In this document: piece by piece, positions 1 through 64,000 of the stretch
Numbering within the stretch: position 1 is the stretch's first letter
How the letters are laid out: the number at the start of each line of letters is the position of its first letter
IMG/VR virus record: IMGVR_UViG_3300042472_000628
Location: 37,455-101,454 of that record
DNA: 64,000 bases
Reading direction: 5' to 3' (one strand)
Source of the DNA: a virus
Lineage: Duplodnaviria; Heunggongvirae; Uroviricota; Caudoviricetes
Notes under the pieces: model-generated
What the model saw: the letters and a program-made list of their open reading frames with translations, nothing else
Databases searched by the model: none
What the model was told of the DNA's origin: nothing
Made by a program: the position numbers and the translations under genes

Positions 1-759
1 TACAAATATGGTTTATCAGGTACTATACCAAAAGAAGGCACTTTAGATAGATTGACTCTAATGGCATACACTGGACCTCTAATCACTGAGATCAGTGCAA
101 ATTACTTGCAAAATGAAGGTCATATTGCAGGTTGTAAAGTAAAAATTATAAAAATGGACTACGCTCCGCAATCTACCAAAGATGCGTTTAGAGAGATGTC
201 ACAAAACAGGTATGAAAGCAAAGATGTTTTTAAATTTGAACAGAATTATGTTATTAATTCACCAGGCCGCCTTAACTTCATTACTAGCATTATTTCCAGA
301 GTTCGCGGTAATAGCTTGGTCTTATTCCATCGTATCGAGCACGGCAAAAAGATATATGATAAATTACGCAGAGAAAGTGATAAAACAGTTTACTATGTTG
401 ATGGAGGAATTGACCAAGATATTCGAGAGGAACACAAAAAGAAAATGGAAGCCGGAGAAGAAGTCGTTATTGTTGCATCGTACGGTACATTTTCAACAGG
501 TATCTCGATTAAGAAGATTCACAACATCTTCTTTACGGAATCTTTTAAATCGGAAGTCATAATTAGACAATCTATTGGTCGTGGTTTAAGACAACATAGT
601 TCAAAAGAGTCTGTTAATATTATTGATTTTGTAGATGATCTTTCATCACCGGATTGGGATAATTATTTAATGAGACATTCCAAAGAGAGACAACGTATCT
701 ATAAAGAACAGAAGTTTAAATTCGATATTAAAAATGTAGATTTTGAAGGAGATATATAA
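1..759 (+). CDS. uvsW: UvsW-like SF2 helicase, C-terminal part (5' end lies outside the window)
   Basis: Frame is open from position 1 (YKYGLSGT..). SF2 motifs V (ASYGTFSTGISI) and VI (RQSIGRGLR). Confidence 0.9.
   Translation, partial: YKYGLSGTIPKEGTLDRLTLMAYTGPLITEISANYLQNEGHIAGCKVKIIKMDYAPQSTKDAFREMSQNRYESKDVFKFEQNYVINSPGRLNFITSIISRVRGNSLVLFHRIEHGKKIYDKLRRESDKTVYYVDGGIDQDIREEHKKKMEAGEEVVIVASYGTFSTGISIKKIHNIFFTESFKSEVIIRQSIGRGLRQHSSKESVNIIDFVDDLSSPDWDNYLMRHSKERQRIYKEQKFKFDIKNVDFEGDI
751..758 (+). promoter_or_regulatory. Putative late promoter GATATATA
   Basis: One of about 15 GATATATA copies sitting just upstream of late/virion genes. Confidence 0.65.
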
Positions 760-795
760 TAAAATAATAACACACAAAATATAAAAAAAGATATT

Positions 796-2559
796 ATGCA
801 AAAATTAAAATCATTTGATCAGTTTTCGACTGAGACAAAAATTTCTCAGACTAGACAACTAGAAGAAGACAAGACTATCAAAAGACAAAATGAAGCTGAA
901 ACATTCAAAACATTACTAGCTGAATTTAATGTAACTTCTATCAAAGAGTTAACACAAGAGCAGAGAGTAACATTTTTTACTAAACTAAGAGGTGCTGAAG
1001 TTAATGAATCAGTTTCGTTAATCGAAGAAGGTACAAGAGGTCAAATCGGTAAAATTGATAAAAAAGGTAATATCACTTCAGTATATATGCAGTATGATTC
1101 ATATCCTGAAAATATTTTACCACATCTTAATAAAGGATTTAAAAACGGTAAAAATGTTGATGAGTTAATTAAAAAAGGTAGCTTTTCAGGTTTAGAAGCT
1201 TCTATCGATAAAATTAGTTTTTATGGAAAACCAGGTCATATGACTGGATCAGCTACCACAGATGCAGATATTAAGAAATACCTTACAAAAACATCAAACG
1301 AAGAATCAGCAGAATATGTTTATTTATGGGATGAAAATGCCAAACAATGGTTGATGGCTGATACTTATGCAAATACTGGTTTAGTTCCAGCATTTGAATC
1401 ACTTTCAGTTTCAGTAAATGAAGCAATTCAAGTACAGTATAAAAGAGATGCTAAAAAAGTACTTACAGTTTACAACAACTTATTCGGTAAAAAATTAACT
1501 GATTTTGGTGCAATGAACATTGACAGTAAATTAGGTTGTATTAAATACTTGTTAGAAGAAGCTATGATAGATGCTAACTTTCATAAAGAAGGACCAGTTG
1601 CATCAGCTGCTATTAAAGGTAACATTGGAACTTTTCAAGTTAAAATGGCAGGATTAGGAAATTATTTTATTAAAATCGGAGCAACGACAGTTAAAAGAAT
1701 TTTAGATCAATACGTGACTGATATTTCAGGAGCATCTGGATGGTCTGGAGTTGGAATAGCTGAAGGTACTGCACTATACTTAGAACAAATTGGACAAGAG
1801 ACTGCAGGTCAGTCTATGTTAAATGCATTTAATGGAATGTTTAATGAATCTTTTATTAATGAAGCTGAAAAGTTTAAATCAACGAAAGACTTTGAAGAAT
1901 TCTGTGAAGAAATCGACAGTATGCCAGAACAAAGGATTAAGAAAATAATGGGTAAAGATTACATTGATACTCCAGGTGGTTATAGAGACGAAGCTGAAGA
2001 TTATGACAATGACATAACTGAATATATGATTTCTAATATGGGTCGTAAAGACTTTGAAGAACTTAAATCATGGTGGGAAAATAATGTAGCTGAATCTTTC
2101 ATCAATGAAGCTGAAATTAATTCAGATGAAGAATTTAATGAATATGCAATGACTGTTTTGAAAAAAGCATTTGGTGCTGAATTCGATGAAGCTAAAGCTA
2201 AAAAAGTTGCAGATGGTATTCTAGCAAAATCAAAGGGTGATTATGGTACTGCCGTTGGTATGTTAACCAGTTCTTTAGGAGAATCAGTTACTAATGAAGC
2301 AATCGATACCAAATATTGGGCAGATTATAATACTGACACTTCAGGACAAGGAAATAAAGAATTTGCAGAAAAATCTAAAGATTTCGAAGATACATTTTCA
2401 TTAGCAGTTTCTGAGTGGAACGCTGAGGCAGACGGTGCTGAAAACAGAATTAAAGGTTCGCAAATTGATAAAGTTAAAAAATTAGCTCAGGAATTCTTCA
2501 AAAAAGAAGGTTACATTTCAGTTAACATTGCACAAGCAATGATAGCACAAGAATCATAA
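796..2559 (+). CDS. Putative head-internal multidomain protein with capsid-targeting N-terminus and repeated (V/I)NE-A/S cleavage-like junctions
   Basis: N-terminus MQKLKSFDQFSTE resembles the T4 CTS MKTYQEFIAE. Internal VNES, VNEA, SFINEAE (x2) and VTNEA separate 60-140 aa modules. Late promoter upstream. Confidence 0.6.
   Translation: MQKLKSFDQFSTETKISQTRQLEEDKTIKRQNEAETFKTLLAEFNVTSIKELTQEQRVTFFTKLRGAEVNESVSLIEEGTRGQIGKIDKKGNITSVYMQYDSYPENILPHLNKGFKNGKNVDELIKKGSFSGLEASIDKISFYGKPGHMTGSATTDADIKKYLTKTSNEESAEYVYLWDENAKQWLMADTYANTGLVPAFESLSVSVNEAIQVQYKRDAKKVLTVYNNLFGKKLTDFGAMNIDSKLGCIKYLLEEAMIDANFHKEGPVASAAIKGNIGTFQVKMAGLGNYFIKIGATTVKRILDQYVTDISGASGWSGVGIAEGTALYLEQIGQETAGQSMLNAFNGMFNESFINEAEKFKSTKDFEEFCEEIDSMPEQRIKKIMGKDYIDTPGGYRDEAEDYDNDITEYMISNMGRKDFEELKSWWENNVAESFINEAEINSDEEFNEYAMTVLKKAFGAEFDEAKAKKVADGILAKSKGDYGTAVGMLTSSLGESVTNEAIDTKYWADYNTDTSGQGNKEFAEKSKDFEDTFSLAVSEWNAEADGAENRIKGSQIDKVKKLAQEFFKKEGYISVNIAQAMIAQES
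1846..2116 (+). repeat. 25-nt direct repeat GAATCTTT(T/C)AT(T/C)AATGAAGCTGAAA at module junctions (1846-1870 and 2092-2116)
   Basis: Read directly; two mismatches; both copies encode ESFINEAE. Confidence 0.8.
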
Positions 2560-2583
2560 CAATTTAAACAAGATACATATCTT

Positions 2584-3873
2584 ATGAAGATTTATAATAC
2601 ATTTGAACATTTTTTAACAGAGAGTTTGCACGACAATCATGACTATACACCAATCTTAGAAGGTGGTGCAGCAGGTCATATGTCACACCCATTTGATAAT
2701 AATGAATTGACGTTTGGTGATTTCAAAGAAATGATTCAAGCCGGTCTTAGTGGATCTCTTAATTTCGAAGAAGAACCTACTGAAAAAACAGACGGTCAAA
2801 ATGTATTTGCAACCATTCAAAATGGTGAAGTAAAATTCGCAAGAAATAAAGGTGATATGAAAACGCCTATGTCTTTGTCTGATTTTAAGACAAAGTTCGA
2901 AGGACATCCTAGTAAATTAGTACAAGACACTTTTCAATTTGCAGCAGATGATTTAGCATCATCTCTTATTAAACTACCAACCAAAACTCAAGAAGAAATA
3001 TTTGCAAATGGATTAAACTTCATGAATATGGAATTAATTTATTCTCTTAATCCTAATGTTATTCATTATGATGTTGATGTTATTCAATTCCATGGTGTAA
3101 AAATAACAGACGGTGAAGGTAATATTACAGGAGAAGATAATTCAGCGGCAAAGAAAATTGCTGGTTTATTAAAAGATGTTGATGCTCATATTCAAAAGAC
3201 ATTCTCTATAATTCCACCACAAGTTATTAAGATAGCTAAAGATATTAACTTTGATGAAAATAAATCAAAGTTCATAGCTAAAGTTGATGCTCTTAGAGAC
3301 ACATTTGGTTTAACAGATGCAGATGCAGTTGCAAGATACCATGAAATGTGGTGGAGAGATCAAATTAATTCAATTTTCCCAGATGCACCACAAGATATTA
3401 AAGAAGGTTTACTATTAAGATGGGCATATGATGATAAGAAAACTCTTAACATCAGAGATCTTGAAAAAATGGGTTTATCAAAAACACAAGCAGATGCTGT
3501 AAAGAAATTTGACAAAGAAGATGTTAAAAAGAAATATAAAGAAAACATTAGACCATTCGAAGATTTATTCTTGGAACTTGGATCTATTATTTTAAAGAAC
3601 GCAAGTAACTTTGTTGCTGCAAACCCTACAGCAGAGATGCAAAGATTACACAACGAACTTAGATCAGAATCGGATAAAATTAAAGCAAACGGAGACCTTT
3701 CTCAAATTGCAAAAGTTGAAGCAGAACTAGCAAGACTAGACAGGATTGGCGGTATTGAATCAATCATACCAACAGAAGGTTTAGTATTTGTTTATAAAGG
3801 TCATACTTATAAATTAACAGGAACATTTGCTGCAGTAAATCAGCTTATGGGATTTATTAAATACGGTAGATAA
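2584..3873 (+). CDS. ATP-dependent ligase-like nucleotidyltransferase (Rnl-like fold) with CTS-like N-terminus
   Basis: Motif I TEKTDG, IIIa IQFHG, IV TEGLVF, V YKLTG. N-terminus MKIYNTFEHFLTE; EGGAAGHMSHPFD motif. Confidence 0.65.
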   Translation: MKIYNTFEHFLTESLHDNHDYTPILEGGAAGHMSHPFDNNELTFGDFKEMIQAGLSGSLNFEEEPTEKTDGQNVFATIQNGEVKFARNKGDMKTPMSLSDFKTKFEGHPSKLVQDTFQFAADDLASSLIKLPTKTQEEIFANGLNFMNMELIYSLNPNVIHYDVDVIQFHGVKITDGEGNITGEDNSAAKKIAGLLKDVDAHIQKTFSIIPPQVIKIAKDINFDENKSKFIAKVDALRDTFGLTDADAVARYHEMWWRDQINSIFPDAPQDIKEGLLLRWAYDDKKTLNIRDLEKMGLSKTQADAVKKFDKEDVKKKYKENIRPFEDLFLELGSIILKNASNFVAANPTAEMQRLHNELRSESDKIKANGDLSQIAKVEAELARLDRIGGIESIIPTEGLVFVYKGHTYKLTGTFAAVNQLMGFIKYGR

Positions 3874-5720
3874 TGGCATTACAAAACTTAAGAACATACT
3901 TTGAATCCTCTAACATTAATGACTTCTTGTCAATGATAGAGTTACCATGCGTTGTATCAGAAAAAATACAAGCATCTTCATTTCACGTTAGAAAAACCAA
4001 TACAGGATTTGAATATTTTAAAAGTGGTTCTAAATCAGCAATGGACAGAATAGACAGAACCATGGTTAAATACTATGAAAATGGTATTAATTATTTTAAA
4101 ACTATTTTACCAGAAGTTACTGAAGAAATGCCAGTAGATTGGAAATTTGGATTTGATTACATGATCGACAACAAGACTGTAGATATTGAGTATGATATTT
4201 TACCAAAAAATCACTTAATTTTAACACACATTCAAATATTAAATCCTACTGATCCAACTCAAATTAAAAAAGTAATTAGAGATCCACAGGTACTAAACAA
4301 ATGGGCTGATAAATTAGGAGTTAACAGAGCGCCAGTTATTTTTGAAGGTAAATTACAATCAAATCAAAAAGATGATCTAGTTAGACTTTTAGAAATATCA
4401 GATGCTGATTTCGCAATTAAATTTAAAGATCACTCTTTCACAAGAACAATATACAATATATTCAATAATGGACTTACAAATCCAGCATTGAACTATTCAT
4501 TAGATAATGAAATCGATGGACTTATCATTAACTTTTATGAAGGTAAAACAATTAAAAGTTTTAAATTAGAGAGATTTGATCGTAAACCACAAGAAGACAG
4601 ATCACCGTCTGATATGTACCAAATTTCAATTTTAGATTTGGTAGAGTACATTACTAACTACGATCTTGACAGTATTCAATTAACCGAAGAGTCAGCTGAC
4701 TTAAGATATATTGAATTAATCTCAGAACTATATAACGGTTACGTTTGGACAAATGCATCTAAATACATTGGTGCTAATTTTGATTCAGCAGATTTTTCAG
4801 ATAATCCTGGATTTGAACTTAATACAGATTTTATTAAAAACGAAAAAACTTTAGCACATGTGCAAAATAAGGTTTTAGCAGAATTATATAAAATTGCATT
4901 AGGAAGCTTTAGAAAGAGAAGAAATAAAGAGACAGATATTATTAACAAAGATTTGATGATTCAGATCAATGACATCGTAGACCATATAGAAACTTTAGTT
5001 ATGGCTAAAACAAATGAAAACGACGTTATGACATTCAAGTCATATCTTATTAATCAAAAACTTCAATATACAGATAGTCCAGTTTTAGAAGGACTTTCAG
5101 TTAAATATCCAGATCAAGGCAAAATGCCAGTAAATATGTTTGTTGGTAGATTCCAACCATTTACACTAGGTCATGTTAAAGTTATTGAAACTATTTATAA
5201 ACAAAATGGATTTCCAGTAGTTATATTTTTAGTTAAATCAAAAACTAAGAAAAAAGAGGATGCATTCTCAAGACCATATGACGAAGACACTCAACTTAAG
5301 ATGTTAGAAAAACTTAAAGGAAAATATCCTATTCAAGAAGTTTTTATAATTGATAGAGGTGCGATCGATTTAATGTTCAATACAATGAGACCTAAATACG
5401 AACCAGTATTATGGGGAACAGGATCAGACAGATTACAAACATATTCATATCAAGTTGATAAACCAGAATATAGAGAAGATTTAGGTTGTAGACCAGATTT
5501 CGGTTTGTTTGAAATACCAAGAACTGGCAAAAACATATCAGCAACTCAAGTTAGAGAAGCTATGTTGGCTGATGACGAGAAGACTTTTAAGAAGCTAACT
5601 CCAGCACCGATACATGATATGTACAATGAATTAAAGACAAAACTAGAAGCATCTATGGGTGTTACAGCAGAGTCTAACGAGACTACATTAACATTTGATC
5701 AGTTTATTAAGAATATATAA
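3873..5720 (+). CDS. Fusion: degenerate ligase-like N-terminal domain plus C-terminal cytidyltransferase/NMNAT-like (T/HxGH) nucleotidyltransferase
   Basis: N-terminal SEKIQAS (KxDG degenerated), IDGLII, SFKLE. C-terminal GRFQPFTLGH, GSDR, ISATQVR. TAATG stop/start overlap with the upstream gene. Confidence 0.7.
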   Translation: MALQNLRTYFESSNINDFLSMIELPCVVSEKIQASSFHVRKTNTGFEYFKSGSKSAMDRIDRTMVKYYENGINYFKTILPEVTEEMPVDWKFGFDYMIDNKTVDIEYDILPKNHLILTHIQILNPTDPTQIKKVIRDPQVLNKWADKLGVNRAPVIFEGKLQSNQKDDLVRLLEISDADFAIKFKDHSFTRTIYNIFNNGLTNPALNYSLDNEIDGLIINFYEGKTIKSFKLERFDRKPQEDRSPSDMYQISILDLVEYITNYDLDSIQLTEESADLRYIELISELYNGYVWTNASKYIGANFDSADFSDNPGFELNTDFIKNEKTLAHVQNKVLAELYKIALGSFRKRRNKETDIINKDLMIQINDIVDHIETLVMAKTNENDVMTFKSYLINQKLQYTDSPVLEGLSVKYPDQGKMPVNMFVGRFQPFTLGHVKVIETIYKQNGFPVVIFLVKSKTKKKEDAFSRPYDEDTQLKMLEKLKGKYPIQEVFIIDRGAIDLMFNTMRPKYEPVLWGTGSDRLQTYSYQVDKPEYREDLGCRPDFGLFEIPRTGKNISATQVREAMLADDEKTFKKLTPAPIHDMYNELKTKLEASMGVTAESNETTLTFDQFIKNI

Positions 5721-5728
5721 TATAAAAC

Positions 5729-7294
5729 ATGGAAACAGAAATGTCATTTAACGAATTCATTAACGAAAGAAATATTACTATTAAAAGGCAATATACTCAA
5801 AATCATCCAGCGAAAACCGTAGGTAAAGCTGCTAAGATTAGAAATAAAGTATTAGAAGCTATTAAAGACGGTAAACTTACTAAAGAAGAATTTGATACAA
5901 TTTTAAGAGAAATGACAACTGATTCTACAAGATGGATGAGAAGAAATTCAGGATATATCACAATGAATGAGGAAGGTATTTCACTTTCTAAAATGGGTAA
6001 AAGAATCTTAAGTCAAATTTTGGTTAACGATGAGATCAATGAGAAAGCTACTCCATTTAAAATTGCAAATGCAAAAGCAGAAGAAATATTTGGAGAATTT
6101 GGCATTGCTACATTAAGCTATGATCAAATTGAAAGAATCATCGATATTAAAAAAGCTGATGCGCTGGCAAAAAAATATGGTGAAAGTAGTTTTATGTCAT
6201 TATCAGAATTAGATATGGAAGAACTTCTTAATAAGAATAAAAACTTAATAAAAGAAAATAAAACAAATAATATGAAAACAAATTTTATTCATGAGTCATT
6301 CAAAGGATTCGTTAATGCTTTAAATGAATCAGATATTAATGAAGCATTTGCATCGATGCAGTTGGCAAATTTATTCACTAGAGATGGTGGTAAACTTGAT
6401 CAAGCTTTAGCTAAAGGATTCTATAACGCTACTAAAATCAAATTAGATTTAGTACAAGATGAAGATCTATTAACAATGGATGCTAATTCAGCTTACAAAA
6501 ACAAACAATCAGACACTATTATATTTTATATCTCTGACACACCTAAAGAAAATCCTTATGCACCTTCAGATGCATATAGTTCTGCAAAGAATATTCCAGG
6601 CGAAGGTTATTTATTAGCTGTAGCTTCAGGTGATAATAAATTCTATGATAACGCATGGTCTAAATATGCTAAAGATAGAAGTCTTAAGCAGGTAGATAAT
6701 AATCCAACAGACTCAATCGGTATTGGTAAAAGATATTCTGGATGGGATGCTACTGGATTATATAATGTAAAAAGAATTTCAGAAGTTGCTGACAGAGCAG
6801 TTGTAATTAACGTTGCATTACTTAAACAAAAGTATTCATCAGAAAACCAAAGAAGAGAAAGATCTGCGGCTAGATCAGGTGCAACAGCATTTAAATCTGA
6901 TAAAGATTTTAAAACTGAGAATATGAATAGATACCACCAAATCTTAGCTCAAAAAGCAGCATCAATGCCATTAGATACACTTGTAGCTGAAGCTATTGAT
7001 ACTTTAAGCAACCAAATCAAAGATGCTTTATTGAAAGGCGAAAAAGGAAAATACGGAGATATTATCATCGGTACTAGTTCAAAAGGAAGAGAATGTAAAA
7101 TGTCAGATGCAGCATACCATATGAAAAATATCTTAGATGAATATCAAAGATATGTTGGTTATGTTAAACAAGAAGAAGATAGTATTGCTAGATATGGTCA
7201 AGCAGAATCATGGTATAAAAAAGAAATGCAAAACTACGCAAAAAGTGTTAAAGACAAAGTTGATCAAATTGGATCAATGTCTTATGCATGGTAA
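5729..7294 (+). CDS. Putative head-internal protein (CTS-like N-terminus, internal NE-K/A/S sites)
   Basis: METEMSFNEFINER; internal EINEKA and LNESDINEAF; possible in-frame internal start at 6272. Confidence 0.55.
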   Translation: METEMSFNEFINERNITIKRQYTQNHPAKTVGKAAKIRNKVLEAIKDGKLTKEEFDTILREMTTDSTRWMRRNSGYITMNEEGISLSKMGKRILSQILVNDEINEKATPFKIANAKAEEIFGEFGIATLSYDQIERIIDIKKADALAKKYGESSFMSLSELDMEELLNKNKNLIKENKTNNMKTNFIHESFKGFVNALNESDINEAFASMQLANLFTRDGGKLDQALAKGFYNATKIKLDLVQDEDLLTMDANSAYKNKQSDTIIFYISDTPKENPYAPSDAYSSAKNIPGEGYLLAVASGDNKFYDNAWSKYAKDRSLKQVDNNPTDSIGIGKRYSGWDATGLYNVKRISEVADRAVVINVALLKQKYSSENQRRERSAARSGATAFKSDKDFKTENMNRYHQILAQKAASMPLDTLVAEAIDTLSNQIKDALLKGEKGKYGDIIIGTSSKGRECKMSDAAYHMKNILDEYQRYVGYVKQEEDSIARYGQAESWYKKEMQNYAKSVKDKVDQIGSMSYAW

Positions 7295-7309
7295 TAAAAA
7301 GATATAAAG

Positions 7310-7948
7310 ATGCCAAGTAAATCAGTTGCACAACAACACTTAATGGGAATGGCTTACGCTTATAAAAAAGGTGAGTTAAAGTCAGATGAAGTAAGCGGAG
7401 AAGTTAAAGACTTGGCTGATTCAATGACTATGCAACAACTTAAAGATTTTGCAAGTACAAAACATAAAGGTTTACCCCAATATGTTGAAGAGAATATAAC
7501 AACTGCTGCAATGGCAGGTATGGGACCAGTAGTTTTACCAATGAATGGTGTTAATGGTTCTGGTGATGTACCAGCAGGAAAAGGCGATGCTAAGAAAGCA
7601 TATAAGAAAAAGAAAAAGAAAACAGTGGTACATTTAACATTTGAAAATTTTGTAAACGAAGCATATGAGAACGACGACATCAATATGATGTATGGTTATT
7701 TTGGAAGCATGGAACAAGAATACGATGAAGCTAAAGCACATAAAGAGTTTGATCAAGCAGTAAAAGATTTAATTAAAGAATTTAAGTTTAAAGAACAAGA
7801 CGCACTGAACTTATTAAATTCAAAGGTAGGAAGGCAAGCAGCAGATGCTATCATTGCCAGAGAATGTGAAGAAGGTGCAGTTAACGGAGTTTATTGGTAT
7901 TTAGGTAAAGATAAAAATAAAGTTTTATCATACACTAAGAAATTGTAA
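7310..7948 (+). CDS. DUF3008-like N-terminal domain protein with internal CTS-like motif
   Basis: MPSKSVAQQHLMGMAYAYKKGE...MTMQQLKDFASTKHKGLP resembles DUF3008; internal HLTFENFVNEAY. Confidence 0.6.
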   Translation: MPSKSVAQQHLMGMAYAYKKGELKSDEVSGEVKDLADSMTMQQLKDFASTKHKGLPQYVEENITTAAMAGMGPVVLPMNGVNGSGDVPAGKGDAKKAYKKKKKKTVVHLTFENFVNEAYENDDINMMYGYFGSMEQEYDEAKAHKEFDQAVKDLIKEFKFKEQDALNLLNSKVGRQAADAIIARECEEGAVNGVYWYLGKDKNKVLSYTKKL

Positions 7949-7968
7949 TAATTAATATAGATATTTTT

Positions 7969-7998
7969 AAAGCCCAAGCGTAAGTTTGGGCTTTTTTT
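7969..7998 (+). terminator. Rho-independent terminator
   Basis: AAAGCCCAA-loop-TTGGGCTTT followed by a T tract; ends the late block. Confidence 0.85.
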
Positions 7999-8002
7999 AT
8001 GA

Positions 8003-8071
8003 ATTGTTCGTAACTTTTATGAAAATAAATGCAAAAAAGTTTTGGGTTGTCAAATATTAGTAGTATATTAG
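8003..8071 (+). promoter_or_regulatory. Putative early promoter: ATTGTTcgtAACTTTT ... TGTCAA-N10-TATATTAG
   Basis: Same tripartite motif at 10519, 11987 and 63012; the -7 part resembles the Bacteroidota TAnnTTTG element. Confidence 0.7.
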
Positions 8072-8096
8072 CCTTATAATTAAAACACTAACAGAT

Positions 8097-8363
8097 ATGA
8101 CAGTTACAACTTATACAAACTTTGACAGACATGAAAACATGGATTCTGAAACTAGAACAGAAATCATGTCAATCATTAGAGAACTTATGGACTTTGATAA
8201 TACTCGTCGCTTAGAAAATTTTATGTATGGTTTATTTGATGGGTATTTATATGCAGATCTTCAAATTGAAGCTTTACAGTTACCTACAGAAATTGCCTCA
8301 AGAATTATGAGAGTATTCGATATCTGTAACCGTTACCCAAAATTACAAACTCAAAACAATTAA
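8097..8363 (+). CDS. Hypothetical early protein (88 aa)
   Basis: ORF directly after the early-type promoter, with an A-rich leader. Confidence 0.7.
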   Translation: MTVTTYTNFDRHENMDSETRTEIMSIIRELMDFDNTRRLENFMYGLFDGYLYADLQIEALQLPTEIASRIMRVFDICNRYPKLQTQNN

Positions 8364-8366
8364 TAT

Positions 8367-8660
8367 ATGAACACTTTAGAACAAATTGAAAAAGTAAAAG
8401 AATTAGTGTCAAACTATTTTGACAAAAATGCAGAATGGTGTGGAGTAGCATCTCTATCAGAATCTGAAGCACAACATGTGATCCAAATCGGTGCATCAAT
8501 TTTATGTACTAAATGGGAAGTTGGTTATGCTGGTGGAGGTTTTGTACAATCATTCGTTAAAAATGATTTAATGGGTGCTTTAGGTAGTGCAGACTCAACA
8601 AGTCTTAAAGGATTTAAATTCTTTGCAGCCTTAATGTATAATATTGGAAAACCTTTCTAA
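8367..8660 (+). CDS. Hypothetical early protein (97 aa)
   Basis: ORF tightly packed behind the previous gene; GGFVQSFVKNDLMGALGSAD motif. Confidence 0.7.
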   Translation: MNTLEQIEKVKELVSNYFDKNAEWCGVASLSESEAQHVIQIGASILCTKWEVGYAGGGFVQSFVKNDLMGALGSADSTSLKGFKFFAALMYNIGKPF

Positions 8661-8667
8661 TATTTTT

Positions 8668-8695
8668 GAAACAATAAAAAACTTAGTAGTATAAT
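8668..8695 (+). promoter_or_regulatory. Putative middle promoter GAAAC-N17-TATAAT
   Basis: Motif recurs with fixed spacing upstream of replication-type genes. Confidence 0.7.
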
Positions 8696-8724
8696 TATCA
8701 AATTAGCAATTTAACATAGACGTT

Positions 8725-10152
8725 ATGAAATTAGTAGACGCTTTAAGACAAGAAGACATTTTAACAGAAAATGGCATGGCCACAAACTCAAGCTCATTAA
8801 ATGCTTGCGTAGATTTATTCTTTAACATTGGTGCAATGAGAGGCCAAGACAAACAACGTTTGATCGCAACCTTTTCGAAAGCGTTCAATGAAGATCCTAG
8901 ACGTGCAATGAAATTGTTATTTTGGGCACGTGATGTTAGAGGTGGTGCAGGTGAACGTCAAGTTTTCAAAGACATCTTAGTTTACTTAGCTGAGAATCAT
9001 GACTTGGTTTTAAAACCAAACTTACACTTGATTTCAGAATATGGTCGTTGGGATGACTTGTTAGTTCTTACAGGAACTTATTTAGAGAAAGAAGCATTTA
9101 CATTAATCTCAGATGCAATCATTGCTGAGAATGGTTTATGTGCTAAATGGATGCCACGTAAAGGTGCAGTAGCTGAAAAGTTACGTAAATTTACAGGTAT
9201 GTCACCAAAACAATATCGTAAATCATTAGTTGGTTTGACAAGTGTTGTTGAAACTAAAATGTGTGCTAAAGATTGGGACTCTATCGAGTTTGGTAAATTG
9301 CCATCAGTAGCATCAGCACGATACCAAAAAGCATTTGGTAAAAATGCATACGAAAGTTATTCAGCTTACATCGCTTCTTTAGTGAAAGGTGAAGCTAAGA
9401 TCAATGCAGGTGCAGTATATCCATATGATGTGATTAAGTCATTGACTCATGGAAATGCAACAGTTGCTAACGAGCAATGGAAAGCTTTACCAAACTACAT
9501 GGAAGGTGCAAACGATATGATTTTACCAGTTGTGGATGTTTCGGGTTCAATGTCAAGTCCAGCAAGTAAAACTGTAACTTGTATGGATGTTGCAATCTCT
9601 TTAGGTCTTTATATTTCTGAAAGAAATGAAGGTGCTTTTAAAGATGCATTCGTTACATTCTCAGATAATCCAAAATTACAAGTAGTTTCTGGATCTTTAG
9701 CTGACAGATATGCACAAATGTCGACAGCTGATTGGGGAATGAGTACAAACTTAGAAGCTACATTTAAATTGATTTTAGATCAAGCTACTAAGCACAAATT
9801 ATCTCAAGACGAAATGCCAAATAAAATCTTAATCTTATCAGATATGGAATTTAATTCGGCAACTGGTTCTAGAGGTTGGGGAAGTAATAGAACTGAAGCT
9901 TGGAATCCAACTGCTCAACAAATGATTGAGAACATGTACGATGTAGCAGGTTACACAATGCCTCAAATCGTTTATTGGAACATTCAATCCAGAAATGGTG
10001 GTGTACCAGTAGCATTTGACAAAGCGGGAACTGCATTGGTATCAGGATTCTCGCCAGCAATTATGACAAGTTTGCTTGGAGGTGATATTGAATCACCACA
10101 ACAAATAATGGATAAAACAATCTTGAGCGAGAGATACGCTCCAATTGTTTAG
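8725..10152 (+). CDS. Ro60/TROVE-related RNA-binding protein with C-terminal vWA domain (DUF2828-like)
   Basis: TENG, LFWARDVRGGAGER, YGRWDDL, AKWMPR, LPSVA and KINAGAVYPY; vWA MIDAS DVSGSM, ILSDMEF, YWN, LVSGFSP. Confidence 0.85.
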   Translation: MKLVDALRQEDILTENGMATNSSSLNACVDLFFNIGAMRGQDKQRLIATFSKAFNEDPRRAMKLLFWARDVRGGAGERQVFKDILVYLAENHDLVLKPNLHLISEYGRWDDLLVLTGTYLEKEAFTLISDAIIAENGLCAKWMPRKGAVAEKLRKFTGMSPKQYRKSLVGLTSVVETKMCAKDWDSIEFGKLPSVASARYQKAFGKNAYESYSAYIASLVKGEAKINAGAVYPYDVIKSLTHGNATVANEQWKALPNYMEGANDMILPVVDVSGSMSSPASKTVTCMDVAISLGLYISERNEGAFKDAFVTFSDNPKLQVVSGSLADRYAQMSTADWGMSTNLEATFKLILDQATKHKLSQDEMPNKILILSDMEFNSATGSRGWGSNRTEAWNPTAQQMIENMYDVAGYTMPQIVYWNIQSRNGGVPVAFDKAGTALVSGFSPAIMTSLLGGDIESPQQIMDKTILSERYAPIV

Positions 10153-10159
10153 ATATATA
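10152..10159 (+). promoter_or_regulatory. Putative late promoter driving the non-coding locus
   Basis: GATATATAATAAA, with no ORF downstream before the terminator at 10506. Confidence 0.6.
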
Positions 10160-10171
10160 ATAAAAGAAATT

Positions 10172-10232
10172 AGGTTCCTTACAGCAAACAATACACAAGC
10201 AATTACAAATTAAGCAAAAAGGAATGGAACCT
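10172..10232 (+). ncRNA. Candidate small structured RNA 1 (closing stem + TACAGCAA), possible Ro60 ligand
   Basis: AGGTTCC(10172-78) pairs with GGAACCT(10226-32). The stem is followed by N-TACAGCAA and an A-rich loop. Confidence 0.5.
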
Positions 10233-10234
10233 GG

Positions 10235-10494
10235 CGGATAGGTACAGCAAAAAGTACAAACACAGCTATGATAGAGTCTAGATAAAAACGTGGAGTTTTA
10301 AAATGGTTCGCCCTCTAAAACAGTGAAGCGCTAGACAAGGTGAAGGTTAACACTAGAAAATGGATCACAAGTCATACCACCCCAATAGGTGCAATTAGGA
10401 TGTAGTCGAAGTATAGTAGACTCTCGCGAAAGCAAAGCCGAAGACTATAAAGAGGGTTATTCTGCCGAGAAGAAAATCACGAACAACTATCCCG
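10235..10494 (+). ncRNA. Candidate structured RNA 2 (about 260 nt, closing stem + TACAGCAA)
   Basis: CGGATAG(10235-41) pairs with CTATCCCG(10487-94, one bulged C); same N-TACAGCAA after the stem. Inner helices CCCTCT/AGAGGG and TGTAGTC/GACTATA, plus a GC-GAAA-GC tetraloop. GC-richer than the flanks; no ORF. Confidence 0.5.
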
Positions 10495-10505
10495 TATTAG
10501 ATTAG

Positions 10506-10553
10506 AATCCTGGTAAAAATTGTTAATAACTTTTTTAACCAGGATTTTTTTTT
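10506..10553 (+). terminator. Rho-independent terminator overlapping the next early-type promoter
   Basis: AATCCTGGT ... ACCAGGATT followed by a T tract. Confidence 0.8.
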
Positions 10554-10576
10554 GTCAATTATTATTCGTATATTAG
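10519..10576 (+). promoter_or_regulatory. Putative early promoter
   Basis: ATTGTTaatAACTTTT ... TGTCAA-N10-TATATTAG. Confidence 0.7.
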
Positions 10577-10601
10577 CTTTATAATTAAAAACAAACAAAT
10601 T

Positions 10602-11336
10602 ATGCCACAAATATTTAAAGTAGGAGGTTGTATTAGAGATAAGTTTCTCGGAGTCGACTCAAAGGACATAGATTTCACATTCGTTTTAGACGATTTAAGT
10701 GGAACAGTAGAAGATGGTTTTCAAATCATGACGGATTGGATGACTGAAAGAGGATTTGAAATATTCTTAAGTACTCCAGATTGTTTTACGATTAGAGCTA
10801 AGTTTCCAAAAGATCACCAATTCACTGGACTTGTTGCAGATTTTGTAATGGCAAGAAAAGAAGTCGGTTACACTGAAGGAACTCGTCGACCAATCTTAGA
10901 ACTTGGAACTCTCGAAGATGATTTACTTCGTCGAGATTTCACAGTCAATGCTTTAGCAGAAGATATTGATGGAAACCTTATTGATCTTTTTGGTGGAGTA
11001 GATGACCTAAAAGCCGGTATTTTAAGAACTCCATTGGATCCACGTATCACTATGATGGACGATCCATTGAGAATCTTAAGAGCTCTTAGATTTACAATCA
11101 CTAAAGATTTGACAATGTCTATGGATATTTGGGAAGCTATTCAGCAACCAGGAATCTTAAAGAAATTAGAATTGACAGTAAGTAGCCAAAGAATCAGAGA
11201 CGAGATTGAAAAAATGATGAAATTTAATACCGTTAGAAGTTTTAGACTTTTAATGGATGTAGATGCTATCATTCCAGGATTTTTAGAATTAATCTTCAAA
11301 GATGGAATGTGGTTAATGCCAACCTTTAAACAATAA
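10602..11336 (+). CDS. cca: Class II tRNA nucleotidyltransferase (CCA-adding / poly(A) polymerase family), compact
   Basis: VGGCIRD, DIDF, RRDFTVNAL, DDPLRILRALRF; only 244 aa. Confidence 0.85.
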   Translation: MPQIFKVGGCIRDKFLGVDSKDIDFTFVLDDLSGTVEDGFQIMTDWMTERGFEIFLSTPDCFTIRAKFPKDHQFTGLVADFVMARKEVGYTEGTRRPILELGTLEDDLLRRDFTVNALAEDIDGNLIDLFGGVDDLKAGILRTPLDPRITMMDDPLRILRALRFTITKDLTMSMDIWEAIQQPGILKKLELTVSSQRIRDEIEKMMKFNTVRSFRLLMDVDAIIPGFLELIFKDGMWLMPTFKQ

Positions 11337-11340
11337 TATT

Positions 11341-11994
11341 ATGATAAACAATTTAGAATTAATTAGACCTTTATTGAACTTCGAAAAGAAGGGTGACTTT
11401 TACATGCTTTATGTTTTTAAACGTAAGAAAGATCAACCTGAAGGCGAACGAGATAATCATCAATCAGTAAGAACTATTAAGACTTATTGTATTGAAAGTA
11501 TTGACCATTTGGAACGTAGATGGGATGAGATTATTCAATTATGTGAGATGTTTAAGGCACGTGCTTATATTCATGTACAAAAACAAAATCACTTTGATGT
11601 GTCACTTAATATGATGGTTGCACTTGCACAAAGAATTCAAGATGGTAACACAAATCAAAAGGGACTATTCGATTCTGTTGTTGGTCAAATCAAAACTCAA
11701 GAAAAGAGATGGATCATTGATGTAGATGATATGATGGAAGCTAGTCCAGTGATGATGGCTTATATTGAATACAATTGTGCACCGATTACTAAAGTTAAAT
11801 TTGATGAAGCAGGAATGCCAATTGGGTATGAAGTTGGTCCAAAAATTGAAGCGATCATTCCAACTAAGAATGGTCATCATTTAATCACTAAGAAGTTCGA
11901 CGTAATGAAGTTCAAAGAGGCTTATCCTGATTTAGATATTCAAAAGAAGAATCCTACACTATTGTACTATCCTGATAGTCTAGAAAATTGTTAA
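11341..11994 (+). CDS. Hypothetical protein, possible AEP (primase-polymerase) superfamily fold
   Basis: WIIDVD (DxD), TKNGHH (xxGxH), LDIQK. Confidence 0.4.
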   Translation: MINNLELIRPLLNFEKKGDFYMLYVFKRKKDQPEGERDNHQSVRTIKTYCIESIDHLERRWDEIIQLCEMFKARAYIHVQKQNHFDVSLNMMVALAQRIQDGNTNQKGLFDSVVGQIKTQEKRWIIDVDDMMEASPVMMAYIEYNCAPITKVKFDEAGMPIGYEVGPKIEAIIPTKNGHHLITKKFDVMKFKEAYPDLDIQKKNPTLLYYPDSLENC

Positions 11995-12044
11995 CAACTT
12001 TTATTACTAATATTTTTTTATGTCAATTATTATTCGTATATTAG
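11987..12044 (+). promoter_or_regulatory. Putative early promoter
   Basis: ATTGTTaacAACTTTT ... TGTCAA-N10-TATATTAG. Confidence 0.7.
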
Positions 12045-12069
12045 CTCTATAATTAAAAACAACTATAAT

Positions 12070-12456
12070 ATGAAAAATTACAAAATGTACAAAGGACAAA
12101 ATCTTAAGATTGATAATATAATTATTAGCGCAAATACTGTCGTTAATGTATTGCAAGAAAATTCAACTTCGGCTGTGGTAGAAACGGTTTATTCAAATCA
12201 AGGAACAAGATTTCAATGTTCTCTTTATGACCTAAATGAATTAAATAGAATGGTAACCGAAGATATAAAGTTAGATTATTCTAAGATTAATAATGTAACA
12301 GTTGGAGGAATTGACATGGAAGATTATGGAGATTTTTGTGATGCATACATTGAATCTGCAGATTACGGAGATCGCGAAATGAGTGAAAAGGAATTGGACA
12401 TCTTAAATGAAGATAGCCAATTTGTTAATGAGTCAGTATTTGCTCAACTTTATTAA
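12070..12456 (+). CDS. Hypothetical acidic early protein
   Basis: ORF after the early promoter; C-terminal GIDMEDYGDFCDAYIESADY motif. Confidence 0.7.
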   Translation: MKNYKMYKGQNLKIDNIIISANTVVNVLQENSTSAVVETVYSNQGTRFQCSLYDLNELNRMVTEDIKLDYSKINNVTVGGIDMEDYGDFCDAYIESADYGDREMSEKELDILNEDSQFVNESVFAQLY

Positions 12457-12465
12457 AGGCAAAGC

Positions 12466-12493
12466 GAAACAAAATAAGTCTAATACATATAAT
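12466..12493 (+). promoter_or_regulatory. Putative middle promoter GAAAC-N17-TATAAT (heads the modification-like cluster)
   Basis: Exact spacing match to the other copies. Confidence 0.7.
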
Positions 12494-12507
12494 AATAAAC
12501 ACTTCAC

Positions 12508-12810
12508 ATGAACAAAACTAATATTTTAGAAGAAGCTAACAAAATTGTTAATGAACGCTCAGAAGAAAAAGAACGCATGTATGGACCTTTCGAAGAAGGT
12601 ATGCGAAGAGCTGCAATGATTTTTAATGGCATGACTGGTAAAGAAATGAATGGATCTGACATGTATGCAGCTTTAGTTGCACTTAAATTGAGTCGTCATT
12701 CATATAATTATAAACAAGATAATCTATTAGATGCAGTTGCATACTTAGGTGCTCTTGACAACTATGTTGAAAAACATGGTTATGGTGAATCAGAAGATCC
12801 TATTAAATAA
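12508..12810 (+). CDS. DUF6378-like small helical protein, putative dNTP diphosphohydrolase
   Basis: ILEEANKIVNERSEEKERMYG ... ALKLSR ... DNLLDAVAY pattern. Confidence 0.6.
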   Translation: MNKTNILEEANKIVNERSEEKERMYGPFEEGMRRAAMIFNGMTGKEMNGSDMYAALVALKLSRHSYNYKQDNLLDAVAYLGALDNYVEKHGYGESEDPIK

Positions 12811-12816
12811 TATCAT

Positions 12817-13890
12817 ATGTCAGAATTTAAGTACTTAACAGACTATGTTACCGATAAGTCGTCTCGTATAGCGATTGCAGCCTTAGTTGGTAAATTAAGT
12901 CCAAAGGAAAGCTCACACAAAAGCGGTTGGGCATTTCATTTAGCTAATCAAATAACTAACTTGGGATTTGAAAGAGTAGATGTCATTACAGATACTGAAA
13001 CCAAATGGCAAGATTACGACTGTATTCTTATCGAACATGGTATGGAATTCAAAGGTACTTTTAATATTTTTGGTGGTGCGAACGATGATTTGTACCACCA
13101 ATTAATTCGTATCAAAAGTGGTGTACAGATGTATAGTTTACATCATGATATGCCATGTATTGCTACACTTATCGAACAAAGACTTAAAACTGGAACTGAC
13201 TTATTTAAATCTATCGAACCAGATATCGAACCAATAAGAGAAATTTGTGCAAACGATATTCCAAGAATTGATCACATTGCTAAAACAGAAAAACTTTGTT
13301 TTGGTGATAGCCATTCATTTAGTCAATATACACCGGGTTACATGACTCAACGTCATGATGGTTTGACTATGCATGGTGCACTTAAACGAGGTCTAGACAC
13401 ATATGTATATCCATGGATCACTGATCTTAGGGTCTACATGGGTAACATTGATGTGAGACATCATTTAATGAGACAAGATAATCCTTCAGCTTCTGTTAAA
13501 AATCTTATGATTAAATATGAACAAGAATTATTGAAACTACAAGAACGCGGTGTTACCAATATTGAAGTAATACATTGTTTACCTATTGAAAACGAATCAA
13601 GAGTGTTGCCTAAAACAGGTTACTATAAAGGAACGCCATATACTGGAACTTGGTCAGAACGTGCAGCTTTAGTCAAAGAAATTAATTCATCTATCGATGA
13701 TATGTGTCAAAGAAATGGATGGAAATCATATAAACATCCAGAAGTGTATTTTAATGCACTTAACGAATTGACATTTGATGTTATGGAAAAACCAAAATCA
13801 GTACACATTGCCCGTGAATTTTACAGATGGGATGTTGCTAAGAATGAACCTAACAAAAAACTAATTAAACAAACGCTTGCACTTTTTTAA
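12817..13890 (+). CDS. Hypothetical protein with C-terminal SGNH-like domain
   Basis: FGDSHS, YMGNIDVRHH, KSVH. Confidence 0.5.
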   Translation: MSEFKYLTDYVTDKSSRIAIAALVGKLSPKESSHKSGWAFHLANQITNLGFERVDVITDTETKWQDYDCILIEHGMEFKGTFNIFGGANDDLYHQLIRIKSGVQMYSLHHDMPCIATLIEQRLKTGTDLFKSIEPDIEPIREICANDIPRIDHIAKTEKLCFGDSHSFSQYTPGYMTQRHDGLTMHGALKRGLDTYVYPWITDLRVYMGNIDVRHHLMRQDNPSASVKNLMIKYEQELLKLQERGVTNIEVIHCLPIENESRVLPKTGYYKGTPYTGTWSERAALVKEINSSIDDMCQRNGWKSYKHPEVYFNALNELTFDVMEKPKSVHIAREFYRWDVAKNEPNKKLIKQTLALF

Positions 13891-13891
13891 A

Positions 13892-14041
13892 ATGGAAAAG
13901 AATGATGAAAAATACAAAATAGAAATAACGTACACTAATGGTACGATAGAGATATTAGAAATTAAAACAAATGAATTAGAATGGTCTATGATGCAATATC
14001 AAAGAAATAGAGATCCTTTTAATTGGAAAGTAATTAAGTAA
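13892..14041 (+). CDS. Small hypothetical protein (49 aa), absent from the ORF track
   Basis: ATG at 13892 to TAA at 14041 (MEKNDEKYKIEITYTNG..) fills the gap between neighbours exactly. Confidence 0.6.
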   Translation: MEKNDEKYKIEITYTNGTIEILEIKTNELEWSMMQYQRNRDPFNWKVIK

Positions 14042-14042
14042 T

Positions 14043-15251
14043 ATGCAAATAAAAACTACCAGATACTATGAAGAATTCCTAAGATATTATGATCTTGCAC
14101 TTAAACAACAAGAGCTTAGTAATTTAGGTCATATTCCTCATCATGAAAGTGATGTTAATGACGAGTTAATGCACCATATTGAATTATATGATGTAGTAGA
14201 ACGTAAATTTGCAGGATTCTCAGCAATCATCAACGATTGTTTTTATGGTTGGACAGAAGATCATCCATATTGGTCTCGTATGGATGCAGGACTTTACACA
14301 CCACAAAGATTTGAGATTGCAAATAATTGGACAAACAAACAAAGAGTATTTGGATTAGAAGAGTGGCTTTATGTGTTTATATTACACAGAGTTTGTGGAT
14401 CTGCAATTAATTATGCAACCAAACCTTCTGGTTATCACAATACAATATTGCCATCTTTACATGATTGTAATACAATTGAAGAAATGTGTGAAAAGATTAA
14501 ATATCATCCAACACCATTTTATACTTCAGTTGGTTATCAATTTCCGGCATTTCCAAAACCACCTACACCAACTTCAGACGAAGATAGTTTTGTAGGTATG
14601 TCATCGTTTAAAAAACCAGAATATGTTTACAAACGAGGTGGAGATTATTTCTTATGTGAATATGCACCAAGATTAGCAAGAGATATGGCAACATATCTAA
14701 CAACTGGTGATAAAAAAGACTTAAGAGAATTAGGTGATTGGATGTTTAAGTGGAATGCAGACAATGGTTTAAGAGCTTATAGATTTCAATACGCTGCAGT
14801 AATTGCAGATGTTGCAGATTGGTTCCCAGAATATATGAACAGAGAATCTATGTTTTATTATGGAACAAATGCAGTAGAATGTATTGGTTATTTGGCAGAT
14901 CCAGTTTCAGGTGGTGGCAAGAAAAGTGAAGAATTCTTAGATTCTGTTATGAATAAGATCTATGAAGATACAGGATCATTGCCATATAACGCAGAAGATG
15001 TGGCCTGCGATTATATTAGATGGATCGAAAACTACTTAAGACCGGGAGCAGACTATGCCCACATCAACATGGACACTCTATGGAACTCTTCATCAATAAA
15101 CGATCATCCATTTGGTAGACAAAAAGCTATGTTAGATTTAGGTCTTGTAGAGACTTTCAATGGTATGACTTCGTTTCCATCAGATGACAAGATATTACAA
15201 GCTGCTGGAGTTTCAGTAGAAGATTATAAAAAAATGGTAAGTAAACTATGA
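14043..15251 (+). CDS. Amino acid:DNA transferase / aGPT-PPlase-like protein (HhH glycosylase fold) 1
   Basis: LHRVCGS, FQYAAVIAD, YYGTNAVECI and NAEDVACDYIRW resemble the family pattern. Confidence 0.55.
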   Translation: MQIKTTRYYEEFLRYYDLALKQQELSNLGHIPHHESDVNDELMHHIELYDVVERKFAGFSAIINDCFYGWTEDHPYWSRMDAGLYTPQRFEIANNWTNKQRVFGLEEWLYVFILHRVCGSAINYATKPSGYHNTILPSLHDCNTIEEMCEKIKYHPTPFYTSVGYQFPAFPKPPTPTSDEDSFVGMSSFKKPEYVYKRGGDYFLCEYAPRLARDMATYLTTGDKKDLRELGDWMFKWNADNGLRAYRFQYAAVIADVADWFPEYMNRESMFYYGTNAVECIGYLADPVSGGGKKSEEFLDSVMNKIYEDTGSLPYNAEDVACDYIRWIENYLRPGADYAHINMDTLWNSSSINDHPFGRQKAMLDLGLVETFNGMTSFPSDDKILQAAGVSVEDYKKMVSKL

Positions 15252-16375
15252 TTAACGACCAACAAGTAGTAAGAGAACCTCAGTGCGATATTGAACCTAA
15301 AAGAAAGGCTTCAAGTATAATTCAGAATAAATTATTTGAATTTGAAGATGACACTAATATGGTTTATAATAATATTTCATATGAAGGCACTTCAGATATT
15401 ATCATGCATAATGGTAAACCTAAGGAAAGCTGGATGAAAGATTGGACTCAAGAACAACGTTTTGATAAATTCTTTGAATTTTGTCATGCGTTTGATAAGA
15501 GACAAGATAAATTATTATCAGAAGATTATCAAATATTTTCACACAGATTACATTGGCACGAACATCCATACTGTTATATGATGCAAAATGAAACTAATCT
15601 AGAAAAGCTTCTTTATTATACGATAGTATTCTCATTCAGTAATGAACATTGGGGAACTATTATGAGGTTGATTAATGAAGGTGAAGAAAAAACAAGAGAA
15701 CACTTTGTTGAAAACAGACATGCACGTAATGATCTATTTCAAATCTATTATCCTAAAGGTACACAAGTTAAAGATTGGTTATTAGAAGGACCTAAAAAAG
15801 CAGCCAAAGATATGGCTTATGTTTTAGAAAATCTAGAGAGACCATATACGATGATGGAATTTGCAAAAATTCTAGAAAAGTATTTTAAAGAACACCAAAA
15901 CTTTAGAAGTCCATTATATCCATGTAAGAACACTGCACGATATGTTGCAATGAGTAGACCAGATCTTGTAGATCCTGAGTCAATTCTTTTTGGTGGAACA
16001 GGACACTTTGATGGTATGATGCAAATCTTTGGAGGACCAAACTTAAATGGTAAAGTAAAATATTCTATTGACAAAGATGGACAATTTATAGCAGAAAACA
16101 AGTATGCTGAAATGTGGATTGAACAAATGCATATTTTAGCTAATCATCCAAACAACCCAATGACTAGTCAAAAGATGTTAAACGTAGAAGATAAAACGTG
16201 CTTCATGTATAAGCATATTGCAATTAGTCATGGTATTAAATCTCCAACTAAGAGAATTCCATACACATGGATTTTTGATGGAGCATTCAATTTAGCAAAA
16301 CATCCCACAGAAAATATTATAGTAAATGCTGAAACAACTCGATACTTGTGGGGTAAAGATTATCCTAACGAATAA
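15248..16375 (+). CDS. Amino acid:DNA transferase / aGPT-PPlase-like protein 2 (paralog)
   Basis: KNTARYVAM, FGGTGHFDGM and NVEDKTCFMYKH parallel the motifs of the preceding gene; ATGA overlap. Confidence 0.45.
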   Translation: MINDQQVVREPQCDIEPKRKASSIIQNKLFEFEDDTNMVYNNISYEGTSDIIMHNGKPKESWMKDWTQEQRFDKFFEFCHAFDKRQDKLLSEDYQIFSHRLHWHEHPYCYMMQNETNLEKLLYYTIVFSFSNEHWGTIMRLINEGEEKTREHFVENRHARNDLFQIYYPKGTQVKDWLLEGPKKAAKDMAYVLENLERPYTMMEFAKILEKYFKEHQNFRSPLYPCKNTARYVAMSRPDLVDPESILFGGTGHFDGMMQIFGGPNLNGKVKYSIDKDGQFIAENKYAEMWIEQMHILANHPNNPMTSQKMLNVEDKTCFMYKHIAISHGIKSPTKRIPYTWIFDGAFNLAKHPTENIIVNAETTRYLWGKDYPNE

Positions 16376-16386
16376 AAATAAAGAAA

Positions 16387-17058
16387 ATGAAAAATAAAGC
16401 AGAAGATGCATGGCAAATCCTAAGAATTCAAGGAGAATTTACAAAAGGATTTGATACATTTAGCGAACTGGGCCCATGTATTTCCGTATTCGGAAGTGCA
16501 AGAACCAAAGTTGCAACTAAATGGTATGAAGAGGCAAAATTATTCGGCAAACTAATTGCATGTGAAGGTTTTGGTGTAATTACAGGAGGTGGTCCTGGTA
16601 TTATGGCAGCAGCTAATCATGGCGCAAAAGAAGTTGGTGGTAAATCTATTGGAATTGGAATTGAATTGCCATTTGAAGCAGGAATGAACAAGTATGTTGA
16701 CCTTGGAGTTGAGTGTAGGTATTTCTTTACACGTAAAGTTATGTTCTTAAAATACTCACAAGCGTTTGCAGTATTTCCTGGAGGTCTTGGTACAATGGAT
16801 GAATTATTTGAAGCTATTACATTAGCACAATGTGGACATAATGTAAAATACCCAATAGTTTTAGTTGGTAAAGAATACTGGACAGGATTAGTAGATTGGC
16901 TTAGAAACGTTGTACTTGAAAATGGTAAAATGAGTGATAAAGATTTTGATCTATTTAGAATCGTAGACAGTGCAGAAGAAGCAAGAGATAAAATCATGGA
17001 ATATCATAACAAATATATGACAGATCCAGAATATTTAGGAAGTAAAACAAATTTTTAA
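16387..17058 (+). CDS. LOG family (TIGR00730-type) nucleotide monophosphate phosphoribohydrolase
   Basis: SVFGSAR, TGGGPGIM, YFFTRK, PGGLGTMDELFE. Confidence 0.9.
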   Translation: MKNKAEDAWQILRIQGEFTKGFDTFSELGPCISVFGSARTKVATKWYEEAKLFGKLIACEGFGVITGGGPGIMAAANHGAKEVGGKSIGIGIELPFEAGMNKYVDLGVECRYFFTRKVMFLKYSQAFAVFPGGLGTMDELFEAITLAQCGHNVKYPIVLVGKEYWTGLVDWLRNVVLENGKMSDKDFDLFRIVDSAEEARDKIMEYHNKYMTDPEYLGSKTNF

Positions 17059-17060
17059 TT

Positions 17061-17957
17061 ATGTCACACGATAAACACACAAATAGTAATAGAAATCAGG
17101 ATCTAAATCTAATGATGCCAAATAGACAGGCTTGGTTAGATTTAGCAGGTGATTGGAAAGATCCATTCGATTCTCCTAAAATTGTAGAACATGATGGATT
17201 TAACGTAGTTCGAGAAGATTTAATGGGCTTTGGATCTAAATGTAGATTTGGTGACATCTTAGTTAGTAAATGTCAAACAGATACATTAGTATACGTTCAA
17301 CCTCGTTTTGGTTTTGCTGGAATTTCATTGGCATATTTAGCTGAAAAGTACAATAAGAAATTGGTCTTATTTAGTCCATCTCAAAAAGAGATTTCAGATC
17401 ATCAAGCTATTTGTATTGAGAATGGCGCTGAAATGAAATTTAAAAGAATCGCAGCAATGCCAAATCTGAATGCACATGCAAAAAGATGGGCTGAAGAAAA
17501 CAATGCAACTTTTATTCCATTAGGTTTAAAACATGAATTAGTTACAGCGGCTGCAGTTAAAGTAGCTTATGATCTTGCAGAGGAACATGGATACCCGAAA
17601 GAAGTTTGGTCTGCTATTTCAACAGGAGTTTTACAAAGAGCTTTACAAATCGCATGGCCAGATGCAGACTTTAATGCAGTGGCAGTTGCACGTAATATCA
17701 AAGATGGTGAATTAGGAAGAGCAAATGTATGGTCACATCCTAAACAATTTAATCAAGATGTAGATGCTGCATATATGCCACCGTTTCCTTCAGCTACTAA
17801 CTATGATGCAAAAGCATGGGAATTTATGAAAAAACATGGAAATCCAGGTGCATGGTTTTGGAATGTAGGTGGAGATCCTAAACCAAAACAAATGACTACT
17901 AAAGAAACTGTTAATTCTCAAAGAGGATGGGGAGAAGTTTTGGAAATGGATCAATAA
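17061..17957 (+). CDS. PLP-dependent enzyme, fold type II
   Basis: VVREDLMGFGSKCR (Schiff-base Lys), AISTG, YDAKAW, FWNVG. Confidence 0.75.
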   Translation: MSHDKHTNSNRNQDLNLMMPNRQAWLDLAGDWKDPFDSPKIVEHDGFNVVREDLMGFGSKCRFGDILVSKCQTDTLVYVQPRFGFAGISLAYLAEKYNKKLVLFSPSQKEISDHQAICIENGAEMKFKRIAAMPNLNAHAKRWAEENNATFIPLGLKHELVTAAAVKVAYDLAEEHGYPKEVWSAISTGVLQRALQIAWPDADFNAVAVARNIKDGELGRANVWSHPKQFNQDVDAAYMPPFPSATNYDAKAWEFMKKHGNPGAWFWNVGGDPKPKQMTTKETVNSQRGWGEVLEMDQ

Positions 17958-17963
17958 AAACCT

Positions 17964-17991
17964 GAAACTAAATTAAAAATATTCATATTAA
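17964..17991 (+). promoter_or_regulatory. Putative middle promoter (variant GAAAC-N17-TATTAA)
   Basis: Upstream of the dUTPase and polymerase N-terminal half. Confidence 0.5.
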
Positions 17992-18010
17992 TACTATAAC
18001 AAAATAAAAA

Positions 18011-18478
18011 ATGGCAAACATAGACAACGAATGTAAAGATCTAGAAGTACAAGACTTTTACGACCAATCGACAACACACTTAGAAGATATTATGTCGCAT
18101 CAAAAAGAGATGCAAGAAAAAACTTATGGAATTAAGTTTGACGAAATGTCAATTAGAGAAGTAATGAATTTTTGGCATGTTAATACTCACGCAGTTATTG
18201 ATGAGTTACATGAAATGACAGATGCTCTTGGTGGTATTAAAGATGGCTCTGGAAATGCAGTATGGAAATACTGGAAAAAAGACTTCTCAAAATATGAAAC
18301 TATGAAAGTTTCAGATCTATCAGAAGATGATCGTAAAGAGTTGTTCATGGAATGGATCGATGTATTACATTTCTTTATTAATTATGCAGCATCAATTGGC
18401 CTAGATGCAAAAACAGCATATAATTATTATTTCGCAAAAGCAGAAGAGAATAAAAACCGTCAAAAACGAGGCTATTAA
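18011..18478 (+). CDS. All-alpha dimeric dUTPase/dCTPase (gp56-like, MazG superfamily)
   Basis: DELHEM, KYWKK, EWIDVLHF, KAEENKNRQKRGY. Confidence 0.8.
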   Translation: MANIDNECKDLEVQDFYDQSTTHLEDIMSHQKEMQEKTYGIKFDEMSIREVMNFWHVNTHAVIDELHEMTDALGGIKDGSGNAVWKYWKKDFSKYETMKVSDLSEDDRKELFMEWIDVLHFFINYAASIGLDAKTAYNYYFAKAEENKNRQKRGY

Positions 18479-19890
18479 TGTTATTAGATATAGAACAAAC
18501 CGAAAAGGAACTAATAGTTTCATATTACGACAAAGAAGGAAAGGTTTCCTTCAAGAGATATTCTGTAAACCAATTCCAAAATTGGGTAGTCACAGAAGAA
18601 AAAGATAAGCATAAAGATAGTACCTATAGAAATTGGGACAATAGACCACTTAAAAGAGGTATTGCAAAATCTTTTAATAAATTTAGTTTGTTATATTTCA
18701 TGGACTCTTTGCCTGAAAAAGACAAAGAAGAGATCTATGAATTTAATATGCCACGAACATACTTCGTCGATATTGAAACCGAGATCGTTGATGGTTTCCC
18801 AAAACCAGAAGAGGCTAAGTCTCGTATCTTAACATTTTCAATTATTACGCCTGAACGTAAAGCAATTGTATTAGGTCTTGAAGATTTAACATCAGAACAA
18901 ATTGCTAAAATTGAAAAGGATACTAATGCACACTTAAAAAACTACGACACTGATTGGGACTTTTCATATCATAAGTTTGATGATGAGTACAATATGTTGT
19001 ATACATTCTTACATAAGTTTTTGCCTAAGTTCCCAATGATGACAGGGTGGAACTTCATTAACTATGACTGGCAGTATATAGTCAATAGATGTAAACGATT
19101 ACAGATTGACCTGACTGAAGTGGCAATCACTGGTAGCTTAGACAAGACAGATCAGCGACCAATGCACATGGGAATTTTGGATTATATGCAATTGTATGAT
19201 AAATATGACAGATCAGTTGCTGTAAAAGAATCAAATTCATTAGACTTTGTTTCTGGTGCAGTATTAGATGTTAATAAAATCAAATACAGCGGATCATTAA
19301 CAGATCTTTATAATAATGATTTTACAAAGTATGTTTTTTATAACGTAATTGACTCGTGTCTTGTATATTATATAGATCGACAATTAAGATCAATGGAAGT
19401 ACTTTTAACATTAGCAACTATTACAAGAATGCCTTTATATAAAGCTTCGTCACCTGTGGCAATCACAGAAGCTTTGTTAGCAAGAAAACTAGCAGAAACA
19501 AATAAAAAGATTGGTATAGAATACGGCAAAGCAGATTCTCTTAAAGAAGGTAAATTTGAAGGAGCATTTGTAAAGCAACCTATTGTTGGTTATTATAGTG
19601 GAGTAAGTGCATTTGACTTTGCATCACTATATCCTTCAATCATGAGACAGTTTAATATTTCTCCCGAGTCATTCGTTGAACAAGTTCCTGAATCTGAAAT
19701 TATCGAAAGACGAAAAGATACAGCTGTAATTGTTTGTGAAAATGGTGTAGTATTTAAGAAAGAAGACTCAATTCTTAAAAAGATTCTAAGTGATTTATAT
19801 GCTCAGCGTAAAGATTACAAAGCTACTTCATATAAATATTATGAAAAAGCACATGAGCTAGAAAAAAAACTAAAAAAAATTAAAAATTAA
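18478..19890 (+). CDS. gp43: Family B DNA polymerase, N-terminal half (3'-5' exonuclease + motif A)
   Basis: ExoI FVDIET, ExoII GWNFINYD, ExoIII YNVIDS, motif A DFASLYPS. Ends after RKDYK in the fingers. Confidence 0.9.
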   Translation: MLLDIEQTEKELIVSYYDKEGKVSFKRYSVNQFQNWVVTEEKDKHKDSTYRNWDNRPLKRGIAKSFNKFSLLYFMDSLPEKDKEEIYEFNMPRTYFVDIETEIVDGFPKPEEAKSRILTFSIITPERKAIVLGLEDLTSEQIAKIEKDTNAHLKNYDTDWDFSYHKFDDEYNMLYTFLHKFLPKFPMMTGWNFINYDWQYIVNRCKRLQIDLTEVAITGSLDKTDQRPMHMGILDYMQLYDKYDRSVAVKESNSLDFVSGAVLDVNKIKYSGSLTDLYNNDFTKYVFYNVIDSCLVYYIDRQLRSMEVLLTLATITRMPLYKASSPVAITEALLARKLAETNKKIGIEYGKADSLKEGKFEGAFVKQPIVGYYSGVSAFDFASLYPSIMRQFNISPESFVEQVPESEIIERRKDTAVIVCENGVVFKKEDSILKKILSDLYAQRKDYKATSYKYYEKAHELEKKLKKIKN

Positions 19891-19916
19891 TTTTCGAAGG
19901 TAACGCCAATACACTT

Positions 19917-19924
19917 GATATATA
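19917..19924 (+). promoter_or_regulatory. GATATATA motif upstream of nrdB
   Basis: Matches the late-type consensus. Confidence 0.5.
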
Positions 19925-19947
19925 AATTACAAAAAAATACAACTACA

Positions 19948-20928
19948 ATGAACAATAATATCTTCGAAAAAAGAGTAAACATTTTACCATACGAATACCC
20001 TTCATTATTAGCATACAAAGATGCAATCCGACACTCTTATTGGATTCATACGGAATTTAACTTTACTACAGACATTGATGACTTTATGACTAAAGTATCT
20101 GATTCTGAGCGTGAAGTAATTAAAAGATCAATGTTAGCAATTGCACAAATTGAGGTTAATGTTAAAACTTTTTGGGCTGATCTTTATAAGAGAATGCCAA
20201 TCACAGAAATTGGAGATGTCGGTATGACATTTGCAGAATCAGAAGTGCGACACAAAGATGCATACGCACAATTATTAAGAATCTTAGGATTAGAAGACGA
20301 ATTCCAACATGTAGTAGAGATTCCAGCAATTAAAGATAGAATTGCATACTTAACAAAGTATTTGGATGGTACAAGAAGTAAGGACAATAAAATGTATACA
20401 AAATCTGTATTATTATTTTCATTGTTTATTGAGCATGTTAGTTTATTTAGTCAATTCTTTATTATGATGAGTTTCAACAAGGAGAAAAACTTATTTAAAG
20501 GTATTTCAAATGTAGTTGAAGCAACTTCAAAAGAAGAGGAAATTCATGGAAACTTTGGATCTGAATTGATCAATATTATTAAGAGAGAAAATCCAGAATG
20601 GTTTGATGAGGAATTTGAACAACTTATAGATTCTGCTTGTAAAAAAGCTTATTTAGCAGAGGTTAAAATTCTTGATTGGATTTTTGAAAAGGGTGAACTT
20701 GATTTCCTATCAAAAGAAACTATCAAACAATTTATTCAAAATCGTTTCAATAATTCACTACAAAGAATTGGAATGAAACCAGTATTTGATGTTGATTTTC
20801 AAGAAGTAGAAAAATCTTTATGGTTTGACGTTGAAATTCTTTCAACAAAAGAGGGTGATTTCTTCTATAAAAAATCAATCGATTACAACAAAAAGTCTAA
20901 GGCAATTACCGAAGACGATCTATTTTAA
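19948..20928 (+). CDS. nrdB: Ribonucleotide reductase class I beta subunit
   Basis: QIEVNV, ESEVRHKDAY, IEHVSLF, SKEEEIHG, DFF tail. Start reassigned to the ATG at 19948. Confidence 0.92.
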   Translation: MNNNIFEKRVNILPYEYPSLLAYKDAIRHSYWIHTEFNFTTDIDDFMTKVSDSEREVIKRSMLAIAQIEVNVKTFWADLYKRMPITEIGDVGMTFAESEVRHKDAYAQLLRILGLEDEFQHVVEIPAIKDRIAYLTKYLDGTRSKDNKMYTKSVLLFSLFIEHVSLFSQFFIMMSFNKEKNLFKGISNVVEATSKEEEIHGNFGSELINIIKRENPEWFDEEFEQLIDSACKKAYLAEVKILDWIFEKGELDFLSKETIKQFIQNRFNNSLQRIGMKPVFDVDFQEVEKSLWFDVEILSTKEGDFFYKKSIDYNKKSKAITEDDLF

Positions 20929-20949
20929 AATAAAAAACAAAAGAACTAA

Positions 20950-22575
20950 ATGGAATATCAAAAAAATTACTGGCTTAATGAAGACAGTAGAACATTTTTA
21001 TCTAGAGGTTATATTACAGAATCTCCAGAGCAGCGAATTAAAGATGTTGCAAACACTGCAGAAAAACAATTAAAAATTGAAGGGTTTGCAAAAAAGTTTG
21101 AGGACTATATGACAAGAGGTTTTTATAGTTTTTCAACACCAGTTTGGATTAACTATGGAAAAGACAAAGGACTTCCAGTTAGTTGCTACGGATCAAACGT
21201 TGACGATACTTTAGATAGTATCTTAAACGGTTCTAGAGAAATTGGAATGATGTCAAAATATGGAGGTGGTACTTCAGTATTTTTAGGAAACATCAGAGCA
21301 AGAGGAACTAAAATCTCAACAGGTGGAACAGCAGATGGACCTGTCCACTATGCTAGAATGTACGATACAACAGTTGATGTATGTAAACAATCAGAAGCAA
21401 GAAGAGGTGCATGTGCAGCATGGTTACCAATCGAACACAATGATATTTTAGAATTCTTAGATATTGGAACTGATGGTAATCCAATTCAAAACCTACAATA
21501 CGGTGTTACAGTTACTGATGCTTGGATTGCTGAAATGAAAGCTGGAGATCCAGATAAACGTAAAGTTTGGGCTAAAGTTATTCAAAGACGTAATGAGTTT
21601 GGTTTTCCTTACATTATGTTTAAAGACAACTCAAATAATAATTCACCATATAAAGAATTAGGACTTGATATTACAGCAAGTAATTTATGTTCAGAAATTC
21701 AGTTACCAACAGACAGTTTTAATTCATTTGTATGTTGTTTAGGTTCTATTAACCTATTACACTGGGATGAAATTAAAGAAACTGATGCAATTGAAGTTTA
21801 CACAATGTTCTTAAATGCAGTTATGGACGAATTTATTTTAAAGTCTTATAATATGCCAGGAATGAAAAGAGCATGGAGATTTGCAAACGATCACAGAGCA
21901 TTAGGACTCGGAGTTTTAGGTTATCACTCACTATTCCAATCTAAATTAATTACATTTGATTCTCTTCAAGCAAAACAATTAAATCACGAAATCTTCTCAA
22001 CAATGAAAGAGCGTAGTGAAATAGCTTCAAGATGGTTACACGATGAAAAAGGTTACAGATCTATCCGACCAGGATATGCAAATACTACATTAATTGCAAT
22101 TGCTCCAACAAAAAGTAGTTCATTTATTTTAGGTCAAGTAAGTATGGGAATTGAGCCAATTAAATCTAATTATTTTATTAAAGATTTGGCAAAGTCAAAG
22201 ACCATTTATAAAAACCCAATGTTAATTGAGGAACTTGAGAAATATGGTTTAAATACACCAGACGTTTGGGAAGGTATTTTAAAAAGAGATGGATCAGTAC
22301 AACATTTAGATTTCCCAACTAAAGAAGTTTTTAAATCTTTTGTGGAAATAAGTCCAAAAGAAATTGTATTACAAGCAGCACAAAGACAACATTTTATTGA
22401 TCAATCACAATCGTTAAATTTAATGATTCACCCTTCAGTTTCAGCCAAAGATATTAATACATTATATCTATATGCACACGAAGAAGGAGTTAAAACATTA
22501 TACTATCAATTTAGTCAAAGTTCGGCACAGTCATTCGCAAGAGATATTCTTGAATGTTCAAGCTGCGAAGGTTAA
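20950..22575 (+). CDS. nrdA: Ribonucleotide reductase class I alpha subunit without ATP cone
   Basis: PVSCY, KYGGG, SNLCSE, CCLGS, APTKSS, KTLYY, C-terminal CSSCEG. Confidence 0.93.
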   Translation: MEYQKNYWLNEDSRTFLSRGYITESPEQRIKDVANTAEKQLKIEGFAKKFEDYMTRGFYSFSTPVWINYGKDKGLPVSCYGSNVDDTLDSILNGSREIGMMSKYGGGTSVFLGNIRARGTKISTGGTADGPVHYARMYDTTVDVCKQSEARRGACAAWLPIEHNDILEFLDIGTDGNPIQNLQYGVTVTDAWIAEMKAGDPDKRKVWAKVIQRRNEFGFPYIMFKDNSNNNSPYKELGLDITASNLCSEIQLPTDSFNSFVCCLGSINLLHWDEIKETDAIEVYTMFLNAVMDEFILKSYNMPGMKRAWRFANDHRALGLGVLGYHSLFQSKLITFDSLQAKQLNHEIFSTMKERSEIASRWLHDEKGYRSIRPGYANTTLIAIAPTKSSSFILGQVSMGIEPIKSNYFIKDLAKSKTIYKNPMLIEELEKYGLNTPDVWEGILKRDGSVQHLDFPTKEVFKSFVEISPKEIVLQAAQRQHFIDQSQSLNLMIHPSVSAKDINTLYLYAHEEGVKTLYYQFSQSSAQSFARDILECSSCEG

Positions 22576-22631
22576 AATATCCGGTGGTATGAAATAGGAC
22601 CACATTTTAGGACCGTTATAGTTAACGGGTT

Positions 22632-22670
22632 GGGCAGAGAAAAGTTCGCTACTATCTCTGCCCTTTTTTT
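22632..22670 (+). terminator. Rho-independent terminator
   Basis: GGGCAGAGA ... TCTCTGCCC followed by a T tract. Confidence 0.85.
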
Positions 22671-22715
22671 GTTTAATAAATTCAGATATATAGAATATAA
22701 TAAAATATTAAAATT

Positions 22716-23225
22716 ATGAAAACACCCATTAAACCAAAAACATTAAATCCAGAAGTAGTTAAAATTATTAACATCAGTATTGGTTTTGAATATACTTCAC
22801 ATATGTTCTGGAATGCAGCATCAAATTGGTGTGCAAATAAAGGTTATAATAAAGCAGCTGCTTATTATGCTAAGGAATCAATGCATGAATTAGAACACGT
22901 TAAAGATTTACAAAACTTTTTATTAGGATGGAATGTAGTACCTACCGTTCCTCAAGTGGAAACAGTTTATGAATTTGATAGTTTAGTAGACACTGTTAAT
23001 CAGTCATATAGTTTAATGGTAGAAGTCTTTGACAACTATGTAAACGCATCACATGATATTTTTGCAATTGATCTATCTACATTTGATTTCTTACAACATC
23101 TTAGAATTGGTCAAATAGGTGCATTAGCAAACTATTCAAACCTATTAAGTGGATTAGAATTAATTGACACAAACAATAAACTAGATATTTTATTCTTCGA
23201 AGACGAATATTTTACAGAAAACTAA
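22716..23225 (+). CDS. Ferritin-like protein (FtnA-like) with a partly degenerate ferroxidase centre
   Basis: GFEYTSHMFWNAASNWCANKGYNKAAAYYAKESMHELEH follows the non-haem ferritin helix A/B pattern. Confidence 0.75.
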   Translation: MKTPIKPKTLNPEVVKIINISIGFEYTSHMFWNAASNWCANKGYNKAAAYYAKESMHELEHVKDLQNFLLGWNVVPTVPQVETVYEFDSLVDTVNQSYSLMVEVFDNYVNASHDIFAIDLSTFDFLQHLRIGQIGALANYSNLLSGLELIDTNNKLDILFFEDEYFTEN

Positions 23226-23274
23226 TTTGAGTATCATCGAATTGTACCCCTCCTCCGATAGTATCGTTGGATCG

Positions 23275-23304
23275 AAGGCTTAGAGAAATCTAAGCCTTTT
23301 CTTT
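23275..23304 (+). terminator. Rho-independent terminator
   Basis: AAGGCTTAGA-GAAA-TCTAAGCCTT followed by T. Confidence 0.85.
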
Positions 23305-23305
23305 T

Positions 23306-23333
23306 GAAACAAACCCAAGTATATCGGTATAAT
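23306..23333 (+). promoter_or_regulatory. Putative middle promoter GAAAC-N17-TATAAT
   Basis: Upstream of the clamp-like gene and the polymerase C-terminal half. Confidence 0.7.
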
Positions 23334-23364
23334 ATTCAAATATCATTATCTAATAAACAAATTT

Positions 23365-24108
23365 ATGAAATTAAAAATTGATCGCATTGACCAACATGCA
23401 CTAACAGAGTTTATCAATCGTGTTAAACTTATTGACTCTTTCATCTACATGAAAATTAAAGATGGACAAATTAATTCAACAGTTTATCTTCCACAAAGAG
23501 ATGCTGTAAAACACCACTCAATTCCGGCAGATAAAATCTTCCAAGTAAGTGAATGGCCTGATACCGAAAAAGAAATGAAAATTGCATTCTTTGAAGGTAA
23601 CAAAGTTATCGAAGCTATTAAACACTTCGAACATGACGCAATTAAAGGTGAGTTTGAATTCATCGAAAACGATGAAGAATTCGTTGCATCTACATTACGT
23701 ATTTTCAATGACGAATTGGAAATCACATTATCTTGCTCAGAACCATCTTTAGGATTTAAAGATCTTTCACAAGAACAACGCGATGCTATCTTTGCAAGAG
23801 CAGATTCTAAATTTGATTTTAGATTGGACACTCACTCGATCGGTAAAGTTAAAAACTTGTTTACATTAGACAAAGACGAAACATTTGGTATCAAATCTGA
23901 TGTTGCAGGAATCAATGTAAATGGTAAATCATTTAATGTGGTACTTACACCAGACACAAACGGTAATGGTAAAGTTACAGTTTACAAAAAGTATTTAAAT
24001 CTATTAGACAAAGAGGAACAAACAGTTTATGTGTCAGATTCCAAAGTAGTATTCGAATCAAATGATTCACACACTTTATTGACAATTTCAACCTGCCAAA
24101 CTGCCTAA
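23365..24108 (+). CDS. Putative sliding clamp (gp45/PCNA-like)
   Basis: 247 aa, acidic, alternating beta/alpha pattern, co-transcribed with the polymerase half. No diagnostic motif. Confidence 0.5.
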   Translation: MKLKIDRIDQHALTEFINRVKLIDSFIYMKIKDGQINSTVYLPQRDAVKHHSIPADKIFQVSEWPDTEKEMKIAFFEGNKVIEAIKHFEHDAIKGEFEFIENDEEFVASTLRIFNDELEITLSCSEPSLGFKDLSQEQRDAIFARADSKFDFRLDTHSIGKVKNLFTLDKDETFGIKSDVAGINVNGKSFNVVLTPDTNGNGKVTVYKKYLNLLDKEEQTVYVSDSKVVFESNDSHTLLTISTCQTA

Positions 24109-24111
24109 TAC

Positions 24112-25320
24112 ATGACAATCGAAGAGTTAGAAAATAAATCAATTGACCAACTAACAGATGATGAGGCGAAGTTGCTTATAGACCACTATAAGCAACTTTC
24201 TGCCAAATTCACTGCGTATGAACAAGCAGTTAAGTTAACTCTAAACTCTATCTATGGAGCCTTTGGTAACAAATGGTTCCACTTTTTTAATCTAGATATC
24301 GCAGAATCAATTACCAAACAAGGTAAAAATGCAATCCTTTATTCAGAAACAATACTTAACAAATATGTTAATGATTTCTGGCATAAGGACACTGCGGTTC
24401 ATGAACAATTTGGAATTAAGGTTAAAGGTAAAGTTGAAAAACCAGCAGTAATCTATATTGACACCGATTCATGTTATGTGCAGTTTCAAGATTTATACGA
24501 ATCAATTATATGGTTAGATGAATCTAAGAAATTGACAATTGATGAATTCGTTCTAGCATTTTATGCATATCGTCTTAAAGACTATATCATGAAATGTATG
24601 GAGAAATATGCTGAAAAGAGAAATACTGATAACTTCTTAGTGTTCGAATTAGAATCACTTGCATACAATGGTATTTGGATGAGTAAAAAGAAATACATTC
24701 AAAATATTGCATGGGATGATAAGTTAGAAGTAACTGATCGTCACCCATCATTAAAGAAAGTAAAAACTATTGGATTCGATACGATCCAATCTTCAACTCC
24801 AAAATTTGCAAGAGAGAAATTAGTAGAATGTCTTAGAATTCTTTTTACTTCTAGAGTAACACCAACTGCAAATGAATTGCAACAATTGGTTGAATTCATG
24901 AAAAAATGTAAGAAGGAATTTAAGTTAGCAAATATTGATGACATCTCTTTTAATAAGAGAACCAACAATATTGATCAGTACATTATTGACGATCAAAAAG
25001 AATTGCAAATTGGACTAAAATGTCCAGCCAACGTAAAAGCTGCAGGATACTACAACTATATTTTAAATAACAATAAGAAATATAAGAACAAGTATAAACA
25101 TATCCAAAATGGTGAGAAGCTTAAGATCTACAATTGTATAGGAACTATTAGTGAAGTCTATGCATTTATGCCAAACGAATATCCTTATGAAATTGCACCA
25201 CAAGTTGATTACGATACTCAATTTGAGAAAGCAATGATTGATCCGCTAAATAGAGTACTTACTGCAATTGGTTTACAAACATTGGACACAAACTTAATTT
25301 ATGCTTCGGCACTATTTTAA
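24112..25320 (+). CDS. gp43: Family B DNA polymerase, C-terminal half (motifs B, C, thumb)
   Basis: KLTLNSIYG, YIDTDS, KKKY, C-terminal clamp-binding-like ASALF. Confidence 0.9.
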   Translation: MTIEELENKSIDQLTDDEAKLLIDHYKQLSAKFTAYEQAVKLTLNSIYGAFGNKWFHFFNLDIAESITKQGKNAILYSETILNKYVNDFWHKDTAVHEQFGIKVKGKVEKPAVIYIDTDSCYVQFQDLYESIIWLDESKKLTIDEFVLAFYAYRLKDYIMKCMEKYAEKRNTDNFLVFELESLAYNGIWMSKKKYIQNIAWDDKLEVTDRHPSLKKVKTIGFDTIQSSTPKFAREKLVECLRILFTSRVTPTANELQQLVEFMKKCKKEFKLANIDDISFNKRTNNIDQYIIDDQKELQIGLKCPANVKAAGYYNYILNNNKKYKNKYKHIQNGEKLKIYNCIGTISEVYAFMPNEYPYEIAPQVDYDTQFEKAMIDPLNRVLTAIGLQTLDTNLIYASALF

Positions 25321-25321
25321 T

Positions 25322-25507
25322 ATGGAACTAAAAGACATTTTATACTTACTAGAAAAAGAAAATCCAAACGATCAAGAATTTGGTAAGAAAGTTAGGCTAT
25401 TGATTTGGGAAATGAAAAAAACTCAAAGTGCAGAACTAGCCAAAGAACAATTACCTGGACAAATAGACATGTTTGGACCTGAATTTAAGTATCCGTATAA
25501 TGAATAA
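25322..25507 (+). CDS. Hypothetical protein
   Basis: ORF; start reassigned to the ATG immediately after the polymerase stop. Confidence 0.6.
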   Translation: MELKDILYLLEKENPNDQEFGKKVRLLIWEMKKTQSAELAKEQLPGQIDMFGPEFKYPYNE

Positions 25508-25522
25508 TCTTAAAAATAAACC

Positions 25523-25705
25523 ATGGAAGTTAATTTAACAAAAGAACAAAAAGAATACGTAGACGCTTATAACCATATTTTAAATAAGTTATCAGGTATT
25601 CAAGAAAGAATTGATGGGTTAAAAATTGAAGCTAATGAAGCTTTACAAGAATTAAACGCATTAAGATCTAGGGAACGTGATGCCTTTCCAGAACAACTAG
25701 ATTAA
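25523..25705 (+). CDS. Small coiled-coil hypothetical protein
   Basis: Heptad pattern, A-rich leader. Confidence 0.65.
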   Translation: MEVNLTKEQKEYVDAYNHILNKLSGIQERIDGLKIEANEALQELNALRSRERDAFPEQLD

Positions 25706-25733
25706 GAAACAATTTGGCATTTAACGATATAAT
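25706..25733 (+). promoter_or_regulatory. Putative middle promoter GAAAC-N17-TATAAT
   Basis: Upstream of the uvsX-gp41-gp47-gp46 block. Confidence 0.7.
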
Positions 25734-25751
25734 ATAAAAAATACAACAAAT

Positions 25752-26861
25752 ATGGCAAAGAAAGATTTCAGTTTTGACGATATTAACAGTGAATTAAAAA
25801 CTCTAAATCCAATGGGATCTGTTATGGAATTCTCAACATTTAGTGAAGTTACAGAATGGATCGATAGTGGTAACTACCACTTAAACGCATGTATCAGTGG
25901 TTCACTTTTCGGTGGATGGCCTAATAGCAGAACATGTTCAATCGCTGGACCTTCTGGTACTGGTAAAACTTACTTAATCCTAAACTCTGTTAAAAGAGCA
26001 ATTGATATGGGATACAATGTAGTGTTTTATGATTCAGAAGCTGCAGTAGATAAAGATCTTATGGTTAAGTTCGGTATTGATATAAGCAAAGTAAATTATC
26101 AACCTATTAATACTGTACAAGATTTTAGAACATCAGTTACTACGATTACTAGTAAAATGCAAGATGCAAAAGCAGCAGGTGGAAATGTACCAAAAATCAT
26201 GATTATTCTTGATTCTGCAGGTAACTTAGCAACTGCAAAGGAAATCGAAGATGCAAAATCAGGTTCTGATAAAGCTGATATGACTCGTTCTAAAGTACTT
26301 AAGTCGATCTTCCGTATTATCATGACTCCAATGGCAGATCTTAAGATACCTTTCTTATTTACCAACCATACTTATCAAACGCAAGATTTTATCTCACGAC
26401 AAGTAGCTGGCGGTGGAACTGGACCAGAATATGCAGCATCTATTGTATTATTCTTGAATAAGGCACAACTTAAAGATTCAGCTGGAGAAAAAGCAGGTAT
26501 TATTGTTACAGCGAAACCAAACAAGAATCGTTTTGCAAAACCAACAAACATTAAATTCCATTTAGATTTCTCTAAAGGTATGAACAGATATGTTGGATTA
26601 GAGCAATACATCGATTGGGATGAAATTGGTATTACCAAAGGTGTAATTGAAAAGGGTGAAAAGATTCCTAAAGCATCTTCAAGAAATTGGATCTGTAAGC
26701 ACTTAGATGAATCTGTACCAAACTCAGAATTCTTTACAGAAAAGGTATTTACACAAGAAGTATTAGAAAAAATCGAAGTAAGAATCAAACCAATCTTTAA
26801 CTACAACACAGAAGAAAGAGAGATTGACATTGATGCAATTTTAGAATCAGATGAAGATTAA
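25752..26861 (+). CDS. uvsX: UvsX/RecA-like recombinase
   Basis: Walker A GPSGTGKT, YDSE, IILDS, FTNHTY, GGGTG. Confidence 0.93.
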   Translation: MAKKDFSFDDINSELKTLNPMGSVMEFSTFSEVTEWIDSGNYHLNACISGSLFGGWPNSRTCSIAGPSGTGKTYLILNSVKRAIDMGYNVVFYDSEAAVDKDLMVKFGIDISKVNYQPINTVQDFRTSVTTITSKMQDAKAAGGNVPKIMIILDSAGNLATAKEIEDAKSGSDKADMTRSKVLKSIFRIIMTPMADLKIPFLFTNHTYQTQDFISRQVAGGGTGPEYAASIVLFLNKAQLKDSAGEKAGIIVTAKPNKNRFAKPTNIKFHLDFSKGMNRYVGLEQYIDWDEIGITKGVIEKGEKIPKASSRNWICKHLDESVPNSEFFTEKVFTQEVLEKIEVRIKPIFNYNTEEREIDIDAILESDED

Positions 26862-27150
26862 TGAAGATAAACTTCCAATCAAGTATATTCTAGGAATAGA
26901 AAAAGAGATTGTGGGTTATCCTTCAGGATTCGATATTCTTTTAGCAGAAATTAAATTATGTGTCAGAATGCCTGATAGACATAAAGGTAATTTCACTTTA
27001 CATGCTCTAAAAACTTATAGATTTCCAGAAACAGATGAAACACATCTTTTAACTTCTATTCAAGACTTAGTAAATCTTGATTTGGTCGAAGTCCTAAATG
27101 ATTCAGAAGGTAAAGAATCGTGGACAATTAAAACAAACCCATTCGAATGA
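26851..27150 (+). CDS. Hypothetical protein (possible winged helix)
   Basis: ORF overlapping both neighbours; helix-helix-wing-like C-terminus. Confidence 0.55.
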   Translation: MKINEDKLPIKYILGIEKEIVGYPSGFDILLAEIKLCVRMPDRHKGNFTLHALKTYRFPETDETHLLTSIQDLVNLDLVEVLNDSEGKESWTIKTNPFE

Positions 27151-27719
27151 TATTAGTAATAGACGATTTTATTAAAGACAAAGAATTATTAAGAGAAATA
27201 TCTCAAGATGTAAACTTCTTCAATGATCCAGGTATTTATTACTGGTGGGATGGTTGGTGGAACGGTGAAGCAAAGACTGTAAAACATAGATTAATCGAGG
27301 CTATTTGGGCAGATAACTGTCCACTTAGCCAACCGATGTCTATTAGAGGTTTTGAATACTGGACTGGAATTCAAACAGCTAACACAGAAACTGGATTCAG
27401 CAATAACTTAGGTAATCATTATGACAAAGATGAGGAACTATATGCACTTACAGGTGAAATAGTAACACCATCAATTGGCACAGTATATTATCCAGAACAA
27501 GATCAATTTGAAGGTGGTATGTTAGAAATTTATACTGAAGGTATTGATAAAAAACCAGAAGTAGTTTATGCCAAACCTAATAGATTAATAATTTTTGATG
27601 CTGGAAAATATGTACATGCAGTGACTCAAGTAACTCAAGGTACTAGAAAAGCTATAGCTATTAATCTATGGCTGACAGAACCAATGGGTAAACAAAACGG
27701 CGCTATGCGCATAGAATAG
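27147..27719 (+). CDS. 2OG-Fe(II) oxygenase (prolyl-4-hydroxylase-like)
   Basis: HYDKD (HxD), GGMLEI, KPNRLIIFD, distal H in YVHAV, RKAIAIN. Confidence 0.85.
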   Translation: MILVIDDFIKDKELLREISQDVNFFNDPGIYYWWDGWWNGEAKTVKHRLIEAIWADNCPLSQPMSIRGFEYWTGIQTANTETGFSNNLGNHYDKDEELYALTGEIVTPSIGTVYYPEQDQFEGGMLEIYTEGIDKKPEVVYAKPNRLIIFDAGKYVHAVTQVTQGTRKAIAINLWLTEPMGKQNGAMRIE

Positions 27720-27742
27720 AAATACAATTAAAAATAAACAAC

Positions 27743-29059
27743 ATGCAATTCGGACAAGACTTTGAAAAAATATTCTTTAGATTATCCTTAGTTAAAACTA
27801 AGTATTTAAAAAGCATTAAAGCTGGATTTTATACTTCTCAGGAAATTGATATTTTAAGTCAATTGTCTAATAAGTTCTTTGAGCGTTTTAATGAAACACC
27901 AAAAAGAGATCAATTACAAATGTTGATCCAAAGAAGTGAAAAGGCCAAAGAAAAAGTTACAGAAGATATTTTAAATATTATCTTTGAAGTAGACTTAGAT
28001 CAATATGACGAAGAATGGTTAACTACCACAGCTGAAGCCTGGATCAAATGGCGAACATTTGATACTTCATTGATCGATACCATAGAATTTATTAAAACTA
28101 CTCAGGTAACACCTGAAAACGTCGACAGTATAGTTCAAAAGGTTAAAGGTCTTATTAATGATAGAAATAATTTATCATTTAATTCAGATCTAGGATTAGA
28201 CTTCTTCGAAGTTGATTCTCACGATCAAAAAGACACCGAAAAAGTTAGTACTGGATATAACTTCTTAGACAGAATGTTAGGTGGTGGTTATGACAAAGGT
28301 GGAAACTTAATCGTTTATGCAGGTGAACAAAACATTGGAAAATCTATTTACTTAGCAAATGATGCTGCAAACTTTGTTAAAATGGGAACAAACACCGTTG
28401 TTGTAACAGCAGAGATGGCAGCTCATAAATTCATTAAACGTATTGGTTCTAATTTATTAACTATTAATATCAATGAATATGGTGATAAAGCAAAAAACAA
28501 AGAACATATTCAAAGAAGATTAGAAACCGTAGGTGATGGACTAACTCCTCCAGGATCTTTATTCGTAAAACAATTTCCGACATCACAAGCAACAGTATTA
28601 GATATTGAAGCTTATGTGAATCAAATTGAAGAGGAAAGACAAATTAAAGTTGGTGCAGTTGTAATTGACTACATCAATATCTTAGCAAACTACAGAAACC
28701 AAAATACAGAAAACACATACATGAAGATCAAGCAAATTGCAGAAGATCTTAGAGCTATGGGTATTCGTAATAACTGGTTAATTGTAACAGCAACACAGAT
28801 TACAAGAAATGGTTACAATTCATCAGACATTGGTATGACTGACATTGCAGAATCTGCAGGACTTTCACATACAGCAGATATTATGTTAGGTATTATTCAA
28901 GACGATTTAATGAGAGCTAATAATGAATACTGGCTTAAAGTTTTAAAAATCAGAGATGGTGAAGGAAAAGGAACAAAATGTAAATTAAACATTAATTGGA
29001 ATTATATGAGGTTAATAGAAACAGAAGAAACCACAAACTCCAATTTACACAGTATATAA
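27743..29059 (+). CDS. gp41: Replicative DnaB-like helicase
   Basis: GEQNIGKS, TAEM, VIDYINI, TATQITR, AESAGL, LKIRDG. Confidence 0.92.
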   Translation: MQFGQDFEKIFFRLSLVKTKYLKSIKAGFYTSQEIDILSQLSNKFFERFNETPKRDQLQMLIQRSEKAKEKVTEDILNIIFEVDLDQYDEEWLTTTAEAWIKWRTFDTSLIDTIEFIKTTQVTPENVDSIVQKVKGLINDRNNLSFNSDLGLDFFEVDSHDQKDTEKVSTGYNFLDRMLGGGYDKGGNLIVYAGEQNIGKSIYLANDAANFVKMGTNTVVVTAEMAAHKFIKRIGSNLLTININEYGDKAKNKEHIQRRLETVGDGLTPPGSLFVKQFPTSQATVLDIEAYVNQIEEERQIKVGAVVIDYINILANYRNQNTENTYMKIKQIAEDLRAMGIRNNWLIVTATQITRNGYNSSDIGMTDIAESAGLSHTADIMLGIIQDDLMRANNEYWLKVLKIRDGEGKGTKCKLNINWNYMRLIETEETTNSNLHSI

Positions 29060-29061
29060 TT

Positions 29062-29496
29062 ATGACAAACGATAAAATCTTTAACAACAATTTCGAATCT
29101 CCAGACACTGAATTCGGTAACATAAACTTTGAATTAGATTCGGCTACTAAGGACAATCAAGACGAAGAGGATAAAATTCATTATGAATTAATCGCAAGAG
29201 AAATTCATCAATTAATTACAGCTTCAAGATTCAAAGTATTTAACAATGTGGATGAATTAGGTAGATGTACAACACTGAAAAAATCAGACATCAATGATGT
29301 TTATGGATATATCACAGATGAAATGGCTGAAAAAAATAGTCGTATAGATATTTTCAGCGAGTTGTGTATTTATTTTGACATTAATCCTACTAAATTTTAT
29401 AGTTCATTATCTAACGTATACAAAGAAGATCTAATCCAAGAATTAGATTTACGAACAGGTATATTGAAGAGAAAGAATATAATGAAACTTTTCTAA
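29062..29496 (+). CDS. Hypothetical protein
   Basis: ORF; start reassigned to the ATG at 29062 to avoid overlap with gp41. Confidence 0.7.
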   Translation: MTNDKIFNNNFESPDTEFGNINFELDSATKDNQDEEDKIHYELIAREIHQLITASRFKVFNNVDELGRCTTLKKSDINDVYGYITDEMAEKNSRIDIFSELCIYFDINPTKFYSSLSNVYKEDLIQELDLRTGILKRKNIMKLF

Positions 29497-29497
29497 A

Positions 29498-30613
29498 ATG
29501 ATAGAACCAAGCGTTTTTAAAAAAGGTGCCAATAGAATATGGGTACTCGGTGATTTACACTTTGGTGTAAGAGCAAATTCAGTAGAGTGGTTAGAAATTC
29601 AAAAACAATTCTTTGAAGAAGTTTTTATACCAACTCTTATTGCAAATGTAAAACCAGGTGATGTACTAATACAAGTAGGTGATACTTTCGATAATAGACA
29701 ATCTATTAATATCAAAGTATTAAACTATGCTGTGAATCTTTTTGAAAGATTAGGTAAAATTCTACCAGTGCATGTTATCTGTGGAAATCATGATATTTGG
29801 GCTAAGAATTCAAATGATGTTACTTCAATTGATTCACTTAAATGGATCCCTAATGTACAGATCTATAAAGAACCTAAAATTTTAGAATGGTCAGGTAAGA
29901 AAATCTTAATGATGCCATGGAGAAGAGATACAGCACATGAAACCGAAACTCTAGCAAATTTCCCACAAGCACAAATAGTATTTTGTCATTCTGAAGTGAA
30001 AGGTATTTACTTAAATGCTAAAGTTAAAAATGAACACGGTACTGATTCCAATGTATATGACAAGTATACGAGAGTTTATAGTGGACATATTCATTACAGA
30101 CAAGAACGTGGTAAATTATTAATGGTAGGTACACCATATCAATTAACTAGATCCGATGCAAATAATGAAAAGGGATTTGATTTGGTTGATTTAGAAGACA
30201 TGTCAGAGACTTTCTTCGTAAATGATGTATCACCTAAGTTTATAAAATACAATATCCTACAACTGTACGATATGCCATTGGGTCAATTTAAAAATCAAAT
30301 TAAAAATAATTTCGTTGATTTATTTGTACCTTCTAAGATTGCAACTACAAATGCACTTAGTCAACTTATAAACAAAATTCAAAATATTAGTAGAAAATTA
30401 GAGCCTAATATTTATCAAGAAGACAATTATATCGATAAAGATTTTTATGATATAGACGAAGTAGAAGAAATGTATAAGAATTACAATATATTAAATCTTT
30501 GTAATACTTATGTTGAGGGTTTAGGCAGCGATGATGAAACCAAAGCCAAACTTAAAGAAAAACTTAAAATACTGTACAATCAATGTGCATACAATAACGG
30601 TAATGAAATATGA
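29498..30613 (+). CDS. gp47: Mre11/SbcD-like recombination nuclease
   Basis: GDLHFG, GDTFD, GNHD, SGHIH. Confidence 0.92.
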   Translation: MIEPSVFKKGANRIWVLGDLHFGVRANSVEWLEIQKQFFEEVFIPTLIANVKPGDVLIQVGDTFDNRQSINIKVLNYAVNLFERLGKILPVHVICGNHDIWAKNSNDVTSIDSLKWIPNVQIYKEPKILEWSGKKILMMPWRRDTAHETETLANFPQAQIVFCHSEVKGIYLNAKVKNEHGTDSNVYDKYTRVYSGHIHYRQERGKLLMVGTPYQLTRSDANNEKGFDLVDLEDMSETFFVNDVSPKFIKYNILQLYDMPLGQFKNQIKNNFVDLFVPSKIATTNALSQLINKIQNISRKLEPNIYQEDNYIDKDFYDIDEVEEMYKNYNILNLCNTYVEGLGSDDETKAKLKEKLKILYNQCAYNNGNEI

Positions 30614-32280
30614 GAATAGACTTTATAGAATTTAAAAACTTTGCTTCATATGGGAATCAATTACAACGATTAGAATTTGAAGAAGATCAATCTAAATTAT
30701 TCTTAACATTAGGCAAGAATGGCGATGGTAAAACTACTATCGCTAATGCCATTATATATGCTTTGTATGGTAGAATTGAAGGTGTAAAGCTATCAGATCT
30801 TCCAAACAGAATTAATAAAGAACTACATGTTAAAATAGGTTTAAAATGTGGTGCAATAAATGTAGAAATCGAAAGAGGTTTAATGCCTAATAAATTTAGC
30901 GTTAAATTAAATGGAGTAGATTTTGATAAAGCTGGTAAAAAATCAGTACAAGATTATCTAGAAGAGGAAATCTTTGGAATACCATATCATGTATTCAAAA
31001 ACATTATTATTTTATCAGTTAATGACTTTAAGTCATTTTTAACCATGTCTAATCAAGATAAAAAACAAATCATTGATAAGATGTTTGGTTTTTCAATTCT
31101 TAATGATATGCAAACTGCAATTAAGAACGAAAGAAGATCTGTTAAAATGGACATTGATTCTTATGAATCAGAATTAGCACAGATATTAGACTCTATTGCA
31201 TCAGTAAGAGGCAAACTTAATACATTATTAGAAGAATCACAGCAAAAGAACAATTCTAAAATAGATGAATTAAAGGCAAGCTTACTTGAATTAAATGAAA
31301 CTGTAAAAGCTCTTGATTTAGAGAAAACACAAGTAGACGCAGATATTAAAACAGATTCAGAATCATATGAAACTGTAAGATCCAGTGCATCTACATTGAA
31401 ACATGAGATTGAATATCTTAAAAGAAAGTTGGAACTATATGAGAGTGGAAAATGTCCAACATGCGAAACTCAATTAGATAGTCAATGGCACATAGATCAA
31501 AAAGAACACTTTTGTTCTAAAATAGAAACAGACACAAATAGTATTAAAACACTTAAGGATTCATTAGATACATTAAAAACTAATATTGATACGCTTAAAG
31601 AAAATAAAAGAATTCTAGAAAAGAAAGCCAATGATATTAGATATAATATGAAAACTTTCAAGACAGAACTCTTAAAATTAAAGGACACACCAGATGACCA
31701 ACAATTTGAACATCTTAAAACATTAATCGAAGATTTCGAAACAAAAGAATCAGAAAAATCTTTAAGCAAAGATGATCTTAGTATAAATTACAATTTCATG
31801 GAAATTGTTGAACAGGTTTTAGGTGAAGATGGTGTTAAGAATTTAGCTGTTAAAACTATTTTACCAGGATTAAATACTAATATCGCTGCAATGAGTCAAA
31901 CGATGCACTTGCCATTCCATATTAGATTTGATGAAAAGTTCAATTGCATTATTAACCACTTAGGTGAAGATATTAATCCAATGACACTTTCAACAGGTGA
32001 AAGAAAAAAGGCAGATTTTATTATTATCATTGCAATTATTAAAATTCTTAAATTAAGATTTCCACAATTAAACTTATTATTCTTAGATGAGTTATTAAGT
32101 TCAGTTGACCATGATGGTGTTTACAATATCCTAAAGATCTTGAACCAAGTCATCAAAGAAAATAAGATAAATACCTTTGTGATAAATCACTCAGTTTTAC
32201 CTCATGAAATCTTTGATAAGAAAATACAGATTTATCGTGAAAATGGATTCTCTAAGTTTACTATAGAAACCATTGACTAA
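30610..32280 (+). CDS. gp46: Rad50/SbcC-like ATPase
   Basis: GKNGDGKT, coiled coil, Zn hook CPTC, LSTGE, LFLDE, INH. Confidence 0.93.
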   Translation: MRIDFIEFKNFASYGNQLQRLEFEEDQSKLFLTLGKNGDGKTTIANAIIYALYGRIEGVKLSDLPNRINKELHVKIGLKCGAINVEIERGLMPNKFSVKLNGVDFDKAGKKSVQDYLEEEIFGIPYHVFKNIIILSVNDFKSFLTMSNQDKKQIIDKMFGFSILNDMQTAIKNERRSVKMDIDSYESELAQILDSIASVRGKLNTLLEESQQKNNSKIDELKASLLELNETVKALDLEKTQVDADIKTDSESYETVRSSASTLKHEIEYLKRKLELYESGKCPTCETQLDSQWHIDQKEHFCSKIETDTNSIKTLKDSLDTLKTNIDTLKENKRILEKKANDIRYNMKTFKTELLKLKDTPDDQQFEHLKTLIEDFETKESEKSLSKDDLSINYNFMEIVEQVLGEDGVKNLAVKTILPGLNTNIAAMSQTMHLPFHIRFDEKFNCIINHLGEDINPMTLSTGERKKADFIIIIAIIKILKLRFPQLNLLFLDELLSSVDHDGVYNILKILNQVIKENKINTFVINHSVLPHEIFDKKIQIYRENGFSKFTIETID

Positions 32281-32298
32281 AAATAGAATATATAATAA

Positions 32299-33438
32299 AT
32301 GGCAACGTATAACTTAAAATACAACAAAGACGATAGCGTTATAAGACACATTATAATTGGTCTTTTAGCAGATCTAAATAGTAAGCTTAGTTTTTTTAGA
32401 CAAATATCTAATGACGAGCGAGTTATTGTAGATGTTCCATTTTATTATGCAGTTTCAGGTGATGACAATTTCATTAAGGATAACTTTTTATTTTCTAATG
32501 TAAATGGACCAAGCTGTGATCCTGATGGTGACTATGCTAATGGTAACTATGATTCAGTACCACGAGGTATTGTTAATCTAACATCATTTTCAATAGATCC
32601 TTCTAAATTAGTTAACAAAAGAAATCTTGGTAATTATTCTATGATGAATGCACAAGGTTTAATGGAAGGTTATGTTGCTGAATTCGAAATGATTCCAGTG
32701 GTTATAAGTGTAGATGTTGAAATTCTTTTATCTAGTCAATTAGATACATTCAAACTTACAGAAGCCATTGTTAAAAAAATGTACAAAGCTAATTTCTTTC
32801 ACGTTGATGCTGGCCATTTAGAAGAAGGTTTATATAGAATTTCATCAGAATACATGATGCCAGATGATTATACACAAGAACGTCCTATTGAATACGGTTT
32901 TGATGATAAAGACAATTATAAGATAACATTTAGTTTAGAAATTAATACATTTATACCTTCATTCGATTTCGAAGAAGACATCTATACTAAATATACTAGA
33001 TCGGTATATACTAACGCAATAGTTGGAAATTATGAAGATCCTAATTTAGTTACATTAGATGCTACAGCACTATATGCAGATATTGCACCAGGTGATATGC
33101 CAAATCCAATACGATATTATGATAATAATGGTTCAATATGGGAATGGAATGCAGAAACTATGTCTTGGGTTCTAGTAGGTTACTTAGAGCGCGATCCAGT
33201 CCAGCATGAAACCGAAAATGCATTTGTATTAGGTTTAACAGTAGATACTTCAACATTCGGTGAATTATTAAATACAAACTCTCAATTCTTAAGAACTTCT
33301 GTTAGAAGAAAAAATTCAAATAGAATGTTTGCGTTTAGACAAACTTCAGATTATAAAGAAGGAACTCCAGATAAAGATAAGCCTATTTTGGGTGATAACA
33401 GAGATATTACATCTACTACACTCCCATTCACTGAATAA
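32299..33438 (+). CDS. Tail terminator / sheath stabiliser (gp15-like) with C-terminal extension
   Basis: IRHIIIGLLADLN...VPFYY...PRG...PV pattern of gp15-like proteins; late-type promoter at 32287. Confidence 0.55.
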   Translation: MATYNLKYNKDDSVIRHIIIGLLADLNSKLSFFRQISNDERVIVDVPFYYAVSGDDNFIKDNFLFSNVNGPSCDPDGDYANGNYDSVPRGIVNLTSFSIDPSKLVNKRNLGNYSMMNAQGLMEGYVAEFEMIPVVISVDVEILLSSQLDTFKLTEAIVKKMYKANFFHVDAGHLEEGLYRISSEYMMPDDYTQERPIEYGFDDKDNYKITFSLEINTFIPSFDFEEDIYTKYTRSVYTNAIVGNYEDPNLVTLDATALYADIAPGDMPNPIRYYDNNGSIWEWNAETMSWVLVGYLERDPVQHETENAFVLGLTVDTSTFGELLNTNSQFLRTSVRRKNSNRMFAFRQTSDYKEGTPDKDKPILGDNRDITSTTLPFTE

Positions 33439-33472
33439 ACAAAAGATATATATAAAAAATTAAATAACACAA

Positions 33473-34657
33473 ATGGCAAAATTAAACAAAGGAATTGTTT
33501 CTCCTGTTATAGAATCTAAACAAGGATTTGTATTTCATGCAGGTGGACAAAATTTCAGAATGACAGGAAGTCACATTGAAAAATTTGAAAATGTTTCAGA
33601 AGACTTTAATGCTCTAGTTAAAGCAAATGAAATGTTTAACATAACTAGCGAAGGTATTTCATTTTATTATGATTACAATAATAAGAAAACCATTTCTAAA
33701 ATTGAAGAATCAGCTATGGCTAATTTTGATAAATTAGTTGGTTTAAATGAAAAGATTGATTTCTTAAACGAAAACATTAAATCATACAAAGTAGCTGGTA
33801 AAACATTGGCAGTAACTGAAGTTGAAAATGAATTGAAAGTTTTAGAATCATTAAGATCTAATGTACTTACAAAATCAATAGTTGTTAAATTATCATATAA
33901 CGTTTCTGAGAATAAGTTTTATGCAGGTAATGTAGAACTAGCATTCTCACCTTCAATAGCTCTGGCTGAGTCTATGTTAGCAGCGGCTTACATTAGATAT
34001 GAAGATAAAGCATTGATCAACTTATTTGAATTTGCATCTAAAAACTTCAATCACTATAATGTATTAGAATTCATTTCAGAATCTAAAGATGGTGATGTTA
34101 GAGTTTTAGCAATGAGAACTGAAAGTAATGTATTTGTTTATAAAATTAATGAATCTACTAAGATCGATAAATTCTCTAAATTACTAGCAGATGCTGCAAT
34201 TGATTATGTTGCAGAAAGTACAGGAGCAGATATTACACCAATGGTTGAAGATATTTTAGAATCTTACAAAGAAAGAAGAGCGGCTAAATCAGAGAAAACT
34301 CAATTGATGTATGAAATGATCGCATTCTTAAAAGATCAAAAGGGTAGATTATCTGAAGCTAATAGAAACTTACCAGACATTAAAGCTGCAGATCAATTAT
34401 TAAATGCTGAAATCACAAGAATTTCAGAAGAATTAACAGAATTACAGAACGAAGACTTATTAACAAAAGACGATGGATATGTAGATGCAGAAATTACAGT
34501 AGAATCTGAAGGTTTACCAAAAGGTTCTAAAGTTAAAGTTGATGCATTAGAATTTACAGGAAAAGGTAAATCAGATATATTAACAGTATTTGTTAAAGAT
34601 GAACCATTAAGAGTAGAAAAGAATAAACTTCAAATTTCAGCCGAAGATTCTATATAA
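33473..34657 (+). CDS. Hypothetical late protein, possibly head-internal
   Basis: GATATATA at 33445; several (V/I/L)xE-S/N sites; coiled-coil stretches. Confidence 0.5.
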   Translation: MAKLNKGIVSPVIESKQGFVFHAGGQNFRMTGSHIEKFENVSEDFNALVKANEMFNITSEGISFYYDYNNKKTISKIEESAMANFDKLVGLNEKIDFLNENIKSYKVAGKTLAVTEVENELKVLESLRSNVLTKSIVVKLSYNVSENKFYAGNVELAFSPSIALAESMLAAAYIRYEDKALINLFEFASKNFNHYNVLEFISESKDGDVRVLAMRTESNVFVYKINESTKIDKFSKLLADAAIDYVAESTGADITPMVEDILESYKERRAAKSEKTQLMYEMIAFLKDQKGRLSEANRNLPDIKAADQLLNAEITRISEELTELQNEDLLTKDDGYVDAEITVESEGLPKGSKVKVDALEFTGKGKSDILTVFVKDEPLRVEKNKLQISAEDSI

Positions 34658-34676
34658 ACTCACATAATATTTAAGT

Positions 34677-34708
34677 AAAGCCCAATTGGAAACAGTTGGG
34701 CTTTTTTT
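34677..34708 (+). terminator. Rho-independent terminator with an embedded GAAAC promoter box
   Basis: AAAGCCCAA ... TTGGGCTTT followed by a T tract. Confidence 0.8.
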
Positions 34709-34716
34709 AGTATAAG
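34689..34716 (+). promoter_or_regulatory. Putative middle promoter GAAAC-N17-TATAAG for gp55
   Basis: Fixed spacing; sits upstream of the late sigma gene. Confidence 0.65.
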
Positions 34717-34735
34717 ATTAAACATATTACGCGAA

Positions 34736-35119
34736 ATGGCAAAAAAGAAAAATTACTTAAACAACAAGGATCTATTCGATGCGATTGTAGAATCAAAAGA
34801 ATTAGACAAGTTAACACCAACAGCAGAAAAAATGCTAGTGTTATTGGCCGAACGAGCTATTAATAAATTAAGTTATGTTAACAGCGATGATAGAGATGAT
34901 TGCTTACAGTTTGCATTATTAGATCTATTAAAATATTGGAGAAACTTCAATCCTAAATATCCTAATGCATTTGCATATTTTACAGAAATTGCAAAACGAG
35001 GATATGCCAAAGGTTGGAATAAAATTCATCCACTTAAATACAAAGGTACATTATCAATTGATCGCATTTCAACAGGTGGTTCAAGCGAAGATGGTGGCGG
35101 TGGAATGTTCAACATTTAA
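34736..35119 (+). CDS. gp55: Late-transcription sigma factor (gp55-like)
   Basis: NYLNNKDLF, DDCLQFAL, NFNP..PNAFAYFTEIA. Confidence 0.85.
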   Translation: MAKKKNYLNNKDLFDAIVESKELDKLTPTAEKMLVLLAERAINKLSYVNSDDRDDCLQFALLDLLKYWRNFNPKYPNAFAYFTEIAKRGYAKGWNKIHPLKYKGTLSIDRISTGGSSEDGGGGMFNI

Positions 35120-35593
35120 ATGTCAATAAAAAATCTCAAACCCACAGGTAATTCAGGTTTTGTACAAGGATATTATACACCAAAAAATCCAGATAAGTAC
35201 ATAGGACCAATCCCAATAATCTATAGATCATCATGGGAAAGAAAGTTTATGATTATGTGTGATACTAAAGAACATGTAATCAAGTGGTCCAGTGAACCTG
35301 TTGAGATTAAATACATATGGTCATTTGATAAAAGAGAACATAAATATTATCCTGACTTTTATATGAAAGTCAAAGGCGTTGAAGGTGATGAAGAATTTCT
35401 TGTTGAAATAAAACCAGAAGCACAAATTACAAAACCAGAACCACCTAAAAAGAATAGTCAAAAGGCTTTAAAGTCTTACAAATTCTTAGTAGAGCAGTAT
35501 GTAAAAAATAGAGATAAATATACATATGCAAAGGCATGGGCAGTCAATCGAGGTTGGCGATTCATCGTCTTAACAGAAAAGTCTCTTAAATAA
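35120..35593 (+). CDS. gp4: Head completion nuclease (gp4/TnsA-like)
   Basis: PKNPDKYIG, YRSSWE, WSSE, YYPDF, VEIKP, KYTYA, LTE. Confidence 0.85.
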   Translation: MSIKNLKPTGNSGFVQGYYTPKNPDKYIGPIPIIYRSSWERKFMIMCDTKEHVIKWSSEPVEIKYIWSFDKREHKYYPDFYMKVKGVEGDEEFLVEIKPEAQITKPEPPKKNSQKALKSYKFLVEQYVKNRDKYTYAKAWAVNRGWRFIVLTEKSLK

Positions 35594-36219
35594 TGGGTAA
35601 GATAAAGCAAGATATTAAAGATTTAAGTAAAGAAGCTGGAGGTAAAATCAAAGCACGGAAAGCTGCTGAAAAATGGTTTAAGGATGCTTCAAACTCTATT
35701 AAAGATAATACAGTTGCTAAACTTAGTAAACCATTTAAAACAGGCATGATCCATGTATTTAGATATGAAAAGCCTCTAAATATTAAAACACTAGAATGGT
35801 GGGATAAAAATCCAGTAGTATTGGCTCTTGAACCACATGAGAGTGGCACAGACGTTGGTATTAATTTAAATCTTTTGCCAGTACAATTTAAAGAGGATCT
35901 TTTGGACATGATATATGACAGAATGCAGGGTCAAATTAAATCTCAGAATGGAAAATCAAAAGAAAATAATGCATTAACACAAGGTCAAATTAAATTGATT
36001 TACAAAGATGTTAAAAAGTTTTTAGTTCAATTTGGATTTGATTATGCAATTAGACAATATGTACCACAATTAAAAAAAAATCAAAAAGTAGTTTCTTATG
36101 AAAGTTGGGCTAAAATAGCACTCTGTGATTTTCAAGATCTTAATGGTATTGGAATTAATGAGGTAAAGAGAGCGTTTCAAGAGCACTTAAAAACGCGTTC
36201 AAAAAGAAAAGATATATAA
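35593..36219 (+). CDS. gp2: DNA end protector (gp2-like)
   Basis: G.IHVFRY, WDKNPVVL, GINLNLLP. Confidence 0.7.
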   Translation: MGKIKQDIKDLSKEAGGKIKARKAAEKWFKDASNSIKDNTVAKLSKPFKTGMIHVFRYEKPLNIKTLEWWDKNPVVLALEPHESGTDVGINLNLLPVQFKEDLLDMIYDRMQGQIKSQNGKSKENNALTQGQIKLIYKDVKKFLVQFGFDYAIRQYVPQLKKNQKVVSYESWAKIALCDFQDLNGIGINEVKRAFQEHLKTRSKRKDI

Positions 36220-36242
36220 ACAGAACATAATAATATAATAGT

Positions 36243-37835
36243 ATGGCAGGATTTAACGACAGAAACGGACCATTAAGTAATGGATCAAGACCTTTTAGCA
36301 TTTCAAATGCTTTAAAGTCATTGTCTTCGTTTGGTATGCGCTATGATGATTTAGTCTTAAGACAATCACAAGCAATTGGACCAATGGAAGCCGAAATTGG
36401 TTATGGTCAAATGAACCCGTTTGGTCTAGACAATGATGACATATATGGAGCATTCGCTGCAATGTCAATGACCGACATTAATTTAAGATCTAATATTCCA
36501 TTTTTTGATAAATCATATGAAAGCAAAAGAGAAGAGCTTAGAAGATTTTCACTTAACGATGAGATTGAAGATATTTTAGATATTCTTTGTGATGAGACTA
36601 TTGTATATGATGAAAAAAACTTTTTTTGTTACCCTGAAATTTTAGGTATTGATATATCTGATGATGTTGACAAAGATCTTAATAAATATTTCAGACAAAT
36701 CTATCACTACTTTGGATTTAACTCCGATCAATCGGCATGGTACTTCTTTAGAAAATTCTTAATTGATGGATATTTGGCATTTGAGATCATTTATTCACCG
36801 GATCAAAAAGAAGTTATTGGATTTAAAGAATTAGATCCTATTACACTTATCCCAGGTTATAATCACGATGATGGTAAAAAAGTTTGGGTACAATACAAAG
36901 ATGATCCAATTAGAGAACGTAAACTATATGATTCTCAAATTATATACATTTCATACTCTTCGATAACTACAGCATCGAGAGTTTCTTACATCGAAAGATT
37001 AACAAGAGCATTTAACTTATTGAGAATCATGGAACATACCAGAGTTATTTGGGCTGTTACCAATGCATCTTTTAGAATGAAATTTGTTATACCTGTCGGT
37101 GGTAAATCTAAGACTAGAGCGAAGCAATCACTTTCTCAGTTAATGAACTCTTATAAAGAATCAGTAGATTTTGATTGGGAATCAGGTACATTAGCAACAG
37201 ATGGTAAACCAATGTTACAATTTAGTAAAGAGTATTGGCTGCCTTCGAAAGACGGTGAATCACCAGAAATTGAAACACTTAACAGTGATGGACCAGATTT
37301 ATCAGATACAGAAGCACTTAAATATTTCTCAGATAAATTAAAACACGTTTCAAAAATCCCTTACTCAAGATTCTTATATGAAGATGGTGGTGGAGATTTT
37401 AACTTGGCTGCTGATGGTATGATTAGAGATGAGATTAAATTTGGTAAATTTATCAAACGTTTAAGATCGATCTTTATGGAAATTTTATCTAAGCCATTAT
37501 TTATTCAAATGTGTCTTAAATACCCAGAATTTACAAACGATCCACAATTTAAAACACAAGTTGCCCTAAGATTTAATGAAGAGAACGTATTCTCAGAATT
37601 AAAAGACATGGAATTAATGGAAAAACGATTAGAATTCATCGGTACTATGAGAGATAGCTTGATGACAACTAATCAAGAAACAATGGAAGAAGAATACTAC
37701 TTTGATCAAGAATACCTAGTTAAGAAATATCTTAAACTAAGTGATGATGAAATTAGAGGTAACGAAGCTGCTAAATCTAAGTTAAAGAAAACAACGGCCC
37801 AAGAGCCAGAAGCTGAAGATCCATTCGCAATGTAA
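36243..37835 (+). CDS. gp20: Portal protein
   Basis: EIEDILDILCDE, FLIDG, YWLP, EIETL, LKYF, VSKIPYSR, RDEIKFGKFIKRLR. Confidence 0.93.
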   Translation: MAGFNDRNGPLSNGSRPFSISNALKSLSSFGMRYDDLVLRQSQAIGPMEAEIGYGQMNPFGLDNDDIYGAFAAMSMTDINLRSNIPFFDKSYESKREELRRFSLNDEIEDILDILCDETIVYDEKNFFCYPEILGIDISDDVDKDLNKYFRQIYHYFGFNSDQSAWYFFRKFLIDGYLAFEIIYSPDQKEVIGFKELDPITLIPGYNHDDGKKVWVQYKDDPIRERKLYDSQIIYISYSSITTASRVSYIERLTRAFNLLRIMEHTRVIWAVTNASFRMKFVIPVGGKSKTRAKQSLSQLMNSYKESVDFDWESGTLATDGKPMLQFSKEYWLPSKDGESPEIETLNSDGPDLSDTEALKYFSDKLKHVSKIPYSRFLYEDGGGDFNLAADGMIRDEIKFGKFIKRLRSIFMEILSKPLFIQMCLKYPEFTNDPQFKTQVALRFNEENVFSELKDMELMEKRLEFIGTMRDSLMTTNQETMEEEYYFDQEYLVKKYLKLSDDEIRGNEAAKSKLKKTTAQEPEAEDPFAM

Positions 37836-37863
37836 ATTATTCACGAAAAAAGATATATAAATT

Positions 37864-38205
37864 ATGAAAATTATTAAAACATTTGAAGACTTCTTAACTG
37901 AAGACGCTTTAAGAGCTGGAGAAGATTCACAAGTAGTTATCGATGATATCGATTTAGATTCAGGTTCTACTATAAAAGCAGCTGAAATTTTAGGAGCTAT
38001 TTCTGCCTCTATCACAGATGAAGAGTTTAAACAGTACTTCTATGATGAATACGGAGAGAATGCTTTCGGTGAAGGTGAGATTGATCAGTTAGTTAAAATA
38101 TATAACGATAAAGCTGCAGAAGACTTAGAAGCTGAGAAAGAAAAAGAAAAAGAAGCTGAAGGAGAAGAAGGCGGAGACGCTGAAGATCCACTTGCCGGGT
38201 TATAA
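37864..38205 (+). CDS. Small acidic prohead core protein (gp67/68 position) with CTS-like N-terminus
   Basis: MKIIKTFEDFLTE; lies between portal and protease. Confidence 0.55.
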   Translation: MKIIKTFEDFLTEDALRAGEDSQVVIDDIDLDSGSTIKAAEILGAISASITDEEFKQYFYDEYGENAFGEGEIDQLVKIYNDKAAEDLEAEKEKEKEAEGEEGGDAEDPLAGL

Positions 38206-38261
38206 TAAGATATTTCAATAATAAAGTATGATATATATTAAAAATAGAAAAATAAAATACT

Positions 38262-40244
38262 ATGAACAATACTAACGATTTATTAATCGTCGAAATGTCT
38301 TCTTCTACACTGAGTGTTAAAACTTCAGATAATAAAGAATACATCCTCGAAGGAGTTTTTGGTCAAATCGATCAAAAAAACAGAAACAACCGTATTTATA
38401 CGGAGTCGGAATATATTCCACAAATTGAAGCATTACAAGCTAAAATTAAAGCTAGTAAACTTTTAGGAGAACTAGATCATCCTGCTCAATTTGATATTTC
38501 TTTAAAAAATGTATCACACATTATTGAAGAATTGACATATGACAAAGCTAGTAAAGAAGTTAGAGGTAGAATTAAATTATTGGATACTGATGCAGGTAGA
38601 CAAGCTAAAGCTTTAGTTGATGCAGGTGTTCCATTACAAATTTCTTCTAGAGCTGCAGGTGCCGTTGAATCTAATGGTACTGTAAAGATCAAACAATTAT
38701 TCACATATGATTTAGTTGCTGACCCAGGTTTTGAAAACGCTGAGTTAAAGAGAGTTAACGAATCTTTTGGATATAGTAATGATGGTTTAATTTCTATTTA
38801 TGAAATTAACAGATCTTCTGAAACTTCATTAGAAACTATCAACACAATCGAAAACACAAACACACAAATAAAAGAAAATAAAAACATGGCAGAATTTGTA
38901 AAATCTGAAGATTTCAATAGATACTCTGAGTATTTAGCGAATGAAATCAAGACATTAAAAGAGTCTATGGAAGCCAAAAATGTTGAGGTTTCGGAAGACA
39001 ACACAGTAGACAACCTAAAAGAACACAATAACCACATTGTAGAAACTGTTAATAAATTAACAGACTACGTTGAATATGTTGCAACTAAATTAGATGAATC
39101 TATTCAATATTCAGAGCACGTTGCTGAAAAAGCAGATCAAGGTATTGCTTACTCAGAATCGTTAGCTGAAAAATTAGATCAAGGTATCTCTTATACAGAG
39201 CACGTTGCTGAAGCAGTTTCTAAAGTTAAAGATTTCGCTAATTATTTAGCTGAAGCTCATAACGAAGGTGCTACATCTCACACTACTTTATTAGAGTACG
39301 TTGAATACTTAAAAGAAAACTTACAATCAGTTTCTGAATATGCAGAATACATTGCAGAATCATTAAACGAAACAGTTATTACTGAAGAAGATGCACCTGC
39401 TAAAGATGCTGACGAAGCAGAAGAAACTGACGAAATCGAAAACATCGGTGATAATTCAGAAGAAGGTGCAGTAGCTAAAGATGGCGAAAACGCTGGTAAA
39501 GACGTTGAAGAAATCGAAGGTGAAGAAGTTGAAGCCGGAGATAATTCAAAAGAAGGTGATGTATCTAAAGACGGCGAAAAAGCTGGAGAAGATGCAGAAG
39601 ACTTAGAATCTAATGCTAAAACATCTGACGCTGAAGTTAAAGACAAAGTTGACGCAGCTGAACCGGGTGAAGGTGAAGAAGAAGCAGAAGGTGAAGAAGG
39701 TGCATTAGATCCTTTAGAAGCTTACAAAAATGAAATCTCTTCTAAATTAGATGCATTAGTTGAAAGCGCAACTAAAAAAGAAAATGAATCACCATCTTTC
39801 TTTAGAGTTGTTTCTTCTAATACAAGAGAAAAATACAACGCATTAACTGAATCTGCAAAATCAGAAGTTAGAAACACAGTTTCTAAAAGAGGTTTTATGA
39901 CTGAATCAGAAATCGTATCATTAATGAACAATGCTCAACTTATTGTTGAAAGCGCAGGTGCACAACCTACATTTATTGCTCTTATGCCAACTGAATACTC
40001 TGAAGCATGGACTAATTTATCTGAAGCTAAACAAAATCAAATCATTGCTCAAGCAAAATACCACACATTGAACACTGAATACCAAGTTGCTAATTTCTGG
40101 CAAACTAGAGATCTAAGAGATACTAAAGTTGAAATGGAGAAAGTTGCAATGGTTACTGAATCAAAAACTGAAGAGCCTAAATCAACACTAGGATATGATA
40201 TGACTGGTATGGCAGAAGCGTTCAAACAGAGATTTAACAAATAA
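38262..40244 (+). CDS. gp21: Prohead protease fused to a scaffold/core (gp22-like) coiled-coil domain
   Basis: KNRNNRIY, GELDHP, ISSRAAG, TYDLVADPG, followed by about 450 aa of coiled coil and acidic linker. Confidence 0.88.
   Translation: MNNTNDLLIVEMSSSTLSVKTSDNKEYILEGVFGQIDQKNRNNRIYTESEYIPQIEALQAKIKASKLLGELDHPAQFDISLKNVSHIIEELTYDKASKEVRGRIKLLDTDAGRQAKALVDAGVPLQISSRAAGAVESNGTVKIKQLFTYDLVADPGFENAELKRVNESFGYSNDGLISIYEINRSSETSLETINTIENTNTQIKENKNMAEFVKSEDFNRYSEYLANEIKTLKESMEAKNVEVSEDNTVDNLKEHNNHIVETVNKLTDYVEYVATKLDESIQYSEHVAEKADQGIAYSESLAEKLDQGISYTEHVAEAVSKVKDFANYLAEAHNEGATSHTTLLEYVEYLKENLQSVSEYAEYIAESLNETVITEEDAPAKDADEAEETDEIENIGDNSEEGAVAKDGENAGKDVEEIEGEEVEAGDNSKEGDVSKDGEKAGEDAEDLESNAKTSDAEVKDKVDAAEPGEGEEEAEGEEGALDPLEAYKNEISSKLDALVESATKKENESPSFFRVVSSNTREKYNALTESAKSEVRNTVSKRGFMTESEIVSLMNNAQLIVESAGAQPTFIALMPTEYSEAWTNLSEAKQNQIIAQAKYHTLNTEYQVANFWQTRDLRDTKVEMEKVAMVTESKTEEPKSTLGYDMTGMAEAFKQRFNK
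39447..39610 (+). repeat. Two 30-aa (90-nt) tandem units in the acidic linker of the protease-scaffold
   Basis: GDNSEEGAVAKDGENAGKDVEEIE / GDNSKEGDVSKDGEKAGEDAEDLE. Confidence 0.75.
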
Positions 40245-40365
40245 TCAAAAAGAACACGGATATATAATTAACAATCGACGATAAGGGTGACAGAAGCAGA
40301 AAACCCATTGAATGTCGAGTTTTTAACTAAACAATTAAACAAAACAAAAAAAACGATCATTAAAA

Positions 40366-41847
40366 ATGGCAAATTTATTAAACGAAGCTGAGATCAAGAA
40401 TACATGGGCACCGATTATCTCGGAAGCTACAGGTATCAACGAATCTAGCAAATTAGCGTGGATGTCGACTTACTGTCATAACCACAAATTGTATGAAGAC
40501 GCAAACATTATGTCTTTATCTAACAACCCTGGCCCAATGAACTTAACAGGTATGGGTGCAGTATCTTTTCCTTCAGCGATTGGACAAGGTGCAAATGTAG
40601 GAACTAACGGTTCAGGTGACAAATCACCAACGTTATTGCCTTTAGCAATGCAAGTTGCTGCTCAAACTATCGGTTTAGACTTAGTACCAGTAGTACCAAT
40701 GGCAGGTCCAATGGGATTATTGTCTTACTTAGACTTTACTTACGAAGGTGGTACAATCGAATTAGGTAAAACTGCTCCAACTTACATTAAAGTAGGTGTA
40801 GCTTCAGCTGAAGTTATCGCAGACGTTATCGCAGAGATCAAAGCATTAGCTTTAGATACTATTCCTGCAGCTGCAGGTTACGGTGCTTACGAATTAGTAG
40901 GAACTTCTAGAATTGATGGTAAAATGATTTTCAAAGTAGGAACAGTTGTAGCTGCAAACGTAGAAGCTGACGTTACTTTAGCATTAGCTTCATTAACTGA
41001 AGATGCTACTGCAACAGGTGTTACTTTAGTTGCTGCATTAGAAGATCATATTCCTGCATTCTCTGGAGCTGCTGCTAACGGTAGACCAATGTCTAGAGAA
41101 GTTGGTGAAAGAACTGCTGATAAAGTAATGGGTCTTTCTTTATTCTCTAAATCAGTTGCTGCTGAAACTTTCCAAGTTGCTGCTGCAGTTACTAGAGAAC
41201 AAGTACAAGATTTAAAACAATTCGGTGTAGATGCTGTTGCTCAAGTAGAAGCAGTTTTAACTAACGAATTAACTCAATCTATCAACAATCACATCTTATA
41301 CAAAATGAGAGAGATTGCTGAAACAGGTTTAGGTCTTCCTAGTAACACATTAACTTTAGATTACACTCAAGGTGGAAATACTTATGGTGATGTTAACAGA
41401 AGAATCTTAACTAACATTCTTGCTGCTGCGAACTTAATCGCAAACAGAGGAAGAAGAGGTGCTGGTAACTTCGCAGTTGTAGGAGCAAAAGTTGCTTCAG
41501 CTTTACAATCAATTGCAGGTTTCGTACCAAATCCAATGGCTAACACATTCAACCAAGTTGCAGGTGCTATCTACCCATTAGGATCTGTTGCAGGTGTTAA
41601 CATCTATACTGACCCTAATTTAGAATGGGAAGGTGCTACACAACAAGTATTAGTTGGTAGAAAAGGTGATGGTAACGGTGCTGGATTAGTATTCATGCCT
41701 TACTTAATGGCTGAATCAGTTCAAATGATTGCAGAAGGAACAATGGCTCCAAAAGTAGCTGTTAAATCTAGATATGCATTAGTTGAAGCTGGATTCCACC
41801 CAGGTACACAATACCAAAAATTCGAAGTTGCTGGTTTACAATTGTAA
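40366..41847 (+). CDS. gp23: Major capsid protein
   Basis: WAPII, VVPMAGPMG, QDLK, NELTQSIN, GRRGAGNFAV, PY, P...VKSRYAL. Confidence 0.95.
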   Translation: MANLLNEAEIKNTWAPIISEATGINESSKLAWMSTYCHNHKLYEDANIMSLSNNPGPMNLTGMGAVSFPSAIGQGANVGTNGSGDKSPTLLPLAMQVAAQTIGLDLVPVVPMAGPMGLLSYLDFTYEGGTIELGKTAPTYIKVGVASAEVIADVIAEIKALALDTIPAAAGYGAYELVGTSRIDGKMIFKVGTVVAANVEADVTLALASLTEDATATGVTLVAALEDHIPAFSGAAANGRPMSREVGERTADKVMGLSLFSKSVAAETFQVAAAVTREQVQDLKQFGVDAVAQVEAVLTNELTQSINNHILYKMREIAETGLGLPSNTLTLDYTQGGNTYGDVNRRILTNILAAANLIANRGRRGAGNFAVVGAKVASALQSIAGFVPNPMANTFNQVAGAIYPLGSVAGVNIYTDPNLEWEGATQQVLVGRKGDGNGAGLVFMPYLMAESVQMIAEGTMAPKVAVKSRYALVEAGFHPGTQYQKFEVAGLQL

Positions 41848-41871
41848 TCTTAAACTAGAATAATTTATATG

Positions 41872-41901
41872 AAAAGGTCATCTTCGGATGACCTTTTTTT
41901 T
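41872..41901 (+). terminator. Rho-independent terminator with a UUCG tetraloop
   Basis: AAAAGGTCATC-TTCG-GATGACCTTTT followed by a T tract. Confidence 0.92.
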
Positions 41902-41975
41902 GTTTTAAACTTTTGTAAATTAAGGTAGATATATAATCTAATAACATAATTAAAACTACAAAATAAACAAACATT

Positions 41976-43460
41976 ATGAAACTAAAATCAAAATTAAAAC
42001 TTTACGAAGAATTTGTAAATGTAACTCGTCAAGTAAATGATTCTAATGCAACAAAAACAGACGTTGCAATTGATAAGGTATCTGTAGACAAAGAAAATAC
42101 TATCAGAACAGAAATAACCAAAGATGTTGATTCAATTCTTAATAATTTAATTGAATTATCAGACAGAATCGGAGAAAGCACCGAAGTAGATACACTTTTC
42201 GAAGAATTATTCGAAGCTCTTAGTATATCAGATCTTAATGAAGGTATTATGGATATTATCAAAAGTCCTATCAAGTATATGAAAATTTCTAAAGCTTTGA
42301 AAGGTTATCAAAAAGCTTTAGTAAGTCAGGCTATTAATGATTTGGATTTTGCTAAGAAAAAAGAAGCAAGTGATGTAGATACTGAAGACAAGACTCCTGA
42401 AATGAAGAAAAAACTAGAAGTACTTAAACAATCAAACTTAGCTAAAAACCAAGCACTTAAAGACGAAGCTACAGGATATTCAGATAGAATGTCTGAATTA
42501 TCAAAAGGAGATGAAGGTCTAGCAACTGTTGTAAGTTTAGGTAAAGCAAAATCTAAAATTGCTGCTGCAAAAACTGCAATGAAAGCTGCTTCAGGTGAAG
42601 AATCAAAATCTCTTAAATTAGAAATTCAAGATTTAGAAGATAGAGTAGCTGATGATGAGAGAGAATTAAAAGATTATGCTAAAACTAATCAAAAAGATGG
42701 TGAACCTATAGATAAAGATAAAGAAGCTGCTGCTGCACAATCAGCTGCACAATTAGGTGGATCTGATGATAATGAAGAAGGAAAACCAGCAAAAACTAAA
42801 CCTGCTGCAAAAGACGATGATACAACTACACCTGCAGAACCAGCAACAGATGATAAAAAAGCTCAAGAAATTGAAAAATTAGAAGCAGATAAAACAACAG
42901 CTAAAGAAGCATATGATGCACTTCCAGAAGATGCAGATATGAAAACAAAAGCAGCTGCAAAAGTTAAACTTTTACAAATTCAATTAAAACAAGCTCAACT
43001 TAAAGAAGATGACGCAGAAGTTATAAACGGATTTAAATCAGAATTAGATATAGAAACTGCAAAAATGAATGCAAAGGTAATCCCACAAGTAGCTGCACCA
43101 ACAGAAGTAACAGAAGAAGGTTTAGCTTTTGAAGCATTACTTATTGAAGCATCAGTAAGTGGTTTAATGGCATCTGATGATGAAGGAGACGGATACAAAT
43201 ACCTTAAAGCTCAAGCTAAAAAATTAGGAGTTAAAGTAAGTGTAAATAAAGATCCTTACGGAGACGGTTATGATGAACTTGGTTTTTCTGGTGATAAAGG
43301 AGCTGTTATGAAACTAGCGGGTATATCAGGACATGCTGAAGATATTAACGATGGTGTTTATGATTTATCAGAATCAAAAGAAGTAGAATTACCTAAAACT
43401 ATTAAATTAGATGAAAGTATGACAATCGCAGAGAAATTTGCAAAATTGATGAATAAATAA
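41976..43460 (+). CDS. Putative head-internal protein (CTS-like N-terminus)
   Basis: MKLKSKLKLYEEFVN; LNEG, LIEAS, LDESM sites; late promoter at 41928. Confidence 0.5.
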   Translation: MKLKSKLKLYEEFVNVTRQVNDSNATKTDVAIDKVSVDKENTIRTEITKDVDSILNNLIELSDRIGESTEVDTLFEELFEALSISDLNEGIMDIIKSPIKYMKISKALKGYQKALVSQAINDLDFAKKKEASDVDTEDKTPEMKKKLEVLKQSNLAKNQALKDEATGYSDRMSELSKGDEGLATVVSLGKAKSKIAAAKTAMKAASGEESKSLKLEIQDLEDRVADDERELKDYAKTNQKDGEPIDKDKEAAAAQSAAQLGGSDDNEEGKPAKTKPAAKDDDTTTPAEPATDDKKAQEIEKLEADKTTAKEAYDALPEDADMKTKAAAKVKLLQIQLKQAQLKEDDAEVINGFKSELDIETAKMNAKVIPQVAAPTEVTEEGLAFEALLIEASVSGLMASDDEGDGYKYLKAQAKKLGVKVSVNKDPYGDGYDELGFSGDKGAVMKLAGISGHAEDINDGVYDLSESKEVELPKTIKLDESMTIAEKFAKLMNK

Positions 43461-43970
43461 TTAAAGACGACGCTTAGCGTTCTTCTTTGCAAGTTTAAGA
43501 AACTCCTCTCGTTCTTCGAGCAGGAGTTTTTTACATTTCTTGCGAAACTCAATAGAACTCTTTAAGATACGACTATCGATCATAGGTGCTTTTAATACAT
43601 CATAATATTCAGGATGTAAAAAGTTTTCCAGATCAAAATTCATGAATTTGGCTTGAATAGGTTTGAAACTTACTGCACAAATCCAATCAATCATATTACA
43701 ATTATTATACAAAGTAGCTAAATCTACTAATTTACCATTGGTATGATCCCAATACTTTTTAGTTAGTACAACACTGTTTACTGGAGGTTTTTGCATTCTA
43801 AGTACACATTGAACAAATTGATCATTGTCAGACCACCTTCTAATATGTCTGTGGTCTACTAGGAACTTTCTGAAGAACTTTGCTAATGGAGCAAGTATAA
43901 TACCGTATCTGTTCCTTGGATTAGGACCAGACGTGCGAGTGATGTTTATATGTGAATATGACATTGCCAT
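43461..43970 (-). CDS. Basic hypothetical protein, the only convincing minus-strand gene
   Basis: Fills the gap between two + genes with no competing long ORF; GATAAATA precedes the ATG on the minus strand. Track start is 43985. Confidence 0.65.
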   Translation of the reverse strand: MAMSYSHINITRTSGPNPRNRYGIILAPLAKFFRKFLVDHRHIRRWSDNDQFVQCVLRMQKPPVNSVVLTKKYWDHTNGKLVDLATLYNNCNMIDWICAVSFKPIQAKFMNFDLENFLHPEYYDVLKAPMIDSRILKSSIEFRKKCKKLLLEEREEFLKLAKKNAKRRL

Positions 43971-43986
43971 TAATCTATTTATCATT

Positions 43987-44015
43987 GAAACCTTTTAATG
44001 CATTAATCATATAAC
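43987..44015 (+). promoter_or_regulatory. Putative middle promoter GAAAC-N18-TATAAC
   Basis: Upstream of the clamp loader. Confidence 0.55.
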
Positions 44016-44038
44016 ATGTAAACATATCATATACATAC

Positions 44039-44995
44039 ATGAAATCAATAAATCAACTTTTTACAGAAAAGTACAGACCTTCAAACTTAGAAGAACTTAT
44101 ATTACCAGAAAGAGTAATGAGCAAATTCAAAGATGGTTTGGTACAAAACATGTTATTTGCAGGATCACCAGGTACTGGTAAAACCTCATGCGCAAAAGCA
44201 ATTGTTAATCAATTCAAGTTACCATACTTGTACATTAACGCGTCAACCGATACTTCGGTAGATGTTATTAGAACTAGAATCACAGATTTCTGTTCTACCG
44301 TTTCCATTATGGATGCACCTGGAATGTTCAAGGTAGTTATTCTAGATGAGGTCGATGGTGTATCTGATCAATTCTTTAAAGCACTTCGTGCAACTATGGA
44401 AACATTCTCAAGTAATTCGCGTTTTATAGCAACGTGTAATTACATTAATAAATTACCAGATCCAATTCTTAGTCGCTTTGAAGTTATTGATTTTGACTTT
44501 GATAAACAAGAGGAAACAGAATTGACTAAGAAATACATTAAGAGAGTGTATGAGATCTGTGGCAAAGAAGACATGACAATTGAAAAACCAGCATTGGTAG
44601 AATTTGTTAAAAGAAACTTTCCAGATTTAAGAACTACTTTAAATAAATTACAAGGTTACAAAACACAAGGTACTTCTAATATCACAGCAGAAGATGTTAA
44701 GAAATTTAATTCAGTTTACAAAGATGTATTCGAGTTAATCTTTAATGAAACAGATCCAGCTAAAAACTATCAAACATTGGTAGGAAATTATGCTAATAGA
44801 GTTGATGATGTATTGCAAACATTGGGTGCAGAGTTTATCGAATATATTCAGCAAGAGAAAGGACAATATATAAAACATATACCACAAGTTGTTATAACTG
44901 TCGCTAAACATCAAGCACAAAGGGTACATGTTATTGATCCTGTAATCACAATGTTAAGCTGTGTATATGAGATACAAAGTATAATTAATTCGTAA
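44039..44995 (+). CDS. gp44: Clamp loader AAA+ subunit (gp44/RFC-like)
   Basis: EKYRP, GSPGTGKT, INAS, ILDEVD, SRF, PDLR. Confidence 0.93.
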   Translation: MKSINQLFTEKYRPSNLEELILPERVMSKFKDGLVQNMLFAGSPGTGKTSCAKAIVNQFKLPYLYINASTDTSVDVIRTRITDFCSTVSIMDAPGMFKVVILDEVDGVSDQFFKALRATMETFSSNSRFIATCNYINKLPDPILSRFEVIDFDFDKQEETELTKKYIKRVYEICGKEDMTIEKPALVEFVKRNFPDLRTTLNKLQGYKTQGTSNITAEDVKKFNSVYKDVFELIFNETDPAKNYQTLVGNYANRVDDVLQTLGAEFIEYIQQEKGQYIKHIPQVVITVAKHQAQRVHVIDPVITMLSCVYEIQSIINS

Positions 44996-45017
44996 ATAAC
45001 TAATAAATAATTTTTTA

Positions 45018-45042
45018 GTCTCAATATTTTTTAGTATATTTG
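45018..45042 (+). promoter_or_regulatory. Putative early/host-type promoter (TCTCAA-N10-TATATTTG)
   Basis: TATATTTG is an exact Bacteroidota TAnnTTTG -7 element. Confidence 0.55.
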
Positions 45043-45063
45043 ACTAAGTAAAGAAATATAAAT

Positions 45064-46335
45064 ATGAAAGTGGGAAAACATACATTACTAATAGACGGTA
45101 ATTACTTTGTATTCAGCAGACTTTTTGTACTTCAAAAACCTAAGAGTGGACAACTTTTAGGAGATGATAAACAAAAATCTCAGTTTATGAGAAAATTAGC
45201 CATTGACTTTGCATCAGAGATGCGAAAGTTAAAAATGTTCGTGGATGACGTGGTATTGACAGTAGATTCAAAATCATGGAGAAAAGACTTATATCCAGAA
45301 GCTGATTATAAAGGTACCAGAAAACAAAGTAGCGATGTCAATTGGACAAACGTATACAGTGTATATGAAGAATTCCAAAAGATATTAGCAGCTAAAGGTG
45401 TTACTGTACATCAAATTCAAGGTGCTGAAGCAGATGATGTTATCTTCGGATGGTCAACTGCTCTTAACAATAGAGGTAAATCATGTATCGTATGGTCGGG
45501 TGACAGGGATCTTATCCAGTTAGTTAACTATTCTAAGACTAATGATGCACATACAATTTGGTACTATAACACCAAGAAGTCACTATACGTGTATGAAGGC
45601 TTTGAACATGATATGAATCAATCTATTGCCAATGATATGAGCACTGATGATTTACTCTTCAATATGGGTGGCGAGCACATGACAAGAGATACTTATCAGA
45701 CTAATATTTTAGCATGGGTAAAAGATCTTAAAATAGAGATGACAGAAGTTGATTGTGATAGATTTATCTTTAACAAAATACTAATAGGCGATAAGTCTGA
45801 TAATATTCCATCAGTAGTTACTTGGCAAAAAGAAATGAAAGGTGGTAAATTAAGAATCTTCTCAATTACTGAGAAAATGGCAGACACTATTTATGAGCAA
45901 TTTATTAAAGAGGTAGATAACTTTACAATTGAACACCTATTTAATCAAGAATATAAAAATAAGTTAACAGATATTATTTATAGAGTAGTTGGTCATGGTA
46001 ACACAACATTGATCAAATCATCATTATCTAATAATATAGCATTAATGCTATTGCATGTTAAAACTATTCCAGATTCAATTCAACGTGCTATCTATGATGC
46101 CATTGACAAAGACTGGGAAGGTGCTTTAGAGCAAGTAGATCAATTCATGGATATGGAAAAAATCTTAGAAGGTACGCATTGGTTAGATGATAAAGTTGGA
46201 TTTGGTGTAGATGCTTTTGCAGGTATGGATATTCCAGTAGAAGAAACAGTTAAAAAAGAACCAATTAAATTAGTTGGTAAAAAAACAGAACCTACTAAAA
46301 CTACTGTATTACCGATGACCAAAAAATTATTCTAA
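45064..46335 (+). CDS. rnh: RNase H / 5'-3' exonuclease (FEN-like)
   Basis: LIDGN, WRKDLYP..YKGTR, EADD, SGDRDL, GDKSDNIP. Confidence 0.9.
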   Translation: MKVGKHTLLIDGNYFVFSRLFVLQKPKSGQLLGDDKQKSQFMRKLAIDFASEMRKLKMFVDDVVLTVDSKSWRKDLYPEADYKGTRKQSSDVNWTNVYSVYEEFQKILAAKGVTVHQIQGAEADDVIFGWSTALNNRGKSCIVWSGDRDLIQLVNYSKTNDAHTIWYYNTKKSLYVYEGFEHDMNQSIANDMSTDDLLFNMGGEHMTRDTYQTNILAWVKDLKIEMTEVDCDRFIFNKILIGDKSDNIPSVVTWQKEMKGGKLRIFSITEKMADTIYEQFIKEVDNFTIEHLFNQEYKNKLTDIIYRVVGHGNTTLIKSSLSNNIALMLLHVKTIPDSIQRAIYDAIDKDWEGALEQVDQFMDMEKILEGTHWLDDKVGFGVDAFAGMDIPVEETVKKEPIKLVGKKTEPTKTTVLPMTKKLF

Positions 46336-46493
46336 TGACACTTGAAGATTACATATTAATTGAAGAAATTCTTGCTGAAGCTAATGCATATGGTATAAGA
46401 TCCAATGTGCAAAAGTTAGCTGAGCAATATATCAAAGAAGGTTCAGAAACCATTGATGCATATCACGCTGCATTCAAACATTGGACTACATAA
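46335..46493 (+). CDS. Small hypothetical protein (52 aa), absent from the ORF track
   Basis: TAATG coupling to rnh; MTLEDYILIEEILAEANAYG.. Confidence 0.55.
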   Translation: MTLEDYILIEEILAEANAYGIRSNVQKLAEQYIKEGSETIDAYHAAFKHWTT

Positions 46494-46522
46494 ACATAAT
46501 CATCACATAACATATAATTAAT

Positions 46523-46951
46523 ATGCTAGACGAAACTAAATTATTCGATTTTGTGAAAATTATGTTCACAAAACCAGATCAGTTCAACAATATGAAATTA
46601 CATACGAAGAAGCGTCATCATTTTATGATTAATCGCTTCTTCGCTATTAAGTACCCTGCTAATGCTAATATGTTCAATTTTAATGGCATTAACGGCGGTA
46701 ATGTAGTAGAATCATGGGGAATGGTCGCACAAAGATTCAAGAGTGTTCCAATGTGGTTTTACACTAAAACAAAAAAGGCAGAGAAAGAAATAGTAGATAA
46801 ATATACACCTAGCGAAGCTGTGATCGAATTATACCTAACTAAAAATGAAATAGGTATGAGAGAATTCAATGAATTAAAACAATTCGCCAAGGCTGATTTA
46901 TTCAGTGACTTACAAAAAATTGAAATACAGTTAGATGTCTATAGAAAATAA
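46523..46951 (+). CDS. Clamp loader small subunit (gp62-like)
   Basis: LFDFVKIM, FMINRFFA, WFYTKTKK; preceded by TAAAC-N17-TATAAT. Confidence 0.6.
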   Translation: MLDETKLFDFVKIMFTKPDQFNNMKLHTKKRHHFMINRFFAIKYPANANMFNFNGINGGNVVESWGMVAQRFKSVPMWFYTKTKKAEKEIVDKYTPSEAVIELYLTKNEIGMREFNELKQFAKADLFSDLQKIEIQLDVYRK

Positions 46952-47585
46952 AGATGATTTCTCGGAAGTAGTTGATATTACATTATACAAATATAACTCT
47001 ATAGATATTAAAATATGGGGATTAATTCAACGCGACCTAGAAAGTAAAAAATTAGTAGATGAATCTTATTTGGTTTCTGCTAGTAAGATGCAAATGTACA
47101 TTAATAAATGGTTTTCTGCTGATGTCAATAGATTTCAATCAGTAGGTGAGATGTCCATTCATAAAGAAGCCACTTCTGTTTATTTTATTTGGCAAATGCT
47201 AAATAACATATCTAACTTGTCATGGATCAAAGTTAACCTAAATAAAAATATAACTTACAATAGAATTGTAAATATTGATCAAATCAAAACGATTAGATAC
47301 AATATAAAAATTATACGAGGTAGCTTAAGACTTTTTGATTTATTTGAGACAAGAGAATTGAATATAGTCAATGATATAATGGATCGTTGTAAACTATTGC
47401 CAGATGGTCAAATGTACAAAGTATTTAAATTAAGAAAATTCATGAATGTTCTTGATATGTATTTAACAGATGATACTGGAAGTGAAACATTCAGTGTTAT
47501 AAATACTATTATTCAAAAATTAGAACCATATGAAATGGATGATCCGGAAATACTTTTAATAACGGACAGAAATTCAGATATATAA
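46935..47585 (+). CDS. Hypothetical protein
   Basis: 216-aa ORF overlapping the upstream gene. Confidence 0.7.
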   Translation: MSIENKDDFSEVVDITLYKYNSIDIKIWGLIQRDLESKKLVDESYLVSASKMQMYINKWFSADVNRFQSVGEMSIHKEATSVYFIWQMLNNISNLSWIKVNLNKNITYNRIVNIDQIKTIRYNIKIIRGSLRLFDLFETRELNIVNDIMDRCKLLPDGQMYKVFKLRKFMNVLDMYLTDDTGSETFSVINTIIQKLEPYEMDDPEILLITDRNSDI

Positions 47586-47613
47586 TAAAAAACAGACTAC
47601 TTGTCACTACTTA

Positions 47614-49563
47614 ATGGTAAGAAACTTTACAGCAGATCAAATAGGCGATGCATTTATAGCCAAACTAATTACTCCATATAATGATGTCGTAGGCATTAAT
47701 TCATGGAACATAATTGTTGGTGTAAGTAATTCTAATACTGTAGGTACTCTAACAATGACTACCGGAAATCCAGTAGTTACTGGTTATCGTACTAATTTAA
47801 ATCTATTAATGGGCGATAAGATCATTGTAGGTAATATTGAATTTGAAGTAGCGAGTATAATTAATTCTACAACATTCACTGTTGTAACGCCACCTGAATT
47901 TTCAGGAACTGGCCTTAAGTTTTACAAACCATTAGATGAAGACAATTTCTTTGACTATGAATTTAAATGGTCACAAGAACCTGCAAATAGCGATGGTGGT
48001 GTAATGTCAGAATATAGATCATTGAATAATGATACAGGTTCAATGGATTTATTAGGTTTAGCATTCGATCCATTAAAACCATTATGGATCACAGTTAGAT
48101 TTACAGTTAATAGATTATCTACAGCACATACACTATCTTTGTTAAGTCTTACATTTAATATAGAAACGGTGGCTGGTGAAATAATTTCATGTCCTCAGTA
48201 TTGTACAGATTGTACAGATCCATATGCAATGAATGGTTGTGCAAATATTATCGTTGATTGTGATGAGAACCTATTTAATCCGTATAATCTAACAAAACCT
48301 ACAAATTTATATAAGCAAATGTCTGATCTTTCAACTAATATGTTTGGCCACATGGTTAAATATTTTAGAGTAGAACCAGATCAAAGATCACGTGACGTTA
48401 TATTAATGGAATATTCATTGTATAACGTAAAAGAAACAGGCGAATTTAAAATCATGGTACCAGATAATGAGTTACCTTCTAATGACTTTAAATTTGACAT
48501 ATATGGAATGAGTTTTGAAGATTTTGAAATTCACGTAACTGCAACACAATTTAGTTCTGCATTTGGTTTTGGAAAAAGCCCAAGAGCTAGAGATTATCTT
48601 TACTTTCCATTAAATAATAGAATGTATGAAGTTACAGCAGTTACATTTGCAGATGAATTCAATATGAATATGACATACTGGAGAGTAATGCTTAAGAAAT
48701 TTGAAAATAGAACTAGTTCTATACATACTGATTCTGCAATAGAACAGGAACTTAGCGATTTAATTACTGGTATTGATGAAGTATTTGGCGAAGAAATTCA
48801 ACAAGAATATACACAAGTTAGTAAACCAGAACAATATCAAACTGTATTCAATACAGTAGGTGATGGTATACGCGATAGAGTCCATAACAATTTAAGTATA
48901 TTAGATACTGAGATTAGAAACAAATGGACTATTATTAGCAAGAACACATACGATCTAAGTTCTATTAGTGATGTGGGAATTGAAGCTGTTGTTTATAAAA
49001 GAAAATCAACTTTAGCAACAGATGAAAATTTAGCAGTAACTCTATGGTTTAGACCAGATTTATCTGCTGCTAATCCTTCTGCTGTTTTATTAGATGGATT
49101 AATAGACCAAAAAGGTCTAAAAATATCAACAACAAATGAAAACATATTTGTTCAAATAAATAATGATACACATCAATTTACATACAATGCTCCAGTAAGT
49201 TCAGCAGCATGGTACGGTATGGTATTTAATTTGAATAACAAATATAATCAAATATCGACCACTGTCTATAAATTAGAACCAGGTAACAATTTATTACCTA
49301 ATAATACAACGCAGAATAGTATTACGAATATATTAGATGAAACCAAATCTATAACGCAATACAGTTGGATAACTACGAAACAATATGCACTTATGCCAGG
49401 TAAAATAAAAATGACCAACATAAGAATGTTTAAAAAACCTATAGAATCAGAGCAAAGACTTAATGTATTACAACAATATGTGGTTAGAGATAATCAACTT
49501 GCAACGATTATAGACAACGCAATTCCTTCTATTCAGCTTAGACGTTACAATCAAGCCAGATAA
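47614..49563 (+). CDS. Virion structural protein (neck gp14-like core with a C-terminal LamG-like domain)
   Basis: Late promoter at 47577; GHMVKYF..DVILMEY..PRARDYLYFPLNNRMYEV resembles gp14; C-terminal TLWF/WYGMV beta sandwich. Confidence 0.5.
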   Translation: MVRNFTADQIGDAFIAKLITPYNDVVGINSWNIIVGVSNSNTVGTLTMTTGNPVVTGYRTNLNLLMGDKIIVGNIEFEVASIINSTTFTVVTPPEFSGTGLKFYKPLDEDNFFDYEFKWSQEPANSDGGVMSEYRSLNNDTGSMDLLGLAFDPLKPLWITVRFTVNRLSTAHTLSLLSLTFNIETVAGEIISCPQYCTDCTDPYAMNGCANIIVDCDENLFNPYNLTKPTNLYKQMSDLSTNMFGHMVKYFRVEPDQRSRDVILMEYSLYNVKETGEFKIMVPDNELPSNDFKFDIYGMSFEDFEIHVTATQFSSAFGFGKSPRARDYLYFPLNNRMYEVTAVTFADEFNMNMTYWRVMLKKFENRTSSIHTDSAIEQELSDLITGIDEVFGEEIQQEYTQVSKPEQYQTVFNTVGDGIRDRVHNNLSILDTEIRNKWTIISKNTYDLSSISDVGIEAVVYKRKSTLATDENLAVTLWFRPDLSAANPSAVLLDGLIDQKGLKISTTNENIFVQINNDTHQFTYNAPVSSAAWYGMVFNLNNKYNQISTTVYKLEPGNNLLPNNTTQNSITNILDETKSITQYSWITTKQYALMPGKIKMTNIRMFKKPIESEQRLNVLQQYVVRDNQLATIIDNAIPSIQLRRYNQAR

Positions 49564-49609
49564 TACGTATCTAGCATAGGTTGATATATAACCTATAAAT
49601 AACATTTTT

Positions 49610-50275
49610 ATGAGCGAAGAAAAGAAAAAGAATATATCTGAACAGGCAGATCAAATTCGTAGAGAATTAGACGATCTAATAGGAGACACAGGTATGATGG
49701 ATGTTGAGACTGATCCAGTAGATCTTCCAATCAAACAGCCTAGGACCGATTTGGCACCAAGAGTCAGTTATGAAGAATTAAAGTCAGCTGCAACCAAAAA
49801 AGCAGAAAAGACTATTACAGCTCTTATGAAATTTTATCTCGATGCAGATATTATTGAAAAGGACGAATACATTGCCGCAAAGAAAAAGATGGACGAAATG
49901 ACTATGTCATCTTTGATTTACCAATTACAAGCGGGAGAAAGAGCATTAACCACACTTTTACAAACTATTGATGATGGTGAATTAGCGCCTAGAATGTTTG
50001 AAGTACTTGCTACTTTACAAAAATCCATGTTAGATATTATCAAATCACAAACAATGTACTTAATGGCTTCTGAGGAATCTACTAAGAGAATTGCACGTGA
50101 CATCGAAATCTATAAAAAACGAGATGACGTTAGAGAAATAGAATCTTCTGGCGGAGATACTACAAATAAAAATCTACAAAGAGGTACTAAAGATTTAATG
50201 GCAGCCATTCAAGCCGGTATTAAACGAGGACCTGTAGAAGATATTGAGGACATCGAAGAAATAACAGAAGAATAA
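49610..50275 (+). CDS. Putative terminase small subunit
   Basis: Helical protein directly upstream of, and coupled to, the large terminase; PRMFEVLATL motif. Confidence 0.45.
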   Translation: MSEEKKKNISEQADQIRRELDDLIGDTGMMDVETDPVDLPIKQPRTDLAPRVSYEELKSAATKKAEKTITALMKFYLDADIIEKDEYIAAKKKMDEMTMSSLIYQLQAGERALTTLLQTIDDGELAPRMFEVLATLQKSMLDIIKSQTMYLMASEESTKRIARDIEIYKKRDDVREIESSGGDTTNKNLQRGTKDLMAAIQAGIKRGPVEDIEDIEEITEE

Positions 50276-52101
50276 TGAGTGATTATGTAGGCGATAATAA
50301 ATGGATCCCCAAAGATGAGGGTGATGTAATGTCAGATAAAATTGTTTGGTCTACTAAACAAGTAAATGATTTGATGATTGCAATGGATCAAGGTTTTAGA
50401 CCTAAGGTTGCCATGCCATTCTATGAAGGTAAGAATTTCTTACGTAAAGGTAACATTGTATTCGAATACACTGACGAAGAGATTACAGAATTAGCACGAT
50501 GTGCAACAGACATTGTTTATTTTGCAGAGAAATATGCAGTAGTAATGACAGATAATGGTATTCAACAAGTACAACTTAGAGAGTATCAAAAAAGAATGTT
50601 AAGAAATTTCCAAGATGAAAGATTTAACATTGTATTAGCATCAAGACAGATGGGTAAAACCGTAACCGCCAGTATTTTCAATGCATGGTACTTAATCTTT
50701 AATACAGATAAAAATACACTACTTTTAGCCAATAAATCTGATTCTACAAAAGAGATCATAGATAAAGCAAAAGTTGTAGTTGAGAACGTACCGTTCTTTA
50801 TGAAACCCGGTATTATCAAATATGACGTCATGAACGTTCGTTGTGATAATGGTTGTAGATTAGTTGGACAAGCTACCACATCTAAAGCAGGTATTGGATT
50901 TACGATTCATAACTTATACTTAGATGAGTTTGCGCATATTCACCCAACTATTGTGGATGCATTCTATGAAAACGTTTATCCTACATTATCAGCATCAAAG
51001 GTATCTCGTATCACAATTACATCAACACCAAATGGATTTAACAAATTTTATGAAATCTATGCTGCTGCTGATAGAGGTGATAATGAATACAAAGCAATGC
51101 GTATTGACTGGTGGGAACATCCAGACAGAGATGATGCATGGTATAATAGAGAATTAGGTAACTTAGGTACTATTGAGGCCTTTAATAGACAGTATGGAAA
51201 TGAATTCGTTTCGTCTTCTAACTTGTTATTAGATCCTATAGATTTAAAGAAAATGCGTAAACGTATGCAAAAATATGTTTATCATGATTTTGATGAATTT
51301 GATTATATTTCAATTGACGTTAAAGATTTCTTAATGTGGGATCCTAGATTTGATATAGAAACTACAAAAGATCCAGAAAATTTCTGGTTATTTTCAGTAG
51401 ATATTGCAGAAGGAAATGGTGGTGACTATTCAGTTATCAATATATTTCAAGTAGAACCTATGAATAAAGAAGAGATTAACAATGCTACAAATCCTGGAGC
51501 GATGTATGATTTCTTTAAAATAAATCAAATTGGTATATTTAGATCAAACGAACACGTTATTGAAGATTTCGCAAAGGTCTTATATACATTATCATGTGAG
51601 ATATTCTATAATGAGAATGTTAAGATGATCGTAGAATACAATACATATGGCTCAGTTTTATTCCAATACTTAAGATCAGTATTTCCACAGAAAAATGATT
51701 TTGATGATGAGATGGTAGTTAAGTTTAGACATAGACACGATTCTAAAACATTAAAAGCAGGTATAAAAATAAAATCTGATAATAAAGCTATATTTTGTCA
51801 AAATTTCGCAAAGCTCTACAAGATAAATAGGATAAATATAACAGATGAAACAACTGTAAATGAAGCAAGTCTTTTTGGAGGTTTACCAAGAGGTGGTTAT
51901 GGAGCTCAAATGGGAAATGATGATACTATCATGACTGTGATTAGTTCTACTGAATTTTTCAACACCACAGATTATGCCGATTATATTGAAGAGCTTCTGG
52001 ATTTTATAGATCCTGACTTACATGAAGAAATGGAAAAGATTTTATATAAAGATAGTTCATTTGATGGAGATTTACAGTACGACATATATGATTTGATATA
52101 A
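50275..52101 (+). CDS. gp17: Terminase large subunit
   Basis: QLREYQ, ASRQMGKT, YLDEFAH, TSTPNG, SVDIAEG, NDD. Confidence 0.95.
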   Translation: MSDYVGDNKWIPKDEGDVMSDKIVWSTKQVNDLMIAMDQGFRPKVAMPFYEGKNFLRKGNIVFEYTDEEITELARCATDIVYFAEKYAVVMTDNGIQQVQLREYQKRMLRNFQDERFNIVLASRQMGKTVTASIFNAWYLIFNTDKNTLLLANKSDSTKEIIDKAKVVVENVPFFMKPGIIKYDVMNVRCDNGCRLVGQATTSKAGIGFTIHNLYLDEFAHIHPTIVDAFYENVYPTLSASKVSRITITSTPNGFNKFYEIYAAADRGDNEYKAMRIDWWEHPDRDDAWYNRELGNLGTIEAFNRQYGNEFVSSSNLLLDPIDLKKMRKRMQKYVYHDFDEFDYISIDVKDFLMWDPRFDIETTKDPENFWLFSVDIAEGNGGDYSVINIFQVEPMNKEEINNATNPGAMYDFFKINQIGIFRSNEHVIEDFAKVLYTLSCEIFYNENVKMIVEYNTYGSVLFQYLRSVFPQKNDFDDEMVVKFRHRHDSKTLKAGIKIKSDNKAIFCQNFAKLYKINRINITDETTVNEASLFGGLPRGGYGAQMGNDDTIMTVISSTEFFNTTDYADYIEELLDFIDPDLHEEMEKILYKDSSFDGDLQYDIYDLI

Positions 52102-52157
52102 ATTTCGAAAAGAGAATAGATATATAATAAAAGTAAAAAAAATAAATAATAACAACT

Positions 52158-55004
52158 ATGGCATTAAGTCCTCAATTATTACAGTTCAAAAGCTCAGGTG
52201 TATATCGCCTAGAGTTTGACAAATCACAAACAGTTAATATTCCTGCTGAGACTATTAGACTTGTTGTTGGTAGATCTAAAAAAGGTCCATACAACACTCC
52301 AGTATTTATTGAAAACACTGAACAATTCATTCAAGTTTTTGGTAGTATTGATGCGTCTTTAGAAAAGAAAGGAATGTACTTTCACAGATCATGTTTAGAG
52401 ACTCTTTCAAGAGGACCTATCTTGGCTTTGAACTTAACTGCGGCAGATGCAGCTGACAGAGTTGCATTAGTATCTCCAGTAACTAATTCTTCTCAAGAAG
52501 GTTTAGCAGCAAGAGAAGCTTCTGTTCAATACAGTGACATTTTTGACACTGATAAATTCTGGGTTCCTTCAGACATCAAAACATTAGCAGCTGCTACAAA
52601 TACTGATGATGATTCAAACAACGCAATTACATTTGCAAACATTAAACAAGAGCCTATTTCAGTTATCATTAGACAAGCTGCTAATACTGCAGGTTTTGAA
52701 ATGACAGCTAGACAATGGTATGGTGAAGGTAATGTACCAGAAGGTATTGAAGATTTAGATTACGTATCAGACTACATGGTAGATGTATTCGTATATAAAG
52801 GACACTACGATGCTACAATTTTAAACAATGACCCAACTTACGGTGCTTACTTTAGCGAAAAAGGTTTATTTAGAGATCAATTAGCTAAATTCACTGCATT
52901 AAGAGAAGTTAGTTTAGTAGCACAATACACTGGATCAGTTATTCCTGAATTCCAAGATCAAGAAGGTAATTTATTATACATTGAAACTTTGATCAACTTG
53001 GAAGCAAGAAGAACAGGTTTATTCTGTGCAATTAATGAAGAAGCACTAGCTAACATTGATTTTGTTGGTAATGGTTTTAACATCTATCAAGATTATAAAG
53101 TTCTTTCTCATAGAGTTGAGCAAGATGCAGCACCTGAAAACATCGAAATCGAAAACATATTAATAGTTGACGGTAATGAATTAACAATAGAAGGCGCTAG
53201 CGTTCTAGATTTAACTTCAGAAGGTATTACAGATGCAGGTTTCTTAAGAGCAGCTATTGATGGAGAATATACACCAATTGTATCGGTTTCACAAGACGGT
53301 TTAAATGTTATTATTGAAACTGAATCTGCTATTAGAAAATCAACTTATGAAAGTTTTACTACTGGAACTGCAGCTACTTTTGGAGCTGGACCTATCATGG
53401 TTGTTAATGGTGAAATCATTATCGCATGTCCAACAGGTATACTTACTACAGCAGGAGATATTCAATTAGGAGGTTTCTTATTAGGAGCTAATAATCTAGA
53501 TTATGTAGAAATTTCTGCAGTGAATGAAGTAGTTCCTTATCAATTAGTACCAGGAGGACCAGATGTTCCTGTTGTAAAAATTACAGCAGCTGGTGGTGAA
53601 TCATTTAGCTCAAATTATATTACAGCTTCAGCTACTACGCTTCCAGCATACATAAGAACAGAATCACATACATTTGAATTCACTACAATTGAGCCAAACT
53701 CAAGAGCAGTTATGTTACCATCATTGGTTGATAACTACAACTTTAGTGACAAAGGAGCAGGTATCTTTACATTATCAGCTACTTTAGCAAATGATACATT
53801 TGATTGGTTAGATGTTAAAGTTGGTATGTATGTACCAGCAGATGGTGGTAAATTAGCGAGAGTTAAAAGAATTATCAAAACTACTGAATCTGGATCTAAC
53901 TTCTATACATTTGAATGTCACAGACCAGTATCTTCTAGACCAGCATACGCGCTTAAGAGATATGAAGAAAGTACAACTACTTACACTATGTTCCCATTAG
54001 CTGCAGCAACACAAGCAGATAAATCAATTGCAACCTTATTAACTCAAATGAAACCAGGTAATGGTTTATCAAACACATTGATTGATAAAGATGCTATCAC
54101 ATTCAGATATGTTGTAGATACTTTCGGTTCATTAGAAAATGGAGGAATCCTTAACAAAGAAGAAATTACAGCTCTTTGTAAAGAGAGACAAAATGCTTCT
54201 GCAATTCTTAACGCACCAATGGTGAAAGAATTTAAAGCAGCAACTAATCCATCATTCAAAGATCAATACACTGGATCATTCGAAACAAGATTAGTAGCAA
54301 CTGGAGGTAATTTAGAACTTAATCCTACTGCAATTTATACATTACCAAGTCTTACTGAAGGTGCAAACTTTGGTTTTTACTACTCACCAGGACTTAATAT
54401 AATTGAAAACGGTAGAACTAAAGTTATTCCACCAGCAGCTTACGTATCTAACAACTATGTTGATAAATATTTAAATGCATTGCCTTGGTCAATCATCGCA
54501 GGACCTAGAAGAGGTGTTGTAGGTGGTACAGGTGTACAAGGATTAGAATTCGCATTTGATAAAACAGATAGAGATTTCTTAGAGCCATTCGGTATCAACC
54601 CAATCGTATTCGAAAGAGGTGTTGGTTTGACTATCAAAGGTAACAAAACTGCACAACAATCAATTCAGTCAGCATTGTCTTCAGCTCACGTAAGAGAAGC
54701 AATGATCTACATTGAAGATGGTTTAGCAGAAATCTTGAAAAACTACTTATTTGAATTCAACACAGCTCAAACAAGATTAGAGATTAAAACTTTAGCAGAT
54801 TCATTTATGGAATCAGTTAAAAAAGACGGAGGTGTATACGACTATAGAAACATCATGGACGGAACAAACAACACAAATGAAGTTATCGATAATAACATGG
54901 GTATTTTAGATACATTTGTTGAGCCAGTTAAAGGTCTTGAAATCTTAGTATCGAGAGTAACTATCTTGAACACGGGAGAAATTGCAACCGGAAACTTTGC
55001 ATAA
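52158..55004 (+). CDS. gp18: Tail sheath protein with a large internal insertion
   Basis: SSGVYRLEFD, PPAAYV, AGPRRG, INPI, GNKT, HVREAM. Confidence 0.93.
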   Translation: MALSPQLLQFKSSGVYRLEFDKSQTVNIPAETIRLVVGRSKKGPYNTPVFIENTEQFIQVFGSIDASLEKKGMYFHRSCLETLSRGPILALNLTAADAADRVALVSPVTNSSQEGLAAREASVQYSDIFDTDKFWVPSDIKTLAAATNTDDDSNNAITFANIKQEPISVIIRQAANTAGFEMTARQWYGEGNVPEGIEDLDYVSDYMVDVFVYKGHYDATILNNDPTYGAYFSEKGLFRDQLAKFTALREVSLVAQYTGSVIPEFQDQEGNLLYIETLINLEARRTGLFCAINEEALANIDFVGNGFNIYQDYKVLSHRVEQDAAPENIEIENILIVDGNELTIEGASVLDLTSEGITDAGFLRAAIDGEYTPIVSVSQDGLNVIIETESAIRKSTYESFTTGTAATFGAGPIMVVNGEIIIACPTGILTTAGDIQLGGFLLGANNLDYVEISAVNEVVPYQLVPGGPDVPVVKITAAGGESFSSNYITASATTLPAYIRTESHTFEFTTIEPNSRAVMLPSLVDNYNFSDKGAGIFTLSATLANDTFDWLDVKVGMYVPADGGKLARVKRIIKTTESGSNFYTFECHRPVSSRPAYALKRYEESTTTYTMFPLAAATQADKSIATLLTQMKPGNGLSNTLIDKDAITFRYVVDTFGSLENGGILNKEEITALCKERQNASAILNAPMVKEFKAATNPSFKDQYTGSFETRLVATGGNLELNPTAIYTLPSLTEGANFGFYYSPGLNIIENGRTKVIPPAAYVSNNYVDKYLNALPWSIIAGPRRGVVGGTGVQGLEFAFDKTDRDFLEPFGINPIVFERGVGLTIKGNKTAQQSIQSALSSAHVREAMIYIEDGLAEILKNYLFEFNTAQTRLEIKTLADSFMESVKKDGGVYDYRNIMDGTNNTNEVIDNNMGILDTFVEPVKGLEILVSRVTILNTGEIATGNFA

Positions 55005-55039
55005 TAAAATAAGATATATAAAATAAACACATAAAAACT

Positions 55040-55597
55040 ATGGCTTTACCACATTATTCAGAAGATCAAACACAGAAGAAAGGAAAGAACTTCGAACCAG
55101 TACAGGCAAACCTGTTTGAGGTGACTATCTTACCTCCTGATGGAGTAACTGGACAAGAATTGTTATTACAACATGTAAACACAATTTCAGGTCTTGCAGC
55201 TTTACACAAAGAAGTTGCTGCAATCGAGCAAAAGTATAAATTCGCTACTAGATCATTCGCTGGTATGGTAGACAATACTTCAATCGATGTTACTGTAAAC
55301 TTTTCATTGAACTTAAATGACGCTAACCAAGCGTACTTATACAAAACATTACGTCAATGGTACAGAGCACAATATAATCCAGAAACTGGTGAAATGGGCT
55401 TGAAAAAGAATTACGTAGGAACAATTGTAATTGTACAATTCAACAGAGAAGGTGATATTTGGAGAAAAATCACATTAGATGATTGCTTCATCACTTCAGG
55501 ACTTGGATTTACAGATCAGTTAGACTATTCAGCAGCTGACGTTCAAACATTAGAAATCACTTGGAGATCTGATGTATACGCAGAAGAAGTAAACTAA
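55040..55597 (+). CDS. gp19: Tail tube protein
   Basis: NLFEVTI, WYRAQYNP.TG, LDY; follows the sheath gene. Confidence 0.88.
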   Translation: MALPHYSEDQTQKKGKNFEPVQANLFEVTILPPDGVTGQELLLQHVNTISGLAALHKEVAAIEQKYKFATRSFAGMVDNTSIDVTVNFSLNLNDANQAYLYKTLRQWYRAQYNPETGEMGLKKNYVGTIVIVQFNREGDIWRKITLDDCFITSGLGFTDQLDYSAADVQTLEITWRSDVYAEEVN

Positions 55598-55611
55598 TAA
55601 ACACTTAACAT

Positions 55612-55647
55612 AATAAGAAGGTGATGAAAATTACCTTCTTATTTTTT
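55612..55647 (+). terminator. Rho-independent terminator
   Basis: AATAAGAAGGT ... ACCTTCTTATT followed by T. Confidence 0.85.
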
Positions 55648-55687
55648 GCAAGATAAATATAATATATTATTAACATATCAAAATATT

Positions 55688-55909
55688 ATGAATAACCACA
55701 AACTAATTAAAAAACTTCAAGTTCTTCTTACAGAAGATGAAGTGGCTGCGGTTAATCGATGTATCTTAAATGATGCTATAGATACTGAAACAAGGCCAAT
55801 ATCTGTTAGTGCATGGATTAGAGACTTAATAAAAAAAGAATTAAGTATTAAATCAGTTGAACAACAGTCGTACGTAAAAAATAAAATTAAAAACCTAAAC
55901 AACAAATAA
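55688..55909 (+). CDS. Small ribbon-helix-helix-like protein
   Basis: KKLQVLLTEDE ... SVSAWIRDLIKKEL; start reassigned to the ATG at 55688. Confidence 0.5.
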   Translation: MNNHKLIKKLQVLLTEDEVAAVNRCILNDAIDTETRPISVSAWIRDLIKKELSIKSVEQQSYVKNKIKNLNNK

Positions 55910-55910
55910 A

Positions 55911-56912
55911 ATGAGCGAAGAATTAAACAAAGAAGAAATAGCAGCAGCAATGTTAGAAGCTAGAGATCAAATCAATAATCCTATAGCTAATCAACATGAC
56001 AACGAAGAAGTTGTAGTTGATATGTTAAGTGCTGTAGAATCAAATGGATTGGGTAAAGTTAACATGGATAATTTTGGACAAGCAAGACCTGAAAAATCTG
56101 CAGACCAATTTTTAGGATGGATGGTACTTGATCAAGAGGAATTGCCTTCTAAAGGTAAATTCTACCCACATGAAACAGTGATTAAAATCAGATCAGCGAG
56201 AGCTGCTGAGATTAGACATTTCTCAACAATGGATGAAAATAATTATATTGACATGGAAGAGAAATTGAATAACATTGTAGAAATGTGTACTCAAATTACA
56301 GCAGGCGAAAAAAGATTATCTTACAAAGATATTTTAGAAGAGGACAGAATTGTACTTTTATTAAGTATTAGAGATCTTACTTTCCCTGAACCAGAAAACA
56401 AACTGATTCTTAAAGGTAAAACTGAACACAGTAAAATCGCTGTAGATATTGAATTGGCTTCAAGATATTTAGTTGCTACACAAGTACCTACTGAAATCGA
56501 AGCTTATTACAGTTCTAAAGAAAGAACTTATGTTATCAAGACTAGATCTGCTGGTGAAGTTAGAATGCGTCCGCCTTCAATTGGTGTAATGCAAGAGATC
56601 ACCAAGTATCTTAAAGATCGTCAAGAAAAAGAAATTGAGTTCGATAAAGCATTTATTCAAGTATTGCCTTACATCACACCAGATTGGAGACAATTGAATT
56701 TGCCTAGAATCTTTAGCTTAGAAGTTGATTATAAAGCATGGGATCAAAATAAGTTTATGGTAATCTATAGACTTGCAGAAAAAATGAAAATTGGAGTTGA
56801 AACTACATTAGAAATGGAATACGACGGGGAGATCGCAAAAGCCCCTCTTGAGTTCCCAGGTGGCATCAAAAGTCTTTTCATTATTTCAGATCTCGCTGGA
56901 GAATTACTTTAA
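55911..56912 (+). CDS. gp26-like baseplate hub / tail assembly protein
   Basis: LPSKGKFY, IRSARAAE, DRIVLLLSIR, MRPPSIG; located upstream of the tape measure. Confidence 0.7.
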   Translation: MSEELNKEEIAAAMLEARDQINNPIANQHDNEEVVVDMLSAVESNGLGKVNMDNFGQARPEKSADQFLGWMVLDQEELPSKGKFYPHETVIKIRSARAAEIRHFSTMDENNYIDMEEKLNNIVEMCTQITAGEKRLSYKDILEEDRIVLLLSIRDLTFPEPENKLILKGKTEHSKIAVDIELASRYLVATQVPTEIEAYYSSKERTYVIKTRSAGEVRMRPPSIGVMQEITKYLKDRQEKEIEFDKAFIQVLPYITPDWRQLNLPRIFSLEVDYKAWDQNKFMVIYRLAEKMKIGVETTLEMEYDGEIAKAPLEFPGGIKSLFIISDLAGELL

Positions 56913-57159
56913 GACTAAGTTCTATCTGGGCATACATCTCCGAATGCAGCCGTCAGAGATCGAGAACATGTATTACTATGAATTTTGGTACTACTTGAAA
57001 AATCTCTCGGAATACATTAAAGAGAAAAATAATCAGAATAAGGATCAGGAAGAACAGTCAGCGAAACAACAGAGTGATATGAGCTCTAAATATAAAGCGC
57101 CGGCGATGCCTAAGATCCAGGGAATGAAAGCACCTTCTATGAAGATGCCTAAATTCTAA
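56848..57159 (+). CDS. gp51-like assembly chaperone segment, probably reached by frameshift from the upstream gene
   Basis: SLENYFKTKFYL...SEIENM..YE matches the gp51-like pattern. The conserved part overlaps the upstream ORF in the +1 frame and has no ATG before it. Confidence 0.65.
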   Translation: MSSQVASKVFSLFQISLENYFKTKFYLGIHLRMQPSEIENMYYYEFWYYLKNLSEYIKEKNNQNKDQEEQSAKQQSDMSSKYKAPAMPKIQGMKAPSMKMPKF

Positions 57160-57172
57160 AGATATATAAAGA

Positions 57173-57213
57173 GTATGGACAAACGCTACAATACAGTAGC
57201 GTTTGTCTTATAC
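57173..57213 (+). promoter_or_regulatory. Strong 5'-UTR hairpin of the tape measure gene
   Basis: GACAAACGCTAC/GTAGCGTTTGTC 12-bp perfect stem with no U tract, between GATATATA (57161) and the TTG start. Confidence 0.6.
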
Positions 57214-57233
57214 CTAAAAAAGACTAATATACA

Positions 57234-60200
57234 TTGGCTCAATTAATACCACCATTTTTAGCAAACGCATTTGAAAGATTAGGTGCCGGTAATAAATCCA
57301 TGGAACAGGTTGCTGTTAACACTGGTAGAACTGCAGCTGCAGTCTCAGTTGGAGGTGACTTGTATCAAAAAATGGATGAACTTGTCAAAGCACTTAAAGG
57401 CGGTGGCGCCGGAAAAGGTAAAGTATCCATAAAAGAAGCATTAGTACTTAGAATTACTGCAGGTGCACTTGAACCAATTGGACTTGGATTAGGTGTAATT
57501 ATTGATGCATTAAATAGAGCACCGGATGGTAAAGAGCTTAAAATAAAAATGGAAGCTTTAACCAATGGTTTATTAGCACTTAGCGATATTGGATGGTCAA
57601 TCTTAAAATTCGCAGGAATGATGGTCTTAGCGTTACCATTATTAATTATTGCCGGAGTAGCGATGTTATTAATAGTACCATTGATTGCATTAATGGTTAA
57701 AGGTCTATTATGGGCTACTAGTAAATTAGACGAAAAAGCACAAGCACAAATATCAATGTTAGGTGATATTGGAAAGAGTTTATTAATATTAACAGCGAGT
57801 TTAGTATTATTGGCACTTTTAGCACCGTATGCATTACAGGGATTATTAGTTGCCGGATTGATTTTATTAGGAATGGGTTTAATCATTAAGATTTTAACTA
57901 TGATGAAACTAGATCCTAAAGGAATGAAAGACTTTGCTGATTCATTAAAATCATTAGCACTCGGTTTATTCGGATTAAGTTTAACCTTGATATTAATAGG
58001 ATTCTTAGCACAACCTATCATGATAGGTTTAGGTGTAGCAGCACTAGTTATTTTAACTATCGGTGGTGTATTTTGGCTTATGGATAAAATGCAAGTTGAT
58101 AAAGCTATGAAACGAGGTGGAAAAGCATTAATGTATGCTGCACTAGCAATATTATCGGTTTCTATTTCATTAGTATTATCTAGTTTAATATTATCAGCAA
58201 TAGGTTGGGAAGAAGTAGCCAAAGTTATGGCAGTTGTAGTTGGTATTGGAATAGTATTTGGAATTATAGGAGGAGTTGCTGGTAAAGCAATTAAGAAAGG
58301 AGCAGATGGTCTTATAAGAGCTGCACTGGCAATATTTGTACTTGGTCTAGCTATCATGTTTATGAAATATGTGATGGGTAACTTTGAAGGTGAAGATGTT
58401 CTTAAATCATTTATGGTACTTGCAGTAATTGCAGGTGTTGGTATTGTTTTTGGATTATTAGGAACCGAAGATAAATTTATTAAGAAAGGTGCTACTGCAA
58501 TGATGTTAGCAGGTATTTCAATGTTAATATTATCACTAGGTGTTGGTGCCATGATGAATGCATTAAAAAGTGCAACATGGGAAAAAACACTCATGATGGG
58601 TGCAATTATAGTAGGAGTTGGTTTAGCATTTGGAATCGCAGGTGAAGGACCTAACGCAGGTTATATCGCACTAGGTTCGGCAGCAATGGCTGCTGCTGGT
58701 CTTGCGCTATATATATTTGGTGGCGGCGTAAAAGAGTTTATGACAGGACTTAAAGATGCTACATGGGAAAAGATAGGTATGATGGCTGCAATTATTGTAG
58801 GTGTTGGTCTTGCATTTGCTGGTGTAGGTATTCCAATAGTTGCTGGCTTTATCGCACTCGGTGCTGGAGCAATGATAATTGCTGGAGCAGCATTGATAGT
58901 AATGGCAAAAGGTGTAAGTGCATTTAATAAATTGCCAATACAAGATATGATGGGCTCAGGTCGTTTATTTGGAGACAGTGGTCAAGTAACTAAAGGCTTT
59001 ATGGGATTCGGTGGTGGTCGTAAAATGACTAACATGGAAGTTATGTTTTTAGCTATAGCAGATTCTTTCTCTTTAGGACCTCTTCAAATAGCATCATTAT
59101 ATGTAACAGCGCCTGCATTAATAATGGCAGGTTTTGCATTACAGCAAATTGGAAAAGGATTACAAGAATTCCAAAAGGTAATTGGAACTTCAGATATAAA
59201 ACTTATAGGTGAAAATGTAGGGACAATAACAACTACATTAATAGAAGCATTTGCAAAAGCAGGTAATATGTTACCGAGGCCAAAAACAATCATGGGAGCA
59301 TTACTGAATGCAGTTACTGATCAAAATCCAGTAAGTAAAGGTATTTCTTCTGTTTCAGGTATGGGTAATGCTTTAACTAGTATTGCGATGGGTATGCAAC
59401 AAATGGCTAACTTACGTTTTCCGGTTGCATGGGACAAAAATGGTAAACCTATTAAATTTGAATCGATGAAATCTGATGCACCTCAAAAGGTTGCAGCAAA
59501 TACAAAGATAATAGTAGATGCTTTAGTTAAAGTTTTTGCTGATGCTGGTAACATGTTACCTAGACCAACATCTATCATGGGAGCATTGTTAAATGCAGTA
59601 TCAGATCAACATCCGGTAACTAAAGGTATTTCTTCTGTTGCAGGTATGGGTGGTGCATTAACAGGTATTGCTATGGGATTCCAAGCGATGGCAAATCTTA
59701 GATTTCCAGTAGAATGGGATAAAAATGGTAAACCTATCAAATTTACAACAGTAGATAATATTGAAGCGACTGCACAAAAAGTTAATAAAAATATAAAAAC
59801 AATAATAACAGGATTAACTAGTACTTTTCAATCTATAGGTAAAAAAGAGGACTCTTCGTGGTTCGGAAGTACTGATTATGAAAAAGGTGTTAGTATTGCT
59901 AATAAATTAGGAACTCCACTTAAGAATCTGGCTGAAGGTGTTATAATGATGGCTAATCTTAAATTTCCAACAGGTTTTGATAAAAATGGTAAACCTACTG
60001 GATTTACAGATTTATCAAAAATGTCACCAGAAGCTTTAAAGGCTAGAGTAGGTACAAATACTAAAAATTTAATTCAAGCATTAACAGGTACATTTGTTAC
60101 GATCGGTGGAGGTACTGCAGCAGACGACGAAGCAACAGAATCTAGTTGGTGGCAAGATGATACTGCATATGAAAAAGGAATTTCTATTGTAAATTCATTA

Positions 60201-61163
60201 ACAAAACCATATAAAGCATTATCAGAAACTATAAAATCTGTACTTGGTTTTATTGATAAGAAAATCGACACTGAAAGATTAAAAACAGTAGTACAAGGTT
60301 TATTTGCAGCAGTTGTTGCAGTAGGTGAGTTAGATGGTACTAAATTCTGGTTTGGTAATGGTAGAATGAAAGCTGCTGGAGAAACTTATGATGATTTTGG
60401 CGATAACATTAAATCAGCTATTCCTATTATCATGAAAGTTGATGCTAAAAAATTCACAGAACAAGTTACTGCTTTACTTGCAGCATTTACAACAGCTGGT
60501 GGATCTAGTGATCCTGCAGTTTTAAATGCAGCTAAACTTTTAACTGCGGCTATAGGAACTACATATGAAAAAATGGGTAACTCTATTCCTGGTATAGTTG
60601 GTGCTACTAATAAATTTAATCCTTATATGGGTCAAATGGTTTCACGTTTACTATTCGGTCAAGTTGATGCAGGAAATGCAGTAGCAGGTTATACTGCACA
60701 ATATAAAATGCAATTAGCATTAGCAACTACATATGGTAAAGCTGGTGAAAACTTCCCGAAAATATCAAGTTCAATTAATGCGTTAGATTTAACAAAATTA
60801 ACTGAAAGTAGAAAAATGTTCGAAGCATTAGCTGTATTATCAAAAGGAGGTTCTCCTGGAGATATTCTAGCACAAATGGGTAGTTCATTAGAAGATGCAT
60901 TAAAGAATCTTGCAACAATGTTAGAAAAATTCAAAACAACAGTTAAAGAAGGTAATGAATCACAAGGTGGTATATTAAAAGAAGTTGGAAACGCAGTTAC
61001 CGGAGTTAAAAATGCAATTACCGGTGGCGGTGGAGGTGGTGCTAAACCAAGTGCTAAAGAAACTCCTGCTAAACTACCATCGAAAATGACAGTAGATATT
61101 TCTCCTGAATCTATAGCTGCATTAAAGAAAGGTAGCGGTATGGGTGGAGGTAATGGGTTTTAA
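57234..61163 (+). CDS. Tape measure protein (TTG start)
   Basis: 1309 aa, Ala/Gly-rich helical with long hydrophobic repeats, downstream of sheath, tube and chaperone genes. Confidence 0.75.
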   Translation: MAQLIPPFLANAFERLGAGNKSMEQVAVNTGRTAAAVSVGGDLYQKMDELVKALKGGGAGKGKVSIKEALVLRITAGALEPIGLGLGVIIDALNRAPDGKELKIKMEALTNGLLALSDIGWSILKFAGMMVLALPLLIIAGVAMLLIVPLIALMVKGLLWATSKLDEKAQAQISMLGDIGKSLLILTASLVLLALLAPYALQGLLVAGLILLGMGLIIKILTMMKLDPKGMKDFADSLKSLALGLFGLSLTLILIGFLAQPIMIGLGVAALVILTIGGVFWLMDKMQVDKAMKRGGKALMYAALAILSVSISLVLSSLILSAIGWEEVAKVMAVVVGIGIVFGIIGGVAGKAIKKGADGLIRAALAIFVLGLAIMFMKYVMGNFEGEDVLKSFMVLAVIAGVGIVFGLLGTEDKFIKKGATAMMLAGISMLILSLGVGAMMNALKSATWEKTLMMGAIIVGVGLAFGIAGEGPNAGYIALGSAAMAAAGLALYIFGGGVKEFMTGLKDATWEKIGMMAAIIVGVGLAFAGVGIPIVAGFIALGAGAMIIAGAALIVMAKGVSAFNKLPIQDMMGSGRLFGDSGQVTKGFMGFGGGRKMTNMEVMFLAIADSFSLGPLQIASLYVTAPALIMAGFALQQIGKGLQEFQKVIGTSDIKLIGENVGTITTTLIEAFAKAGNMLPRPKTIMGALLNAVTDQNPVSKGISSVSGMGNALTSIAMGMQQMANLRFPVAWDKNGKPIKFESMKSDAPQKVAANTKIIVDALVKVFADAGNMLPRPTSIMGALLNAVSDQHPVTKGISSVAGMGGALTGIAMGFQAMANLRFPVEWDKNGKPIKFTTVDNIEATAQKVNKNIKTIITGLTSTFQSIGKKEDSSWFGSTDYEKGVSIANKLGTPLKNLAEGVIMMANLKFPTGFDKNGKPTGFTDLSKMSPEALKARVGTNTKNLIQALTGTFVTIGGGTAADDEATESSWWQDDTAYEKGISIVNSLTKPYKALSETIKSVLGFIDKKIDTERLKTVVQGLFAAVVAVGELDGTKFWFGNGRMKAAGETYDDFGDNIKSAIPIIMKVDAKKFTEQVTALLAAFTTAGGSSDPAVLNAAKLLTAAIGTTYEKMGNSIPGIVGATNKFNPYMGQMVSRLLFGQVDAGNAVAGYTAQYKMQLALATTYGKAGENFPKISSSINALDLTKLTESRKMFEALAVLSKGGSPGDILAQMGSSLEDALKNLATMLEKFKTTVKEGNESQGGILKEVGNAVTGVKNAITGGGGGGAKPSAKETPAKLPSKMTVDISPESIAALKKGSGMGGGNGF
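59259..59996 (+). repeat. 95-aa (285-nt) internal duplication plus a partial third copy in the tape measure
   Basis: AGNMLPRP..MANLRFPV.WDKNGKPIKF at 59259 and 59544; MANLKFPTGFDKNGKP near 59949. Confidence 0.85.
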
Positions 61164-61176
61164 AGTCAATAACTTT

Positions 61177-61204
61177 GAAACAAAATAATTCAATCTTATA
61201 TAAT
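61177..61204 (+). promoter_or_regulatory. Putative middle promoter GAAAC-N17-TATAAT
   Basis: Heads the KTSC - ORF - tRNA unit. Confidence 0.7.
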
Positions 61205-61220
61205 ATTCAAAACAAGTAAT

Positions 61221-61475
61221 ATGAAAACATCAACTAGTTCAACTTATGATAGCTCTACTGTAGTATCAGCTTCATATAATTATCAATTCAAAACATTAGC
61301 AGTTCAATTTAATGGCTCTACATATGTTTATTTAGATGTAGAACCTGCAGATTTTGAAACCTTTAACAATGCAGAATCTCAAGGGATTGCTCTTAACGAG
61401 GTTATAAAACCTAAATATCAGTTTAACAAACTCTCAGCTGACGGTACGCCAATAGTTGAAGATCCACAAGTTTAA
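61221..61475 (+). CDS. KTSC domain protein
   Basis: SSTVVSASY...LAVQF.GSTYVY.DV....F..AES.G....VIKPKY. Confidence 0.85.
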   Translation: MKTSTSSTYDSSTVVSASYNYQFKTLAVQFNGSTYVYLDVEPADFETFNNAESQGIALNEVIKPKYQFNKLSADGTPIVEDPQV

Positions 61476-61494
61476 TTGATTTATTTTACGACAT

Positions 61495-61958
61495 TTCTTT
61501 AGCCAAGAATTCACAAAATTAAATTAATAACATATGGAACAAATAATTGCATTCGTTTTAGGTGTATTGTTGGTGGCAATTCCAATTGCTGTTTACGGTA
61601 TGTTTAGGACTAGTAGAAAATTAAGAGTACTTCGTAATGATGTCGAATATCTTACAGAAGTTATTGAAGACTTAGAAAGAAGTTTTGAAAACAGAAATGA
61701 ATTGATTGATCGTAGAATTGATCAAGAAATTGACAGATTAAATGTAACATCTGATAAAATCTATAAATATATAGATTCAAGAACAGATAAAATAGAATCA
61801 AGAATAGTAGCTGCTATAGACGATTTAGAAGAGAAAATGTATTCTGATATGAATGCCAGATTTAATGATAATACTGGTTTCGTTGATAAATTATTTCATC
61901 AAATTGCAGATCTAGGCAAAAGCAAAAGCAAAAATAAATAATATTCTTGGCTAAAGAA
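61495..61958. repeat. Perfect 16-bp inverted repeat (61495-61510 / 61943-61958) enclosing one ORF
   Basis: TTCTTTAGCCAAGAAT and its exact reverse complement ATTCTTGGCTAAAGAA. Confidence 0.9.
61534..61941 (+). CDS. Membrane-anchored coiled-coil hypothetical protein
   Basis: N-terminal hydrophobic helix followed by heptads. Confidence 0.7.
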   Translation: MEQIIAFVLGVLLVAIPIAVYGMFRTSRKLRVLRNDVEYLTEVIEDLERSFENRNELIDRRIDQEIDRLNVTSDKIYKYIDSRTDKIESRIVAAIDDLEEKMYSDMNARFNDNTGFVDKLFHQIADLGKSKSKNK

Positions 61959-61962
61959 TAAT

Positions 61963-62047
61963 GGAGGATTGGCAGAGTGGTCGATCGCGGCAGTCTTGAA
62001 AACTGTTGTACCGCAAGGTACCGTAGGTTCGAATCCTACATCCTCCG
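61963..62047 (+). tRNA. trnS: tRNA-Ser(UGA), CCA not encoded
   Basis: Acceptor GGAGGAT/ATCCTCC, D loop TGGCAGAGTGG, anticodon arm GCAGT-CTTGAAA-ACTGT, long variable arm, T arm GTAGG-TTCGAAT-CCTAC; followed by G-CAA. Confidence 0.95.
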
Positions 62048-62049
62048 CA

Positions 62050-62081
62050 AAAATGCAATCAGAAATGGTTGCATTTTTTTT
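62050..62081 (+). terminator. Rho-independent terminator after the tRNA
   Basis: AAAATGCAATC ... GGTTGCATTTT followed by a T tract. Confidence 0.8.
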
Positions 62082-62126
62082 GAAACAAACTCAACTAACC
62101 TAGATATAAATTATAAATTATTCAAC

Positions 62127-62456
62127 ATGAAACATATTATTATTGAAAGACTTTTAGATCAAGGTCATATTACGATTAAAATTGCTGATGTTATTATAAA
62201 TAACAAAACTGGTAAAGCGGATCACATTTCTGATTTAAAAGGTGATGGTATTATTACAAACAGTGAAGCTCTTACTTTATTAAGAGATAGCGAAGCACCT
62301 TCATTTCCATTTGGTGTTCCTAATCAACCATTTCCAACTATGCCATTGACATATCCTTATAATCCATTCAATACACCAGGTACTAATGATCCTAATACTC
62401 CACCGTGGACAGTAACATGTTCATATAGTGCAAATAAAAACTTTACTGATAAGTAA
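62127..62456 (+). CDS. Hypothetical protein with a Pro-rich C-terminus
   Basis: Start reassigned to the ATG at 62127 because the track start lies inside the tRNA; GAAAC box at 62082. Confidence 0.65.
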   Translation: MKHIIIERLLDQGHITIKIADVIINNKTGKADHISDLKGDGIITNSEALTLLRDSEAPSFPFGVPNQPFPTMPLTYPYNPFNTPGTNDPNTPPWTVTCSYSANKNFTDK

Positions 62457-62459
62457 ATC

Positions 62460-62672
62460 ATGACTGATAGTGAATTTATTCAAAAACACATCGAGAGCAT
62501 ATTAGATGTTCCTGGAGACATAGCATCTGGAATCAATGGTTGTATACTCAAATCTGCATACAAGAGAACCTGTAAGATACTAGAAGCCAATGGAGCACCA
62601 AGGCCAACTATAGTACAAGTCATTGAAGATCCTGAGGTAGAAACCACATATATTGTAGAAAATGGACAATAA
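62460..62672 (+). CDS. Hypothetical protein
   Basis: Compactly packed ORF. Confidence 0.6.
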   Translation: MTDSEFIQKHIESILDVPGDIASGINGCILKSAYKRTCKILEANGAPRPTIVQVIEDPEVETTYIVENGQ

Positions 62673-62811
62673 TTTTATATTCTGGGATGAAATGTGGAAT
62701 GAACCAAAACCTAAAGATAAAGAACCTAATAATGAATGTTGTGGCGATTGGGACGAAACCGGTAATTGTCAATGTAAAATAAAAAAAGATGAAAATAAAA
62801 ACCAAGAATAG
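62662..62811 (+). CDS. Small Cys-rich protein (49 aa), absent from the ORF track
   Basis: MDNNFIFWDEMW...ECCGDWDETGNCQCK; bridges two neighbouring ORFs. Confidence 0.5.
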   Translation: MDNNFIFWDEMWNEPKPKDKEPNNECCGDWDETGNCQCKIKKDENKNQE

Positions 62812-63010
62812 AGATTATAATTTTAACTTTTCCTTTCCAACTATAATATTTGCACTACCAACTGCATTTATTGGACACCATATTCATGGTAGTATTTTTT
62901 GGGCAATTATGGATTTAATATTCTGGCCATTCGCATGGATCAAATGGTTCATATATCACGAAGTAAATCTAAGTATAATCAAAGAAACATTTAGTTGGTT
63001 TTTTAAGTAA
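62789..63010 (+). CDS. Small membrane protein (2 predicted TM helices)
   Basis: Two hydrophobic segments. Confidence 0.65.
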   Translation: MKIKTKNRDYNFNFSFPTIIFALPTAFIGHHIHGSIFWAIMDLIFWPFAWIKWFIYHEVNLSIIKETFSWFFK

Positions 63011-63011
63011 A

Positions 63012-63069
63012 ATTGTTCGTAACTTTTTGACTTAATATTTTTTTATGTCATTTATTTGTGGTATATTAG
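63012..63069 (+). promoter_or_regulatory. Putative early promoter
   Basis: ATTGTTcgtAACTTTT ... TGTCAT-N10-TATATTAG. Confidence 0.7.
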
Positions 63070-63087
63070 CTTTATAAAATTAAGAAC

Positions 63088-63501
63088 ATGAAAAAATTAC
63101 TTTGGTTAGACGATATGAGAGACCCTCAAACAGACACTTGGTTAATGTCTTATGCACCTGATTTTGATGAAGATAGAGACAACGTAGTTTGGGTTAAAAA
63201 CTATGAGGACTTTGTTGCTTGGATCACAGAAAATGGTTTGCCATATAAAATTGCATTTGACCACGATTTAGGTCAAGATGAAGCTGATATGAAAGTTGCA
63301 AGTGGAATGAGCAAAAGCCAATCTAGAAAAGAAAAGAAAGGTATTAAAGATGGTAAGGATGCTGCAAATTGGTTAGTAGATTATTGTTTAGATAATGGTT
63401 TAAATATTCCATTGTTTACAATTCAAAGTGCTAATCCGACAGGTGCAGATAATATCAAAGGTTTATTATTAGGAGCTATCAAACATATTAATAAAAATTA
63501 A
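63088..63501 (+). CDS. Cyclic-phosphate-processing receiver-like domain protein
   Basis: LWLDDMRDP, AFDHDLG, G.DAANWL, QSANP.G..NI. Confidence 0.8.
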   Translation: MKKLLWLDDMRDPQTDTWLMSYAPDFDEDRDNVVWVKNYEDFVAWITENGLPYKIAFDHDLGQDEADMKVASGMSKSQSRKEKKGIKDGKDAANWLVDYCLDNGLNIPLFTIQSANPTGADNIKGLLLGAIKHINKN

Positions 63502-63502
63502 A

Positions 63503-63694
63503 ATGGAGAAAATTAAAGCCTTTTTCGATGCAACTGGAGCGTTCTTTCGTTGGATGTGGATGTATCCAACAACACCAATTGAGAATTTCCAAGATGCTAA
63601 ATTTCGATATGCTGCACAAACAGATCCTGAAATTAAAGCTGCTTTTGAAGAATTTGAGAAATCAATAAGAGAACATATAAGTAAAAATAAATGA
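63503..63694 (+). CDS. Hypothetical protein
   Basis: Compactly packed ORF. Confidence 0.55.
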   Translation: MEKIKAFFDATGAFFRWMWMYPTTPIENFQDAKFRYAAQTDPEIKAAFEEFEKSIREHISKNK

Positions 63695-64000
63695 AAGTAA
63701 TATTCTTAGATCATGATGGAGTTATATGTTTAGCTTCTGAATGGGGTAGCAGATATAAGAAGATGAAAAAAGCTAAACACTTTGGTTCTATTAATGATAG
63801 AGAAAATCCAGTTGATTTTAGGTTTGACAACTTCAATCAAAAAGCAATAACAATACTTAATGATATTATCGAACAAACCGGGGCTGAAATAGTAGTAAGT
63901 TCAGATTGGCAACGATGGTGTACAGTAGAAGAAATGGGTGGATATTATGAATCTAAGGGTATCATTAAAAAACCCATTGCTTTTACACCAGATCTTAAAG
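63691..64000 (+). CDS. HAD-family phosphatase of the Swiss-Army-Knife RNA-repair type (partial; runs off the window)
   Basis: MKVIFLDHDGV, L..II..TGAEIVVSSDW. Confidence 0.8.
   Translation, partial: MKVIFLDHDGVICLASEWGSRYKKMKKAKHFGSINDRENPVDFRFDNFNQKAITILNDIIEQTGAEIVVSSDWQRWCTVEEMGGYYESKGIIKKPIAFTPDLK

Follow-up and report, generated by a model that had tools for sequence, protein, structure and literature searches.

The window, a stretch of 64,000 nucleotides from the IMG/VR record of a large, uncultured T4-related phage, carries near its start a block of five genes on one strand, here called A to E, whose products bear one or more copies of a short tag (Table 1). The block lies between a late-promoter motif and an intrinsic terminator, and the head genes of the phage are found further along the window. 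An early-promoter cassette is present downstream of the terminator, before 8097. The DNA is AT-rich, with a G+C content of 32%, and the phage is probably a jumbo phage.

Table 1. Features of the five-gene block and of the head gene region, by position in the window (a slash marks a cut or putative cut)
Feature	Position	Strand	Description
Late-promoter motif GATATATAA	751..759	+	45 nt upstream of gene A; shares nucleotides with the stop codon of the preceding helicase gene
Gene A	796..2559	+	587 aa; starts MQKLKSFDQFSTE; N-terminal tag at residues 1-13 (nt 796-834)
Gene B	2584..3873	+	429 aa; starts MKIYNTFEHFLTE; tag at residues 1-13 (nt 2584-2622); GGAAGH at nt 2662-2679; motif I EKTDGQ at nt 2782-2799
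Gene C	3873..5720	+	615 aa; Rnl2-like ligase, residues 1-400; HxGH nucleotidyltransferase, residues 422-562; EKIQAS at nt 3960-3977; GRFQPFTLGH at nt 5145-5174; predicted cut site GVTAE/S at nt 5658-5672; conserved C-terminal tag at nt 5673-5717
Gene D	5729..7294	+	521 aa; starts METEMSFNEFINE; N-terminal tag at residues 1-13 (nt 5729-5767); internal tag ESFKGFVNALNESDINE at residues 189-205 (nt 6293-6343)
Gene E	7310..7948	+	212 aa; DUF3008, GMGPVVLP motif, Lys run, internal tag HLTFENFVNE at residues 108-117 (nt 7631-7660), phrog_8020-like module
Intrinsic terminator closing the operon	7969..7994	+	11 bp stem, then T run
gp55-type late sigma factor	34736..35119	+	phrog_234, E 4.9e-11
Acidic prohead core protein	37864..38205	+	113 aa; exact tag MKIIKTFEDFLTE
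Prohead protease (S77, residues 26-138) fused to scaffold	38262..40244	+	profile matches
Major capsid protein	40366..41847	+	phrog_138; N-terminus MANLLNE/AEIKN
Low-complexity late protein	41976..43460	+	494 aa; loose tag MKLKSKLKLYEEFVNV

The operon and its five products

The late-promoter motif, in the form GATATATA[AT], occurs 26 times on the + strand and not once on the - strand, nearly always 12-65 nt upstream of a gene start. It precedes the portal, core, protease, capsid, sheath and tube genes, as well as nine of the ten genes whose products carry the tag in exact or loose form. The gp55-type sigma factor encoded in the window is the likely reader of the motif. The late-type promoter at 751 and the terminator at 7969, both reported in the earlier note, are upheld and, judged by the motif and the sigma factor, the operon from 751 to 7994 is predicted to be expressed late, together with the head genes.

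No family was found for A, B or D in Pfam, NCBIfam or a sequence search against the PDB. The product of gene A seems to be built as a string of modules. Its residues 79-193 match phrog_1987, and cut-type sites of the form x[NT]E/[AS] follow E71, E209, E356, E438 and E501. Most orthologues of A end at residue 495, directly upstream of the site SVTNE/A. Atlas searches with residues 72-356 of A and residues 205-521 of D gave no usable lead.

In B the tag is followed by a variable linker at residues 14-23 and then by an RNA ligase domain; the structural model has a helix at residues 2-16 and a disordered linker behind it. Residues E67, K68, D70 and G71 (EKxDG) are invariant across 42 sequences. 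In a Foldseek comparison the best 28 matches were all ligases (best E 1.5e-3, probability 0.97), and VIA-align returned middling Z-scores of 8.7 against Naegleria Rnl (rmsd 3.8 over 185 aligned residues), 8.3 against Trl1 and 7.8 against T4 Rnl1. By its motif I KxDG and the adenylyltransferase fold of the model, B, which has no Pfam match, is classed as a putative RNA ligase.

C combines two catalytic-type domains. The N-terminal one matches T4 Rnl2 (E 1.3e-7, probability 1.00), and its Atlas features point to PF09414; no paralogy between B and C is detectable by BLASTP, although both have a ligase fold. Because the motif I-like sequence of C, EKIQAS, is non-canonical, this ligase domain may be inactive. 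Among C orthologues the motif I lysine is nearly invariant and the D/H and G positions are altered in most, with one orthologue retaining EKIDGS. The C-terminal domain is an HxGH nucleotidyltransferase both by profile (PF01467, 32 bits against a cut-off of 21; TIGR00125, 38.3 bits against 27.7) and by its (H/T)xGH motif, which lies in a GRFQPFTLGH string invariant in orthologues; the specific NMNAT equivalog models all scored far below their own cut-offs. The ‘two enzymes’ that had been recognised in the block are thus real, with three catalytic-type domains between them. The protein ends in TLTFDQFIKNI, a string already noticed earlier, which is better described as a C-terminal tag, likely cut on its upstream side. 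In about 25 C orthologues a linker of varying length is followed by a conserved [ML]TFxx[FY] tail, and the C orthologue in LR756500.1 is without the tail.

D and E are both fusions. The internal tag of D joins two modules which, in relatives, are separate tagged ORFs, those of the C-terminal module having the tag at their start; D orthologues in three loci (L005, L006, L040) have no N-terminal tag. Residues 4-57 of E belong to DUF3008 (PF11450; 50.8 bits against a cut-off of 24). Short E orthologues terminate with the tag, and another ORF consists of a tag at the start followed by the C-terminal module of E. The internal tag that had been reported for E is indeed present, and is now placed at a fusion junction between modules. 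An internal GTG start upstream of this tag was considered, found to have no evidence in its favour and not adopted. The internal tag of D and the repeated cut-type sites of A are features absent from the earlier note.

The tag and the T4-type head genes

All the strings resembling a capsid-targeting sequence (CTS) that had been claimed at N-termini, at a C-terminus and internally were found in their places, and the motif was scanned for in the 203 proteins (50,416 residues) of the proteome. The core pattern [FY]xx[FY][LIVS][NT]E occurs seven times, six of them with the core starting exactly at residue 7: in A, B, D, the core protein at 37864 and two enzymes encoded outside the window. In 500 shuffles that preserved the composition of each protein, the mean was 0.99 matches in total and 0.04 at an N-terminus, with a maximum of one N-terminal match. 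The consensus of the tag is M-K-H-I-K-L-F-E-Q-F-I-N-E. The cut-type motif [LIVF][NT]E[AS] reaches its highest density among the 203 proteins in A (5), the protease-scaffold (3), the capsid protein (2) and D (2), in an enrichment test which is not fully independent, the motif having been derived partly by eye from A and the capsid protein.

The head genes are of T4 type. The gene order portal (phrog_213), tagged acidic core protein, protease-scaffold and capsid is that of T4, and the core protein sits between portal and protease like T4 gp67/gp68. The prohead protease matches Peptidase_S77 (PF03420, 43.4 bits against a cut-off of 27) and phrog_207 (E 3.3e-45); it likely cuts itself at RVNE/S (E167), as read from the sequence, and its scaffold part contains seven tag-like repeats, Y[ST]E[YH][LV]AE, at residues 221-367. 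A T4-type S77 protease with scaffold and core genes is therefore found beside the portal and capsid genes. The earlier note had placed the same tag on the proteins at 37864 and 41976. On the first it is exact; on the second it is loose and weak, having no terminal Glu, and that protein is a candidate internal head protein.

The T4 leaders, as read from NC_000866, are MKTYQEFIAE/A in IPII and IPIII and MKTFKEF in IPI, and the gp23 cut site is FGSFLTE/AEIGG. The present tag shares the pattern of the IPII/IPIII leader (YQEFIAE) and of the gp23 site (FGSFLTE/AEI), and the N-terminus of the capsid protein, MANLLNE/AEI, matches the latter (FLTE/AEI). The comparison thus finds a leader common to otherwise unrelated proteins, with conserved aromatic positions and an [LI]-x-Glu end. 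The CTS of T4 internal proteins was reportedly treated by Mullaney and Black in 1996. Targeting by the T4 leader depends on its residues 4 and 7, and processing on its residues 8 and 10 (PMC9026906); the present tags conserve these positions, as the aromatic residues and the [LIV]-x-E end. The CTS of T4 IPI, IPII and IPIII is removed by the prohead protease gp21 (PMC9026906, PMC3012670).

In both systems, then, a short N-terminal leader with aromatics three residues apart, followed by [LIV]-x-Glu, stands on unrelated proteins, and both have an S77 protease and a variable cargo locus. The present tag differs from that of T4 in its commonest register, which is three residues longer and places the Glu at residue 13, in a P2 position that is mostly Asn or Thr, and in its additional occurrence at a C-terminus and within fused proteins. 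Whereas the T4 internal proteins are small and basic, the putative cargo here is large (212-615 aa) and includes enzymes. The tag system is probably a variant of the T4 capsid-targeting system that was not previously known.

Two further head-protein systems bear comparison. T4 Alt is a large ADP-ribosyltransferase which travels inside the head, where the head protease trims it, and is injected into the host; its cutting at both ends (PMC9026906) parallels the C-terminal tag and predicted upstream cut site of C. The chemistry differs, being that of RNA ligase and nucleotidyltransferase here rather than ADP-ribosylation, and no sequence relationship of the cargo to Alt was found. In the giant phages phiKZ, 201phi2-1 and SPN3US, a protease related to gp21 cleaves many inner-body and other proteins of the head interior behind Glu residues; each propeptide can contain several such sites, and ejection of the proteins is presumed (PMC5694885, PMC7411985). 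Those propeptides are mostly longer than 100 residues, in contrast to the shared 13-residue tag described here, their cut motif is S/A/G-x-E, and the present phage belongs to a different, T4-core lineage.

A variable locus of probable cargo

Megablast of the five-gene block against a phage collection and tblastn of D gave no match. Relatives came from a set of 38 related viral contigs (IMG/VR loci), among which the block is a variable cargo locus. For a relative in culture, Tenacibaculum phage PTm1, no usable virion proteome turned up in open papers. Tags were found in 88 of the 464 distinct ORFs of these loci, mostly at residue 7 (45 ORFs) or at residue 4 (20 ORFs); in the latter the T4 register is exact, as in MKTFNKYLIE against T4 MKTYQEFIAE. 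At points where relatives split or end these genes, D and E have their internal tags and A has a cut-type site.

In 28 of 30 B orthologues the tag core is kept, and in the remaining two Asp replaces Glu; the linker of 11-13 residues varies while the tag core stays. The family of B is normally fused to an HxGH nucleotidyltransferase, whereas here B is separate from C. Since distant viral homologues are untagged nucleotidyltransferase-ligase fusions, the tags were added in the lineage of the present phage.

Probable capsid-addressed cargo and its alternatives

Every computational test that was run agrees with the earlier proposal of a T4-type capsid-targeting and cleavage tag, which is supported by the T4 leader and gp23 pattern, the T4-type protease, the tagged core protein and the T4 gene order, and also by the late promoter, the retention of the tag in orthologues, unlike the adjoining linker, and the tags at fusion junctions. 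By analogy with T4, the five tagged proteins are probably packed in the particle, trimmed and injected with the DNA. We put at about 0.75 the probability that the stretch 751-7994 of this distant T4-like phage forms a late operon whose products are addressed to the capsid as cargo, packed, trimmed and injected.

The amphipathic tag would imitate the repeat unit of the phage's own scaffold, and so bring a protein into the prohead core while this is being built up on the portal. Next, the serine protease of T4 type would cut behind the Glu of [LIV]-[NT]-E, taking off the tag; in B this would happen at the N-terminus, and in C the tag would be lost from the C-terminus, behind a V-x-A-E/S site. 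Cleavage would also separate the multi-module proteins A, D and E into modules, the tag in D and E serving as the joint of the fused modules as well. Besides the sites listed for A, cuts are predicted behind E13 in B, E13 and E205 in D, E117 in E and E7 in the capsid protein, and C would end at E600. Large products, unable to exit the shell, would stay among the DNA and be ejected into the next host, like T4 IPI*, IPII*, IPIII* and Alt. A complex prediction for the scaffold repeats (residues 205-380) with residues 1-40 of B scored 0.00; it was run without controls and counts neither way.

A different fate in the prohead is the alternative that survives best, though we consider it unlikely: the tag would still target the core, and some or all of the proteins, chiefly A, D and E, would be core or assembly proteins that are cut and expelled before packaging. 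A, D and E contain no enzyme domain. This would suit A, with its six or more cut-type sites and modules of 60-150 aa, and the presence of the same tag on an acidic protein in the position of gp67/gp68; the T4 core proteins are cleaved and mostly exit the head (PMC9026906). It suits the enzymes poorly, however. B has no further strict site past E13, so that a folded enzyme of 416 aa would remain, and there is little sense in tagging catalytically intact enzymes just for discard. The locus also differs strongly from one relative to the next, as the internal-protein loci of T4 do but essential core genes do not.

Less probable again is a leader that serves as a recognition peptide in another role, for instance for a chaperone or a modifying enzyme or for efficient starts of translation in an AT-rich genome, with ligases that are cytoplasmic and late. 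The AT-rich codons of the tag would fit such a role, and RNA repair enzymes are normally cytoplasmic (PMC7824862). Against this, the motif is also present at a C-terminus and at joints inside fused proteins, places that have nothing to do with the start of translation; its end is the cut motif of the protease, and its pattern is that of the T4 leader and of the gp23 site; it heads the core protein between portal and protease; and all but one of the ten genes with an exact or loose tag have a late-promoter motif in front of them. A radical-SAM gene would have hinted at a modification leader; none was found in the record, which is ~61% complete, so that this result weighs little. Finally, short motifs are common in a Lys/Phe/Asn/Glu-rich proteome from AT-rich DNA, but chance is refuted as a source of these strings by the shuffle statistics (six N-terminal matches in one register against 0.04), by the tagged relatives and by the conservation of the tag in B orthologues with diverged linkers.

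If the proteins are capsid-addressed cargo, B and the N-terminal domain of C contribute two RNA ligases to it, and the C-terminal domain of C an HxGH nucleotidyltransferase. Genes for a Nudix hydrolase and a PNK-type phosphatase, both with the tag, lie in other parts of the genome. The ligase fold recalls T4 Rnl1 and Rnl2, B keeping KxDG, and the phosphatase recalls T4 Pnkp. In T4 and most phages, RNA repair enzymes work in the cytoplasm and have no tag, which is a point against the capsid-cargo reading. T4 Rnl1, Pnkp and Rnl2 are cytoplasmic and without a capsid tag, whereas the ligases and the phosphatase-like protein here are tagged and lie behind late promoters.

Injected proteins are the first move of a phage against host defences, and a plausible job for this cargo would be to mend, as soon as it enters the cell, tRNA or other RNA that defence nucleases of the host have cut. 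More tentatively, and at less than even odds, the lineage may pre-load and inject a tagged RNA-repair and nucleotide kit, which would repair defence damage before phage gene expression, with the tag as the joint by which cargo modules are shuffled from gene to gene. The kit would comprise the two RNA ligases, the HxGH nucleotidyltransferase, the PNK-type phosphatase and the Nudix hydrolase, and the defences would be host anticodon nucleases or other systems that target RNA or nucleotides.

To our knowledge, few injected proteins of T4 are known, namely the three IPs, one of them an anti-restriction protein, and Alt; no report of RNA ligases as virion cargo was found in the literature. If the capsid-cargo reading is true, widespread aquatic large T4-related phages put the address label of T4 on a larger and faster-changing cargo. 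Injected effectors could then be predicted from metagenomes by a simple rule, the presence of the tag, which would also point to a portable tool for loading proteins into capsids. RNA repair, for its part, could work as a counter-defence that is in place beforehand instead of coming with a delay.

The tag in the phage genome

The window represents bases 37455-101454 of one 165,454-bp viral record, estimated by CheckV to be ~61% complete, with a G+C content of ~32% and nearly all genes on the plus strand. The record contains a T4 core set: portal, S77 prohead protease, major capsid protein, sheath, tube, gp4-like and gp2-like proteins, clamp loader, a gp46/47-like nuclease and a gp55-type late sigma factor. 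The closest capsid protein in the phage collection belongs to LR756500.1, a 462-kb uncultured phage (50% identity), followed by those of Lak phages and Tenacibaculum phages. On these grounds the phage is a distant T4-like phage, and probably a jumbo phage.

An earlier note had described five genes bearing T4-like capsid-targeting strings between a late-type promoter and a terminator. All five ORFs (A–E; intergenic spacing 24, -1, 8 and 15 nt) and every string quoted are present, as are the promoter motif ahead of A and a strong terminator behind E. The core of the tag, [FY]xx[FY][LIVS][NT]E, was run as a regular expression on a simple whole-genome gene call (203 proteins, 50,416 residues). It returned seven matches, six of which begin exactly at residue 7; these lie in A, B, D, a 113-aa acidic prohead core protein (37864), and, beyond the window, a Nudix hydrolase and a PNK-type, HAD-like phosphatase, while the seventh is internal, in E. 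When each protein was shuffled 500 times, the mean was 0.99 matches in total and 0.04 near the N-terminus, where the maximum was 1. The tag had also been assigned to 37864 and to the 494-aa late gene 41976; the former matches the pattern exactly, but the latter carries only a looser version. Looser versions likewise head one 343-aa, one 87-aa and one 122-aa protein. The 122-aa protein starts MKTFNTYLLE, in exactly the same register as the T4 leader MKTYQEFIAE; it has a late-promoter motif 12 nt upstream and is kept in most related contigs.

The plus strand of the whole genome has 26 copies of a candidate late-promoter motif, GATATATA[AT], and the minus strand has none; the motif almost always lies 12-65 nt upstream of a start codon. 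The genes behind it include portal, core, protease, capsid, 41976, sheath and tube; another copy precedes the operon that encodes the tagged Nudix hydrolase and phosphatase-like protein. The gp55-type sigma factor may recognise the motif. Beyond the terminator of the block lies an early-promoter cassette of the type seen ahead of many non-structural genes.

Coordinates of the block and associated features (window positions unless marked as genome)
Feature	Position	Detail
GATATATA[AT] at block start	751-759	ahead of A
Other GATATATA[AT] copies (examples)	36211, 37852, 38230, 40259, 41928, 52119, 55013
GATATATA[AT] ahead of Nudix and phosphatase genes	genome 157715
A	796-2559
B	2584-3873
C	3873-5720
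D	5729-7294
E	7310-7948
G-M-G-(P/A)-x-x-L-P in E	7517-7540	also in E orthologues of L004, L007, L014, L018, L037
Terminator	7969-7994
Untagged RNA-handling genes	8725-11994	phrog_850; phrog_24229
394-aa late protein	33473-34657
gp55-type sigma factor	34736-35119
Protease-scaffold	38262-40244
Scaffold repeats	38922-39362
Major capsid protein	40366-41847	N-terminal segment 40366-40443
122-aa protein, L084:637-1005	genome 32636-33004	looser tag
Nudix hydrolase, L086:750-1238	genome 158049-158537	MKHLKKYDQFINE; PF00293, 1.3e-12
PNK-type phosphatase, L086:1821-2420	genome 159120-159719	MKHLKNYTEYLNE; phrog_415, 1.7e-12

Parallels with T4 head assembly

In T4 (NC_000866), IPII and IPIII start MKTYQEFIAE/A (slashes mark cut sites, which are predicted ones for the present phage), IPI starts MKTFKEF and gp23 is cut at FGSFLTE/AEIGG. 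The tags described here (FEDFLTE, FEHFLTE, FNEFINE, YDQFINE) share the T4 pattern of an aromatic residue, two residues, an aromatic residue, [LIV], any residue and Glu. In the T4 leader, targeting is governed by residues 4 and 7 and processing by residues 8 and 10, and gp21 cleaves after L/I-x-E (PMC9026906); the positions kept in the present tags are those which direct these two functions. The capsid protein starts MANLLNE/AEIKN, and thus its first residues past the predicted cut match mature gp23.

Gene order is also that of T4—portal, small acidic tagged core protein, protease, scaffold, capsid—with the difference that protease and scaffold form a single 660-aa protein, whose protease domain ends in a cut-type site, RVNE/S. 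The scaffold part contains seven repeats of ~14 residues, each with a tag-like Y[ST]E[YH][LV]AE, which suggests that the tag may enter the core as a mimic of such a repeat. The proteome has 27 copies of the cut-type motif [LIVF][NT]E[AS], most often in A (5), the protease-scaffold (3), the capsid protein (2, both within the first 26 residues) and D (2), although this enrichment test is not fully independent because the motif came in part from visual inspection of A and of the capsid protein. The apparent propeptide of the capsid protein is just 7 residues, or 26 if cut at GINE/S, compared with 65 in T4 gp23. No protein of the genome is denser in [LIVF]xE[AS] sites than a late 394-aa one without a family match, which has nine and may also belong to the core or scaffold.

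Tags and modules in related phages

LR756500.1 carries the same block behind the same helicase gene, with a tagged B orthologue (MKFLKSYEEFLNE), an untagged C orthologue, small tagged ORFs and a DUF3008 protein in which a terminal Lys run is followed by the tag. Scanning IMG/VR for the pattern gave 80 loci; in the 38 closest, 88 of 464 distinct ORFs have the core near the N-terminus, at residue 7 in 45 and in exactly the T4 register (residue 4) in 20 (consensus MKHIKLFEQFINE). The gene content of the block varies from contig to contig, a variability shared with T-even internal-protein loci. Among 30 distinct B orthologues the core is kept in 28, with Asp replacing Glu in the other two, while the next 11-13 residues vary freely; four have tandem double tags. 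All of ~25 C orthologues (48-80% identical) terminate in [ML]TFxx[FY][LIV], behind a length-variable linker and a V-x-A-E/S site; the tag of C is thus C-terminal and conserved. This parallels T4 Alt, which is also processed at its C-terminus (PMC9026906).

Tags also lie at joints between modules. D has an internal tag at residues 189-205 (ESFKGFVNALNESDINE), and the module that follows is a separate ORF in relatives, beginning with a tag and continuing NE/AFAS as in D. Short DUF3008 orthologues of E terminate in the tag, while an ORF in one relative (L036) opens with the tag followed by the C-terminal module of E. Most orthologues of A stop at its residue 495, directly ahead of SVTNE/A, and the extra C-terminal module of A is part of a different ORF in L021. 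Predicted cut sites therefore coincide with evolutionary gene splits and joins. Residues 79-189 of A match stand-alone ~120-aa proteins of cyanophages and Streptococcus phages. In E-type proteins, the segment that separates DUF3008 from the Lys run includes a conserved G-M-G-(P/A)-x-x-L-P motif.

The main rival to a cargo role is that A, D and E are disposable core material. It is unlikely that the leader serves some other process, since the tag is also found C-terminally and at joints within proteins, and the cut motif of the protease forms its end. On the best-supported reading, the block belongs to a T4-type system for capsid targeting and processing whose cargo is enlarged, modular and includes enzymes; the proteins would be incorporated, cut at the predicted sites, retained in the head and ejected, perhaps to act against host defence.

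RNA ligases and other enzymes of the proposed cargo

The enzymes that the note had placed in the block are borne out as ligase folds in B and in residues 1-400 of C, together with an HxGH nucleotidyltransferase as the C-terminal domain of C. Residues 24-429 of B place it in a large family, with 1,810 representatives at E up to 0.001, in which GGxxGH, EKxDG and further residues are invariant. In its model (mean pLDDT 87.8), helix 2-16 is followed by a disordered stretch, 16-31. Ligases account for all of the best 28 Foldseek matches, with fungal tRNA ligase and T4 Rnl1 at the top, although the E-values are weak (1.5e-3 at best); the VIA-align Z-scores are 8.7 for Naegleria RNA ligase (rmsd 3.8, 185 aligned), 8.3 for Trl1 and 7.8 for T4 Rnl1. 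The model of C residues 1-400 (pLDDT 86.7) matches T4 Rnl2 (E 1.3e-7), and the Atlas features agree. Its ligase activity is uncertain because motif I, whose Lys is nearly invariant, reads EKIQAS, with the canonical EKIDGS in just one orthologue.

In more distant viral contigs a B-type ligase is fused, without a tag, behind an HxGH nucleotidyltransferase, and Microcystis phage Mel-JY01 has a nucleotidyltransferase-ligase fusion; other B-type ligase fusions contain an additional domain, either a P-loop kinase or one of CCA-adding type. Because such untagged fusions occur elsewhere, B and C most likely act together in RNA end-healing or sealing, and their capsid tags were most likely both added in this lineage. 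The fusions (L041-L082) form a widespread viral family of ~670-830 aa, the ligase part of which is covered by no Pfam model. Directly downstream of the block, two untagged genes, for a Ro60/TROVE-like protein (phrog_850) and a tRNA nucleotidyltransferase (phrog_24229), lie behind early promoters; the phage therefore seems to own two RNA-handling gene sets, one injected and one expressed. The RNA repair genes of jumbo phages have been surveyed, but not presented as virion cargo (PMC7824862), and a literature search found no paper on such tagged cargo beyond T4 and its close relatives. The principle of capsid targeting has been known since 1996; the present case differs in the lineage, the register of the tag, its C-terminal and internal positions, proteins built as chains of modules, and RNA ligases as probable cargo.

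Follow-up and report, generated by a model that had tools for sequence, protein, structure and literature searches.

This locus raises the question of what a T4-like phage does with two overlapping genes that bring together the fold of an RNA ligase, a degenerate copy of that type of fold and a nucleotidyltransferase resembling NMNAT. The source is an uncultured marine T4-like phage, represented by a 165-kb record that is 61% complete; the window is the whole 64,000-nucleotide stretch of that record that was analyzed, and all coordinates given here are positions in it on the plus strand. P0001 (2584..3873, 429 aa) is a predicted RNA-ligase-fold covalent nucleotidyltransferase with intact catalytic motifs, and P0002 (3873..5720, 615 aa) a predicted fusion of a pseudo-ligase and a HIGH nucleotidyltransferase. 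Both open reading frames are present as initially annotated, with the P0001 stop and the P0002 start sharing one base in TAATG. The interpretation developed below, in which we place about even confidence, is that the two proteins form a capsid-addressed enzyme pair acting on broken RNA ends.

The gene pair is conserved. A P0002-type gene lies directly 3' of a stand-alone P0001-type gene in 31 of 37 IMG/VR loci, and a split P0002 variant is found downstream of the P0001-type gene in one of the 37. Phage LR756500 (462 kb) also has the pair, with 32-45% identity. A blastn search of the region against a phage collection gave no match, and tblastn detected P0001-like genes in that collection only in Microcystis phage Mel-JY01, on which no paper was found, and in two huge uncultured phages. 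Within a library of 1.8 billion representatives, P0001 relatives amount to 1810 cluster representatives (E <= 1e-3), mostly from aquatic phages.

The sequence of P0001 has no Pfam, PHROG or NCBIfam match, and comparison with PDB chains, both as a single sequence and as a profile, yielded chance matches only. The AF2 model (pLDDT 85; residues 1-30 disordered) is more informative. Ligases make up all of its top 40 structural entries, with VIA Z scores of 9.4 for NgrRnl (the best match; rmsd 3.8, 187 residues), 8.7 for Trl1-LIG and 8.6 for T4 Rnl1. The top Foldseek matches are all RNA ligases (E 1e-3 to 1e-1), and the structural neighbors from an ESM-atlas search include RNA_ligase and RNA_lig_T4_1 clusters. 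The ligase matches cover about 170-200 residues, scattered across model residues 22-429. According to the secondary structure of the model, a mostly helical insertion of about 175 residues (about residues 220-395; 3241..3768) sits between motifs IIIa and IV, inside the nucleotidyltransferase domain.

The catalytic motifs can be located in this fold, with residues assigned to motifs by their position in predicted strands and not by residue-level superposition. Motif I reads EKTDGQN (2782..2802), and K68 is the predicted AMP-accepting lysine. K68, D70 and G71 do not vary across 60 relatives (34-62% identity) or across 42 long fusion proteins; among the same 60 relatives, E150, G399 and K410 are likewise invariant, whereas the conservation of E398 is at least 90%. 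E398, G399 and K410 belong to motifs IV and V, in EGLVFVYKGHTYKLTG (3775..3822), and a conserved element, GGxxGHxxHP[FY]D, lies upstream of motif I. The intact KxDG and motifs IV/V claimed for this gene are thereby confirmed. Motif I, motifs III, IV and V and the modeled fold together place P0001 in the covalent nucleotidyltransferase superfamily, at the level of a structure prediction.

P0002 begins with an Rnl2-like ligase fold (3930..5003), predicted to consist of a nucleotidyltransferase part (about residues 20-235) and a helical part (about 247-377). Foldseek matches this domain to T4 Rnl2 (E 7.7e-8, probability 1.0) and to Trl1-LIG (8e-7). Its motif I is the degenerate EKIQAS, within SEKIQASS at residues 29-36. 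K31, D95, K228 and K231 are invariant among close relatives and D215 is nearly so, which suggested an active domain. This was ruled out by the alignment of homologues with 26-33% identity, in which motif I reads ENLDGS, EDIQGS, EDVQGS or ENIQGS; in distant homologues N or D replaces K31, and the lysines of motif V are lost. Because motif I reads EKIQAS and its lysine gives way to N or D in distant homologues, the N-terminal part of P0002 is classed as a pseudo-ligase.

A low-confidence linker follows (5010..5123; model pLDDT below 50 at residues 380-407). It contains the tag-like MTFKSYLINQ (386-395) and a conserved SPVLE/G (402-407), which is a predicted, possible prohead-protease site; M386, F388, Y391, L392, Q395, S402, P403 and E406 are conserved, and split P0002 forms of 421-426 aa end just past the linker motif. 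The C-terminal domain (5124..5657) is a HIGH-type nucleotidyltransferase of the NMNAT/NadD/PPAT fold, with GRFQPFTLGH at residues 425-434 (TLGH at 431-434), GSDR at 517-520 and ISATQVR at 555-561. Residues 422-562 match Pfam CTP_transf_like (PF01467) with E 1.6e-7 and 32 bits, above the cut-off of 21, NCBIfam TIGR00125 passes its threshold (38 bits against 27.7), and VIA Z scores to NadD, NMNAT and PPAT are 13-14.

The initial annotation had described an active and a degenerate ligase fold with a fused NMNAT-like (T/H)xGH nucleotidyltransferase, KIQA standing in place of KxDG in the second gene, and had proposed structure prediction as a check. Motifs, alignments and structure prediction all support this description, and the ligase fold was found both in P0001 and in the N-terminal part of P0002. 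The two folds were also called paralogous-looking, a view that was dropped. BLASTP (E >= 2) and hhalign (probability 0.3%) detect no sequence similarity between them, so that paralogy is unsupported; what they share is the fold and short motifs. A complex prediction for P0001(32-429) with P0002(1-602) returned 'no answer' (score 0.00), which is neutral on binding and hence on the heteromeric complex that the initial annotation had proposed.

To judge from sequence comparisons, the ligase module and a P0002-type nucleotidyltransferase are joined in one polypeptide in many other phages. A domain like the C-terminal one of P0002 is found in 41 of 150 representatives carrying the ligase module, and PF01467 matches 22 of the 42 long P0001-type fusion proteins; in a count over fused ORFs, 33 of 42 contain a HIGH motif, near the N-terminus in 32. 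Other partners in the 42 long proteins are PolyA_pol with RNAbd (5), Zeta/AAA_33 kinase (5), HD (2) and 2H (1), and one fused relative has an ART domain. The P0002 N-domain profile matches none of the 150 representatives, which argues that the pseudo-ligase is specific to the P0002 sub-lineage and the huge-phage relatives. No family model or published description of the ligase module was found. Papers by Iyer, Aravind and colleagues that deal with polyvalent proteins, with jumbo phages and with viral NAD+ systems do not describe the combination of ligase and nucleotidyltransferase, nor did a further full-text literature search find it described, and hhalign of the ligase profile against the cyanophage 'cytitidyltransferase' gave nothing.

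The possible route of these proteins into the cell is suggested by short tags. P0001 starts with MKIYNTFEHFLTE (2584..2622), a CTS-like sequence that is close to the start of T4 IPII/IPIII (MKTYQEFIAE) and ends in a protease-type L-x-E site; gp21-type proteases cleave at L/I-x-E. Such a tag is kept in 36 of 36 stand-alone homologues from IMG/VR loci, and also in close homologues. Both neighbors carry N-terminal CTS-like tags with an L/I-x-E end as well: MQKLKSFDQFSTE in the upstream P0003 (796..2559, 587 aa), which in addition has two internal SFINE/AE sites, and METEMSFNEFINE in the downstream P0004 (5729..7294, 521 aa). ESM-atlas look-ups of P0003 and P0004 gave no usable lead. The genome has a T4-like head module, with identifiable genes for portal, protease, major capsid protein and terminase. 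In the slot of T4 gp67/gp68, flanked by the portal gene and the prohead protease gene, a 113-aa ORF (37864..38205) starts with MKIIKTFEDFLTE, nearly the tag of P0001. The adjoining gp21-type prohead maturation protease (38262..40244; phrog_207, E 3.3e-45) is the enzyme expected to remove the tags.

The tags are non-random, and the motif is almost confined to N-termini. The strict pattern, F-x-x-F-[ILV]-x-E, has 4 matches in the 46,862 residues of the plus-strand ORFs of the 165-kb record, three of them at residues 7-13 of a protein, and 9 of the 28 matches to a loose pattern are N-terminal, where N-termini account for about 4% of residues. CTS-like tags had been reported for both genes, and this holds for the N-terminus of P0001 but not for that of P0002, which instead has the motif internally and at the C-terminus. 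The C-terminal copy, LTFDQFIKNI (5685..5717; T607, F608 and F611 nearly invariant), is the one place in the 165-kb record where the loose pattern matches at a C-terminus, and variants of it exist among P0002 homologues. Because both proteins carry T4-style head-loading tags, they are probably injected with the DNA. The resemblance to the T4 CTS and the presence of the gp21-type protease support the suggestion of capsid packaging made in the initial annotation. The biology of the T4 CTS has been reviewed, with Alt as an example of an ejected enzyme cargo (PMC9026906), and virion proteomes of cyanophages have been found to include cytidylyltransferases (PMC10665884).

The leader might instead have another role, for example in translation or cytoplasmic assembly, with the enzymes acting only after their synthesis in the infected cell. 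Such a role would fit the missing N-terminal tag of P0002 and also the many fused relatives in which the HIGH motif comes first and a leader is missing, for which reason packaging cannot be family-wide. It would also fit the distribution of the canonical T4 late-promoter motif TATAAATA, which shows no enrichment in the window (10 observed, 12.75 expected) and is absent from the plus strand both within the cluster and upstream of it. Nonetheless, this explanation seems somewhat unlikely, given the N-terminal bias of both patterns, the protease-type end of the leader, its near identity to the start of the gene in the prohead-core slot and its resemblance to an experimentally defined T4 signal.

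In the favored interpretation, that of capsid-delivered repair of RNA ends, P0001 and P0002 would be loaded into the prohead via their tags, trimmed by the gp21-type protease, with P0002 possibly also cut in its linker, and ejected together with the DNA. Inside the cell, P0001 would attach AMP to its own K68 and join RNA breaks that have 5'-P/3'-OH ends, the likeliest targets being tRNAs that anticodon nucleases of the host have cleaved. In P0002, the pseudo-ligase domain may hold RNA or serve as a scaffold, and the HIGH domain would perform a second nucleotidyl transfer required in the same pathway, with the phosphate of an RNA end and a dinucleotide cofactor as candidate substrates. RNA repair, NAD or dinucleotide synthesis and protein nucleotidylation had all been listed initially as possible chemistries, and the list can now be narrowed. 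RNA repair is favored because PNK-like kinase, CCA-adding, HD and 2H domains are recurrent fusion partners of the ligase module, and because two RNA-related genes lie 3-5 kb downstream of the pair. One encodes a Ro60/TROVE-like RNA-binding protein (8725..10152; Pfam DUF2828 and DUF7788; phrog_850 'RNA-binding protein') and the other a tRNA nucleotidyltransferase (10602..11336; Pfam PolyA_pol; phrog_24229 'tRNA nucleotidyltransferase'). Thg1-like and metallophosphoesterase genes are present elsewhere in the genome. Against repair of RNA ends, the structural Z of P0001 is moderate (about 9), with about 190 of 429 residues aligned, and we know of no RNA-repair pathway that needs a HIGH nucleotidyltransferase. 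Moreover, neither a PNK-type kinase (PF13671) nor canonical Rnl2 (PF09414) has a match in the 61%-complete record, so that a full heal-and-seal set is not seen there.

The HIGH domain could also be a true NMNAT, to which the ligase-fold proteins are accessory. NAD+ or a related dinucleotide would then be made at the start of infection, feeding ADP-ribosyltransferases or offsetting NAD+-depleting defenses. The closest counterparts of GRFQPFxxGH, ISxTxxR and the fold are those of archaeal NMNAT, NadM and NadD (profile E 4.8e-4 to archaeal NMNAT), the ART domain in one fused relative would suit such a role, and some relatives join a P-loop kinase to the domain, as in NadR. Apart from P0002, the 165-kb record has no PF01467 match, and a Nampt/Namat-like enzyme is encoded there too. 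However, none of the NMNAT equivalog models comes near its cut-off (TIGR01527, 26.3 against 181.2 bits; NF002243, 28.4 against 127; TIGR01526, 16.4 against 341), and the PHROG 'cytidyltransferase' families match better than NMNAT (1.9e-14 versus 2.8e-4). The Nampt/Namat-like gene and a PRPP-synthetase-like gene lie at about 127-136 kb of the record, 26-34 kb beyond the window, and a pair of this kind would need no NMNAT. A role in NAD+ metabolism also leaves unexplained why an intact ligase module is the commonest partner of the HIGH domain, together with RNA-end enzymes, and we consider it doubtful. It is very improbable that P0001 acts on DNA, by nick sealing or end protection of the injected genome: the fold is common to DNA ligases (those of ASFV and Prochlorococcus marinus, for example, at Z about 7), incoming DNA is the first thing that an injected ligase would meet and a helicase gene precedes the cluster, but RNA ligases score higher (Z 7.7-9.4 versus 5-7), the OB and DNA-binding domains are absent and the fused partner domains are RNA-end enzymes.

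A bolder form of the RNA-end reading, which we regard as decidedly doubtful, is that the union of HIGH and KxDG ligase domains represents an undescribed chemistry of RNA repair or RNA-end modification, delivered ready-made in the capsid by T4-like marine phages so as to pre-empt tRNA-cleaving defenses before phage gene expression. The HIGH domain could, for example, nucleotidylylate the terminal phosphate of an RNA or form an NAD-type cap, an obligatory step that would either precede sealing or follow it. The constant partner of this widespread ligase module is an NMNAT-like enzyme, foreign to known RNA-repair pathways. If the tags do load the pair into the head, these would be the first RNA-repair enzymes delivered as virion cargo. 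Injected phage proteins would thus extend past restriction inhibitors, ADP-ribosyltransferases and RNA polymerases, and the tag would provide a simple sequence rule for spotting injected enzymes in T4-like phages.

Among known systems, the ATP-dependent RNA ligases (Naegleria NgrRnl, or Rnl5, fungal Trl1-LIG, T4 Rnl1, T4 Rnl2 and trypanosome REL1) have in common with P0001 the predicted fold (Z 9.4 to 7.7, about 170-200 residues), motifs I, III, IV and V and the lysine nucleophile. P0001 differs in lacking a sequence-level match to any ligase family, and in its GGxxGHxxHP[FY]D element and capsid-targeting-type leader. The known enzymes have an appended N- or C-terminal domain (a C-terminal helical domain in Rnl1 and Trl1, the C-domain of Rnl2, the N-terminal domain of Rnl5). 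P0001 has neither a domain of this family-specific kind nor a family HMM match for any of Rnl1-Rnl6, and has instead the insertion between motifs IIIa and IV. ESM-atlas clusters of the uncharacterized viral DUF6267 (PF19782) resemble the P0001 model over 322-358 residues (TM 0.62-0.67), and some are also fused to CTP_transf_like; the DUF6267 HMM has no match in this genome even at E <= 10, and the family is at best a sister group of P0001.

The C-terminal domain of P0002 shares GRFQPFxxGH, ISxTxxR and a Rossmann-like fold with archaeal NMNAT, NadM, NadR and the cyanomyovirus 'cytidyltransferase' (PHROG 395/3041). It departs from the NMNAT group in its low equivalog scores and in having threonine for the first histidine (TLGH). 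Its fusion to a pseudo-ligase and its pairing with a ligase set it apart as well. NARP1 (Adps/Namat) and NARP2 (Nampt/Nmnat) consist of adjacent Nampt-family and PRPP-synthetase-like or Nmnat genes. Neither P0001 nor P0002 belongs to the Nampt family, in agreement with the initial annotation that the pair matches neither system.

T4 Pnkp with Rnl1, which repair tRNA, and the bacterial Pnkp1-Rnl-Hen1 complex are multi-enzyme systems that heal and seal RNA, and P0001 relatives are likewise fused to PNK-like kinase and 2H/HD phosphoesterase domains; in LR756500 and LR756501, a SAM methyltransferase gene adjoins the ligase-fold genes. The P0001/P0002 pair itself lacks a kinase/phosphatase, and those systems lack the HIGH nucleotidyltransferase and pseudo-ligase that it possesses. 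Their enzymes are synthesized in the cell and are not delivered by a capsid.

For capsid delivery, the relevant comparison is with T4 IPI/IPII/IPIII and Alt. The P0001 leader is likewise short, with aromatic and hydrophobic positions and an L/I-x-E end, and this phage, too, has its own gp21-type protease gene. Unlike the T4 proteins, P0002 bears the motif internally and at its C-terminus. The T4 cargo is a restriction inhibitor or an ADP-ribosyltransferase, whereas the predicted cargo here would be an RNA-ligase-type enzyme and a nucleotidyltransferase, ejected as enzymes in the manner of Alt (PMC9026906).

The first gene of the pair (2584-3873, plus strand) encodes P0001, a 429-aa protein that has no match in Pfam, PHROG or NCBIfam, although a search of 1.8 billion cluster representatives gives 1810 relatives at E <= 1e-3. 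An alignment of 60 relatives (34-62% identity) bears out the initial annotation, which had read intact ligase motifs in this gene: G27, G31, H32, H35, K68, D70, G71, R87, E150, G399 and K410 are invariant, with H170 and E398 conserved at 90% or above. The AlphaFold model (pLDDT 85, pTM 0.83; residues 1-30 disordered) adopts a ligase fold, with an insertion of ~175 residues, mostly helical, separating the motif IIIa strand from the motif IV strand. Every one of the best Foldseek matches in the PDB is an RNA ligase, though the E-values are weak. With VIA-align, the best match is Naegleria NgrRnl (Z 9.4, rmsd 3.8, 187 residues), with further Z-scores of 8.7 for Trl1-LIG, 8.6 for T4 Rnl1, 8.2 for REL1 and 7.9 for T4 Rnl2; each of the first 40 entries is an ATP-dependent ligase, and RNA ligases are favoured over DNA ligases. 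Based on the conserved motif residues and these structural matches, P0001 is predicted to be an enzyme of the ligase fold that retains its active site and belongs to none of the named ligase families. Its ESM-atlas neighbours are viral clusters, many with CTP_transf_like fused; those carrying DUF6267 have TM 0.62-0.67, and the DUF6267 HMM has no match in the genome of this phage.

The second gene (3873-5720, plus strand) encodes the 615-aa P0002, and the two genes do overlap as first described, the stop of one and the start of the other having one base in common (TAATG). The P0002 model (pLDDT 80) has three parts, namely a ligase-type domain (residues ~20-235), a helical domain (~247-377) and a Rossmann-like domain (418-595), which a linker modelled at low confidence (380-407) separates from the other two. 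The original description of a degenerate ligase fold fused to an NMNAT-like nucleotidyltransferase holds on both counts. The ligase-type and helical domains match full-length T4 Rnl2 (Foldseek E 7.7e-8) and also Trl1-LIG, while the Rossmann-like domain, in which Pfam CTP_transf_like matches residues 422-562, reaches structural Z-scores of 13-14 to NadD, NMNAT and PPAT. At the sequence level, the P0002 family profile also finds archaeal NMNAT and NadM, with GRFQPFxxGH and ISxTxxR aligned. No sequence relationship was found between the ligase folds of P0001 and P0002, and so the two are not demonstrable paralogues, despite the paralogous look noted at first. The P0002 ligase-type domain has EKIQAS as its motif I. 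K31, D95, K228 and K231 do not vary among close relatives, and D215 hardly does, as might be expected of a divergent but live ligase. That possibility is ruled out by homologues at 26-33% identity from huge uncultured phages (LR756500-504, LR745206), in which the position of the motif I lysine is N or D (ENLDGS, EDIQGS, EDVQGS, ENIQGS) and the lysines of motif V are not conserved. The ligase nucleophile has thus been lost across the domain family, which makes the domain a pseudo-ligase.

The pair is well conserved. Among 37 IMG/VR loci with a stand-alone P0001-type gene (56-75% identity), a P0002-type gene lies directly downstream of that gene in 31, and a split variant is found in one; the remaining five stop 0-2.5 kb past the ligase gene, too early to be counted either way. 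IMGVR_UViG_3300021364_001157 (L039) has a variant of the pair with the pseudo-ligase part inside a protein of 1034 aa and the nucleotidyltransferase encoded separately (371 aa). Close relatives of both proteins come from metagenome contigs that reach ~260 kb, among them contigs from Tara Oceans samples. The same pair is found in the 462-kb phage LR756500 (32-45% identity), with a helicase and a SAM methyltransferase ahead of it; further synteny with this phage marks LR756500 as a distant relative, so that it does not count as an independent case. The P0001 relatives at 35-45% identity are more telling: most of them form the C-terminal module of larger proteins (500-1985 residues). The cultured Microcystis phage Mel-JY01 is among the phages with such a fused form. 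A domain like the C-terminal domain of P0002 is carried by 41 of 150 P0001-relative representatives, PF01467 matches 22 of 42 sampled long fusion proteins, and a HIGH motif (PGGFKPxTGAH or GRFQPxxxHH) is present in 33 of 42 fused IMG/VR ORFs, near the N-terminus in 32 of them. This recurrent fusion argues that the ligase module and a nucleotidyltransferase of the HIGH type form an old functional unit, of which the P0001/P0002 arrangement is a split, permuted version with a pseudo-ligase added.

Other domains in the 42 long fusions are a PolyA_pol head with an RNA-binding domain (5/42), a Zeta-toxin/AAA_33 P-loop kinase (5/42) and, more rarely, HD (2/42), 2H phosphoesterase (1/42) and ADP-ribosyltransferase (1/42). 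With the exception of the last, these are standard tools of RNA-end healing and rebuilding. A Ro60/TROVE-like RNA-binding protein and a tRNA nucleotidyltransferase are encoded 3-5 kb downstream of the pair, inside the window, and a Thg1-like polymerase and a calcineurin-type phosphoesterase elsewhere in the genome. Based on these associations and on the RNA ligase matches of P0001, the pair is read as an RNA-end repair module, and its substrates are probably tRNAs cut by host nucleases. Searches of the 165-kb record, which is incomplete, gave neither a PNK-type kinase nor a canonical Rnl2. The weak point of the RNA-repair reading is the HIGH domain, since we know of no RNA-repair pathway that uses one; this domain may produce either a dinucleotide cofactor or a nucleotidylylated RNA end. 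A plain role in NAD+ salvage is less likely, because the domain passes only the cut-off of the generic TIGR00125 in NCBIfam and falls far below that of every NMNAT equivalog model, and because the phage also has a PRPP-synthetase-like and Nampt/Namat-like pair, of a kind that does not need NMNAT. The block that holds the latter genes (L092, G000:C1:127000-141000 of the whole record, 26-40 kb beyond the window) also has NADAR, Thg1-like, YqeY and calcineurin-type phosphoesterase genes, and thus mixes NAD+ rebuilding with tRNA repair functions.

The window covers bases 37455-101454 of the 165-kb IMG/VR record (completeness estimate 61%, GC ~32%). The source virus is a T4-like myovirus, with identified genes for tail sheath, large terminase, portal, gp21-type prohead protease, major capsid protein, ribonucleotide reductase and an SbcC-like protein. 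T4 IPII and IPIII both begin with MKTYQEFIAE, ten residues that were defined by experiment as the capsid targeting sequence (CTS) and that gp21 removes after the glutamate (PMC9026906). Similar leaders begin P0001 (MKIYNTFEHFLTE), its upstream neighbour P0003 (796-2559, 587 aa; MQKLKSFDQFSTE) and P0004, the downstream neighbour of the pair (5729-7294, 521 aa; METEMSFNEFINE). The corresponding N-terminus of a 113-aa ORF is MKIIKTFEDFLTE; this ORF lies between portal and prohead protease, where gp67/gp68 are placed in T4. The strict pattern F-x-x-F-[ILV]-x-E has four matches in 46,862 residues, three of them at protein residues 7-13; a looser pattern has 28, nine of which fall in the first 12 residues, even though only ~4% of the sequence is N-terminal. 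The leader is kept in 36 of 36 stand-alone P0001-type proteins from the IMG/VR loci. The initial annotation placed CTS-like tags on both genes, which stands for the N-terminus of P0001; P0002 has no N-terminal leader and carries its motifs internally (MTFKSYLINQ, residues 386-395, just ahead of a conserved SP[VI][LM]E-G in the disordered linker) and at the extreme C-terminus (LTFDQFIKNI). Split P0002 forms (421-426 aa, without the nucleotidyltransferase) stop immediately past the internal motif. We infer that these motifs, or a partner, direct P0002 to the head, and it may be cleaved in the linker. In support, the virion proteome of cyanophage S-CREM2 includes a cytidylyltransferase; its authors remark that such enzymes and kinases are frequent in cyanophage virions, and warn of possible carry-over (PMC10665884).

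The leader motif could serve for a genome-wide listing of candidate head cargo. It starts further ORFs of the record, such as a 162-aa ORF outside the window (MKHLKKYDQFINE; G000:C1:158049-158537) and a 343-aa ORF beginning MKLKSYEGFIA (coordinates 78902-79933, ~14.9-15.9 kb beyond the window's end). P0003 has two internal SFINE/AE sites besides its leader; apart from phrog_1987 on P0003 residues 79-193, no fold or family could be recognised for P0003 or P0004. Downstream of the tagged block, a DUF3008 protein (window 7310-7948) has an internal LTFENFVNE/A motif at residue 110, and LR756500 has a DUF3008 homologue in the same place after the pair (L004 8203-8586). The major capsid protein (window 40366-41847) starts MANLLNE/AEIKNTWAPIISE/ATGINE/S, with three L/I-x-E sites within the first 26 residues, consistent with a gp21-type cleavage specificity in this phage.

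All parts of P0001 and P0002 are members of known superfamilies, and no description of the combination of this ligase clade with a HIGH nucleotidyltransferase was found in the literature searched. What appears to be new is the ligase clade, its union with the nucleotidyltransferase and the probable delivery in the capsid. The window has no SAM-dependent methyltransferase gene beside the pair. Two huge uncultured phages have a small one directly beside their ligase-fold genes (4147-4632 in L004, the LR756500 locus; 7351-8046 in L005, the LR756501 locus), an arrangement that recalls Hen1 of the bacterial Pnkp-Hen1 RNA repair systems.

What the first reader, a model, noticed from the sequence alone, without database searches (positions are those of the whole stretch)
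8725..10553. Ro60/TROVE-like gene followed by its own transcription unit of two stem+TACAGCAA structured RNAs: candidate novel phage Ro-RNP
Seen: immediately after the TROVE/vWA gene lies a 350-nt ORF-free region with its own late-type promoter (10152) and terminator (10506). It holds two tandem elements, each closed by a 7-bp terminal stem (AGGTTCC/GGAACCT; CGGATAG/CTATCCCG with one bulged C) and followed at identical spacing by N-TACAGCAA. Element 1 is about 60 nt with an A-rich loop. Element 2 is about 260 nt with nested helices (CCCTCT 10311/AGAGGG 10451; TGTAGTC 10401/GACTATA 10443; GC-GAAA-GC). Known: Ro60 proteins bind Y RNAs through a 5'/3' terminal stem with a bulge, and bacterial Ro genes lie next to their Y RNA genes and RNA-repair genes. 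The stems here lack the canonical GGUCCGA Y-RNA sequence. Inference: a divergent Y-like RNA class with a shared ACAGCAA protein-binding motif and a variable cargo domain, acting with the adjacent CCA-adding enzyme in RNA protection or repair.
Basis: partly seen in the sequence, partly recalled or inferred. Interest (0 to 1): 0.87.

Follow-up and report, generated by a model that had tools for sequence, protein, structure and literature searches.

The report
Phage Ro60-like protein with handle RNAs
A lake-water phage encodes a ring-shaped protein that folds like the RNA-binding autoantigen Ro60, followed by two expressed small RNAs sharing a conserved docking "handle"; the same protein-RNA pairing recurs across very different phages, I found no published description of the RNA family, and the handle looks strikingly like the orphan Class I RNAs of social amoebae.

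Summary
Gene 8725-10152 is a DUF2828/DUF7788 protein whose high-confidence model matches Ro60/TROVE structures. It is followed by a separate transcription unit: a recurrent phage promoter motif, two RNAs and a terminator.

Both RNAs carry the same handle: a 6-7 bp closing stem, one base, UACAGCAA, and an N-G tail after the 3' stem strand. Element 1 (10172-10235) is a 64-nt bare handle. Element 2 (10235-10494) carries a conserved 236-nt body.

The handle recurs downstream of the homologous gene in nearly all of 80 viral contigs, with covarying stems. It also lies beside the gene in Felixounavirus, Listeria, Campylobacter, Bacillus and Mycobacterium phages. The same genome has three more handle RNAs behind its tRNA array, one carrying a permuted tRNA like bacterial YrlA.

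Contigs from four metatranscriptomes cover the RNA region; in two they cover only that region, and two end exactly at 10494.

The Y-RNA-like reading is supported, but binding is inferred. Cooperation with the neighbouring CCA-adding enzyme is not supported, nor are the inner helices proposed for element 2.

This scan has found the same family on other DNA many times. A preprint already reports a Ro60-like Felixounavirus protein (Bas63 gp130), apparently of this family, that counters a defence system.

The parts
8666..8702 (+). Promoter-like site of the Ro60-like gene (TTGAAA-18-TATAAT, then TATAATTATCAAA)
   Evidence: 11 of 12 match. The exact 13-mer TATAATTATCAAA occurs only twice in the 165-kb genome: here and 37 nt upstream of the second handle-RNA cluster.
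8725..10152 (+). Ro60-like protein gene (Pfam DUF2828 + DUF7788; PHROG 850 'RNA-binding protein'), 475 aa
   Evidence: AlphaFold model pLDDT 93. Best PDB matches are TROVE/Ro60 structures, E 2e-8 to 8e-6, TM up to 0.62. Swiss-Prot fold hits are Ro60 of frog, mouse, human, Deinococcus and worm. Invariant MIDAS-type residues D271, S273, S275, T341, D373.
10152..10164 (+). Recurrent phage promoter motif GATATATAATAAA driving the RNA unit
   Evidence: 18 forward, 0 reverse and 0 control matches in the genome. Conserved after the stop codon in relatives. One RNA contig starts at 10168.
10172..10235 (+). Element 1: short handle RNA (7-bp closing stem, U, UACAGCAA, A-rich 38-nt loop, N-G tail)
   Evidence: R1 63.7 bits, the only R1 hit in the window; MFE is the closing stem only. 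Sub-threshold hit to Rfam RF01414 (28.9 bits).
10235..10494 (+). Element 2: long handle RNA (stem GGAUAG/CUAUCC, G, UACAGCAA, 236-nt conserved body, C-G tail)
   Evidence: 34 distinct homologues of 184-262 nt. Alignment A3 has conserved blocks and a compensatory closing stem. RNA contigs of two studies end at 10494.
10295..10321 (+). Variable hairpin inside element 2 (GUUUUA...UAAAAC around UGGUUCGCC)
   Evidence: Read from A3. The stem changes to GUUUAAA/UUUAAAC, GCUAA/UUAGU and GCC/GGC in relatives and is replaced in others. My reading of the alignment, not a statistical test.
10460..10471 (+). Conserved hairpin UUCU-GCCG-AGAA inside element 2
   Evidence: RNAalifold pairs 248-251/256-259 with changes on both sides in 2, 6 and 10 sequences.
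10506..10553 (+). Intrinsic terminator (AAUCCUGGU...AACCAGGAUU plus U-run)
   Evidence: Sequence and hairpin alignments. One RNA contig stops at 10513, others at 10494.
10602..11336 (+). Neighbouring tRNA nucleotidyltransferase-like gene (PolyA_pol head domain), not a conserved partner
   Evidence: Adjacent only in the 98%-identical relative L009, 1 of 80 loci.

Best explanation
The gene encodes a ring-shaped Ro60-type protein: a helical-repeat TROVE-like ring plus a vWA/MIDAS domain, in the sequence family DUF2828/DUF7788. The two RNAs downstream are its Y-RNA counterparts. Each RNA closes its 5' and 3' ends into a 6-7 bp stem beginning with G. It presents a single-stranded U(A/U)C(A/U)GCAA next to the 5' strand and ends in an N-G tail. 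I propose that this 'handle' docks on the protein, as the terminal stem of a Y RNA docks on Ro60. The rest of the RNA is a swappable module that recruits or decoys another factor. That module is an A-rich loop in element 1, a conserved 236-nt domain in element 2, and a permuted tRNA in a third RNA elsewhere in the genome. The unit is transcribed from its own phage promoter, and probably also by read-through from the gene, and is trimmed to a 3' end at 10494. The likely role is manipulation of host RNA metabolism or defence during infection. Shown here: fold, RNA family, linkage, covariation and expression. Inferred: binding, and the role of the modules.
For: Protein: Pfam DUF2828 + DUF7788. 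The model has pLDDT 93 and its best structural matches are Ro60/TROVE proteins, including a Thermus phage Ro60. A family profile ranks Ro60 chains first in the PDB, though weakly (E 0.04-0.09). A MIDAS motif is invariant.

RNA: 28 distinct short elements give 97% paired cells, and 5 of 7 pairs show compensatory change. Model R1 finds 74 hits in 536 kb of related loci, all on the gene's strand just downstream.

Sequences not used for training also hit, in the unannotated gap beside the gene: Felixounavirus pinkbiff, and Listeria A511, Campylobacter PC5, Mycobacterium Whirlwind and Bacillus PBC2, each with new stem sequences. Motif-plus-stem is 96% near the gene against 9% elsewhere.

The same genome has three more handle RNAs after its tRNA array. 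One has the YrlA topology of T arm, closed acceptor stem and D arm. That cluster shares an exact 13-nt promoter-like sequence with the protein gene.

Expression: contigs of four metatranscriptomes cover the RNA unit. In two they cover 10168-10494 and 10140-10513 only. In a third, summed contig depth is about 20 times that of the gene. One contig runs into adapter sequence right after 10494.

Literature: Bas63 gp130, a Felixounavirus protein 'directly upstream of tRNA genes', is Ro60-like and counters the Ppl defence. Its authors guessed that Y RNAs hide among the tRNAs (PMC11482910).
Against: No binding data exist. Pfam TROVE itself is not matched, and identity to Ro60 is only 11-18%. The handle lacks the conserved Ro-binding helix of known Y RNAs, and no Y_RNA or YrlA Rfam hit appears. 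Contigs cannot prove RNA ends or levels, and adapter junctions also occur elsewhere in the same run. One of five distant phages tested (Vibrio ValKK3) showed no convincing element beside the gene. The seed elements were selected partly by their pairing, so one search is somewhat circular. That Bas63 gp130 belongs to this family rests on its description and position, not on a sequence I compared. Bas63 gp130 expressed alone restored and improved T7 plaquing on a Ppl strain, so the protein can act without its own phage's RNAs.
Confidence: 0.7

Rival explanations
1. The handles are RNA-processing signals. The stem plus ACAGCAA would be recognised by a host or phage ribonuclease that cuts polycistronic tRNA/sRNA transcripts, and the link to the DUF2828 gene would only reflect a shared operon with tRNA arrays.
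For: Handle RNAs sit inside or at the end of tRNA arrays in this genome and in Felixounavirus. RNA contigs end right at the base of the handle stem.
Against: In this window and many relatives there is no tRNA nearby, yet the elements still follow the gene. Short elements with no cargo would have nothing to process. The linkage survives across phages of five bacterial phyla on either side of the gene.
Confidence: 0.1
2. The elements are cis-acting autoregulatory sites. The protein would bind its own transcript's 3' or 5' region to control its mRNA stability or translation, and the RNAs would have no trans function.
For: The elements lie immediately beside the gene, downstream or upstream. One RNA contig spans gene plus RNAs.
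Against: The unit has its own recurrent promoter and a terminator. A second cluster lies 64 kb away with its own promoter. Cargo modules such as a permuted tRNA are conserved. In two runs the laid RNA contigs cover only the RNA unit and none of the flanking gene.
Confidence: 0.08
3. They are base-pairing small RNAs. The single-stranded ACAGCAA and the A-rich loop would act as a seed against host or phage mRNAs, independent of the neighbouring protein.
For: The motif is single-stranded and invariant. The short elements resemble sRNA hairpins, and the unit ends in a terminator.
Against: A seed would not require a covarying closing stem at a fixed one-base distance plus an N-G tail. It also would not explain strict co-occurrence with one protein family across unrelated hosts, or tRNA-shaped cargo.
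Confidence: 0.05

Closest known systems
Ro60 (Rsr/TROVE + vWA) with Y RNAs, especially bacterial and mycobacteriophage YrlA (Chen et al. 2014, PMC4201824; Rfam RF02553), and Thermus phage phiLo Ro60 (PMC12135203; PDB 9l5y)
   Same: Same protein fold. RNA genes lie next to the protein gene. The 5' and 3' ends are closed into a stem that would serve as the protein handle. There is a modular second domain, and one RNA of this genome has the same permuted-tRNA topology as YrlA. The system is encoded by a phage.
   Different: The protein belongs to a different sequence family (DUF2828/DUF7788, not Pfam TROVE). The handle is a short perfect stem plus single-stranded UACAGCAA rather than the long bulged Ro-binding helix. 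No Rfam Y-RNA model matches. Several RNAs occur per genome, including bare handles and a 236-nt body unlike tRNA.
Bas63 (Felixounavirus) gp130, an anti-Ppl counter-defence protein with Ro60-like structure (PhageMaP preprint, PMC11482910)
   Same: Described as Ro60-like and lying directly upstream of the tRNA genes. The homologue of the window protein (44% identity) occupies that position in Felixounavirus pinkbiff. The authors suspected Y RNAs among the tRNA genes.
   Different: The preprint identified no RNA partner. The handle RNAs found here lie between the annotated tRNAs. I did not compare the Bas63 sequence itself. This window's phage is an uncultivated lake-water phage with no tRNAs next to the gene.
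Dictyostelium Class I RNAs (Rfam RF01414; Kjellin et al. 2021, PMC7919456)
   Same: About 60 nt and 32-41% GC. A 6-bp stem joins the 5' and 3' ends with a conserved 5' G. The motif CCUUACAGCAA lies next to the 5' strand (exact 11-mer at 10177-10187). The middle is variable and A/U-rich, and U-G follows the 3' strand.
   Different: Scores stay below the family threshold (28.9-30.7 against 41.5 bits). There is no DUSE promoter and the host is different. Class I RNAs are reported as unique to Dictyostelia, and their proven binder is the RRM protein Rnp1A. Homology versus convergence is untested.

Membership tests
Ro60/TROVE - Y RNA ribonucleoprotein | Protein matches the TROVE domain by sequence (Pfam PF05731) | tested here: not met
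   Pfam gives only DUF7788 (1e-52) and DUF2828 (2e-34). A family profile ranks Ro60 chains first in the PDB, but at E 0.04-0.09.
Ro60/TROVE - Y RNA ribonucleoprotein | Ro60 fold: helical-repeat ring followed by a vWA domain with a MIDAS motif | tested here: met
   Model pLDDT 93. Foldseek top 13 PDB hits are all TROVE/Ro60, E 2e-8 to 1e-4, TM up to 0.62. Swiss-Prot top 5 are Ro60. D271-x-S273-x-S275, T341 and D373 are invariant.
Ro60/TROVE - Y RNA ribonucleoprotein | Partner RNA genes adjacent to the protein gene, with 5' and 3' ends paired in a terminal stem | tested here: met
Ro60/TROVE - Y RNA ribonucleoprotein | Conserved Ro-binding helix with bulge, detectable by Rfam Y_RNA or YrlA models | tested here: not met
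No Y_RNA or YrlA hit at E up to 10 in the region or at E up to 1 in ten related loci.
Ro60/TROVE - Y RNA ribonucleoprotein | tRNA-like effector module (YrlA type) | tested here: inconclusive
   Present in a sister RNA of the same genome (G000:C1:112036-112176). Not evident in elements 1 and 2 of the window.
Ro60/TROVE - Y RNA ribonucleoprotein | RNA physically bound by the protein | not testable with these tools
   Needs RIP/CLIP, gel shift or a structure.
Dictyostelium Class I RNA (RF01414) | Score at or above the Rfam gathering threshold (41.5 bits) | tested here: not met
   28.9 bits for element 1. 21-30.7 bits for sister elements.
Dictyostelium Class I RNA (RF01414) | Short stem joining the ends, 5' G, 11-nt motif CCUUACAGCAA, about 60 nt, GC 32-41% | tested here: met
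   Element 1: exact 11-mer at 10177-10187, 64 nt, GC 0.38. Family features compared with PMC7919456.
Dictyostelium Class I RNA (RF01414) | DUSE promoter element about 60 nt upstream; dictyostelid genome | tested here: not met
   The source is a phage contig from lake water. The upstream element is the phage motif GATATATAATAAA.

The most novel reading that the evidence does not exclude
The phage handle RNAs and the Class I RNAs of dictyostelid amoebae may be one RNA family whose common partner is a DUF2828-type Ro60-like protein. Eukaryotes (fungi, dinoflagellates, plants) do carry DUF2828/DUF7788 proteins at about 30% identity to the phage one. One of the four proteins pulled down with Class I RNA DdR-21, DDB_G0281243, has no known function. 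If that protein, or another dictyostelid protein, is a DUF2828 member, the orphan Class I RNAs would be the Y RNAs of a second, overlooked Ro-like RNP lineage shared by viruses and eukaryotes.
Probability: 0.12. Interest if true: 0.9.

Novelty: new variant of a known kind. Interest (0 to 1): 0.8.

Why it matters
Ro60-Y RNA particles are a classic RNA-surveillance system and a human autoantigen. A second protein family with the same fold is present in at least 710 sequenced phage records and in about 6,600 protein clusters. It comes with its own, apparently undescribed, RNA class. This widens the Ro/Y concept. It would explain many unannotated gaps beside phage tRNA arrays. It also gives a concrete RNA partner to test for a protein already linked to counter-defence (Bas63 gp130 against Ppl). 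The modular cargo (bare handle, tRNA mimic, large conserved domain) suggests a general way for phages to aim one protein at several host RNA-handling factors. The resemblance to Dictyostelium Class I RNAs makes their long-standing lack of a function testable.

Tried and rejected
- The single-sequence AlphaFold model was useless (pLDDT 37), so I replaced it with a model from a 103-sequence alignment.
- Rfam at gathering thresholds found only one tRNA in the window.
- The folding energy of the whole region is not better than shuffles, so thermodynamics alone does not support a structure.
- RNAalifold on element 2 recovered only the closing stem, one hairpin and fragments. I could not derive a full structure for the 236-nt body or identify what it mimics.
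- I tried to learn whether Dictyostelium has a DUF2828 protein, or whether DDB_G0281243 is one. Swiss-Prot fold search lists only Ro60s. AFDB clusters hide organisms. The Atlas search gave only viral and bacterial clusters. The 'longer' homology search gave fungi and a dinoflagellate but no amoeba. A paper search for the gene id gave only the preprint. The question stays unresolved.
- I could not locate the Bas63 record by a guessed accession.
- No RtcB or RNA ligase was found among ORFs within about 10 kb.
- The RF01414 hit at G000:C1:113725-113788 (-) lies in what reads as coding sequence, and I discounted it.
- Depth figures from contigs are not a measure of expression, and parts without cover prove nothing.
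Full report
WHAT IS THERE. The window is part of a 165-kb viral contig, estimated 61% complete, from lake water. ORF 8725-10152 (+, 475 aa) is followed by 449 nt with no + strand ORF; only the tail of a short opposite-strand frame reaches in. Then comes a 244-aa gene. In that gap I read the following:
- Stop codon at 10150-10152.
- GATATATAATAAA at 10152-10164.
- Element 1 at 10172-10235: AGGUUCC, U, UACAGCAA, a 38-nt A-rich stretch, GGAACCU, GG.
- Element 2 at 10235-10494: GGAUAG, G, UACAGCAA, 236 nt, CUAUCC, CG.
- A hairpin plus U-run terminator at 10506-10553.

THE PROTEIN. Pfam matches DUF7788 and DUF2828, not TROVE. PHROG 850 is annotated 'RNA-binding protein'. A single-sequence fold failed. 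With 102 diverse homologues the model reached pLDDT 93.
- Its best PDB matches are all TROVE/Ro60 structures. These include a Thermus phage Ro60, frog and human Ro60, and Deinococcus Rsr, at E 2e-8 to 1e-4 and TM up to 0.62.
- The best reviewed-protein matches are Ro60 of five species.
- A family profile ranks Ro60 chains first in the PDB, though only at E 0.04-0.09.
- The MIDAS residues D-x-S-x-S, T and D are invariant.

So the protein has the Ro60 fold but belongs to a separate sequence family. That family is very large: 6,593 representatives at 50% identity and 710 phage records. It also has eukaryotic members in fungi, a dinoflagellate and plants.

THE RNA FAMILY. I fetched 80 viral contigs encoding homologues at 58-98% identity.
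- Nearly all carry the same kind of element just downstream of the gene. In some it is displaced about 400 nt by an inserted small ORF, with the roughly 60-nt spacing between the two motifs kept.
- More distant loci carry variants of the motif (UUCAGCAA, UUCUGCAA, UACUGCAA, UGCAGCAA) and up to three elements in tandem.
- Twenty-eight distinct short elements align end to end. In the 7-bp closing stem, 97% of cells pair and 5 of 7 pairs show compensatory change. G2:C and U5:A are invariant.
- After the stem comes one base, then U(A/U)C(A/U)GCAA. After the 3' strand comes N-G.
- A covariance model (R1) finds element 1 as the only hit in the 64-kb window. It finds 74 hits in 536 kb of related loci, all on the gene's strand just downstream.

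The seeds were chosen partly by their pairing, so I ran two independent checks.
- First, in 56 distinct loci 97 of 101 motif copies next to the gene have a 6-bp stem plus N-G tail, against 22 of 246 elsewhere.
- Second, phages not used for training have hits in the unannotated gap beside the gene, each with new stem sequences. These are Felixounavirus pinkbiff, between annotated tRNAs, and Listeria A511, Campylobacter PC5, Mycobacterium Whirlwind and Bacillus PBC2.
- Vibrio phage ValKK3 gave nothing convincing.

MORE COPIES IN THE SAME GENOME. Outside the window, right after the phage's tRNA array, lie three more handle RNAs at G000:C1:112036-112312.
- The first has a cargo that folds into a T arm (GUAGG-UUCGAGU-CCUAC), an acceptor-like stem closed by a loop, a D-arm-like hairpin and an anticodon-stem-like helix leading to the handle.
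- This is a tRNA opened at the anticodon and closed at the acceptor end, the topology described for bacterial YrlA Y RNAs (PMC4201824).
- This cluster is preceded by TATAATTATCAAA. That 13-mer occurs exactly twice in the genome, the other copy being the promoter-like site of the Ro60-like gene. This hints at co-regulation.

ELEMENT 2. Thirty-four distinct homologues of 184-262 nt share long conserved blocks and a compensatory closing stem, GGAUAG/CUAUCC against GGAUCG/CGAUCC and GGAACG/CGUUCC. A hairpin UUCU-GCCG-AGAA covaries. A variable hairpin at 10295-10321 changes its stem between relatives, by my reading. I could not solve the rest or say what it mimics. No Rfam family matches.

TRANSCRIPTION. 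GATATATAATAAA occurs 18 times in the genome with up to one mismatch. All copies are on the forward strand, with none on the reverse strand or in the control. It is therefore a genuine phage promoter-type motif, and the RNA unit has its own copy.

Six metatranscriptomes hold about a quarter of the words of a 1.2-kb probe, which is the share that the RNA unit makes up. I laid four of them.
- In one the only contig covers 10168-10494 without a mismatch.
- In a second the contig covers 10140-10513.
- In a third a contig from a 95% relative spans gene plus RNAs and runs into Illumina adapter directly after 10494.
- In the fourth, summed contig depth over 10233-10355 is about 20 times that over the gene.

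Contigs cannot prove ends or levels, and adapter junctions occur elsewhere in that run. Still, selective cover of the intergenic unit with none on the flanking genes is not what DNA carry-over would give. Two studies stopping at the last base of the handle's tail is a hint of a trimmed 3' end.

WHAT IT MOST LIKELY DOES. By analogy with Ro60, the handle would dock the RNA on the ring protein and the variable module would engage another factor. Binding is inferred from fold, strict genomic linkage across phages of at least five host phyla, and shared promoter sequence.

A preprint reports that Bas63 gp130 is Ro60-like, counters the Ppl defence system, and might use Y RNAs hidden among the tRNA genes (PMC11482910). 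Bas63 is a Felixounavirus, and gp130 is described as lying directly upstream of the tRNA genes. The homologue of the window protein sits in that position in Felixounavirus pinkbiff, and the handle RNAs lie between its tRNAs. I did not compare the Bas63 sequence itself. gp130 alone helped T7, so the protein can act without its own phage's RNAs.

The neighbouring CCA-adding-type gene is adjacent in only 1 of 80 loci, so no special partnership is indicated. No RtcB or ligase lies nearby here, although Listeria A511 has a tRNA-splicing ligase a few genes away.

COMPARISON WITH KNOWN THINGS. The system works like Ro60-Y RNA. It is not a member by sequence on either side: there is no TROVE Pfam hit and no Y-RNA Rfam hit.

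Element 1 gives a sub-threshold hit to Dictyostelium Class I RNA (28.9 bits, threshold 41.5). Sister elements give 21-31 bits. The resemblance is detailed:
- a 5' G,
- a 6-bp stem,
- the exact 11-mer CCUUACAGCAA,
- a length of about 60 nt,
- similar GC content,
- U-G after the 3' strand.

Class I RNAs are reported as unique to Dictyostelia, and their proven binder is an RRM protein. One pulled-down protein, DDB_G0281243, is of unknown function. I could not determine whether it, or any dictyostelid protein, is a DUF2828 member. This is a lead, not a finding.

EARLIER NOTES OF THIS SCAN. The same protein-RNA pairing has been reported by this scan on many other genomes. Those notes gave me the lead to the Bas63 preprint, which I read myself. 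Everything else above was tested here independently.

VERDICT. The core interpretation is supported, with binding still inferred. It is a new variant of the Ro60-Y RNA kind, and I found no published description of the RNA family.

Noticed in passing
G000:C1:112036-112312 (outside the window; L090:1500-1776): Second cluster of three handle RNAs directly after a nine-gene tRNA array. The first carries a permuted tRNA-like body. The cluster is preceded by the same 13-mer (TATAATTATCAAA) as the Ro60-like gene.
   Followed up: yes
window 10152-10164 and 17 other sites of the genome: GATATATAATAAA is a strictly strand-specific recurrent motif (18 forward, 0 reverse), probably this phage's late- or middle-type promoter.
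   Followed up: partly
window 9700-10900, metatranscriptome run X19: One RNA contig joins the end of element 2 (10495), through a 37-nt terminator-like insert, back to 10229. This suggests a relative with tandem copies of element 2, or an assembly cycle.
   Followed up: no
L053:4963-5017: Near-threshold Rfam hit to the cyanobacterial sRNA NsiR1 (37.7 bits, threshold 39) over the 3' end of the element-2 homologue and the sequence that follows. Probably spurious.
   Followed up: no
L100 (Listeria phage A511) 4612-6500: An HD phosphohydrolase and a tRNA-splicing ligase (RtcB-type) lie a few genes downstream of the Ro60-like gene, an RNA-repair context absent from this window.
   Followed up: no
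window 3873-5720, 16387-17058, 17061-17957: A 615-aa protein with a C-terminal cytidylyltransferase-like domain, a LOG/SLOG 'lysine decarboxylase-like' protein and a weak PLP-enzyme match. These may be nucleotide- or base-modification genes.
   Followed up: no
window 18478-19890: A 470-aa ORF holds only the exonuclease and the first part of the polymerase domain of a family B DNA polymerase. The polymerase gene may be split, as in some T4-like phages.
   Followed up: no
window 61963-62048: A lone tRNA-Ser (UGA anticodon), far from the main tRNA array.
   Followed up: no
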